The translations under genes and the position numbers were made by a program. Below the pieces are notes generated by a model. That model was not told the origin of the DNA and searched no databases. It worked only from the letters and a program-made list of their open reading frames with translations. Shown piece by piece: positions 1 to 29,340 of a DNA stretch of 29,340 bases. Source of the DNA: an uncultured Candidatus Saccharibacteria bacterium (GTDB lineage: Bacteria > Patescibacteriota > Saccharimonadia > Saccharimonadales > UBA4665); assembly GCA_964527845.1 (NCBI GenBank), contig CAZGQU010000002.1, positions 1-29,340 on the forward strand, in the 5' to 3' direction. How positions within the stretch are numbered: the stretch's first letter is position 1; each line of letters begins with the position of its first letter.

Positions 1-90
1 AATTCCTATGCTTTTTATTGTTGAATCTGTTTACAGTATAGCTTGTCCCGTATGCTTCGCCAGCTGCTTTTATTCATAGGACTATGCGGG

Positions 91-1191
91 CTATTTAGCC
101 AGGTTGCTTATGTAAGTACTCAATTTTTGGCGGAAGGTTTCATCCGAGAATGCTTCGGCATGTTTGGCGACATCTGCTGCTTTGTATTTTGTAACGTCAA
201 AGTTCTGTAAGGCTTTCGCGAGCGAGTCGACTGTTTGGGCTTCAAAGAATTCGCCGGTTTTGCTGGGAATAACGTAATCGAGCGCGCCGCCTGCTTTGTA
301 TGCAATGACGGGCGTGCCAGCTGCAATTGCCTCGACGGCTGTGATGCCAAAATCATCAATGCCAGGGAAAATAAGCGCTTGCGCGCTTGCAAACTCACGC
401 TCCAAATCCTGGTCAGATATGCGTCCTAAAAACTCTACACCCGGACCAGCAAGCGAACGCAACCGTTTGTTGTCTGGACCGTTGCCGATGACCTTCAGCG
501 GCAGATTAAGTTTTGAGCAAGTTTGCACTGCGAGATCAAAGCGTTTATATGGAGTTTGGCGGCCAGAAATTAAAAAGCTCTTGCGCTCCAAGTGTTTGTT
601 CTCTTGCTTTTGGAAACGGTCAAAATACACTGGCGGGTGAATGATAACCGAATCTCGGCCATAGTATTTTTTAATCTCGGCCTGTATATGACCAGAATTG
701 GCAATTAAGTAATCAGGGCGCTGTGCGGCTTTGTAGTCCCACCGACGCAAAGGGCCCACAAGTATACGAAGGCCAATTCGTGCGAGCCAATCGAGCCGGC
801 CAAACCCGGGATGTTTTAAATATTCATCGTAACGGCTCCAGTAGTAGTGTGTCGGAGCATGGATATACGCCAGGTGTAGCGTATTAGGACCTGTCTTTAT
901 GCCTTTTGCTTCAGCACCTGAACTACTGATAACAAGGTCAAATTTATCTAATCGTAAACTGGAAAACCACCAGATTCTCAACCAGGGAATAAACTTACGA
1001 ATTTTCCCTAGGTATTGCAAGTTGCCAGTGACAACTTTGTTATCTAATCGTTTCCGCCATTCTTTTGTGCAATACGAAGTATAAATCGGAGCGTTCGGAT
1101 AAAGTTTATGTAATTGTTCTACTACCAATTCAGCGCCACCGCCGACGAGCCAATCATGTACAATTACAACTTTTAACGGACGCTTTGTCAT
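91..1191 (-). CDS. Glycosyltransferase family 4 (WbaZ/mannosyltransferase-like), 366 aa
   Basis: N-terminal VVIVHDWLVGGGAE, YKRFDLAV, and C-terminal GT-B motif DDFGITAVEAIAAGTPVIAYKAGGALD. Start abuts the upstream gene's stop (TAA-ATG at 1194-1189). Confidence 0.9.
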   Translation of the reverse strand: MTKRPLKVVIVHDWLVGGGAELVVEQLHKLYPNAPIYTSYCTKEWRKRLDNKVVTGNLQYLGKIRKFIPWLRIWWFSSLRLDKFDLVISSSGAEAKGIKTGPNTLHLAYIHAPTHYYWSRYDEYLKHPGFGRLDWLARIGLRILVGPLRRWDYKAAQRPDYLIANSGHIQAEIKKYYGRDSVIIHPPVYFDRFQKQENKHLERKSFLISGRQTPYKRFDLAVQTCSKLNLPLKVIGNGPDNKRLRSLAGPGVEFLGRISDQDLEREFASAQALIFPGIDDFGITAVEAIAAGTPVIAYKAGGALDYVIPSKTGEFFEAQTVDSLAKALQNFDVTKYKAADVAKHAEAFSDETFRQKLSTYISNLAK

Positions 1192-2616
1192 TTACTTTGC
1201 TCCGGTGCGATCGAGCACGATCCGGATGGTTTTGAAAAGAATAGTGACATCAAGCCAAAAGCTCCAGTTCTGCACGTAATAAATATCAAGCTTTCGGCGC
1301 TCATCAAACGGTATGCCCCGTCGACCCGATATTTGAGCCAGTCCGGTAAGTCCGGACTTGACACTCAGAATGGTGTGTTTCTTGGCGTAGGCGTCAAGCT
1401 CTTCTGGTACGAGTGCGCGCGGCCCTACTAGGCTGATATCGCCCTTTATGACATTAATTAACTGGGGTAATTCATCGAGGCTAGTGCTGCGCAAAAACTT
1501 CCCAAATCGGCCGAACCGTGGATCGTCTGGTAAGTAATCACCGTTATCGCGGTAGCGCTGGATGAGCTCGGGTTGCCCCATTTGCGCAAATGCTTGTTCT
1601 GGCGAAAGGCCATTGTAGGCACCGCGTGAAGTCTGAAATTTGTACAGCTTAAATTCATGATTAAATCGCGTTAGGCGGGTTTGTTTGAAAAATATTTTGC
1701 GATTCACACACAAATTAATAAGTGCAATAAGCATCATTAGCGGTGACATTATGATAAGCAAAATACCGCCGACAATAATATCGAAAATCCTTTTTACTAT
1801 TCGACCCCAGCCAAGTAGCGCGGTTTGGTGAACTGCAATAACCGGGATTGACGAACGGAACAAGTCAACGTCCAGGTTGCCAACAAATAATTCGGTGTTG
1901 CCTGGCACAAAGCGGTAGATAATGTGATGGGTTTGTGCGTACTCCAGAATCTCTTGGTTGCGTGTTTCGTCGCTATATAGTTCGGTCTGAATGATGCCAT
2001 GCAATGGTTGACTATCCACTGTTTCTAATGCCTCCTGGAATGAGCCAAAGTCGGCTGGTATTTGGCGGCGCTTATCGCCGACGACGCCGATCACTCTATA
2101 ACCTGATGTGCGACTGTCTTTTAAAAACTCTCGGAGTTCTTCGGCCCGTTCGGTATTGCCGACCAGCAGAACACTAGTAATACCTATATTGTAATGAAAT
2201 AGCATAGTGCGGACTGCGCGGGCAATGGTTCGGAATAAGAGTAGGAATAAGAAGCTTAGCACAAGCCCATACACAGGCACTAACTTAGCTGGGAAAATCG
2301 GCTCAATCGTAAAGTATTCCCAAAAAATAACAAACAGAAATCCGATAAATGAACCAATTAACAATCTGCCAGCTTCGACAAATCGCTTTTCGTAAATAGA
2401 GGTGTTATACAGCCCGAGCAGCGCAAAAATTAATATCCAAAACGGCAATAGTGTTGCGAATATGCCAATATATGTATCGGCCGACACTTGGTTTGGAAAT
2501 GGGTTATTACTAAGTGTAACGCGTAGTATGTATGCACCAGCAAAGGCCGCGAGAAGCGCTAATAAATCCCCTGCCACCAAGCAAATACTGTAGATAAATG
2601 AGATACTGTTTTTCAT
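1192..2616 (-). CDS. Polyprenyl-phosphate glycosyl-phosphotransferase (WcaJ/CpsE-like priming sugar transferase), 474 aa
   Basis: Four N-terminal TM segments, Rossmann-like VLLVGNTERAEEL region, and C-terminal DDPRFGRFGKFLRSTSLDELPQLINVIKGDISLVGPR...KSGLTGLAQISGR...LDIYYVQNWSFWLD. Confidence 0.92.
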   Translation of the reverse strand: MKNSISFIYSICLVAGDLLALLAAFAGAYILRVTLSNNPFPNQVSADTYIGIFATLLPFWILIFALLGLYNTSIYEKRFVEAGRLLIGSFIGFLFVIFWEYFTIEPIFPAKLVPVYGLVLSFLFLLLFRTIARAVRTMLFHYNIGITSVLLVGNTERAEELREFLKDSRTSGYRVIGVVGDKRRQIPADFGSFQEALETVDSQPLHGIIQTELYSDETRNQEILEYAQTHHIIYRFVPGNTELFVGNLDVDLFRSSIPVIAVHQTALLGWGRIVKRIFDIIVGGILLIIMSPLMMLIALINLCVNRKIFFKQTRLTRFNHEFKLYKFQTSRGAYNGLSPEQAFAQMGQPELIQRYRDNGDYLPDDPRFGRFGKFLRSTSLDELPQLINVIKGDISLVGPRALVPEELDAYAKKHTILSVKSGLTGLAQISGRRGIPFDERRKLDIYYVQNWSFWLDVTILFKTIRIVLDRTGAK

Positions 2617-2684
2617 TAGAGCTTATGAGGGAGTTTTAATTCTATAATGTACACGAGCTTCATATACAATAGATTGTAACATCT

Positions 2685-4019
2685 ATGACTTCAAAGTTAC
2701 CTCGTAGCACTCACCAATTTTGTCTCGCGATTATTGTGCTGATTCTGGTACTCGTGCCATTTCATGCGACTCTTACGGTTTGGTTGTCGAGTATAGTTGG
2801 CCATTACACGGCGCTTCGACTATGGAAAGAAGCGCTCCTGCTTGTACTTAGTACAGCGATAGTCTGGCTGGTGATACGAGATAAAACGTTACGTTTGAGG
2901 CTAAGAGAAAATCACTTTTACCGCACGACTTTTTATCTGGCGGGCACATATGTAGTGCTAAGCATAATGCTGGGCGGATTGGCACTTTTACGGCACGATG
3001 TGACTGCCAAAGCACTCGGCTACGGACTCATTAGCAATCTACGGTTTTTGCTATTTTTTGTACTCTGTCTAGTCATTGGAACGTATTTTGGACCATGGCT
3101 GAAACATAACTGGCAAAAGGTCGTACTTTGGCCAGCCGTTTTAGTAATTGGGTTTGGGTTGTTGCAGTTATTTGTACTGCCTGTTGATTTCTTGAAACAT
3201 CTTGGCTATAACACTGGTACCATTACGCCGTATATTGCAGTTGATCAAAAGGTGGAATATGCACGTGTACAGTCAACACTGCGGGGCCCAAACCCTCTAG
3301 GGGCCTATTTAGTGCTTATTGTGCCGGTGTTAGTCGGGTTGTTTGTTGGTCGGCGCAGCCGCTATGTGCGGATTGGCGTCATGCTCTTGGGTGCGGTAAT
3401 TGTACTCTTTGGAACATATTCTCGTAGTGCCTGGATTGGGACAATTATCGCGACTTTAATTGTGATTTGGGCACTAATCCGTTCAGTGCGACTTCGTAAA
3501 ATATTGCTAATCAGCAGTGTCAGTTTATGTATTATTGGCGCGGGCATTACGTATGGGCTACGCAATAATGATTTTGTACAAAACACCCTATTTCACACTG
3601 ATGAGACGTCGCAATCTGCCAGCAGCTCAAACGAAGACCGGGCAAACGCGATTACCGAGGGTATAAAAGATATCGTCCACCAGCCGTTTGGTAAAGGAAC
3701 GGGTACGGCTGGCCCAGCATCGGTGTACAACAATAATAATGTACGGATTGCCGAAAATTATTTTATCCAAATCGGGCAAGAAGTTGGTGTTATTGGGCTA
3801 GGTTTGTTTGTTGCAATATGCGCGGTGGTCGGCAATCAATTATGGCGTGTGAAAAATGGTGATATGCTGGCACTCGCTTTGTTCGCAAGCCTTATCGGGC
3901 TTAGTGCTGTTAATTTGCTGTCCCACGCTTGGGCGGACGACACGATAAGTTATCTCTGGTGGGGGTTGGCTGGGCTTACTATTGGTAGCACTGTCATAAA
4001 AGCTAAATCACGCACATGA
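2685..4019 (+). CDS. O-antigen ligase/Wzy_C family polytopic membrane protein, 444 aa
   Basis: About 11-12 hydrophobic segments; RVQSTLRGPNPLGAYL, TYSRSAWIG, large soluble loop, PFGKGTG, ENYFIQIGQEVGVIG. Confidence 0.8.
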   Translation: MTSKLPRSTHQFCLAIIVLILVLVPFHATLTVWLSSIVGHYTALRLWKEALLLVLSTAIVWLVIRDKTLRLRLRENHFYRTTFYLAGTYVVLSIMLGGLALLRHDVTAKALGYGLISNLRFLLFFVLCLVIGTYFGPWLKHNWQKVVLWPAVLVIGFGLLQLFVLPVDFLKHLGYNTGTITPYIAVDQKVEYARVQSTLRGPNPLGAYLVLIVPVLVGLFVGRRSRYVRIGVMLLGAVIVLFGTYSRSAWIGTIIATLIVIWALIRSVRLRKILLISSVSLCIIGAGITYGLRNNDFVQNTLFHTDETSQSASSSNEDRANAITEGIKDIVHQPFGKGTGTAGPASVYNNNNVRIAENYFIQIGQEVGVIGLGLFVAICAVVGNQLWRVKNGDMLALALFASLIGLSAVNLLSHAWADDTISYLWWGLAGLTIGSTVIKAKSRT

Positions 4020-4420
4020 CCCCCAAGCATAAACCTTTGTATATCCAATTTGCGCAGTATATGGTTGGTGGTGGATTGTGGTTCGTGTCGGGATATATTA
4101 TTTTCGCACTGTGTTATGGCGTACTAGGATGGTCATGGTGGACGGCAAAATTGTTGGCCGATATCGTTGGCTGGACGCTGAACTATCTAGTGCAGCGGTA
4201 CTGGGCGTTTGATAATCCACTGCTTGAAACCCAGGAAATTAAGGTGTCAGCGAAATATGTGCTTTTGATGATTGTGAATACGGCAGTGGACTTTGCGATT
4301 GTTGGCGGCCTGAAATGGCTTGGGTTAACGCCATTTATCGGGCTGTGGGTAGCGGCCAGTTTCTTTACGGTTTGGAACTATGTATGGTACAGATTTTGGG
4401 TTTTCAAACCCAAAAGCTAG
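4016..4420 (+). CDS. GtrA-family small flippase-like membrane protein, 134 aa
   Basis: QFAQYMVGG, LNYLVQRYWAF and WNYVWYRFWVF are the paired GtrA repeats. ATGA overlap with the upstream gene. Confidence 0.85.
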   Translation: MTPKHKPLYIQFAQYMVGGGLWFVSGYIIFALCYGVLGWSWWTAKLLADIVGWTLNYLVQRYWAFDNPLLETQEIKVSAKYVLLMIVNTAVDFAIVGGLKWLGLTPFIGLWVAASFFTVWNYVWYRFWVFKPKS

Positions 4421-4428
4421 CACCACTT

Positions 4429-4574
4429 TAGCCTGCCTGCGAGCAGAGCTCGCAGCGCCGCTAAAGTTTTTGGCGCAGGCTAGCATTTTCTGCTGCGATG
4501 CTCTCGCGGCGTACTATTTGTACGCCTCTGTCCACTTCTCGCAGAGAAATACTAGCCCGCATCCAAATGCTAGC
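4429..4574. other. Highly self-complementary intergenic element
   Basis: Pairs seen: TAGCCTGC 4429-4436/GCAGGCTA 4475-4482; CTGCGAGC 4437-4444/GCTCGCAG 4448-4455; GCTGCGA 4492-4498/TCGCGGC 4504-4510; GGCGTAC 4508-4514/GTACGCC 4520-4526; GCTAGCATTT 4479-4488/AAATGCTAGC 4565-4574. Confidence 0.55.
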
Positions 4575-4617
4575 TTTTACAGTGCAGAAATAATAGTTTA
4601 TTCGATATACTACAAAT

Positions 4618-5097
4618 ATGAACGAAAACCAAACAAAGGCAATTCGACCGAGTAAAAAACAACGAGAACTACTTACTTTTATTGAGGCGTTTATCGGCAA
4701 GCACGGCTACAGCCCGAGTTATAGGGAAATAATGGTCGGTTGTGACTATACCTCTGTCGCCACGGTGGCGCTGCATATTAACAGCTTGATAAAGCGTGGT
4801 CATTTGCGCAAACGCGACCGCAGCGCTCGTTCGCTTGAGGTTGTTAAAGAATCGGCGGATGCGGCAAAACCAACTACCAATCAAGTGCAGCCTGATGAGG
4901 AAAAATGGCTGGTTGAAAAAGTTGAACATTACTTTAAGCAGGCCGAAGCCGCTGCCGAATTGCCACCGCGTATCGTCGAAGAACTAACCGTATTAGTATC
5001 ATCACTCAGAGTGCTTGGGATGGAGGGTGCTGCCCAAAGTTTCGTGCCACGCCTCAGCACGCTGAAGGAGCGCGAAGCGGCTGAACCGACAAGCTAA
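4618..5097 (+). CDS. LexA-type winged-helix DNA-binding protein without the S24 peptidase domain, 159 aa
   Basis: PSKKQRELLTFIEAFIGKHGYSPSYREIM...SVATVALHINSLIKRGHLRKRDRSARSLEV matches the LexA N-domain. No Ala-Gly cleavage motif or Ser/Lys peptidase follows. Confidence 0.8.
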   Translation: MNENQTKAIRPSKKQRELLTFIEAFIGKHGYSPSYREIMVGCDYTSVATVALHINSLIKRGHLRKRDRSARSLEVVKESADAAKPTTNQVQPDEEKWLVEKVEHYFKQAEAAAELPPRIVEELTVLVSSLRVLGMEGAAQSFVPRLSTLKEREAAEPTS

Positions 5098-5111
5098 TTT
5101 ATAGGAGTGAT

Positions 5112-5813
5112 ATGTATCGATTTGGACGTAAGAAAAAACATAAATTACGGAAGTATACACGACTTGGTATAGCTTTAGTGGTTATCGCTGGAGTGGGGGC
5201 GATAGGTATATTTCTGTACGACATACTGTCCGAGAGCGATGAAGCTACCATAAAAACTTCGCAAACCATTACCCGCGAATTCGCACCGCCACCCACCGAG
5301 GAGAAGCTGTTTAACCAGGGTTTGTTTGAATTAAAGTTACCGCCAGATTGGGAGCTAAAAGAACATGTTACTGATCAGTTTAATCGCTACACATGGCAGG
5401 CAGCTAAGAAAAATGCCGATAACCGTTGGCTGGAAATATATGTTGATAGCTTGCCTCTAAGTACCGCGGTGAATCGTATTGTACCAGTGAGCATTGCGAA
5501 TAATGGCATTACTATTGCGGCGCCAATTTCTGAAAACTGCACGACTTTTACTGGTACACAGGGTCCGAATGAAGCGCCTGATAAAGCTGTGCCGGTTATT
5601 ACTACTAAGTGGGAGAATGTGGTATTTGATTGCGACATGGCTAACTATATCCGCAACCTTGTTGGTGTGGGTGTAGAAGGAAATGAAAAGGGGATAACAC
5701 TTACAAGTCCTACCTCTGGCCCGCACAAGTTTTTCATTATTTACACTGACCACAATTATCGGCCAGATTATCAAATCCTAGAAAGGGCGCTTACCAGTTT
5801 TACGCTAAAATAG
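5112..5813 (+). CDS. Single-pass membrane-anchored extracytoplasmic hypothetical protein, 233 aa
   Basis: AGGAG SD; basic N-terminus, one TM helix, soluble domain with two Cys (SENC, FDCD). Confidence 0.8.
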   Translation: MYRFGRKKKHKLRKYTRLGIALVVIAGVGAIGIFLYDILSESDEATIKTSQTITREFAPPPTEEKLFNQGLFELKLPPDWELKEHVTDQFNRYTWQAAKKNADNRWLEIYVDSLPLSTAVNRIVPVSIANNGITIAAPISENCTTFTGTQGPNEAPDKAVPVITTKWENVVFDCDMANYIRNLVGVGVEGNEKGITLTSPTSGPHKFFIIYTDHNYRPDYQILERALTSFTLK

Positions 5814-5859
5814 CGTACAAACGTTACCAAAATTACTATATCTAGCGTAGGTAGTTTGG

Positions 5860-5868
5860 TGCTACACT
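5860..5868 (+). promoter_or_regulatory. Extended -10 promoter element upstream of the riboswitch
   Basis: TGC-TACACT (TGn + TAnnnT) at 5860-5868 predicts a TSS near 5875, just before the aptamer. Confidence 0.5.
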
Positions 5869-5874
5869 ACGGGT

Positions 5875-6060
5875 ACTTTACAAATTATCCGGAATCAGGT
5901 GTAAGTCCTGAGCTGTGCCGCAACTGTAAGGACATGAGACAAACCTAGCGGTTTTTCTCATCGCTCGTCGGCGAAGCCGAGTTTAGCTAAAGCAAAACCG
6001 AGCTCGCTGCTCTTTTCCCTTAGGGAAGGTGAAATGTCTAAGCCAGATACGGAAATAAGT
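5875..6060 (+). ncRNA. Cobalamin (B12) riboswitch aptamer, class-I-like with long P6 extension
   Basis: GGAAT-CAGG-TGTAAGT-CCTG (T-loop P4, 5891-5910), GCTGTGCCGCAACTGTAA (P5/B12 box, 5912-5929), CGCTG...GGGAAGG (6005-6029), AGCCAGATAC (6041-6050). TTATCCG (5885-5891) pairs with CGGAAATAA (6050-6058). Spacing and order match the known consensus. Confidence 0.85.
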
Positions 6061-6131
6061 CTCCCGAGCAGGAGCGAAGGCTGTGTTAAAGCCCCTTCAC
6101 TATGCTCGTAGGTAAGAAGGGAATATTCATG
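6061..6131 (+). promoter_or_regulatory. Putative translational expression platform of the riboswitch
   Basis: Hairpin CGAGCA 6065-6070/TGCTCG 6103-6108 and GAAGG 6076-6080/CCTTC 6094-6098. CCCTTC 6093-6098 is also the exact complement of the SD GAAGGG 6116-6121. Confidence 0.55.
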
Positions 6132-7478
6132 GCCGTTGCAGCTGCAGAAACAAATACATATCTTACTAATCTCGCGCATGCAGAGTCGATCCTTGTGCCA
6201 GAAATGGCAGAAGACGAGTCGGCGCGTTGCCGAGCCGCGCGATTTATTGGTGCTTGCGCTGTAGAAAATACAGAAATACATATTGAAGCTGCAGAGACAA
6301 CTCGACCGATCGAATCTCTTTATGATGCAATCCATAAAGCAAAGGAAGGTGATAAAACAGCTCGAAATCTTGTAAGAACAAATGCGCGCACCGACGTTAT
6401 TGAGCGCACCATAAAGTCTGGACATGTTATGAAAGTTGACTTACATGTTAATGAAGCAGGCAAGATTCAACAGCATGGCCAAAGTATGGAATCTGTACAG
6501 GCAAACAGCCTACGCTTTGCAGCAAATAATTGGCAAATACGTGAACGAACCGAAGCTGAGACGACAAACTCATTCAGGATAGAACAGTTGTATCATTCAG
6601 GTACATTGGAAGAGTATAGCTTTGTAGTATTCTCTTGTGCAGCTGATAATATGAGCCACGAAGCTATGGAGCAGGCTGGGTTTTTTACTGAAACTATGAG
6701 CTGCGCCATACAAGTTACAGCAGCGGAAGAGGATAGACTTACTACAGAGACCGCATTTGTTGCAGGAATAAAGCAATCAGGTGCAGAGCGTACGGATATT
6801 GCTACAGTTATCGCAATCGCGGAAAAGCTTGGGGTTAATTTGCACGGTAAAAGTGCTACTGAAATCTTGAATACACCGCTACTTGTGCCTAATGTGCTTA
6901 TACAAAATGGCGCAATCGATATGGTAAGGCTTTGGGATGAATGCGGAGGGGATACATTCTTTGGTGAAGTCAGGGAAAAGCAGGACTATCTACAATATCG
7001 CAATCAGTGTGAAGAACGTGAACGTATGCTACAGCCCAAAGTTGAATTGATAGTCCAGGAGCTTATTAATGAAGCTCCTTTTATCAGTGATCGGGTGGAA
7101 GCAACTAAACGACTACATAAGATAAGCGGCAAACATATGGTCCAGCAAGCTATTTTTGATACTTCGATTGATTTGCGCGTGTTTGGATCAGTTTCGGCTG
7201 CTCAGATTATGGAAGCTCGTCAATATTTCGAACAAGGCGACCATGAACGTGGCCTAAATAAGATGAACGCGGCAATAAAGAATGATCAATCAAGTTCATG
7301 CCCAGGTGGTGCCTCCGGTGAATCATCGCGTACAGATAATAAAAATGCAGAAGGTGAAAATTCATGTACTTTCGTCTCTAAAAAATGCCCGCATTGTAAA
7401 CGAGAGAACGTACTCACAACAGTCACAAAAACACGAATTACTGGCAAGTGTGGTTGCTCGGTCCGTAAAAAAGCTTGA
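6129..7478 (+). CDS. Hypothetical cytoplasmic protein with C-terminal Cys cluster/Zn ribbon, 449 aa
   Basis: Long ORF (track start 6102); ATG 6129 follows SD AAGAAGGG. C-terminus SSCPGG...CTFVSKKCPHC...GKCGC. No signal peptide or TM segment; no family recognised. Confidence 0.85.
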   Translation: MAVAAAETNTYLTNLAHAESILVPEMAEDESARCRAARFIGACAVENTEIHIEAAETTRPIESLYDAIHKAKEGDKTARNLVRTNARTDVIERTIKSGHVMKVDLHVNEAGKIQQHGQSMESVQANSLRFAANNWQIRERTEAETTNSFRIEQLYHSGTLEEYSFVVFSCAADNMSHEAMEQAGFFTETMSCAIQVTAAEEDRLTTETAFVAGIKQSGAERTDIATVIAIAEKLGVNLHGKSATEILNTPLLVPNVLIQNGAIDMVRLWDECGGDTFFGEVREKQDYLQYRNQCEERERMLQPKVELIVQELINEAPFISDRVEATKRLHKISGKHMVQQAIFDTSIDLRVFGSVSAAQIMEARQYFEQGDHERGLNKMNAAIKNDQSSSCPGGASGESSRTDNKNAEGENSCTFVSKKCPHCKRENVLTTVTKTRITGKCGCSVRKKA

Positions 7479-7501
7479 GCGGCGAGCGTATAATTATTTA
7501 T

Positions 7502-8107
7502 ATGAGAATTGCACGCAAGCCGCGAGTGGGAATTTATGCTGGAACGTTTGATCCTGTACATGCTGGACACATTGGGTTTGCGCTGCAGGCACAGCAAATC
7601 GCCGAACTAGATGAAGTTTGTTTTATGCCCGAGCGTCGGTCGCGTTATAAACCGGGCAGCGAACATTATGTCCATCGGCTGGCCATGATTAGCCAGGCAA
7701 TTCGGCCCTATCCTTCATTCTCGGCGGCTGAATTTGTCGACAAACATTTTACGATTACTCGTACCTTACCTCAGATCAAGCATATTTATGAGGATTGCCG
7801 CCTAGTGATGCTGATGGGAGCTGATGTTTTTGCTGGCCTAGTTGACTGGCCAGATTTCGACCGTTTGTTACGTGAGTGTGAAGTTGTCGTGAGCGTGCGT
7901 TCGGCAAACGAACTAACGAATGCATTGCATGTCATGCAAACTCTCAGCGTGCCCTCCCAGTCTATTTCGCTGATTGATAGTACTGAACCAGATATATCTT
8001 CGACCAAAATCCGCCAGGCACTCAGATTAAATAAGCAGGAAAAGGGGCTGCTACCTAGTGTGGAGCGTTATGCCCGCCAAGAATGGCTTTATGCCAGCTT
8101 GGCTTGA
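7502..8107 (+). CDS. nadD: Nicotinate-nucleotide adenylyltransferase (NadD-like), 201 aa
   Basis: GIYAGTFDPVHAGH (HxGH), LMGAD, ISSTKIR. ATG 7502 preferred over the track's TTG 7475. Confidence 0.8.
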   Translation: MRIARKPRVGIYAGTFDPVHAGHIGFALQAQQIAELDEVCFMPERRSRYKPGSEHYVHRLAMISQAIRPYPSFSAAEFVDKHFTITRTLPQIKHIYEDCRLVMLMGADVFAGLVDWPDFDRLLRECEVVVSVRSANELTNALHVMQTLSVPSQSISLIDSTEPDISSTKIRQALRLNKQEKGLLPSVERYARQEWLYASLA

Positions 8108-8132
8108 CAAGCATAAGCAAGTTCTATATTAT
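8104..8132 (+). promoter_or_regulatory. Near-consensus sigma70 promoter
   Basis: TTGACA 8104-8109, 17-nt spacer, TATTAT 8127-8132. Confidence 0.7.
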
Positions 8133-8240
8133 TACACTTGCTGTTAGCACATAAGAAATGTTGCGAGAGACAAAAATACAATAAAAATAAAAGTCTAGAA
8201 CAAGCTTATTGTTTGTTTTAGAAAAGAGGTGCGAGGAATC

Positions 8241-8330
8241 ATGTCCGTTAAAGTGAAAGTTATTTCACGTCGTGAACGTATTTCGGTGTCGGTATACCGT
8301 CCGTCGTGGCAAGAGTTTTTAGAATACTAA
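8241..8330 (+). CDS. Candidate 29-aa small protein MSVKVKVISRRERISVSVYRPSWQEFLEY
   Basis: Read manually (below the track cutoff). GAGG SD-like motifs at 8226-8229 and 8233-8236; lies downstream of the consensus promoter; its stop overlaps the DsbA-family gene's stop by 4 nt. Confidence 0.5.
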   Translation: MSVKVKVISRRERISVSVYRPSWQEFLEY

Positions 8331-8983
8331 TTCGATTGGTTTTTATTTGCAGACTGGCTTGCGAGCGCTTCGTCGATAAGTTTCGAAAAGCCGTCTAGTG
8401 ATTGCGGTGCGTTTTCAATCTTTTTGCCGTTCAAAAAGAAGGTTGGCGTTGCAGTAACATCAAGTTTTTTGCCAGCAGCTTCGTCGGCTTTAATCAGGTC
8501 GTTTACTTCGCGGCTTGCAAAATCTTTCTTAAACTTTACTTCGTCAAGGCCGATGTCTTTACTGTAAGCATCGAAAAATGCGTTCGGGCTACTTGCTCCT
8601 GACCATGCTTGTTGGTTGGTGTAGAGCTGAGTATACATTTCCCAGAATTTGCCTTGCTTGGCTGCAGCTTCAGCAGCCCGCGATCCAGCAAATGCATTCG
8701 GGTGAATTGCGGTAAGCGGGAAGTGTCTAAATTGGAAAACAATTTTATCCTGATATTTTTCATACACCTGCTCTACGAGCGGAAAATAAGACGCACATGC
8801 CGGACACTGGAAATCACCGTATTCGGTCAGATTAACACTGCTTTGTTCATTACCGCGCGTATGTGATGTTGGCTTTACCGAGCTGGCAGTGCTGGTATCT
8901 GTTTTGCCGTTGCCCTGAAACAGCAAATAACCAACAAAACCAACGATTAAAATACCAACTATTATCCAAAAACGCTTATCCAC
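8327..8983 (-). CDS. DsbA/BdbD-family thiol-disulfide oxidoreductase, membrane-anchored, 218 aa
   Basis: N-terminal TM, EYGDFQCPAC (CxxC), FRHFPL, HPNA, cis-Pro motif TATPTFFLNG. GTG start with GGAGGA SD. Confidence 0.9.
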   Translation of the reverse strand: MDKRFWIIVGILIVGFVGYLLFQGNGKTDTSTASSVKPTSHTRGNEQSSVNLTEYGDFQCPACASYFPLVEQVYEKYQDKIVFQFRHFPLTAIHPNAFAGSRAAEAAAKQGKFWEMYTQLYTNQQAWSGASSPNAFFDAYSKDIGLDEVKFKKDFASREVNDLIKADEAAGKKLDVTATPTFFLNGKKIENAPQSLDGFSKLIDEALASQSANKNQSN

Positions 8984-9065
8984 TTAATTTATCCTCCAGA
9001 TTTCTACTAACGTTATCTAGTATAGCCATGTTTTTGCGCTTCACAAAATGATGTAAGATGAGGTT

Positions 9066-10109
9066 ATGGTTAGTTTTATTTTTGGCGCGCTGTTTGGCGG
9101 TATGACGCTACTTGCGATTGGTTTGCAGCGCACATATAACCATTTTCCTCTAAAAGAATTAAAGCGCCAAGCTCGAGCTGGCCATCCGGTTGCACAGCTT
9201 TTGTACCGGCCGGTGAGCTACGGTATAAGTTTGCGGGTGCTGCTATGGCTGATTATTGTTGTCAGTGCGACGTTATCTTTTGTGCTGCTATCGCGTTCAG
9301 TTGAGCCATGGTTCGCAATTGTAATTGTGGGGGTTCTAGTATGGCTTGGGCTGTTTTGGATTCCATCGAGCGATCTTACGACATTCAGTATTCGGCTGGC
9401 TCGACTTTTCACACCGGTAATTAATTGGCTATTGAATTATCTAGACAAACCATTGCATCGTGCGGGTGAATTTGTACGCCGCCATCGGCATATTAACTTC
9501 CATACCGGTCTATACGAAAAAGAAGATATAGCAGATTTGCTAGAGAGTCAACGTAACTTGCCGGATAATCGCATACCATCAGCTGAAATTGATTTGTTGC
9601 AGCATGCCCTCAATTTTGGTGACAAACAAGTGCAAGATGTTTTGGTGCCACTGCGGGCAGTGAGGTCAGTGAACATCAACGACAATATTGGCCCATCACT
9701 TATGGACGAGCTGTATAAAAGCGGCCATTCACGCTTTCCGGTGTATGAAAATGAGCCAAATAATATTATTGGTACGCTCTATATGCGAGATATGGTGCAT
9801 CGCAAAAGTGGTGGCACAGTCAAGGACGTGATGAAAAAGGACGTTTTTTACGTGCACGAAGATTTTACGTTGTGGCAGGCGCTCCAGGCATTCTTAAAGA
9901 CCAAAAAGCATCTGTTTATTGTAGTGAACAGCTTCGAGGAGTTTGTAGGAATTATTACCGTGGAAGATGTGTTAGAGCAAATTATAGGTAAATCAATTGT
10001 CGATGAATTCGATGCCTACGAAGATATGCGCGCTGTTGCTAGCGCGGCTGCCAAAAAGGATCATCTTGAGCGCCAAAAACAGACAGCCGAGCCTCCTCAG
10101 AGCGAATAA
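9066..10109 (+). CDS. CNNM/DUF21 + CBS-pair protein (CorC/TlyC/hemolysin-like), 347 aa
   Basis: N-terminal TM bundle, then VQDVLVP, GHSRFPVYE, IIGTLYMRD, KKHLFIVVNSFEEFVGIITVEDVLEQIIG. No C-terminal CorC_HlyC domain. Confidence 0.85.
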   Translation: MVSFIFGALFGGMTLLAIGLQRTYNHFPLKELKRQARAGHPVAQLLYRPVSYGISLRVLLWLIIVVSATLSFVLLSRSVEPWFAIVIVGVLVWLGLFWIPSSDLTTFSIRLARLFTPVINWLLNYLDKPLHRAGEFVRRHRHINFHTGLYEKEDIADLLESQRNLPDNRIPSAEIDLLQHALNFGDKQVQDVLVPLRAVRSVNINDNIGPSLMDELYKSGHSRFPVYENEPNNIIGTLYMRDMVHRKSGGTVKDVMKKDVFYVHEDFTLWQALQAFLKTKKHLFIVVNSFEEFVGIITVEDVLEQIIGKSIVDEFDAYEDMRAVASAAAKKDHLERQKQTAEPPQSE

Positions 10110-10139
10110 ATATTTATTATTCCATTCTAAGGTGTTAGA

Positions 10140-11909
10140 ATGGCTAAAATGAGAACTTGGACAAAAGACACCGTTAATCAGGTAAACGAAACGGTTGATA
10201 TAAAGGGCTGGGTCCAGTCACGGCGTGATCACGGCGGCCTGATCTTTATTGATGTACGCGACCATACCGGTGTTATCCAGCTGGTGATTCAGCCAGAACA
10301 GTCTGATGCATTTACATTGGCAGAGCAGCTGCGTGATGAGTTTGTGATTGCGGCCACGGGCACTGTGAGCGAACGGGCAGAGGAGTTAAAAAACCCGAAT
10401 ATTGCAACTGGTAACGTTGAAATTAAGGTTAATAACCTGCACATTCTAAACCGCTCAGAGCCATTACCAATTCAAGTATTTAGCGAAGCTCAAGCCAACG
10501 AAGAGTTGCGGCTAAAATATCGCTACCTAGACTTACGCCGACCAAGGATGCAAGACATGTTGAAAAAGCGTGCCGCGTATTACAAAGTAATGCGTGACTA
10601 CATGGAAGCGAGTGACTTTACCGAAGTTGCCACGCCAATTTTAGCGAACTCCAGCCCAGAAGGGGCGCGTGATTTTTTGGTGCCTTCACGTGTACATCCA
10701 GGTAAATTTTACGCCTTACCTCAGGCACCGCAGCAGTTTAAGCAGCTATTGATGGTCGGCGGGGTGTCGCGTTATTACCAAATTGCTACATGTTTTCGTG
10801 ATGAAGATCCGCGAGCCGATCGGCTGTATGGTGATTTTTATCAGCTTGATCTCGAGATGTCGTTTGTCGAGGATGGCGAGGAAGTACGTAGCACCATGGA
10901 TCCACTAGTGAAAAAGCTGGTCACAGAATTTGCCGGCAAACAGTTGCTCCACAAGGATATTCCGCGTATCTCGTACCAAGAGGCCATGGAGCGCTATGGC
11001 ACCGACAAACCAGATTTGCGCTTCGGTATGGAGTTGGTTGATTTGAATGAAGAGCTTAAAAACACTGAGTTCGGCGTGTTCAGTAATGCCGAGTGCGTGA
11101 AGGCAATACGTGTAGAAAATGCTGTCAGCTTGAGTCGTTCGCAAATTGATAAGTTTACTGAAGTTGCCAAGAGCGAAGGTGCTGGCGGATTGGCATATTT
11201 AACATATGAAAATGGCGAGGTAAAATCACCAATCGCCAAGTTCTTAAGTGCCGAGGAGCTGCAAGCTATTCAAGCTAAAACTGGTGCAAAAGACGGTGAT
11301 GCCATATTCTTTGGTGCCGACAAGCGTACAGTTGTCAATAAAGTGTTAGGCCGGCTGCGCAATGAGTTTGCCGAGCATTTTAACTTGAAAGATTCAAATG
11401 TTGTAGCGTGTGCCTGGATTGTCGACTTTCCATTTTATGAATGGGACGATAAAACCAATAAATTAGATTTTGGCCACAACCCATTCAGTATGCCAAAGGG
11501 TGGTGTTGAGGTGTTGGAGGCTGCCACGACTGACGAAGCTAAATTAGAAATTATAGCCGACCAGTATGACATGGTTATGAATGGTTATGAGATCTGTTCG
11601 GGTGCTGTGCGCAACCACAACCCAGAAGTTATGTATAAAGTTTTTAGTGCACTTGGTTACGATAAAACGTATGTCGATGCCAAATTTGGGGCGATGATCA
11701 ATGCCTTCAAATACGGTGCGCCGCCACATGCGGGTTGTGCATTCGGCATCGACCGCATATTTATGGTGCTCATGAACGAAGAAAATATACGTGAAATTAT
11801 CGCTTTTCCAAAGAACGGCTCCGGTGTTGATGTAATGATGAACTCTCCAAGTACGATCGACGATCAGCAACTCAAAGAGCTAAATATCGAAACCAAGACA
11901 GAAGAATAG
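10140..11909 (+). CDS. aspS: Aspartate--tRNA ligase (bacterial type), 589 aa
   Basis: RRDHGGLIFIDVRD OB-fold, RLKYRYLDLRR, EGARDFLVPSR, LPQAPQQFKQLLM, FRDED, GAD insertion, PPHAGCAFGIDR. Confidence 0.97.
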   Translation: MAKMRTWTKDTVNQVNETVDIKGWVQSRRDHGGLIFIDVRDHTGVIQLVIQPEQSDAFTLAEQLRDEFVIAATGTVSERAEELKNPNIATGNVEIKVNNLHILNRSEPLPIQVFSEAQANEELRLKYRYLDLRRPRMQDMLKKRAAYYKVMRDYMEASDFTEVATPILANSSPEGARDFLVPSRVHPGKFYALPQAPQQFKQLLMVGGVSRYYQIATCFRDEDPRADRLYGDFYQLDLEMSFVEDGEEVRSTMDPLVKKLVTEFAGKQLLHKDIPRISYQEAMERYGTDKPDLRFGMELVDLNEELKNTEFGVFSNAECVKAIRVENAVSLSRSQIDKFTEVAKSEGAGGLAYLTYENGEVKSPIAKFLSAEELQAIQAKTGAKDGDAIFFGADKRTVVNKVLGRLRNEFAEHFNLKDSNVVACAWIVDFPFYEWDDKTNKLDFGHNPFSMPKGGVEVLEAATTDEAKLEIIADQYDMVMNGYEICSGAVRNHNPEVMYKVFSALGYDKTYVDAKFGAMINAFKYGAPPHAGCAFGIDRIFMVLMNEENIREIIAFPKNGSGVDVMMNSPSTIDDQQLKELNIETKTEE

Positions 11910-12013
11910 ACGCTAACTGGTAAATAAATTATTGGCTTGTCAGTGCCTCATGTTGTTTTGCTCCCTTTAGTGAACCTTGGAGTGTACAATGAGAAGTACG
12001 AAGGGAGGGGACT

Positions 12014-12196
12014 ATGGCAAAGAAAAAGGCAGCAGGAGCCGCAGCCGGTGGTGGTGCGCCAATATACTTTTTGGGATTTATTGGTGCAGTCATTTACTAC
12101 ATCCAGGTGGCTAGCGGATTTTGGGCGACGGTACTCGCTATCTTAAAGGCATTTGTTTGGCCGGTGTTTGTGGTGTATCACATTCTTGGCCTCTAA
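12014..12196 (+). CDS. Small two-TM membrane protein, 60 aa
   Basis: Strong SD (AAGGGAGGGG); hydrophobic YFLGFIGAVIYY...LKAFVWPVFVVY; followed by a terminator. Confidence 0.75.
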   Translation: MAKKKAAGAAAGGGAPIYFLGFIGAVIYYIQVASGFWATVLAILKAFVWPVFVVYHILGL

Positions 12197-12200
12197 ATTA

Positions 12201-12232
12201 AAACAGCACAGTCTGAATCGACTGTGCTGTTT
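12201..12232. terminator. Likely bidirectional intrinsic terminator between convergent genes
   Basis: Perfect 13-bp inverted repeat AAACAGCACAGTC-TGAATC-GACTGTGCTGTTT. Confidence 0.75.
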
Positions 12233-12249
12233 GGTTTCCGCCAGCGAGA

Positions 12250-12420
12250 TTACCAGTGGAAAGTTTGGCCGAGAATCCAAATGGTTCCGGCAATGGCGAG
12301 GAAGAATAACCCCAAGCCGACCGGGGATCCCCAGCTGAACCAGCTGCCCCAGGAACGCCAGTATCTCATACTGTCTTGCCAGGCTTTCAGGTCTTCTTCG
12401 TGCTTTTTGTCGTTTGCCAT
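12250..12420 (-). CDS. Trp-rich 56-aa single-TM protein (true start probably ATG 12420, not 12525)
   Basis: AAGGAG SD upstream of ATG 12420; MANDKK...YWRSWGSWFSWGSPVGLGLFFLAIAGTIWILGQTFHW. Confidence 0.65.
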   Translation of the reverse strand: MANDKKHEEDLKAWQDSMRYWRSWGSWFSWGSPVGLGLFFLAIAGTIWILGQTFHW

Positions 12421-12654
12421 TACGAAGCTCCTTTTTAGTTTGTAAAGAGCCCGCTTGTTAGTGGTTCTTGCCGTACCATGTTGTTCGCAAAACGGGTTAA
12501 GCGCATGGATGTATTTGCGGCCCACGTTGAGGTTATGTAAACATACAAATCTAATTCATGCAATAAATTGCTACTAAATACTATTTATTAAGTGCTTATG
12601 TTTTCTTGACGTTCATCGTACAATGTAGGCAGACATAATGCTATGGAGGATATA

Positions 12655-13230
12655 GTGAAAAAAATAATAGTTCTTGTGATCTTAGTTCTAATACTTGCAG
12701 GCGGTGCAGTGTACTTACTTACGAAAGATGATAGTTCGGATAATAAGGCGAATAATGCAAAAGACGGCGCAGTAAAACTTTCGGAGAAACAAGGCGAAGC
12801 CTGCAAATTGTTTACAGAAGCAGATGCTAAGAAAGTATTGGGTGAAACAGCAAAGGCTAACAATGTTACGCTTCCCGAAAATAATCAGAACAAAGATGTA
12901 ACTGGCAGCACCTGCAACTATTCTACCGAAGCAAAAACTCCAGCAGACGTGCCTAATGTTCGCTCTGCGACGATAATGATGCGAATTCCATTAACAGATA
13001 CCGGAAAGAAAGATAATAATAGTCAATTTAAAACACTTAAGCCCACCGACGAAGCTACCAATGTAACTGGCTACGGCGAATCTGCGTTTTGGAACCCAGC
13101 ATTTGGCCAGCTTAATATCTTGGTAAACGACACATGGCTAATGATTTCCAATGGTTCAGGCGCACCAAATAACCGCTCTCTCGACGACGCCAAAAAAGTC
13201 GCCGACATCGTCGTACCAAAGCTTCAGTAG
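12655..13230 (+). CDS. Membrane-anchored secreted protein, DUF3558-like, about 191 aa
   Basis: GGAGGA SD just before GTG 12655 (in frame with track start 12643); N-terminal TM; ACKLFTEADAKKVLG...STCNY Cys pair. The family call is tentative. Confidence 0.7.
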   Translation: MKKIIVLVILVLILAGGAVYLLTKDDSSDNKANNAKDGAVKLSEKQGEACKLFTEADAKKVLGETAKANNVTLPENNQNKDVTGSTCNYSTEAKTPADVPNVRSATIMMRIPLTDTGKKDNNSQFKTLKPTDEATNVTGYGESAFWNPAFGQLNILVNDTWLMISNGSGAPNNRSLDDAKKVADIVVPKLQ

Positions 13231-13244
13231 CAATCTGAATAATC

Positions 13245-13871
13245 ATGCCAACAAAGAAAACACCCAAAAAGATAAAAAAACAAAATAGGAACCCTCGTAG
13301 GGTAGTTGCCATTGCAACTGTAATCCTTCTATTGGTGATAGTTGGGTTAGTAACAAAGGCGTATCTAGATCGCGTAGCCGAAAAGAAAGAATTAGACGCT
13401 GCCAAAATCCAACTTGAGAAAGCTGATCAGCAAATGGGTGCAATCTATAATAGGATTGTTGCAGAAGTTGGTCAGCCGCAATATACAAATCATCAGAAAA
13501 GTTGCTCATAACCAAATTTAAAGTTTGAAAAAGGTAAACCATCCTGCGGGCCAAGCTATTTTATGGTTTACGGAACAAGCTCTAAGCAAGATGGCGAAAT
13601 CCTAATTCTGGATATAAAGCAGACAATCAACACCAGCGGAATAACTAAAATAAAAAATGAATCCAGATCTAGCGCTGCCGACACAAACGATAACTGGGTT
13701 AATGTTAGTTTACATCCTGAAAATATTGCTGGTATCGTCTGTTCTATGAGCCTTGAGCTTGATGATACAACTAGATTGTATATGGAGGATTTCTCTAAGA
13801 GTACTAGTGAACCATTAGCGTTGGGGTTTTCATATAATTGTTCTAAGAATTTAGCTAAACCAATCTACTAA
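13245..13871 (+). pseudogene. Single-TM exported protein gene interrupted by one in-frame TAA at 13509-13511
   Basis: Track ORFs 13245-13511 and 13563-13871 share a frame. The gap reads ...KSCS*PNLKFEKGKPSCGPSYFMVYG without other stops, and there is no SD before ATG 13563. Confidence 0.65.
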
Positions 13872-13946
13872 AATATTCAAAAATTCTGGATTTTAAGCAA
13901 TTTTTAGTTAATACTACATGCTATAGCTAAATTCAGGAGTTTCTGA

Positions 13947-16724
13947 GTGTCATCTGACCGGGCGGACAGATTATCAAGAGTCTTTACCTGTCTATTAGTT
14001 GTTTCTTTCTTTATTTTTACAGCAGTATCGTCTTCTTCAGCCCAGCAATCATCGAATAACTCGGTTAATTGGCTCGCTGGCACACCTACAATTCAAGAAG
14101 AATCACCAGTCGATACATGGAAAAATCCAGATAATCATGACTGCACACAAACCAAATTGCCTGTCATGCGAAATATGCTTGTAAAGACTGAAGAATATTG
14201 CGTGGTACAAACGGCAGCTGGCTTGATGGACACCGAGGCTCAAGTTTTGCAGCCTAATGGTCAAGCTGTGGCCTACCCTATAGAGCGGCGAACGCCGGGA
14301 GGTAGTCCGTACTTTAGAGTGATACCCAACCAGGCCGGTGTCTTATATATAAAACCTTCTGATGGCATGGGGTCAAACATAGGATATTATAAGAATTTTT
14401 ATTCACACCTTAAGTTTGATTACCATTATGGAAGTCCGCGGTATTATGTCGATGCCGTGCCAACAGATTGGTTTCGAAAACCAGACAATAGTCTGATGCA
14501 ATTTAATCCATATGGAACACTAGCTTTCTCGCAAAACGGCCGGTATTTTGTGATAGATTCACTGTTTAATGGTTTCGCAAAAATTGATATTTTGAACTAC
14601 AACGTGCAATATATTGCCGATACGCTGCCGAGAACTAATGGCAAAGGACTGTTGCAAGCAAATGTTGCGATAGATAATGGCGGTAAGTGGGTGGCCATAT
14701 CTTACAATGCACCGGGTAGCTGGGGAGAAAAATATTTTAAACTTATTGATACAGAAGCATGTACAAGCCAAACACAACAGGGTTTTTATACAGTACTTAA
14801 TTACACTTGTGCAACGCGCAATGCGTTGAATGAAACACAGAATAAGATTCCAGGACTACGCAATATTACAAAGGTACGGTTTGTTAATGAACGTACGATA
14901 ATGTTTACTGTCTCGACACAAACAAGCGGGGATATTACATACACCCAATATAGTATGACAGCGGCTGGCCAAAAGCGCAGCCTTTTGCAATATTTGGCAA
15001 TGGGAGATTCTTATATATCGGGTGAAGGTGCTTATAACTATAGGCTAGGCACAGATACAGAGCGTAACATGTGTCATCAATCGCTCGTATCGTATCCGTA
15101 TTTGTTAAGCAGTAGCTTTGAGTCGTTTGCCGACGTGGCATGTTCTGGTGCAGAAATCTTGAATATTGTTGGAAATGAAAACGATCCTGCGCATACTGCA
15201 CAATTGACTGAAGATGGTAAGCGGGTAGGGCCAACATTTACAGAAGAAAATACTGCAAAATTAACATACCTGCCGGGCTATGCAGCGCAAAGTATTTTTG
15301 TAAGATCTGATAACCCTGAGGTTATTACGCTTTCTGTTGGTGGGAATGATTTCGGTTTCGTAGATATTATCCAGTTGTGCGCTAACCCAACAAAAGAATT
15401 CTGGCAACAGGTTACTTCAGCAAGTACGTGCTACGACTCGTACGAAGAGCGATACGGTGCTATCTGGGAAATTAACGAACACTTCCTGGAGCTTAAGAAT
15501 CTTTACAGCAACCTTCGTGACACAGAAAACACTAACCGGCGACTATACGTGATTGGTTACCCGCAAATCGCTAAAGTAGATGGTGATTGCGGGCTAAATG
15601 TTCATCTGAACGCTGATGAAATTAGATTTGGCTCCGATCTCATCAGCTATATGAACAGTGTTATTAAAAAAGCTGCCGATGAAGCAGGCGCGTACTATGT
15701 GGATATAGAAGATGCATTTGTCGGTAACCGTTTGTGTGAAGGTCCAGGCAATAAAAGCGCAGTAAATGGTTTCACAATCAGCCGTACAGAAGGTCCATTA
15801 AATATTAAGGCAAGCTATCACCCCAACAAACGAGGCCATGAAATGCTGGCAGCAATGATAGCCGAGAAAACCCACAATCTTACTGCGCAGATGCCGGAAA
15901 AACCTGTGCAACAAACTAACACTTTGCCGGTTGATGCAGATTTGCCTATACTGCAAGGATACCCTCAAACAAGCGTATTTGATCGTTATGTAAATTCAGT
16001 ATTTGGTGCTGTTTCAGACGTGATGCAAGTCGGTGACACGCTCTCAGCCGAAATTCCAGAGGATGCGCAACTAAAGCCTGGTGCGCAGTTTGTGGTGGAA
16101 TTGCATTCTACGCCCGCCAATCTAGGTACCTTTACTGCCGACACTACAGGTAAACTTGCGATACATTCTGCTATACCGGCCAATACGCCACCTGGCTTCC
16201 ATACATTACATATTTATGGGCCAGATATGTTCGGCAACCAACTTGACATGCATCAGACATTTTATGTGGCTGCGAACATGAATGACTATGATGGTGATAG
16301 TGTGCCAAATGATAAAGATTCGTGTGCTATTGCGATAGAATCCGGCCATGACGTCGATGAAGACGGTATTGATGATGTATGCGATCCGCTTATTGATGAG
16401 CCACCACTAAAAGTTAGCGCGCCTACATTACATGAAGCCACAAACATTGCTGTGGCAACCAACAGCACTGAGGGCGCCATAAAGCAATCTTTCGTAACTA
16501 CGCTGCAGCCACAAAACAACAGTCGTAATGCAAAAGTGTTAGCCTCTTCAATTTCTGATTCGCAAATGCCACTTGGTGTTGCTGTGCCGTCATTGGAGAG
16601 CGATAGCAAGCCACTCGAAGGCAATGCCTCCTTCGTGACTATGGGTATAGTCGGGTTCGTTGTTGTTAATATGAGTCTGGTATTTATCCTGATACGTAGG
16701 CGAGAACATTCTACTAGTGGTTAG
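13947..16724 (+). CDS. Secreted, C-terminally membrane-anchored SGNH/GDSL hydrolase (SEST-like) with thrombospondin-3-like Ca-binding repeats, 925 aa
   Basis: Signal peptide; YLAMGDSYISGEG (block I), ACSGA (II), SVGGNDFGF (III), ASYHPN (V); DYDGDSVPNDKDSC...DVDEDGIDDVCD; C-terminal TM followed by RRR. Confidence 0.85.
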   Translation: MSSDRADRLSRVFTCLLVVSFFIFTAVSSSSAQQSSNNSVNWLAGTPTIQEESPVDTWKNPDNHDCTQTKLPVMRNMLVKTEEYCVVQTAAGLMDTEAQVLQPNGQAVAYPIERRTPGGSPYFRVIPNQAGVLYIKPSDGMGSNIGYYKNFYSHLKFDYHYGSPRYYVDAVPTDWFRKPDNSLMQFNPYGTLAFSQNGRYFVIDSLFNGFAKIDILNYNVQYIADTLPRTNGKGLLQANVAIDNGGKWVAISYNAPGSWGEKYFKLIDTEACTSQTQQGFYTVLNYTCATRNALNETQNKIPGLRNITKVRFVNERTIMFTVSTQTSGDITYTQYSMTAAGQKRSLLQYLAMGDSYISGEGAYNYRLGTDTERNMCHQSLVSYPYLLSSSFESFADVACSGAEILNIVGNENDPAHTAQLTEDGKRVGPTFTEENTAKLTYLPGYAAQSIFVRSDNPEVITLSVGGNDFGFVDIIQLCANPTKEFWQQVTSASTCYDSYEERYGAIWEINEHFLELKNLYSNLRDTENTNRRLYVIGYPQIAKVDGDCGLNVHLNADEIRFGSDLISYMNSVIKKAADEAGAYYVDIEDAFVGNRLCEGPGNKSAVNGFTISRTEGPLNIKASYHPNKRGHEMLAAMIAEKTHNLTAQMPEKPVQQTNTLPVDADLPILQGYPQTSVFDRYVNSVFGAVSDVMQVGDTLSAEIPEDAQLKPGAQFVVELHSTPANLGTFTADTTGKLAIHSAIPANTPPGFHTLHIYGPDMFGNQLDMHQTFYVAANMNDYDGDSVPNDKDSCAIAIESGHDVDEDGIDDVCDPLIDEPPLKVSAPTLHEATNIAVATNSTEGAIKQSFVTTLQPQNNSRNAKVLASSISDSQMPLGVAVPSLESDSKPLEGNASFVTMGIVGFVVVNMSLVFILIRRREHSTSG

Positions 16725-16735
16725 CTTGTATAGAG

Positions 16736-17587
16736 TTACGCCGGAGAATTTAGGATGTGTTTTGATCTTGAAAGCATGATAACGCCGGCAGCCGCCACGC
16801 ATGCACCTATTGAGGCCGCAACAATTCCAAACGCATTGATATTTACAATCTCTTCAAACAGCAAGATGCCAATTACCGCTCTTGCAAATGGACGGACAAT
16901 TTCTATTACCGGCTGTGATATGGCTAACGGGCCGCCACCATACGTGCTTTGAAGCACTACAACCGACGCAATAAGACTTACAAATAATGCATAAACTTCC
17001 CAGCTTGTAAACACATTGCCAATACCGGATTCCCATTGAAAGAATACTAATTTCACAAGTCCTGCTGAAAGTGCAAAATTACATCCAGATGCGATGCCGC
17101 CCATCGCTGCCCGCAGCTTGGGTGATGACGAACGTCGCATCAACAGTGCGCAGACGACGATAATGCTTGTGATCACAATTCCGACAACCACCCACTTTGT
17201 GCCAATAGTTGCTGCATGGCCACCATGTGGTCTGGCAGCCAAAAGTACGGCACTTAAGCCAAAACAAACTGCAAAAACCCCACCCCATTCTTTGAAACCT
17301 GCTGGTACTTTGTAATAAAAATGCAAGATCAACATCACAAATACAATATCGACTGTCAGAAGAGACTCAACTAATATAAGGGGCCCAAAATACAATGCAA
17401 TAGCATTTGTTGCAACGGCAATTACCTGGATACTTAAACCGAATAGCCACCATTTGCTTTTTAAGAGTGAGCGAATAAAGCTATGATGAAATAATTCTTT
17501 GGCATCTGGCTTGCCGGCAGCTCGTCGTTGTATAACAGCACTCAAAGCTCTGAGGAAGGCGGTGAATAGCGCGATCGCAATAACCAT
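16736..17587 (-). CDS. DMT-superfamily integral membrane transporter (NIPA/Mg-transporter-like), 283 aa
   Basis: About 9-10 TM segments; SAVIQRRAA, WWLFGL, ALYFGPLILVESLL, QSTYGGGPLAISQP. Confidence 0.75.
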   Translation of the reverse strand: MVIAIALFTAFLRALSAVIQRRAAGKPDAKELFHHSFIRSLLKSKWWLFGLSIQVIAVATNAIALYFGPLILVESLLTVDIVFVMLILHFYYKVPAGFKEWGGVFAVCFGLSAVLLAARPHGGHAATIGTKWVVVGIVITSIIVVCALLMRRSSSPKLRAAMGGIASGCNFALSAGLVKLVFFQWESGIGNVFTSWEVYALFVSLIASVVVLQSTYGGGPLAISQPVIEIVRPFARAVIGILLFEEIVNINAFGIVAASIGACVAAAGVIMLSRSKHILNSPA

Positions 17588-17664
17588 TCACCTATTGTAA
17601 TCTACCAAGCAAGATACACTAAGGCGGTCTCTGTAAGCTATAGCGGAAATGGTATACTGCAGGT

Positions 17665-18513
17665 ATGAATCAGCACAATATTCGTGAGCAAGAAAAACAG
17701 GGTAAACTTCTGACGGATAGAAGCTGGGATGAGCGTAATAAAAGTGTCGAAAAAGCTGCTGGCAAATTCCAAGAGTACATAGCAGCAGGCCCAAAACAAA
17801 AAAAGAAAAAGCCAAAACGCCTATTTGTTATTGCTCTAATCACTATACTTTTAGCTGCAACTTTGCTTGCAGTGTATTGGTTTGTCATTAAAGAAAATGT
17901 AAAATCATCTCGGCCAGTTGAATCAAAACAATCAACTAAGCAAACCGAAGCTGCAGGCAGCATAAGCACGGAGACAAAGCAGTATACATCACCCAACTTT
18001 AATTTAAGTCTAAAATATCCGGCGAATTGGAAAGTAACAGATACTGCGGGCAGCAACGTATTGATAGTTGAGTCACCAAGTTTGCTACTCACATCTGTCA
18101 CAGGTCAAAAAAGTGACGGTATTATTAGGCTGCAAATACAGAACAAAAACTATCCCATTACTGGATTTGAGAAAGGGAATGCACTTGCTGCATTGCCGTC
18201 GGAGCTTATTAAGTACACAAATCCAACACAAATGCAGCGAGCCGAAACACACTTAAGTTTTCTAACGTATGCACCGGCAATGTCTGGTATTAATGCGCTG
18301 TATATTACCGGTGACTACGGCTATCAGGCAAACCAGGCTATCCCTCAATTAGATATTAGCGCCGGAGACCCAATAGTAAGCGTACAATTTTTGCAGTGCA
18401 GTGATAAAACATGCAGTAAACCAATACCTATGGCTATAAGCAATACCAGTTGGAGCAAGCCTGAATTCAATACGCCTATTAAAAATCTACTTTCGTCGCT
18501 ATCTATTAATTAA
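17665..18513 (+). CDS. Single-pass membrane-anchored hypothetical protein, 282 aa
   Basis: Lys-rich stretch, TM at about aa 53-73, soluble domain with YTSPNFNLSLKYPANWKV and a CSDKTC pair. Confidence 0.8.
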   Translation: MNQHNIREQEKQGKLLTDRSWDERNKSVEKAAGKFQEYIAAGPKQKKKKPKRLFVIALITILLAATLLAVYWFVIKENVKSSRPVESKQSTKQTEAAGSISTETKQYTSPNFNLSLKYPANWKVTDTAGSNVLIVESPSLLLTSVTGQKSDGIIRLQIQNKNYPITGFEKGNALAALPSELIKYTNPTQMQRAETHLSFLTYAPAMSGINALYITGDYGYQANQAIPQLDISAGDPIVSVQFLQCSDKTCSKPIPMAISNTSWSKPEFNTPIKNLLSSLSIN

Positions 18514-18561
18514 TAAAACGTCAAGCTTAACATAACCACTTTTTGTAGGTATAATGTTGAC

Positions 18562-19266
18562 ATGCAAATGGATGAAGGGATGGGACCGCTCGGTTCGTAT
18601 CGCTGGTGGCGAGTCAAAAAAACACTAAACGCACACAAACGTTTAGTGATTGGCATTGTTGGACTAGTGATTATTATTGTGGTCGCAAGTCTTTTAGTTT
18701 TTGGAGGTGATGACCAATCTAATGAGCCAGCAAATAAGTCGAATAATCCAGCGGTTGTAGCGTACCAGAAACAGTTACCCGATCTAAAAAAGACCGCCGA
18801 AGATAAGCCAAAAGACGCAGCAGCACATCAAAACTACGCAATTGCGCTTTACGCGACTGGTAATATAAAGCAGGCAAAAGAGGAATATGAGTCAGCTATA
18901 AAATATAGATCAAATGATGCAACTTTGTATAACAATCTCGGTAATGCCCAGCGTGATCTTAAGGAGTATGACGCAGCTATCTCGTCTTACACCAAAGCTA
19001 TCTCATTGAACGAGAAGCTCCTTAACCCGTATGTGAATTTAGCAAACTTGCAGATATACACCTTAAAGAATCCGGATGAAGGCATCGAAACATACCAAAA
19101 AGCTCTCAAAGCATTGCCAGGCAATGAACAGGTCCAAATTTTGCTGGCGCTTGCATACGAACGACAGGGAAATACAGATGAAGCAAAACAGATTTATCAA
19201 TCTGTCCTAAAGGCAAATCCAAATAATGCTGCCGCAAAGAGTAATTTAGATCGTCTGAATAGTTGA
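18562..19266 (+). CDS. Membrane-anchored tetratricopeptide-repeat protein, 234 aa
   Basis: N-terminal TM, then TPR motifs AHQNYAIALY, LYNNLGNAQRDLKEYDAAISSYTKAI, LLALAYERQGNTDEAKQIYQSVLKANPNN. Confidence 0.88.
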   Translation: MQMDEGMGPLGSYRWWRVKKTLNAHKRLVIGIVGLVIIIVVASLLVFGGDDQSNEPANKSNNPAVVAYQKQLPDLKKTAEDKPKDAAAHQNYAIALYATGNIKQAKEEYESAIKYRSNDATLYNNLGNAQRDLKEYDAAISSYTKAISLNEKLLNPYVNLANLQIYTLKNPDEGIETYQKALKALPGNEQVQILLALAYERQGNTDEAKQIYQSVLKANPNNAAAKSNLDRLNS

Positions 19267-19283
19267 AATCGGCTCGCTAACAC

Positions 19284-19312
19284 TGGTCAGAAAGGCGCTT
19301 ACGCTTTATAAT
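19284..19312 (+). promoter_or_regulatory. Putative sigma70 promoter of the giant gene
   Basis: TGGTCA 19284-19289, 17 nt, TATAAT 19307-19312; SD GGAGGGA at 19337-19343. Confidence 0.45.
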
Positions 19313-19352
19313 ATATAGCAGCGATTAATAGTAGTTGGAGGGAAGTTTAGCT

Positions 19353-22300
19353 TTGTTGCTAACCCGGAAACAAACAAGGACAGCACAGTCAGCAAAATAC
19401 GCGGCACGTCTGATAACAGGCGTGCTAGTGTTTGCCATAATAGTTTCTGTTGGCTGGAGCTCGCTTGTTGGTCGAGTGTACGCAGCAGATCCGCCCGTTG
19501 TAAGTAGCGTGTCTCCCTCGAGTGGTTCAGTATCAGGCGGTGACAATGTGACAATCACTGGAACAGGTTTTGTCAGCGGCGCCACTGTAAAATTTGGCGC
19601 TCAACTTAGTGACAGTGTAACTGTGGTGAATGACACTACTATTACCGCTACAGCTCCTACTAATCCGGCGTCGACGGTTGATGTAATTGTCACGAATCCC
19701 GACACGCAGCAAGGCAAGCTTGACGAAGCTTTCAGGTATCTTGGAGCGCCGCCCGGCGTATCATCAGTGGCACCAGATAATGGCGCAGAAAGTGGCGGTA
19801 CGGCAGTAACAATAGCCGGAACAAATTTTACTCCGCCGAATAGTACAACAAATACATGGTCAAATAGCGGCGCCACACTACCTAGTGGTTTGCTTGCGTC
19901 GCAGACAGCTGTTATCGGCGATACCATTTATATGTTTGGCGGTCAGGGTTCCAGCGTAATTTATTCTGCACCGGTTTCGAGCCCAACCAGCTGGACCAAC
20001 ACCGGCAAAACCCTTCCTGGCACGTATGGATATGCTTCACTAGCTGTCATTGACGATTATGTTTATTTATTTGGCGGGTGGAATGGTTCAGGATCAGGAA
20101 ATGTTATATACAGGGCTTCTGTCTCCGATCCGACCAGCTGGACTAACACTGGCGCAACATTGCCGGGCAGTTTAGGGTACTCACAGTCAGCCGTCATAGG
20201 CGACACGGTATATCTTTTTGGAGGAAGTCCAAATGCCGGCAGCTCGGCAAGCAACGTCATCTACTCTGCACCGGTTTCGAGCCCAACCAGCTGGACCAAC
20301 ACCGGCAAAACTTTACCTGGCAATTTAGGTTTTTCACAACTAGTGGTAGTAGGAAGCGCAATGTATCTTGCGGGGGGTAATTCTGGTCCAACGGCCGGAA
20401 ATACTATTTATACTGCCTCTGTAGACCACTACCGTTCCAATCAATACAACAAACCATGGATAACCAATTGGGGAACGAGTAAAAATATGGTAGACCAGTC
20501 AGCTGTTTCGTTTGGTGGTACTCCGGCGACTGATGTGACTTTTGTGAGCTCTACACAAATCACTGCTACGACATTAGGGCATGTGGCGGGTACTGAAGAT
20601 GTGACAGTGACGAATTACGATGGTCAAAGTGCAACTCTAGCGAACGGATTTACTTATAATCCTGCGCCCACAGTGAGCAGTGTAAGTTCAGTGAGTGGTT
20701 CGGTGTCAGGTGGCGATGCAGTGACCATTACCGGATCAAATTTTGTCGATGGAGCGATCGTGACAATCGGTGGGGTTGCTGCTGAGGATGTTCAGTTTGT
20801 AAATGCTACGACATTAACGGCTACGATGCCTGCAGCTGAAAGTGGCACGTATGATATGGCTGTCACTAATCCTGACGGGCAGACTGGCACACTTGCTGCA
20901 GCATACACCTACACTTTACCTCCTCCGGATATTACTAATGTTAGTCCCTCGGCTGGGCCAATTGAAGGCGGAACTGAGGTAACAATCAGTGGTACGAACT
21001 TACCGCAATGGGCCCACCGTCGCTTGTTTACAATCGATAAAAGCAAGGTCAATAGCACGTTAACAGACTTTCCGGTAGCGGTCACCATTACTGATAACAC
21101 ACTAAAGAGTATCGCCAATGGTGGCTATGTCGGGAAGTCGAACGGTGGCGATATTAAATTTGTGTTGCCGAGTGGTACAAAGCTGAGTCATGAAATCGAA
21201 AGTTACGATCCAGCAACTGGTGAGCTGGTGGCGTGGGTCAAACTTCCAAAACTATCTAATGCTGCAGATACCTTGTTCTATATGTATTACGGAAATAAGA
21301 CGGTAACTGATCAATGGGATATAAATACTACTTGGAGTAGTAAATATAGGGGAGTATGGCATTTTGACGAACCATCAGGAAACGTCAGCGACTCAACGAC
21401 AAACGCCAATACTGGTACTAATTCCAGCACAACAAGCACTACAGGAAAAATAGGAAGTGGCCGTACATTTGGCGGAGGCAGTTATATTAGCGCTGGCAAT
21501 AACTCTACTCTTAACCCTAATGCAAAAATGACGTTGTCGTTCTGGATGAAACCTACTGCTAACAATGTGAACCAGACACCTATTGGTAAATGGAATACAG
21601 GGGCTGGAACGAATAATGCATATGGTTTTACTTTGGGGCATGATGTTGCTGATAGCGGTTGGGTATTCGCCACTCAGCCGGTAGGAACTTCCTATGTGAC
21701 TGCATCAGCTCCAGCTTCTACGTATACGTATCCTGCCAACAGTTGGAGTTATATGGTGGGTGTTGCAGACGGTAGTTATATTAGAACATACAAAGATGGT
21801 GTAGAGGTTGGCACTCCTATGCCGTATAACGGAACACTCAAAACAGATTCAACGACCGATTTCATTATTGGCCGTCTCAACCTGATTTCTTCAGGCTATA
21901 ATTTTGGCGGAGTAATTGACGAGCCACGGTTACTTGGTGACTCGGTTTCCAGCGATTGGATTGCTGCAGAATATGCCAATCAAAATGACCCAAGTGCATT
22001 TTATGACGTAAGTACAGATGAAGCACTGGTTGATATGCATTTTGGGAGTACGGTTGCTGATAATATAGTCGGTGCTGATGGCACATTGGTTGCTACTGCA
22101 CCAGCGAGTTCAGAAGGACAAGTCGATGTGTCGGTAACTACCATTGATGGACAAACCGACACGCTGGCCAATGCGTATACATACTACGAAGGCGTGTTGG
22201 TTTCTAGCATAAGTCCTACCTCTGGTAGCACATCGGGGGGTGATACTGTCACCATAAGTGGCGCTGGATTTGCAACTGGCGCAACAGTTAAGTTCGGCAA

Positions 22301-25300
22301 CGCTGTGGCCACAGATGTAACTGTAATAAACGACACAACTATTACTGCAACCACACCAGCCAACGAAGCCTATTCAGCTGATGTGTTTGTTATCAATCCA
22401 GATAATCAAGTTAGTGTGTTGAGCGGCGGTTACACATACACGAATCCCAGCCCTGCAATAACAGGCATTAGTCCCAATAGAGGTCCCCCGGATGGCGGCA
22501 CAACAGTGTCAATAACCGGCACCGGGTTTATTCCGCAAAACACTTCAACAAACACTTGGACTAATACAGGAGCTACCTTACCTGTAAATTCTAATTATGC
22601 TGCAATTGCAGTGGTCGGCGATACAGTCTATCGGTATGGGGGCCAAAGCTCTAATGCGATTCTGTCCGCTCCCGTTTCCGATCCTACAACTTGGACGAAT
22701 ACCGGTAAGTCACTTCCAGGTAATAAAGGCGGCGCTCAGCTCGCAATTATCGGTACTAAGATATATTTGTTTGGCGGCTATACCTCTAGTAGTGTTGGGA
22801 GTGTCACTGCTAGTATTTACTCTGCGTCAATTTCCGATCCAACCACTTGGACCGACACAGGCGCAACATTACCAGCCGGTCGCGCTATTGGCCAGTTGGC
22901 AGTAATTGGAGATACGATTTATTGGTACGGCGGAAGTAGTAGCTCAGCACCAACCGGATCAATATTCTCTGCCCCCGTTTCCGATCCTACAACTTGGACG
23001 AATACCGGTAAGTCACTTCCAGCCGGTCAATATAATGCCCAGATCGCAGTAATTGGTGATACTGTGTACCTCTTCAGCGGCACTAATACCACGAATAGAA
23101 TTTATTCTGCATCAACCAGTGACCCAACCACTTGGACTAGTGCTGGTACGCTTCCAGCCGGAATATCAGGTGCGCAACTTTTGACTATTGGCGATACCAT
23201 GTACTTACTCGGCGGTGGTAGTAGTACGATTTATTCTGCATCAACCAGTGACCCAACCACTTGGACCACGTCGGGACAAACTTTGCCGGCAAATCTTGTC
23301 GGCTCACAGGCTGCAGTTATAGGTAATACTGCGTATCTTTTTGGTGGAAGTGCTAATGTTATCTACTCTGCTAGCCTGAATCATTATCGTCCAAACCAAT
23401 ACAACAAACCATGGATAACCAATTGGGCAACCAATATAAGTAATGATCAGTCAACTGTAACGTTTGATGGCACTACAGCGACGAATATCAATTTTGTCAG
23501 CCCGACAGAGATTACTGCTACCACGCCTGCGCATGCAAGTGGAGATGTCGATGTAGTAGTCGCAAACTATGACGGCGAGAGCGATACATCTGCAAATGGC
23601 TATACATATCTAACGCCTATAACACTTACTTCTGTAACACCCAGCTCCGGAGGTGCTGGAGGTGGCAATAGCGTAACTATCACCGGTACCAACTTTGCCG
23701 ACGGTGCAACGGTGACTTTTGATGGCGTTGAAGCGACAAACGTAGAAGTAGTCAATAGCACCACTATAACCGCGACTACACCGGCTCATGCAGCAGGACT
23801 TGTAGACGTCACTGTGACTAACACCAGTGGGAGTTCAGCTACGCTAAGTAATGGTTATCGCTTTAACGCATCTCCGATAATCACAAGTGTTTCGCCGTCA
23901 GCCGGCGATATAGCCGGCGGGACTAACGTTACAATTACCGGTACCGGTTTCCAGTCGCCAAAAGACGTGGCGGCGATCGCCAACGGTGGCACACCTAGTT
24001 CAAACGGCAACCAGCCTACCATGCTTACCTATGCTTTTGATAATGACGAAAGCACCTACTGGGGGAGTGCCTGGTATAGCGGTGGCACACCGTCTCCGTA
24101 CATTGCTTCGACATTTGACCAGACGTACACTGTTGATCACATTTCCTGGAAAGGTTGCTTCATTTATACGAACGGCAACTGGACACCGCCGTCCAGAATC
24201 TATCTTTATCAGAACGGCAGCTGGGTGCAGTATACCGGCTATTCCACTGCGGCAGTCTATGCTGGCGACTTCTTCCTAAGTACACCTCAAGCGGCCGATG
24301 GCGTGATGTTCCAGTGGCCGAATTACGGCAACGCAGTAGGCTGTAATACCATTTCTGCCTACCAGACAGTACCTGCAGGCAGCGGCGTTACTTTCGGCGG
24401 TAGTCCGGCGACTAATGTACACTTTGTCAACGACACCACTATTACCGCGACAACACCTGCTCATGCTCGCGGCGCTGTAGATGTCGTTATGACTGTTCCG
24501 GACGGCCAGACCGCCACAGTAACCGATGGTTATACGTATACCGACATTCCAAGAATCGACAGTATCAGCCCAACATCCGGCTCTGCAAATGGTGGCACTG
24601 CTGTAACGATAACCGGAAATAACTTTAAGTCAGGAGACAACGTGACCATAGGTGGCATTTTGGCGACTGATGTAGTGATCGTGAACAGCACGACAATTAC
24701 CGTAACCACACCAGCTAACACACCCGGCCCTGTAGATGTATCAGTTACTGATCCCGATAACAACACCGCAACTTTAGCCAGCAGTTTCACCTACACCGCA
24801 CTGACGCCAACGGTTTCAAATTTCTCACCTGCGTCTGATTTCGTCGAAGGCGGTCAAGAAGTAACAATTACGGGAAGTAATTTTGATCCAGGGCGTGTTA
24901 AGCAAATAACTATCACCAATACAAGTAGTACAAATTATACGAATTATCCTGTAAAGCTTACGCTTGATACGGCTGCATTGATAACGGCAGGTAAGTTGCG
25001 CTCTGACTGCGGTGATTTGCGGATAAAGGCAAGCAACAAAACGACAAATTTACCCTATAACGTTGCTGCAGGCTGCAATACCAGTAGTACTGAAGTTTGG
25101 GTACAGCTACCTGCACTTTCGGGCGATAGCTCGGCTACTATCCATATGACATATGGCAATTCTTTGCTGACAGATAACAGTATGCCTAGTAGTATCACAA
25201 CACCTCCAGACAGCAATGTGCCAACGATAACATACGGTAGTGAGCAATGGATTATGGGCGTAACATTTGGAGGTGTACCGGCTGTTATTAGCGCAGTAAC

Positions 25301-28300
25301 TTCTACTGTCATAACTACTGTCGCACCTGAACACAGCGCAGCAAATACAGCAGTCGTAGCAACAAGCTTTTACGGGCCATCTGCAACTGCGTCACAACAA
25401 TTTAAGTATATGCCGAGTGCGTACGCTTTTACTAATACATCGCTTGTTAGGGCGGCTAGTCAGCCAGGTGAACTTATACTTGAACCGCGGGACAGTGAAG
25501 GAAATCCGATTACCGCAAGTTATGACATTGTGTTCACATTAGAAAGTGCTTCAACAGGCGGTTTGTTTGCGACGACCGAAAATGGCAGCTATGGAATAAA
25601 TACAATAACGCTCCCGGCGGGACAACCTAATGTAAGTTTCTTCTATAAAGATTCAACCGAAGGCAATCCTACAATTACCGCAACTGGCCTAGCAGATGTC
25701 AAAGCCACTCAAGAGGCAACTATAACTTCGAAATACCGACTGTTGGTAACCGGCGTATCTTCGCCTGTTAAAGCAGGAGTTCCGAGCTCAGTAACTGTAC
25801 AGGCGGTAGACTATGCTGGCCAGCCGCTGGCAGATTACACTGGTACAGTAGCGTTTACCTCAACTGACAGTGAGGCGGTATTGCCTGGCAACTATACCTT
25901 CACAACCGATGCTAATGGGCAGCATACGTTCGTTAATGCCGTAACGATGCGTACTGTTGGCACTTGGTGTGTAGCAGCGACCGACACAAGCAACTCGATT
26001 ATTACTGGTCAGCAATGTAGCATTACTGTCGTTGCCGCTGACGCAGTGACGCCAGCAAAATTAGCAGTGATTACCGAGCCTCAGACTTTTGCGGCGACGA
26101 ACGCTTCGAATGCAATTACAGTTCAAGCCCAAGGGACAGACAATACACCTTCGCCAGTATTCACCGACACCAAAGTATATGTAAATACCGACTCGACAAC
26201 AGGAGAGTTCTCACTTGACGGTAGCGATTGGACAAGCACTATTCCGTTCGAGGTTACCATACCAGCTGGCATAAGCTCGGTAAATGTATTTTATCGTGAC
26301 AGAACTGCAGGTACGCCAGAGCTGACGTTTGCGGATACCGATAACGAAGGCACACCTGCTGATTTAGTTGATACGTCACAAACCGAAACAGTTGTTGCTG
26401 GAGAGCCAGCCCAACTACATATTGAAGGAGCGGCTCAACTGACGGCTGGCCAATATGGAGCGTACAGCGTTGTGTTGCAAGATATATATGGCAACGTAGC
26501 CGTGGCTGAAAGTGCCATAGACGCTTACTTTACGGCAACATCTGCGACAACAACATTCAGTGCTAGCTCGTCGGGGGTAGACGCAAGCAATTCGTATCAC
26601 GCAACCGTTGGCGTAGGGGAGAATGGTGCAGTTGTGTATGTGGCTGATACAACCACCGGCTCAACAGATATTATGGCAAGCGATGCATCACCAGCTGATG
26701 GCTCAACGGGTTTGGATGACGATGTGCTATCAGTTGGTATAATCGCTAATACTGCGCTTACAATTGTAGGTTTGCCGCAGTCGGCTGAGCTGCCTGTACA
26801 TAGTGAACGACAACTTACATTCCAGTTCCAGGATACATATGGAAACGTTGCGCCGCTTAGCAGTAGCAGCACTATTGCATACGATTCTACTAGCCCGACA
26901 GGTCAATTTACAATTTCGACACCGGGCTGGAATACGAACTTACCTGCCTCGTATCCGATAAGTGCTGGTACGAGCGTAACGACTATACAGTACCAGGATT
27001 TTACTGTTGGCACACCGACAGTCACGGCAAACATGGCGGGTATGACAGGGGGCAGTATTGACCTTACGATTGTGCCCGGTAGCCTTCATCATTTTGATTT
27101 TTCACCTGCTAACCAAGAATTAATTGCCGGCCAGCCGGCTGCTTTAGAGATTACAGCTTATGACCAATGGAATAATGAGACAACGAGTGGAAGTGACCTG
27201 ACGATTAATCTTGCTTCGACAAGTGGTAATGGAGAATTCTCATTGTCTAATTCGCCTTGGAGTTCGGTGAATTCCGTAACGCTCCCTGCAAATGCCAAAA
27301 GTGCCACACTATTTTACCGCGACACAACCGCCGGCACGCCAACAGTAACAGCGACTGATGCTGCTAACTCTCAGCATGCAGGAAGCGATACTCCAACGGT
27401 TGTTGGAGCAGACCCCATGGAACTTTACTTTGTTTCTGATCAGCAAGTTATTGCCGCCAGTACACCATCTCGTGAAATTACGATCGGGCTAAAAGATCAA
27501 TACGGTAACCCAACTCGTGCTATTGCTGATTTTGCTGTTACATTAACTTCCTCAAGTTCGACAGGAGAATTTTCGATTGATGGCAGTAGTAACTGGTCGG
27601 CGGATAAAGCGGTGACGTTTAACGCGAATGCTTTTACAGCGTATGTATATTTCAGGGATAGCGCAACGGGTACGTATACGCTTAATGTAGCGAGTGAAGA
27701 TTATGGAGCCGCGGCGCAACAGATTCAAGTCGAACCGGGAGTAGTAGGCAAGCTATCTATGAGCACCAATGCTACCATGACTGCCGGAAGCATATATCCA
27801 GTAACTGTTGAAACACAGACGGCAGACAGTATTCGGGCTGCCGTGGCACAGGACACTACGATTAATATATCGGGACCAGGTGAGTTTTCGTTGTCAGATA
27901 CAGCGTGGTCACCTATTACAAACGTAGTCGTCACCCAGGGCCAAGCTGAGAAAGCAGTATACTTTAAGCCGACACTTGCTGGTGCCGGAACGCTCACGGC
28001 TGCGGAGACACCAAGTGAAAATTGGGAGGATGGCCAGGCGAACGTAAACATTACGGCCGGACCGATTTACAGCTTAAACTTTACGGCCATACCGTCAGCG
28101 ATAACTGCTTCTGTGCCGTCTGACGTCTTTACAGTAAGTGCGCGTGATGTCTATGGGAATGTGACGATCGTTAACGAAGATACAACAGTGTATCTGTATA
28201 GTACTCAGACCGAGGGAGCTTTTGCGTCAAGCAGCAGCGGGCCATGGACGGCTGAATCAATCGTTATTACAGCTGGTAGTAGTAGCGCAGATTTTTACTA

Positions 28301-29340
28301 CCAGACCTCAAAAGCGGAAGCAATAACTCTACGAGTGAGCGATCACAATCCAATAGATACACCTGATATTGATATCGTTAACGATTCGGTAAATCTTACA
28401 GTTGATGCCGGTGCTGCATCGAAATTAATATTTGCGACTTTGCCGCAAACCATTCAGATCGGTCAAAGCTCGCAGCAAATCAAAATATCGTTGCGTGATG
28501 AAGGCAACAACGAAGCGCACGCCACCAGTGCATTGACAGTAAACCTGGCGTCAAGCTGCACGACAGGCGCATTTTCATTAACTGCTGGTGGTTCATCGAT
28601 TACCCAACTAACGATTCCGACAGGTGAAAGCGATGGTTTTTTCTACTACAAAGCTAATGAGATAGGTGATTGCACAATCACGGTAAGCGCAGCAGATCTC
28701 ACATCGGCGAACCAGACCGAAACGATTACCACACTAGCACCAGTACCAACCAGCCTGAGCATTGATACTGCCCCGCAAACACTTGTTGCTGGCCAAACCT
28801 CGGCGCCAGTATCGGTAAGTCTGAAAGATACGCAAGGTAATGTAATAGCTGCAAATACAACTATTACTGCCTCGCTTACCACCTCAAGTATAAATGGTAC
28901 GCTCCTGCCTGAAACGTTGACGTTCCAGCCTGGTGATATGACCAAAACATTTGTATATCGGGATGGACAAGTTGGCTCTCCAGTAGTGACGGTAAGCGCA
29001 GCAGGTCTTACCTCCGCAAATCAAACCGAAACGATTACTGCTGGTACGCTTACAAAGCTTAACTTAAGCTCACTAGATACGATTGTTACGGCTGGCCAAG
29101 TCGCTACTTTTACTGCGCAACTACAAAACGAATATGGTGCGCCATATGTTGCTACTTCAGATACCACAGTGTATCTTCACACAACAGGTGCTGGAGTAAT
29201 CTCTGACGATAGTAGTACAATTAGCTCGCTCGTCATACCAACTGGACAAAGTACTAAAACATTTGACTATACTCAAACTACCGCTGGCAGCGCCACTCTG
29301 ACTGCTTCAGATATATCCACCCCACCAGAAAGCCCTGATA
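19353..29340 (+). CDS. Giant multidomain surface protein/adhesin (at least 3329 aa, runs off the window): signal peptide, 10 IPT/TIG domains with inserted Kelch, DUF2341, LamG and F5/8-like modules, then about 12 Ig-like repeats
   Basis: Manual translation of frame +3 from TTG 19353 shows no stop to 29340. It begins MLLTRKQTRTAQSAKYAARLITGVLVFAIIVSVGWSSLVGRVYA-ADPPVVSSVSPSSG. It is missing from the track, presumably because it has no stop in the window. Confidence 0.93.
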   Translation, partial: MLLTRKQTRTAQSAKYAARLITGVLVFAIIVSVGWSSLVGRVYAADPPVVSSVSPSSGSVSGGDNVTITGTGFVSGATVKFGAQLSDSVTVVNDTTITATAPTNPASTVDVIVTNPDTQQGKLDEAFRYLGAPPGVSSVAPDNGAESGGTAVTIAGTNFTPPNSTTNTWSNSGATLPSGLLASQTAVIGDTIYMFGGQGSSVIYSAPVSSPTSWTNTGKTLPGTYGYASLAVIDDYVYLFGGWNGSGSGNVIYRASVSDPTSWTNTGATLPGSLGYSQSAVIGDTVYLFGGSPNAGSSASNVIYSAPVSSPTSWTNTGKTLPGNLGFSQLVVVGSAMYLAGGNSGPTAGNTIYTASVDHYRSNQYNKPWITNWGTSKNMVDQSAVSFGGTPATDVTFVSSTQITATTLGHVAGTEDVTVTNYDGQSATLANGFTYNPAPTVSSVSSVSGSVSGGDAVTITGSNFVDGAIVTIGGVAAEDVQFVNATTLTATMPAAESGTYDMAVTNPDGQTGTLAAAYTYTLPPPDITNVSPSAGPIEGGTEVTISGTNLPQWAHRRLFTIDKSKVNSTLTDFPVAVTITDNTLKSIANGGYVGKSNGGDIKFVLPSGTKLSHEIESYDPATGELVAWVKLPKLSNAADTLFYMYYGNKTVTDQWDINTTWSSKYRGVWHFDEPSGNVSDSTTNANTGTNSSTTSTTGKIGSGRTFGGGSYISAGNNSTLNPNAKMTLSFWMKPTANNVNQTPIGKWNTGAGTNNAYGFTLGHDVADSGWVFATQPVGTSYVTASAPASTYTYPANSWSYMVGVADGSYIRTYKDGVEVGTPMPYNGTLKTDSTTDFIIGRLNLISSGYNFGGVIDEPRLLGDSVSSDWIAAEYANQNDPSAFYDVSTDEALVDMHFGSTVADNIVGADGTLVATAPASSEGQVDVSVTTIDGQTDTLANAYTYYEGVLVSSISPTSGSTSGGDTVTISGAGFATGATVKFGNAVATDVTVINDTTITATTPANEAYSADVFVINPDNQVSVLSGGYTYTNPSPAITGISPNRGPPDGGTTVSITGTGFIPQNTSTNTWTNTGATLPVNSNYAAIAVVGDTVYRYGGQSSNAILSAPVSDPTTWTNTGKSLPGNKGGAQLAIIGTKIYLFGGYTSSSVGSVTASIYSASISDPTTWTDTGATLPAGRAIGQLAVIGDTIYWYGGSSSSAPTGSIFSAPVSDPTTWTNTGKSLPAGQYNAQIAVIGDTVYLFSGTNTTNRIYSASTSDPTTWTSAGTLPAGISGAQLLTIGDTMYLLGGGSSTIYSASTSDPTTWTTSGQTLPANLVGSQAAVIGNTAYLFGGSANVIYSASLNHYRPNQYNKPWITNWATNISNDQSTVTFDGTTATNINFVSPTEITATTPAHASGDVDVVVANYDGESDTSANGYTYLTPITLTSVTPSSGGAGGGNSVTITGTNFADGATVTFDGVEATNVEVVNSTTITATTPAHAAGLVDVTVTNTSGSSATLSNGYRFNASPIITSVSPSAGDIAGGTNVTITGTGFQSPKDVAAIANGGTPSSNGNQPTMLTYAFDNDESTYWGSAWYSGGTPSPYIASTFDQTYTVDHISWKGCFIYTNGNWTPPSRIYLYQNGSWVQYTGYSTAAVYAGDFFLSTPQAADGVMFQWPNYGNAVGCNTISAYQTVPAGSGVTFGGSPATNVHFVNDTTITATTPAHARGAVDVVMTVPDGQTATVTDGYTYTDIPRIDSISPTSGSANGGTAVTITGNNFKSGDNVTIGGILATDVVIVNSTTITVTTPANTPGPVDVSVTDPDNNTATLASSFTYTALTPTVSNFSPASDFVEGGQEVTITGSNFDPGRVKQITITNTSSTNYTNYPVKLTLDTAALITAGKLRSDCGDLRIKASNKTTNLPYNVAAGCNTSSTEVWVQLPALSGDSSATIHMTYGNSLLTDNSMPSSITTPPDSNVPTITYGSEQWIMGVTFGGVPAVISAVTSTVITTVAPEHSAANTAVVATSFYGPSATASQQFKYMPSAYAFTNTSLVRAASQPGELILEPRDSEGNPITASYDIVFTLESASTGGLFATTENGSYGINTITLPAGQPNVSFFYKDSTEGNPTITATGLADVKATQEATITSKYRLLVTGVSSPVKAGVPSSVTVQAVDYAGQPLADYTGTVAFTSTDSEAVLPGNYTFTTDANGQHTFVNAVTMRTVGTWCVAATDTSNSIITGQQCSITVVAADAVTPAKLAVITEPQTFAATNASNAITVQAQGTDNTPSPVFTDTKVYVNTDSTTGEFSLDGSDWTSTIPFEVTIPAGISSVNVFYRDRTAGTPELTFADTDNEGTPADLVDTSQTETVVAGEPAQLHIEGAAQLTAGQYGAYSVVLQDIYGNVAVAESAIDAYFTATSATTTFSASSSGVDASNSYHATVGVGENGAVVYVADTTTGSTDIMASDASPADGSTGLDDDVLSVGIIANTALTIVGLPQSAELPVHSERQLTFQFQDTYGNVAPLSSSSTIAYDSTSPTGQFTISTPGWNTNLPASYPISAGTSVTTIQYQDFTVGTPTVTANMAGMTGGSIDLTIVPGSLHHFDFSPANQELIAGQPAALEITAYDQWNNETTSGSDLTINLASTSGNGEFSLSNSPWSSVNSVTLPANAKSATLFYRDTTAGTPTVTATDAANSQHAGSDTPTVVGADPMELYFVSDQQVIAASTPSREITIGLKDQYGNPTRAIADFAVTLTSSSSTGEFSIDGSSNWSADKAVTFNANAFTAYVYFRDSATGTYTLNVASEDYGAAAQQIQVEPGVVGKLSMSTNATMTAGSIYPVTVETQTADSIRAAVAQDTTINISGPGEFSLSDTAWSPITNVVVTQGQAEKAVYFKPTLAGAGTLTAAETPSENWEDGQANVNITAGPIYSLNFTAIPSAITASVPSDVFTVSARDVYGNVTIVNEDTTVYLYSTQTEGAFASSSSGPWTAESIVITAGSSSADFYYQTSKAEAITLRVSDHNPIDTPDIDIVNDSVNLTVDAGAASKLIFATLPQTIQIGQSSQQIKISLRDEGNNEAHATSALTVNLASSCTTGAFSLTAGGSSITQLTIPTGESDGFFYYKANEIGDCTITVSAADLTSANQTETITTLAPVPTSLSIDTAPQTLVAGQTSAPVSVSLKDTQGNVIAANTTITASLTTSSINGTLLPETLTFQPGDMTKTFVYRDGQVGSPVVTVSAAGLTSANQTETITAGTLTKLNLSSLDTIVTAGQVATFTAQLQNEYGAPYVATSDTTVYLHTTGAGVISDDSSTISSLVIPTGQSTKTFDYTQTTAGSATLTASDISTPPESPD
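19830..20500 (+). repeat. Kelch-like repeat insert 1 (4 blades) inside IPT2
   Basis: Four copies of WTNTGxTLP...xAVIGDTVYLFGG...IYSAxVSxPTS. Identical 47-bp DNA copies at 19965-20011 and 20265-20311. Confidence 0.8.
21003..22028 (+). other. DUF2341 + LamG (concanavalin-A-like) insert inside IPT4
   Basis: WAHRRLFTID...LTDFPV...GDIKF...LSHEIESY...VAWVKLP...YMYYGN, then GVWHFDE...MTLSFWMKP...WSYMVGV...TYKDG...FGGVIDEPR...DWIAAEYANQ. Confidence 0.8.
22530..23450 (+). repeat. Kelch-like repeat insert 2 (6 blades) inside IPT6
   Basis: Six repeats of the same motif. Identical DNA copies at 22671-22719/22974-23022 (49 bp) and 23100-23137/23229-23266 (38 bp). Confidence 0.8.
23952..24383 (+). other. 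F5/8 type C (discoidin/CBM32-like) insert inside IPT8
   Basis: YAFDNDESTYW...YIASTFDQTYTVDHISW...NGSWVQ; about 144 aa, aromatic-rich, one Cys pair. Confidence 0.6.
24885..25256 (+). other. Second DUF2341-like insert (no LamG) inside IPT10
   Basis: KQITITN...YTNYPVKLTLDT...GKLRSDCGDLRI...LPY...TEVWVQLP...IHMTYGN. Confidence 0.75.
25413..29340 (+). repeat. About 12 tandem 100-115 aa Ig-like (invasin/Big-like) stalk repeats
   Basis: Recurring KLxFxTxPQTxxAGxxS...ITVxLxDxYGN...TGxFS...W...TIPAG...FxYRDTTAGTPTVTA...QTETIT. Confidence 0.75.

Follow-up and report, generated by a model that had tools for sequence, protein, structure and literature searches.

We analysed a window of 29,340 nucleotides, taken here as the whole stretch of DNA, from a metagenome-assembled genome of a Saccharibacteria (CPR) bacterium, and the CPR origin had been correctly predicted. 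CPR bacteria, the Saccharibacteria among them, have minimal genomes and live as obligate epibionts. The locus contains a leader with a cobalamin riboswitch-type aptamer and a putative expression platform, a gene for a 449-aa protein, and a NadD-like gene, all on the forward strand (Table 1). The extended -10 box of the original prediction is present as a consensus match, but a sigma-70 scan found no -35/-10 pair and no full promoter. The predicted Shine-Dalgarno (SD) sequence was confirmed at the position given in Table 1, and the start codon that follows it was adopted because the alternative longer start, ATG 6102, lacks an SD and does not match the N-termini of the homologs.

Table 1. Features of the riboswitch leader, the 449-aa gene and its downstream neighbour (positions in the window unless given as aa).
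Feature	Position	Strand	Basis
Candidate extended -10 promoter element, TGcTACACT	5860..5868	+	Consensus match in sequence only
Cobalamin riboswitch aptamer core, P3-P4-P5-P6 four-way junction	5888..6053	+	RF00174 match, helices aligned to relatives, covariation
P3 helix	5888-5891 / 6050-6053		By hand and comparison with relatives
P4 helix	5895-5899 / 5907-5911		By hand and comparison with relatives
P5 helix, loop L5 UGCCG	5914-5915 / 5921-5922		By hand and comparison with relatives
P6 helix	5924-5926 / 6044-6046		By hand and comparison with relatives
P6-loop insertion of ~117 nt, hairpin-rich repeat element closed by GGAC/GUCU	5927..6043	+	Folding, comparison with relatives
P13 hairpin CUCC-CGAGCA-GGAG, loop presumed to kiss L5 as L13	6061..6074 (6061-6064 / 6071-6074)	+	Pattern and covariation
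Switch strand	6093..6108	+	Direct sequence reading, 57-leader comparison
Shine-Dalgarno GAAGGG, 7 nt 5' of ATG 6129	6116..6121	+	Sequence
449-aa soluble protein, orphan Saccharibacteria superfamily	6129..7478	+	Homologs, conservation, AF2 model
Domains of the 449-aa protein: helical domain; inserted alpha/beta domain; acidic linker; C-terminal tail	alpha/beta domain, aa 95-286
Cys4 zinc-ribbon-like C-terminal tail	aa ~413-446, nt ~7365-7466
TATAAT box 5' of the NadD-like gene	7489-7494		Junction sequence
NadD-like nicotinate/nicotinamide-nucleotide adenylyltransferase	7502..8107	+	TIGR00482, 112.9 bits

A permissive Rfam scan detected a match to RF00174 (Cobalamin) at 5891-6050 of the forward strand with 28.5 bits, a value that falls short of the 31.5-bit gathering score; at the gathering threshold, the scan of the window gave zero matches. 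The E-value was 2e-5 in a 551-nt search and 6.9e-6 in the whole genome, and this was the sole RF00174 match in the 790-kb genome. The match covered positions 47-167 of the 189 model positions, leaving positions 1-46 unmatched, and the alignment showed that the P2 arm is absent from the window copy. The low score is attributable to the lack of this arm and to the insertion of ~117 nt in the P6 loop. The core nucleotides were judged by the Rfam alignment, manual mapping, and covariation in all four helices, which revealed a P3-P6 four-way junction with the conserved core GGAA...GGUG...CC, GCCGCAAC, and the B12 box AGCCAGAUAC. The full set of B12-riboswitch motifs claimed originally was thus found in part: the core helices P3-P6 are all present, but P2 is missing and P6 is extended by the insertion of a repeat. 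A candidate P1 helix can be drawn between about 5873-5878 and 6055-6059.

When a clade-specific covariance model (R1) was applied to the loci of the homologous gene, exactly one element was detected 5' of the gene in 41/41 loci having upstream sequence, and one element was found in 71/71 related loci, each time on the strand of the gene. In the compact forms, the riboswitch lies 62-82 nt from the start codon. The cut-off of RF00174 or RF01689 was exceeded at the same position in 18 of 40 orthologous loci (8 leaders on RF00174 and 10 on RF01689). Covariation was evaluated with 69 distinct sequences, 500 shuffles, and slid-partner controls. The riboswitch helices were 98.4 % paired as compared with 27-45 % for the slid partners, compensatory changes occurred at 15 of the 18 pairs, and the compensatory cells numbered 236 against 68 in the shuffles, none of which (0/500) was equally good. 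Viewed in the reverse direction, a superfamily member follows the riboswitch in 28 of 30 loci with riboswitch matches in the order, and also in a further 10/10 riboswitch loci of the same order. These comparisons indicate that the leader is almost certainly a real and conserved cobalamin-type riboswitch and bear out the claim that such a switch governs a protein of unrecognised family.

It had been considered that the juxtaposition might be fortuitous, or that the riboswitch might be an orphan whose original target was displaced, so that the RNA is unrelated to the ORF. Apart from the lack of a known function of the ORF, nothing speaks for this. The element precedes the gene in every one of the homologous loci examined above, the SD of the gene belongs to a covarying switch helix, and in one genome (G202), where the gene is also present at another, unlinked site, a separate riboswitch match accompanies that copy too. 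Since the pairing of switch and gene is conserved across the order, this explanation was rejected as extremely improbable.

By a published definition, all classes of cobalamin riboswitch share the P3-P6 junction and the L5-L13 kissing loop (PMC7367189), and the architecture of the leader, including a candidate L5-L13 kissing loop, agrees with this definition. The window copy falls under the gathering threshold of both families of clan CL00101 (RF00174 and RF01689) and, because of the P6 insert, fits RF00174 better than RF01689. It resembles class-I riboswitches (RF00174; the T. tengcongensis riboswitch, PDB 4GMA, cited in PMC7367189) in its core, its large P6 element, and the candidate L5-L13 kissing loop. 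However, the P2 loop-stem-loop of Cbl-I is absent, and the P6 extension is a repeat shared with unrelated sites rather than the conserved P7-P11 module. Class-II riboswitches (RF01689 AdoCbl-II; Cbl-IIa such as env8 HyCbl, PMC7367189) share the P3-P6 junction, the core, and the B12 box, likewise lack the P2 arm, and possess a downstream P13 hairpin that overlaps the ribosome-binding switch and has a loop able to kiss L5; on RF01689, the closest orthologous leaders reach 36.7-48 bits. The window copy lacks P2 as Cbl-IIa does but differs in its P6 loop, which is 117 nt instead of small, whereas the compact relatives L002, L004, L007, L009, L013, L035, L036, and L042 show both Cbl-IIa features. 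The leader may thus be regarded as a compact, presumably functional riboswitch of class-II type with a P3-P6 core and a putative L5-L13 kissing loop, in which the window copy would have additionally acquired a repeat element in the P6 loop.

The P6 loop comprises only 7 nt in most relatives. The insertion is predicted to fold as a closed structure (dG -39.8 kcal/mol, z -2.2), and inverted copies of its arms are found in P6 of locus L032 as well as in the intergenic gap that separates the gene from nadD in L021, L015, and L042. L6 normally docks into L4 in cobalamin riboswitches (PMC7367189), and a foreign insertion of 117 nt could impair this docking. It is conceivable that the repeat has disabled the switch in the window and made expression of the gene constitutive, the ancestral element having been a working B12 switch; the occurrence of this repeat elsewhere in either orientation is in line with such a loss, as is the low ranking of the window copy, which scores among the lowest of all loci with both Rfam and R1. 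The window copy nevertheless retains every core helix, the loops L5 and L13, and the SD/anti-SD strand intact, and the insertion has a closing stem of its own, so that the L6 flanks UAA...AAG are preserved. Moreover, P6 inserts of 116-137 nt are found in at least four other lineages (L032, L065, L070, L096), and large P6 extensions are natural in class-I riboswitches. Inactivation in the window is accordingly judged quite unlikely.

Downstream of the core, a strict pattern recognised the P13 hairpin in 55 of 73 loci, 53 of which carry the loop CGAGCA. The P13 stem covaries (CUCC/GGAG in 24, CUCU/AGAG in 17, CUUC/GAAG in 4, UUCC/GGAA in 2, and CUUU/AAAG in 2) and was 98.2 % paired in the covariation test, in which it served as helix 5, with compensatory changes at all 4 pairs. 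Manual reading indicates that UGCCG of L5 is able to form 5 pairs with the P13 loop, one A being bulged; both loops are invariant, and covariation is uninformative on their pairing. The switch strand contains CCCUUC (6093-98), the complement of the SD, and UGCUCG (6103-08), the complement of the P13 loop, and GAAGG at 6076-80 is also capable of pairing with CCUUC at 6094-98. Among 57 leaders, the SD-pairing helix showed a mean z of -2.76 with values below -1.64 in 45, and in a duplex/overlap test the best target of the P13 loop and the strand 3' of it overlapped the SD-pairing strand in 54. Relatives show covariation of the SD with the anti-SD (GAGGG/CCCUC, GCAGG/CCUGC, CAGGGG/CCCCUG). MFE folding gave the same SD pairing with P13 enforced as in the free fold (0.62 vs 0.62) and did not separate the ON and OFF states. 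The logic of the structure together with the covariation suggests that the leader is likely an OFF-switch that acts by sequestering the SD. Upon binding of a cobamide, L5 would capture the P13 hairpin loop, and the strand CCCUUC...UGCUCG would be freed to pair with the SD, so that the 449-aa gene would not be translated. In the absence of B12, the same strand would instead be paired with the P13 loop and the 3' strand, leaving the SD free and allowing the protein to be made. Patescibacteria need inducible expression systems, for which riboswitches are promising candidates (PMC11665869), and the compact riboswitch could act as a native inducible switch for their genetics.

The genome search detected NrdJ, the B12-dependent ribonucleotide reductase (RNR) that the original prediction had proposed to look for (NF005122, 896.7 bits), and CobA (156 bits). 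NrdJ is the sole RNR and the only B12-dependent enzyme detected, NrdD not being found. The search revealed no B12-binding domain, PduO, FecCD, EcfT/CbiQ, DUF6580, DUF4430, or CobS and no known B12 transporter. Judged by this gene content, the organism is a B12 auxotroph, as had been anticipated. AdoCbl would be required for NrdJ, and CobA would adenosylate imported corrinoid. The idea that the 449-aa protein is a missing adenosyltransferase was dropped because CobA is already present. Across the class (151-201 genomes), the presence of the riboswitch tracks NrdJ and CobA: it accompanies both in 5/5 genomes of family f1 and is absent from families without CobA, while in f2 it occurs in only 2 (G056 and G083) of the 4 genomes having both. 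DNA-precursor synthesis in this order rests on B12 through NrdJ and CobA, and these genomes have a single B12 riboswitch, which singles out one orphan protein family. The locus was found in DNA metagenomes (soil, bioreactor, landfill, activated sludge) with no RNA run listed, and a literature search on Saccharibacteria, Patescibacteria, or CPR in combination with a cobalamin riboswitch or a B12-dependent RNR returned nothing relevant. Since switch and protein have been kept together across a B12-dependent order, the protein probably serves in B12 shortage, in a role so far undescribed.

At least 229 homologs of the ORF were identified (378 representative clusters). The superfamily consists of fast-evolving, soluble proteins with Cys-rich tails, in which E92 and C391 (codon at nt 7299-7301) are invariant and S169, D270, and G279 nearly so. 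The 449-aa protein has no hydrophobic segment, signal peptide, or TM segment, and it is therefore not itself the missing transporter or an extracellular binder. Neither Pfam nor NCBIfam profiles assigned a family (0 each), the profile of the protein retrieved nothing meaningful from PDB sequences, and no significant profile match was obtained to BtuB/BtuFCD, ECF-CbrT, BtuM/DUF6580, DUF4430, MetE, NrdAB, NrdDG, or Cob/Cbi proteins. A language-model atlas search was equally uninformative, as were searches by shape with Foldseek (PDB, AFDB clusters, Swiss-Prot), VIA-align, and ESM Atlas, which were run with the whole model and with the alpha/beta domain; the sequence and fold searches detected no likeness to any corrinoid-binding fold. 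The early description of a soluble protein of no recognisable family, unlike those known to be regulated by B12, therefore holds.

The AF2 model of the protein is of high confidence (pLDDT 92, pTM 0.90). For the alpha/beta domain (pLDDT 95), nearly all of the top 50 structural matches are of PAS/LOV/GAF type, all of them within the noise of the tool (best Z 5.1, noise level about 8), and the best Foldseek E-value was 0.06. The helical part contains helices resembling ECF-sigma region 2 with Z up to 7.6, which is also within the noise. These matches raise the possibility that the protein is not metabolic but takes part in the response to B12 starvation as a regulator or stress effector, its PAS-like sensor and tethered zinc ribbon binding to a target protein or nucleic acid so as, for example, to slow replication or division or to modulate NrdJ, CobA, or NadD. 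Zinc ribbons on flexible acidic linkers are common among regulators, the fast evolution suits an interaction module, and a LexA-like regulator lies within the upstream synteny. Set against this, every structural match is inside the stated noise of the tool and no DNA-binding domain was recognised, and we consider a regulatory role unlikely.

In 35 of 42 loci the gene is followed by NadD, as it is in 16/16 genomes of the same order having both the riboswitch and NadD. The idea that nadD overlaps the 449-aa gene and is translationally coupled to it was weakened, as its likely start, ATG 7502, lies behind the TATAAT box. In a complex prediction with the NadD-like neighbour, the 449-aa protein was poorly folded without an alignment. 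This conserved neighbour bears on the proposal that the protein is a B12-independent bypass, made when B12 is short and supplying deoxyribonucleotides in place of NrdJ, for instance by salvage or conversion and perhaps jointly with the NadD-like nucleotidyltransferase. B12-independent isozymes of other bacteria (metE, nrdAB/nrdDG) are governed by the same OFF-switch logic, NrdJ has no counterpart among the detected RNRs and B12-dependent enzymes, and the conserved residues are compatible with an active site. On the other hand, the protein resembles no RNR, kinase, phosphorylase, or deoxyribosyltransferase. Its superfamily retains only 12-19 % identity within one order, a very fast divergence that is unusual for a metabolic enzyme, whereas NrdJ, CobA, and LexA remain well conserved, and in one genome the gene shares an operon with uptake-type genes. 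Such a bypass is improbable in our estimation, and it is very doubtful that the superfamily as a whole represents a new enzyme or system giving DNA precursors without B12 and unrelated to any known RNR; a bypass of NrdJ would be a still more surprising outcome than a new fold for B12 biology, which a corrinoid-binding or -processing protein would provide.

The operon of uptake-type genes is that of G022, the only genome with this arrangement, in which a single riboswitch is followed by DUF4430 and DUF6580, a B12-uptake-like pair, and then by the superfamily member. Vertebrate B12 binders share the DUF4430 domain. Uptake genes controlled by B12 riboswitches (BtuFCD, ECF-CbrT, BtuM-like S components; DUF4430/DUF6580 in related Saccharimonadia) occupy the same regulatory position as the 449-aa gene, likewise following the sole B12 riboswitch in the genome of a B12 auxotroph. 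The 449-aa protein differs from their products in being soluble, without a signal peptide or TM segment, and in having no likeness to them in sequence or fold. The context leans towards handling of cobamides over a B12-independent isozyme. From this context, we tentatively propose that the protein, which would be cytoplasmic and combine an alpha/beta domain of PAS-like type with a tethered zinc ribbon and invariant Glu and Cys residues, acquires, holds, or processes cobamide for CobA and NrdJ when B12 is scarce. The proposed role is analogous to that of CblC/MMACHC, a cytoplasmic cobalamin chaperone and processing enzyme, and the invariant Cys recalls BtuM, which ligates cobalamin via Cys, although no homology to either was detected. 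The best explanation overall, to which we give slightly less than an even chance, is that a B12-repressed, SD-sequestering switch controls a new cobamide-handling factor. It is possible, if rather less likely, that the superfamily forms a new class of cytoplasmic corrinoid-binding or -processing proteins that use a PAS-like pocket and a Cys ligand and substitute for the B12 trafficking machinery that CPR bacteria lack. The question of B12 handling in CPR in any case becomes testable, as both the RNA and the protein are defined and five residues are strongly conserved. The protein is not a simple replacement of DUF4430/DUF6580 with a strictly complementary distribution, an idea that was rejected because G022, G202, and G219 carry both; in G246 and G194, the uptake pair is present and the superfamily member absent. 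In other orders, the same type of riboswitch precedes DUF4430/DUF6580, to which family f22 adds an alpha/alpha-toroid protein.

The original prediction placed a full B12-riboswitch motif set before the gene for the 449-aa protein. Over the whole window Rfam gave no match at gathering thresholds. A permissive scan of 5700-6250 recovered a match to RF00174 (Cobalamin) at 5891-6050 (+), which scored 28.5 bits against a cut-off of 31.5 (E 2e-5) and covered model positions 47-167 of 189 with an unaligned insert of 81 nt. This element was the sole cobalamin-type match in the 790-kb genome, which is 89.6% complete. The core helices were mapped by reading the window sequence against the leaders of its relatives, and by this reading the core is complete. 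Thus the predicted motif set stood for the P3-P6 core and P13, although the Rfam score stayed below the cut-off and the P2 arm and P6 extension of Cbl-I were absent. An in-frame upstream ATG at 6102 was rejected as the start codon: it is part of the switch strand and lacks an SD, whereas 6129 fits the N-termini of the homologs (MAxAA...). An antisense ORF of 155 aa overlaps the riboswitch and the gene start; since it runs across structured RNA as well as the repeat insertion, it is most likely spurious.

Features of the riboswitch-gene unit and of related loci (window coordinates unless a locus is named; L, loci fetched from related genomes; G, genomes of the class sample; f, families of the class)
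Feature	Location	Strand	Remark
P3	UCCG 5888-5891 / CGGA 6050-6053	+	reading against relatives' leaders
P4	5895-5899 / 5907-5911	+	reading against relatives' leaders
P5	5914-5915 / 5921-5922	+	closes L5 UGCCG; reading against relatives' leaders
P6	CUG 5924-5926 / CAG 6044-6046	+	reading against relatives' leaders
Hairpin P13	6061-6074	+	CUCC-CGAGCA-GGAG; 3' of core
Pyrimidine strand	6093-6108	+	CCCUUC...UGCUCG; between P13 and SD
SD	6116-6121	+	GAAGGG; before ATG 6129
ORF	6129-7478	+	449 aa; start ATG 6129
Antisense ORF	5958-6425	-	155 aa
Repeat copies	5927-6043; L032 2266-2338; L021 4117-4189; L015 4031-4106; L042 4020-4050		
DUF4430/DUF6580 loci	L096 (G022:C30); L066/L097 (G202:C18); L098 (G246); L099 (G194); L087, L089, L090 (f18); L092, L093 (f22)		
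700-790-aa orphan proteins	L088 392-2758 (+); L091 249-2528 (-); L094; L095 352-2454 (+)		
Mini zinc-ribbon ORFs	L021 3952-4116; L015 3834-4031		absent from window

Using the protein, 42 loci were fetched from reference genomes. RF00174 or RF01689 (AdoCbl-II) scored above the gathering threshold in 18 of the 40 loci scanned with Rfam, each time directly upstream of the gene and on the same strand. We then built a covariance model, R1, on eight compact leaders; its structure comprised P3-P4-P5-P6 and P13. R1 detected exactly one element per locus in all 71 related loci searched, and the window's copy was split into two matches because of an insertion in P6. The covariance searches thus recovered the predicted element, below threshold in the window itself, and its association with the gene held among the homologs. 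In an R1-derived alignment of 69 distinct rows, standard pairs made up 98.4% of the cells and changes on both sides were found in 15 of 18 pairs. Compensatory cells numbered 236, a count that none of 500 shuffles reached (68 ± 6.5), and sliding the 3' partners by 1-3 columns lowered the pairing to 27-45%. Fitting the alignment to R1's own structure creates a bias in favour of pairing, but the margin is nonetheless large, and we conclude that the element is genuine, a structured RNA belonging to the cobalamin clan.

Every cobalamin riboswitch has the P3-P6 junction together with an L5-L13 kissing loop; Cbl-I has an extra P2 arm and a large P6 extension, whereas Cbl-IIa lacks both (PMC7367189). 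Most relatives were of the compact Cbl-II type, with a P6 loop of 7 nt and RF01689 scores of 36.7-48 bits. With a strict pattern, 55 of 73 loci showed the post-aptamer hairpin P13. There is covariation in its stem (CUCC/GGAG, CUCU/AGAG, CUUC/GAAG, UUCC/GGAA, CUUU/AAAG), and 53 of the 55 have the loop CGAGCA. Judging from the sequences, this loop can pair with L5 UGCCG through five pairs around one bulged A, both loops being invariant. The strand 3' of P13 is complementary to the P13 loop and 3' arm and also to the SD, and SD and anti-SD covary among lineages (GAGGG/CCCUC, GCAGG/CCUGC, CAGGGG/CCCCUG). Among 57 distinct leaders, shuffling the SD gave far weaker duplexes than the real SD-pairing one (mean z -2.76; 45 below -1.64), and the best target of the P13 loop and 3' strand overlapped the SD-pairing strand in 54. 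The layout corresponds to the classic arrangement of three elements. In the ligand-bound state, the kissing loop would lock P13 and the middle strand would sequester the SD (OFF); without ligand, the P13 loop and 3' arm would take the middle strand (ON). Since plain MFE folding did not tell the ON and OFF states apart, we only infer this switch mechanism. In many relatives a U-run follows the sequestor helix as in an intrinsic terminator, whereas the window has no U-run there, so that its control is probably translational.

The distance from core to P13 in the window is 136 nt, the second longest of 66 leaders (range 25-137). The additional 117 nt form a closed folding module (dG -39.8 kcal/mol, z -2.2). 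Although Cbl-I also carries a large P6 extension, we rejected a class-I extension as the origin of this insert, since its arms recur inverted in the P6 of one related locus (L032) and, in three others (L021, L015, L042), between the gene and nadD. This recurrence indicates instead that a small repeat element has landed in the P6 loop. The repeat is hairpin-rich, about 100 nt long, has conserved arms around GAUGAGAAAAACCGUAGGUUUGUCUCAU and UAAGGGAAAAGAGCAGC, and occurs in either orientation. Two riboswitches have it in their P6 loop, and other Saccharibacteria have it in the gene-nadD gap; it resembles a small element of mobile or REP-like kind. That the insertion disables the window's switch is a real uncertainty; however, long P6 inserts are tolerated in several lineages and the flanking loop residues are kept in the window, and the switch is probably still functional.

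The start point was also reversed, with 30 riboswitch matches taken from a family-balanced sample of the order. In this sample 65 of 101 genomes had a riboswitch match, exactly one each, and almost every match was followed by an ORF of 334-510 aa within 100 nt. Pairwise phmmer placed 27 of these 30 in a single component with the window's protein, and a superfamily profile added L061 as the 28th member; L075 was unlinked, yet has the Cys-rich tail, and L066 carries DUF4430 and DUF6580. Ten further R1 loci of the same order were all members, including same-family genomes that a narrower profile had missed. Members of the superfamily share as little as 12-19% identity. The invariant residues are confined to E92, C391 (in the motif [SG][SG]C[GP]) and C441 of the ribbon; near-invariance extends to S169, D270 and G279 and to two more ribbon cysteines, C423 and C443.

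For the protein, at least 229 homologs and 378 representative clusters were found; every homolog with a named source came from Saccharibacteria/Saccharimonadales. Neither Pfam nor NCBIfam contained a family for it, the PDB held no sequence relative, and no member has a hydrophobic segment, so that the original description as a soluble protein of no recognisable family, devoid of TM segments, was borne out. A confident AlphaFold2 model with 83 sequences (pLDDT 92, pTM 0.90) predicts a helical domain into which an alpha/beta domain (aa 95-286) is inserted, then an acidic, disordered linker and a Cys4 ribbon of four strands; a Cys-rich ribbon-like tail ends nearly all members. With the whole model, Foldseek found nothing in the PDB (best E 0.35), and the best hit of VIA-align over 48,161 chains, ECF-sigma-like helices at Z 7.6, was within the tool's stated noise. 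AFDB clusters yielded only uncharacterised proteins, and no match came from the ESM Atlas. Folded on its own (pLDDT 95), the alpha/beta domain gave weak matches, nearly all PAS/LOV/GAF (Z at most 5.1), and none by Foldseek. The literature searched contained nothing on cobalamin riboswitches or on this protein in Saccharibacteria, Patescibacteria or CPR. The RNA belongs to a well-known riboswitch class and carries an unusual insertion, and the protein family under its control is uncharacterised, without recognisable relatives at the level of fold.

The genome contains the nrdJ that was proposed as a check, a class-II, B12-dependent ribonucleotide reductase gene cut by a contig end (NF005122, 896.7 bits against a cut-off of 859). 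PF02867, the RNR large-subunit family, matched nowhere else in the genome, and NrdD was not detected. CobA/BtuR adenosyltransferase is present; searches of this genome for a B12-binding domain protein, PduO, FecCD, EcfT/CbiQ, DUF6580, DUF4430 and CobS found none. On this gene content the organism would be auxotrophic: it would have to take up complete cobamide, which it would adenosylate and then use to make dNTPs. In a 201-genome class sample, true NrdJ (above cut-off) occurred in 61 and CobA in 59, mostly the same genomes. The R1 riboswitch was present in 32 of 151 genomes of the class (f1, 5 of 5; nearly all of families f3-f16). In the large family f2, four genomes have NrdJ and CobA; two of these, G056 and G083, were the only f2 genomes with the riboswitch, and it occurred in none of the CobA-less families. 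This distribution fits B12 as the ligand, though among related genomes it is no statistical proof.

In one genome, G022, a single riboswitch is followed by DUF4430, DUF6580 and a family member in that order. Outside this order, in f18 and f22, riboswitches of this type lie ahead of DUF4430 and DUF6580, and f22 adds a 450-aa alpha/alpha-toroid protein. This compact riboswitch drives small DUF4430 (secreted or anchored) and DUF6580 (membrane) genes. DUF6580 is a small membrane protein of the polytopic kind, and a toroid together with DUF4430 matches the two-domain make-up of transcobalamin-type binders; one study reportedly connects DUF4430 with vertebrate B12 binders. These genes are candidates for a transcobalamin-like B12 capture/uptake system in Saccharimonadia.

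DUF6580 is rare in the window's order (6 of 101 genomes), and its combinations with the family vary. G246 and G194 have the DUF4430/DUF6580 pair only, in G219 the riboswitch precedes the family member while DUF6580 lies at another site, G202 carries a riboswitch for the family member and a second one for the uptake pair, and G022 unites member and pair in one operon. This mosaic suggests that the 449-aa protein is part of the B12 regulon, at times beside uptake genes, and that the family neither strictly replaces these genes nor depends on them. Because the protein is soluble, it cannot be the transporter. The best fit, which we put forward tentatively, is that it acts in the cytoplasm to capture, protect or process cobamide for CobA/NrdJ when this is scarce. 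A B12-independent bypass seems unlikely, and we consider a regulatory role no more probable than the bypass. R1-type matches in f18 and f22 also precede soluble proteins of 700-790 aa with no Pfam family. None of these linked to the superfamily of the 449-aa protein, and they form another group of orphans under B12 control.

A NadD-like gene lies downstream of the 449-aa gene in 35 of 42 loci. NadD is patchy in the class sample (37 of 151), and it directly follows the riboswitch-gene unit in all 16 same-order genomes with both riboswitch and NadD. The 0.79-Mb genome of the window has a second NadD-like gene (G000:C5:11510-12073; 126 bits against 113 for the window's copy). The likely NadD start in the window is ATG 7502, 7 nt behind a perfect TATAAT (box and gene together, 7489-8107), so that the gene may be transcribed from a promoter of its own; its transcript may be leaderless. 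Synteny is strong across the order (window 2685-5813; loci L002-L043), with the gene order Wzy-like ligase, GtrA-like, LexA-DNA-binding-domain protein, 233-aa hypothetical, riboswitch, unknown gene, nadD, dsbA-like (opposite strand), CBS protein and aspS. The only match of the 233-aa hypothetical was a weak one to TIGR03931 (type VII secretion-associated; E 0.0023). In some relatives, mini zinc-ribbon ORFs of 55-66 aa with the motif CDxCGHYPIxPxHGHFVCPAC...KCCEG lie between the gene and nadD.

What the first reader, a model, noticed from the sequence alone, without database searches (positions are those of the whole stretch)
19491..25410. Strictly alternating empty/loaded IPT scaffold: every second Ig-like domain displays a different passenger from the same loop
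In IPT1, 3, 5, 7 and 9 the loop between TGxxF and VxF/IG is 5 residues (VSGAT, VDGAI, ATGAT, ADGAT, KSGDN). In IPT2, 4, 6, 8 and 10 that same loop is replaced by whole domains: Kelch x4 (about 223 aa), DUF2341+LamG (about 342 aa), Kelch x6 (about 307 aa), F5/8-C-like (about 144 aa) and DUF2341 (about 124 aa). The IPT then resumes with VxFGG...ITATTPA...YTY. Passengers are nested rather than strung in series, so they would project sideways from a continuous IPT rod, with an intact spacer domain between each. Inference: a natural modular display system with an [empty IPT + loaded IPT] unit and exchangeable binding cassettes for host range. I do not know of this architecture being described; novelty is unverified.
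Basis: partly seen in the sequence, partly recalled or inferred. Interest (0 to 1): 0.85.

Follow-up and report, generated by a model that had tools for sequence, protein, structure and literature searches.

The report
Binding domains nested in alternating IPTs
A giant envelope protein of an ultrasmall Saccharibacteria-type bacterium carries five sugar-binding-type domains, each spliced into the same loop of every second Ig-like rod domain, and the rod is the outer part of a membrane histidine-kinase sensor; the splicing principle is known from other bacterial adhesins, but this regular form and its link to a kinase were not found described in the papers I searched.

Summary
Residues 53-2026 of the 3335-aa open-ended ORF hold ten IPT/TIG domains. 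The odd ones are intact. The even ones are cut at one profile position, the B-C loop, by Kelch x4, DUF2341+LamG, Kelch x6, a CBM32/F5-8C-like module and DUF2341.

AlphaFold2 models and structural alignments to plexin, MET and SGBP-B IPT tandems indicate that the halves of IPT8 and IPT10 re-form whole IPTs in series with their neighbours. For IPT6 the support is indirect.

The layout is a family trait. It is about 89% alternating over 114 domain junctions in 19 relatives, mostly Patescibacteria, but not absolute. Scaffold-only phylogeny shows that the evolutionary unit is [intact IPT -> loaded IPT].

The principle of ligand-binding domains budding from "split" Ig-like domains is already published for RTX adhesins, so this is a new variant, not a new kind.

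It ends in TM helices, a His-box and an HATPase_c domain, as in its syntenic ortholog. The protein is therefore a giant sensor histidine kinase of at least about 4640 aa with an ectodomain of about 4100 aa.

The scan earlier noted a propeller nested in a TIG-like domain in a Methanoregula genome (e1-2513029).

The parts
19335..29339 (+). N-terminal 3335 aa of the giant gene (first possible start TTG; 3' end open at contig end). It continues on contig C34 of the same genome (L003:2-3892, 1296 aa).
19413..19478 (+). N-terminal hydrophobic segment (res 27-48), preceded by basic residues and followed by VYA/AD. It is either a signal anchor or a cleavable signal peptide.
   Evidence: (hydropathy)
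19491..19742 (+). IPT1, intact
19752..19832 (+). IPT2 N-half (strands A, B)
19833..20489 (+). Passenger 1: Kelch, four blades (four Y-x-F/A-G-G motifs)
20490..20660 (+). IPT2 C-half (strands C-G)
20667..20915 (+). IPT3, intact
20925..21011 (+). IPT4 N-half
21012..22037 (+). Passenger 2: DUF2341 + Laminin_G_3 (concanavalin-like)
22038..22187 (+). IPT4 C-half
22194..22445 (+). IPT5, intact
22452..22532 (+). IPT6 N-half
22533..23459 (+). Passenger 3: six-bladed Kelch propeller plus the conserved return linker (HYRPNQYNKPWITNW)
23460..23612 (+). IPT6 C-half
23616..23870 (+). IPT7, intact
23874..23954 (+). IPT8 N-half
23955..24380 (+). Passenger 4: CBM32 / F5-8 type C-like module
24381..24542 (+). 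IPT8 C-half
24549..24800 (+). IPT9, intact
24807..24887 (+). IPT10 N-half
24888..25259 (+). Passenger 5: DUF2341
25260..25412 (+). IPT10 C-half (most diverged; HMM i-E 1.2e-4)
25428..29339 (+). Stalk: tandem ~100-aa beta-rich repeats with no Pfam family. Big_1/Invasin_D3-like is a lead only. At least 15 copies are counted together with contig C34.

Best explanation
The region encodes the first about 2000 residues of the ectodomain of a giant membrane sensor histidine kinase (at least about 4640 aa) of a Saccharimonadales-type Patescibacterium.

Shown:
- Ten IPT/TIG domains lie in series.
- In every second one the loop between strand B (ending TGxxF) and strand C (VxFGG) is replaced by a whole domain: a Kelch propeller, DUF2341+LamG, a CBM32-like module or DUF2341.
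- The chain then returns and completes the IPT fold. The rod stays continuous and the passenger hangs off it by two adjacent connections.
- The building block that evolution copies, loses and moves is the pair [intact IPT -> loaded IPT].
- Downstream lie at least 15 Ig-like stalk repeats, a Ser/Asn/Gly-rich linker, a TM helix, a conserved His-box, a TM hairpin and an HATPase_c domain.

Inferred:
- The B-C loop lies at the N-terminal pole of an IPT. Each passenger therefore sits at the elbow with the preceding intact IPT, which acts as spacer and perhaps as support.
- The passengers are lectin-like or peptide-binding heads that bind surface glycans or proteins of the partner (host) cell.
- Occupancy, clustering or pulling on this multivalent rod modulates the cytoplasmic kinase. 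The protein would then work as an adhesin and contact receptor in one chain.
For: Split and complementarity:
- The N-halves match profile positions 2 to 28-42 and the C-halves 23-34 to 84 in all five loaded domains. Pfam TIG gives the same half hits.

Fold, model 1 (IPT5-IPT6[Kelch]-IPT7):
- Mean pLDDT 93.1, pTM 0.81.
- Strands A and B lie before the insert and C, C', E, F, G after it, the same elements as in the flanking intact IPTs except the short A' strand, which DSSP does not call in IPT6.
- The insert is a six-bladed Kelch propeller, Z 27.

Fold, model 2 (IPT7 to IPT10):
- Plexin A1 IPT3-6 aligns 299 residues over model residues 1-591 (Z 15.8).
- MET IPT1-2 aligns 151 residues over 1-308 at 3.4 A.
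- SGBP-B aligns 166 residues over 310-598 at 4.1 A.
- Both split IPTs therefore superpose as whole IPTs next to their neighbours. Insert 8 matches CBM32 and fucolectin modules at Z 8-9.3.

Family trait:
- The same pattern occurs in about 10 homologs, in 8 of the fetched genome loci (9 ORFs with split IPTs among 96, on 8 loci: 7 in MAGs labelled Saccharimonadales, Saccharibacteria, Parcubacteria, Moraniibacteriota and Bdellovibrionales, plus one MAG named only 'bacterium BP8.bin61') and in 19 of 134 further cluster representatives.
- Junction counts are SF 53, FS 48, SS 7, FF 6.

Unit:
- Scaffold-only tree; identity tables; cassette orders K4|DL|K6|F58|D in the window against K6|K6|DL|F58|D in the syntenic ortholog.

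Kinase:
- The window end and contig C34 are colinear with the ortholog P0002.
- HATPase_c E 4.7e-18. HisKA 25.4 bits, with an invariant His in 7 proteins. Three TM helices.
- Single uninterrupted ORFs carry both the IPT block and the kinase tail (L009 and L011; P0002, P0010 and P0091; P0013, P0034 and P0102).
Against: - No ligand, binding assay or expression data exist.
- Model coordinates could not be inspected. Contacts between the halves, and between passenger and spacer, are inferred from alignments, DSSP and confidence values.
- Model 2 is only moderately confident (pLDDT 73.6, pTM 0.49; the start of insert 8 is below 50).
- The junction between the window and C34 is not assembled. The last 39 nt of the window recur at C34 623-661, so the repeat number is unknown.
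- The HisKA match is just under Pfam's cut-off, and the His-box is separated from the ATPase domain by a TM hairpin, an arrangement I have not seen described.
- No response regulator is adjacent.
- Some relatives with the same display block end in TM helices plus a CarboxypepD_reg domain instead of a kinase. The display block therefore does not need a kinase.
- It is not known how a signal would travel along about 4100 residues.
Confidence: 0.6

Rival explanations
1. Pure fibrillar adhesin or envelope scaffold. The nested domains stick the cell to a partner or matrix, and the kinase-like tail serves only as a membrane anchor or is catalytically dead.
For: - Relatives P0111 and P0074 carry the same display block on a kinase-free tail (TM helices + CarboxypepD_reg).
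- TIG is a recognised stalk domain of fibrillar adhesins (PMC9210967).
- No response regulator lies next to the gene.
- HisKA is under the Pfam cut-off.
Against: The His-box histidine and the N, G1, F and G2 boxes of the ATPase domain are conserved in all seven kinase-tailed proteins aligned, at about 46-64% overall identity (HATPase_c 55-66 bits). That argues for selection on catalysis.
Confidence: 0.25
2. A sensor of free or polymeric environmental glycans for nutrient sensing, like the propeller-bearing hybrid two-component sensors of Bacteroides, rather than a cell-contact receptor.
For: - The passengers are of carbohydrate-binding types: CBM32-like, LamG/concanavalin-like and Kelch.
- The tail is a kinase.
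Against: - An ectodomain of about 4100 aa with a long Ig-like stalk is far more than is needed to meet soluble ligands.
- The gene is patchy: 1 of 24 other genera of the family searched have a TIG match. That pattern suits partner-specific surface proteins.
- The genome is about 0.8 Mb, of a lineage whose cultured members are episymbionts (abstracts listed).
Confidence: 0.2
3. The alternation has no structural meaning. It is only the footprint of tandem duplication of a two-domain unit.
For: - The unit [intact -> loaded] is what is inherited and moved.
- Loaded IPTs can be direct neighbours (7 SS junctions, including two with inserts of 322-545 aa) and intact ones can be too (6 FF).
Against: - 89% alternation is kept over proteins as low as about 40% identical and across several Patescibacteria classes.
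- 5 of the 7 SS junctions involve the small (~210 aa) inserts, as expected if large heads need a spacer.
- pTM 0.81 for the three-IPT model suggests a defined arrangement of spacer and head.
Confidence: 0.35
4. The domains are strung in series. The 'halves' are degenerate partial IPTs that do not re-form one fold.
For: Linear domain annotation (Pfam) lists TIG, Kelch, TIG in order and cannot tell the difference.
Against: - The profile coverage of the halves is exactly complementary.
- The strand complement in both AF2 models is complete, apart from the short A' strand that DSSP does not call in IPT6, with pLDDT about 89-97 on the N-half strands of IPT6 and IPT8.
- Two-IPT and four-IPT crystal structures superpose across the inserts.
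Confidence: 0.03

Closest known systems
Split-domain display of ligand-binding domains in RTX adhesins (MpIBP, V. cholerae FrhA, A. hydrophila AhLap; PMC12077191, PMC10865825, PMC5550230; Graham et al. 2024 Proteins 92:933, cited there, not held)
   Same: An Ig-like rod domain is interrupted by a whole binding domain whose two ends are adjacent. The chain returns to finish the rod domain. The head projects sideways, and intact extender domains lie between loaded ones. The heads include carbohydrate-binding modules.
   Different: - There the scaffold is a BIg-type domain left after its first strand. Here it is an IPT/TIG domain left after strand B.
- There, two or three loaded domains are irregularly spaced near the C-terminal tip. 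Here there are five in a regular two-domain period.
- There the protein is a type I secreted Gram-negative adhesin with RTX repeats and an N-terminal retention module. Here it is a Patescibacterial membrane protein ending in a histidine kinase, with no RTX match.
Integrin beta subunit: betaI (vWA) domain nested in the Ig-like hybrid domain, itself nested in PSI. This is my own recollection; it was also named as closest known by earlier scan note e1-2513029.
   Same: A binding head is inserted in a loop of an Ig-like sandwich, so that movement of the head and of the scaffold are coupled. The protein is a transmembrane receptor.
   Different: It has a single nested head, is eukaryotic, and has no periodic array and no kinase in the same chain. 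The exact loop was not checked here.
Plexin / MET / RON receptors
   Same: A beta-propeller head and a stalk of IPT domains lead to one TM helix and a cytoplasmic signalling domain. Plexin A1 IPT3-6 and MET IPT1-2 are the best structural matches of the IPT rod.
   Different: There the propeller (Sema) is N-terminal and in series, not nested. The signalling domain is a tyrosine kinase or GAP. The resemblance is architectural analogy, and only the IPT domains are shared.
Bacterial sensor kinases with extracytoplasmic propellers: Bacteroides hybrid two-component sensors with Reg_prop propellers + Y_Y_Y Ig-like domain, and Ser/Thr kinases with Kelch or NHL sensors (own knowledge; Atlas cluster 'Pkinase + Kelch')
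   Same: A propeller and an Ig-like module sit outside and a kinase sits inside.
   Different: Their sensor domains have a few hundred residues. They have no rod, no nested heads and no Ig-like stalk of about 100 nm.
Giant IPT/TIG fibrillar surface proteins (TIG as stalk domain, PMC9210967) and single nested cases (P0017, P0018; Methanoregula LVIVD propeller in a TIG-like domain, e1-2513029)
   Same: The scaffold family is the same. In P0017 and P0018 the break falls at the same profile position (28-35), with LamG or DUF2341 passengers.
   Different: Those are long uninterrupted IPT runs with one insert, or one insert about every eighth domain. They have no two-domain period.

Membership tests
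IPT/TIG domain (Pfam PF01833, E-set Ig-like) | Sequence match above the curated cut-off | tested here: met
   424 bits, 12 stretches. Five full-length and seven half matches on the DNA, all over the cut-off.
IPT/TIG domain (Pfam PF01833, E-set Ig-like) | Seven/eight-strand sandwich superposable on solved IPTs, for the split copies too | tested here: met
   VIA-align: 5l7n_A 299 residues over model 1-591; 7mo7_E 151 residues over 1-308 at 3.4 A; 6d2y_A 166 residues over 310-598 at 4.1 A. The IPT6 strand complement in model 1 lacks only a separately called A'. Contacts were not inspected directly.
Split-domain ligand display (as defined for RTX adhesins) | An Ig-like domain is interrupted by a complete domain and completed afterwards | tested here: met
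Split-domain ligand display (as defined for RTX adhesins) | The projected domain binds a ligand | not testable with these tools
   Only fold and family types are known: CBM32-like Z 8-9.3; Laminin_G_3 and Kelch.
RTX adhesin (type I secreted, LapA/MpIBP type) | C-terminal RTX nonapeptide beta-roll with T1SS signal, and an N-terminal retention module | tested here: not met
   No RTX/HemolysinCabind or retention-module match in the 3335 aa or in the C34 part. The C-terminus is TM helices plus HATPase_c.
Two-component sensor histidine kinase | HATPase_c catalytic domain with N, G1, F and G2 boxes | tested here: met
   PF02518 E 4.7e-18, 66 bits against a 26.4-bit cut-off. The boxes are conserved in 7 proteins.
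Two-component sensor histidine kinase | HisKA/DHp domain with phospho-acceptor histidine | tested here: inconclusive
   PF00512 25.4 bits against a 26.9-bit cut-off, partial (2-31 of 66). The His in C-A-H-F/Y-L-R-T-P is invariant, but it is separated from the ATPase domain by a TM hairpin and a His-less second helix.
Two-component sensor histidine kinase | Phosphotransfer to a cognate response regulator | not testable with these tools
   Eight Response_reg matches in the genome (seven over the Pfam cut-off), none on contig C2 or C34.
Kelch beta-propeller | Kelch repeats forming a closed propeller | tested here: met
   PF24681 73 bits for insert 6. The model is a six-bladed propeller, Z 25-27 to LZTR1, KLHL12 and SAKe6. 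The four-blade insert 2 (56 bits) was not modelled.
F5/8 type C / CBM32 (galactose-binding-like) | Sequence match above cut-off and a jelly-roll fold | tested here: inconclusive
   PF00754 16.8 bits against 28.2; 22.2 bits in the ortholog. Fold Z 8-9.3 to 2j22_A, 4zxe_A, 4a42_B, 2v72_A and 1k12_A, but on a model part with pLDDT 34-73.
Fibrillar adhesin (stalk + adhesive domain + anchor) | [quoted passage not shown] | tested here: inconclusive
   The stalk (IPT plus at least 15 Ig-like repeats) and a membrane anchor are present. Adhesive function of the heads is untested.

The most novel reading that the evidence does not exclude
A new class of bacterial contact receptor: a fibrillar multi-lectin adhesin and a histidine kinase in one polypeptide. 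Five laterally displayed, evolutionarily shuffled binding heads on an IPT rod would report attachment to the partner cell, through clustering or tension on a stalk of about 4100 aa, directly to two-component signalling in an episymbiotic Patescibacterium.
Probability: 0.3. Interest if true: 0.85.

Novelty: new variant of a known kind. Interest (0 to 1): 0.62.

Why it matters
- How ultrasmall episymbiotic bacteria recognise and hold on to their partner cells is largely unknown (abstract of 10.1101/2024.11.25.624915). A patchily distributed giant protein with five different lectin-type heads wired to a kinase is a concrete candidate for partner recognition and contact signalling.
- For protein architecture, the split-domain way of displaying binding heads is not peculiar to RTX adhesins of Gram-negative bacteria. 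It has been used with another Ig-like scaffold, another loop and a regular two-domain period.
- Linear domain annotation hides this layout. Paired half-domain matches are a simple way to find such heads.
- The continuous rod with side-mounted, replaceable heads is also a natural template for multivalent display scaffolds.

Tried and rejected
I could not measure contacts between the halves or between head and spacer, and relied on DSSP, pLDDT/pTM and VIA-align ranges.
- Foldseek against PDB, AFDB clusters and the ESM Atlas with model 1 found no entry that reproduces the whole IPT-[IPT+Kelch]-IPT arrangement. TM by query was at most about 0.5, so only parts of the model were matched.
- Foldseek aligned about 540 columns to outer-arm dynein heavy chains (8glv_DA, 7k58_C). 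The literature describes that N-terminal region as a propeller followed by two Ig folds, which is serial, so I dropped it as a precedent.
- DNA repeats in the gene are only short Kelch-blade and stalk repeats of 38-92 nt, so there is no sign of recent cassette conversion.
- No paper in the library combines IPT/TIG, Kelch and Patescibacteria, or Saccharibacteria, histidine kinase and Kelch. This shows absence from that library only.
- Graham et al. 2024 is not held.
- The integrin paper I opened did not state the loop of the hybrid domain, so that comparison stays a recollection.
- Self-BLAST of the stalk gave nothing. A motif-seeded HMM was needed.
- Rfam at gathering threshold found nothing in the window.

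Full report
WHAT IS THERE

The window is contig C2 of a 0.79-Mb, 117-contig genome that is 89.6% complete. Its closest named relatives are Candidatus Saccharimonadales/Saccharibacteria MAGs. The ORF 19335..29339 (+) is open for 3335 aa and runs off the contig. After a basic stretch and a 21-residue hydrophobic segment (residues 27-48) the first IPT starts at residue 53.

THE OBSERVATION

The motif ending in TGxxF occurs exactly ten times. An HMM built from the five uninterrupted domains finds three classes of match:
- Five full matches at residues 53-136, 445-527, 954-1037, 1428-1512 and 1739-1822.
- Five N-terminal pieces covering profile positions 2 to 28-42.
- Five C-terminal pieces covering positions 23-34 to 84.

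These classes alternate strictly along the protein. Pfam's own TIG model, run on the DNA, gives the same whole and half matches.

The pieces between the halves are as follows:
- Kelch with four blades.
- DUF2341 + Laminin_G_3.
- Kelch with six blades.
- A module with only a weak F5/8 type C match (E 0.0075, below cut-off).
- DUF2341.

DO THE HALVES MAKE ONE DOMAIN?

Model 1 covers residues 954-1512 and used an alignment of 17 homologous units.
- Mean pLDDT is 93.1 and pTM is 0.81.
- The intact IPT5 shows strands at 2-7, 10-12 and 18-24, then 31-34, 40-46, 49-53, 60-67 and 73-83.
- The split IPT6 shows 88-93 and 104-110, then the insert, then 421-424, 430-436, 439-443, 450-457 and 463-472.
- Strands A and B therefore lie before the insert and C, C', E, F, G after it. 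Block-mean pLDDT is 91-97 on the N-half strands.
- The insert is a six-bladed Kelch propeller, Z 25-27 to LZTR1, KLHL12 and designed SAKe6 propellers.

Model 2 covers residues 1428-2030 with only five aligned sequences. It is weaker: pLDDT 73.6 and pTM 0.49. A Foldseek-independent structural search of it gave these matches:
- Plexin A1 IPT3-IPT6: 299 residues aligned over model residues 1-591, Z 15.8.
- MET IPT1-IPT2: 151 residues over 1-308 at 3.4 A.
- A MET fragment: 161 residues over 85-395.
- SGBP-B: 166 residues over 310-598 at 4.1 A.

These alignments are only possible if split IPT8 and split IPT10 superpose as whole IPTs in tandem with their intact neighbours. In the same search insert 8 (model residues 114-252) matches CBM32, fucose-binding and fucolectin modules at Z 8-9.3.

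I could not read model coordinates. Direct contacts were not measured.

IS IT A FAMILY FEATURE?

- Of the 120 listed giant IPT proteins from a word-indexed search, about ten share the [loaded, intact] period, always broken at profile positions 28-34. Most of the others are uninterrupted runs of 20-60 IPTs.
- Two unrelated giants use the same loop without the period. P0017 has one LamG insert among 34 IPTs. P0018 has DUF2341-bearing inserts of about 310-380 aa about every eighth IPT.
- A scan of one genome per species fetched 73 loci. Nine of the 96 long IPT-bearing ORFs, on eight of those loci, carry split IPTs. Seven of these loci lie in MAGs labelled Ca. Saccharimonadales, Ca. Saccharibacteria, Parcubacteria, Ca. 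Moraniibacteriota and, on four contigs, Bdellovibrionales; the eighth is a MAG named only 'bacterium BP8.bin61'. The remaining loci, mostly Acidobacteriota, are plain IPT runs.
- An exhaustive HMMER search with one loaded unit found 355 cluster representatives at E <= 1e-30. Among the best 150, 19 of the 134 new ones carry split IPTs, again mostly alternating (FS 32, SF 32, FF 9, SS 5).
- Over 19 family proteins the junction counts are SF 53, FS 48, SS 7 and FF 6, which is 89% alternating. Five of the seven loaded-loaded junctions involve the small ~210-aa inserts.
- Among 40 relatives' genomes, only one other, in a different genus of the same family, has any TIG match. It lies in a 6950-aa open frame with the same mixture of whole and half matches. 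The gene is therefore accessory and patchy.

WHAT IS THE UNIT OF EVOLUTION?

P0002 is 64% identical over the best local alignment and sits in the same neighbourhood (sugar transferase, Wzy_C, LexA-like, nadD-like, CBS, AspRS, TPR). Its cassette order is Kelch6 | Kelch6 | DUF2341+LamG | F5/8C | DUF2341. The window has Kelch4 | DUF2341+LamG | Kelch6 | F5/8C | DUF2341.

The scaffold halves around the LamG cassette of the window resemble those around the LamG cassette of P0002 more than those at the same ordinal position: 70% against 41% for the N-halves and 52% against 38% for the C-halves.

I built a tree from scaffold residues only (27 + 51 aa, inserts excluded; 79 domains of 11 proteins). It shows the following:
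- The label 'split' needs 3 changes against 26.5 in shuffles (0 of 500 shuffles as low).
- 37 of 42 split scaffolds form one group (SH-aLRT 84), whatever they carry.
- For three of the four passenger types, the intact IPT of the window pairs with the intact IPT that precedes the same passenger type in P0002 (SH-aLRT 89-94). The four that precede Kelch-loaded IPTs form one unresolved cluster (SH-aLRT 80).

So [intact IPT -> loaded IPT] is inherited, lost and moved as one block. Over longer times, different passengers have come to occupy one lineage of split scaffolds. The tree has few columns and many unresolved forks. The clustering is robust, but the deep order is not.

THE REST OF THE PROTEIN

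Residues 2027-3335 match no Pfam family. A motif-seeded HMM finds at least 15 copies of a ~100-aa beta-rich repeat. Weak leads point to Big_1/Invasin_D3-type Ig domains.

The homologs end in HisKA + HATPase_c. Searching the window's own genome with the tail of P0002 shows that the window's last 113 residues match P0002 3301-3413. Contig C34 starts at about P0002 3422 with a 1296-aa open frame. That frame contains the following:
- More stalk repeats.
- A Ser/Asn/Gly-rich linker.
- A TM helix at 878-896.
- A His-box (C-A-H-F-L-R-T-P; HisKA 25.4 bits, just under the cut-off).
- Two further TM helices at 1000-1018 and 1037-1055.
- A His-less helical segment.
- HATPase_c (E 4.7e-18).

The His-box histidine and the N, G1, F and G2 boxes are conserved in seven proteins. 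Single ORFs carrying both the IPT block and the kinase tail are seen directly in L009 and L011, in P0002, P0010 and P0091, and in P0013, P0034 and P0102.

The junction itself is not assembled. The last 39 nt of the window recur inside C34, which indicates a repeat-induced break.

No response regulator lies on either contig. Relatives P0111 and P0074 carry the same display block on a tail of TM helices plus CarboxypepD_reg instead.

HOW IT MOST LIKELY WORKS

Shown: a continuous IPT rod whose every second domain carries a complete binding-type domain nested in the B-C loop, followed by an Ig-like stalk, a membrane span and a histidine kinase.

Inferred from the canonical IPT topology and the models' strand order: strand B runs back towards the N-terminal pole. 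The passenger therefore emerges next to the linker to the preceding intact IPT, which would act as spacer and possibly as a support. This would account for the co-inheritance of the pair and for the rarity of adjacent large heads.

Inferred from the domain types: the heads bind glycans or peptides on another cell's surface.

Whether the N-terminal hydrophobic segment is cleaved is open. The window has small residues at -3 and -1 (VYA). Three relatives (P0010, P0034, P0091) also have Ala at -1. If it is cleaved, the display block is the distal tip of a fibre anchored by the kinase's TM helix. If it is not, the ectodomain is a loop tethered at both ends.

Speculative: multivalent binding clusters the receptors or pulls on the stalk and thereby changes kinase output.

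COMPARISON WITH WHAT IS KNOWN

[quoted passage not shown] A crystal structure covers one such pair, and AlphaFold is used to recognise them.

The present case shares that principle. It differs in five ways:
- Scaffold family: IPT/TIG instead of BIg.
- Insertion site: after strand B instead of after the first strand.
- Regularity: a two-domain period with five heads.
- Organism and export route: no RTX or T1SS features.
- The kinase tail.

Other analogies:
- Integrin beta's hybrid/betaI nesting is an older eukaryotic analogy (my recollection, and note e1-2513029).
- Plexin and MET are architectural analogues: propeller, IPT stalk, TM helix and cytoplasmic signalling domain.
- Propeller-bearing bacterial sensor kinases are functional analogues on a much smaller scale.

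I found no paper in the searchable library describing IPT scaffolds with nested heads in Patescibacteria, or adhesin-sized histidine-kinase ectodomains. This is absence from that library only.

VERDICT

The two-domain unit is supported as an evolutionary module. The claimed categorical novelty is reduced to a new variant of the published split-domain display. 'Strictly alternating' holds for this protein but is a strong tendency, not a rule, in the family. The most interesting addition is that the display rod belongs to a giant sensor histidine kinase.

Noticed in passing
L003:2-3892 (contig C34 of the same genome): The kinase tail has an odd layout that is conserved in seven proteins. The His-box sits between TM2 and a TM3/TM4 hairpin. 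The helix next to the ATPase domain has Tyr where the phospho-acceptor His would be.
   Followed up: partly
window 19833-20489: This is a Kelch insert with only four blades. Inserts of about 195-240 aa recur in relatives and are the ones most often found in directly adjacent loaded IPTs. Whether four Kelch blades close into a propeller was not modelled.
   Followed up: partly
window 29301-29339 and L003:623-661: The last 39 nt of the window are identical to an internal stretch of contig C34. The assembly broke inside a stalk repeat, so the number of stalk repeats in the real gene is unknown. C34 also holds a short run of N (XXXX in the translation).
   Followed up: yes
window 11910-18561: Relative to the syntenic locus of ortholog P0002, where AspRS is directly followed by the TPR gene, the window carries about 6.6 kb of extra genes. 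These include a 925-aa protein with an SGNH/GDSL lipase domain (13947-16724) and a PsbP-like protein (17665-18513).
   Followed up: no
window 1-29340: No Rfam family reaches its gathering score anywhere in the window.
   Followed up: partly
L003:3945-5381: The gene after the kinase encodes a CarboxypepD_reg-domain protein. Kinase-less relatives (P0111, P0074) carry a CarboxypepD_reg domain at their own C-terminus, and the P0002 locus has a CarboxypepD_reg protein three genes downstream of the kinase. These proteins may be functionally linked.
   Followed up: no
L010, L012, L013, L019: Four contigs of one MAG labelled Bdellovibrionales each carry a giant paralog with alternating loaded and intact IPTs, up to seven units. 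This is either a predatory bacterium using the same display rod or a binning error.
   Followed up: no
model m2781f49fd25f (window 22194-23870): Foldseek aligned about 540 columns of the IPT-Kelch-IPT model to the N-terminal region of outer-arm dynein heavy chains (8glv_DA, 7k58_C, 7k5b_C). The literature describes that region as Kelch propeller(s) followed by two Ig folds.
   Followed up: partly
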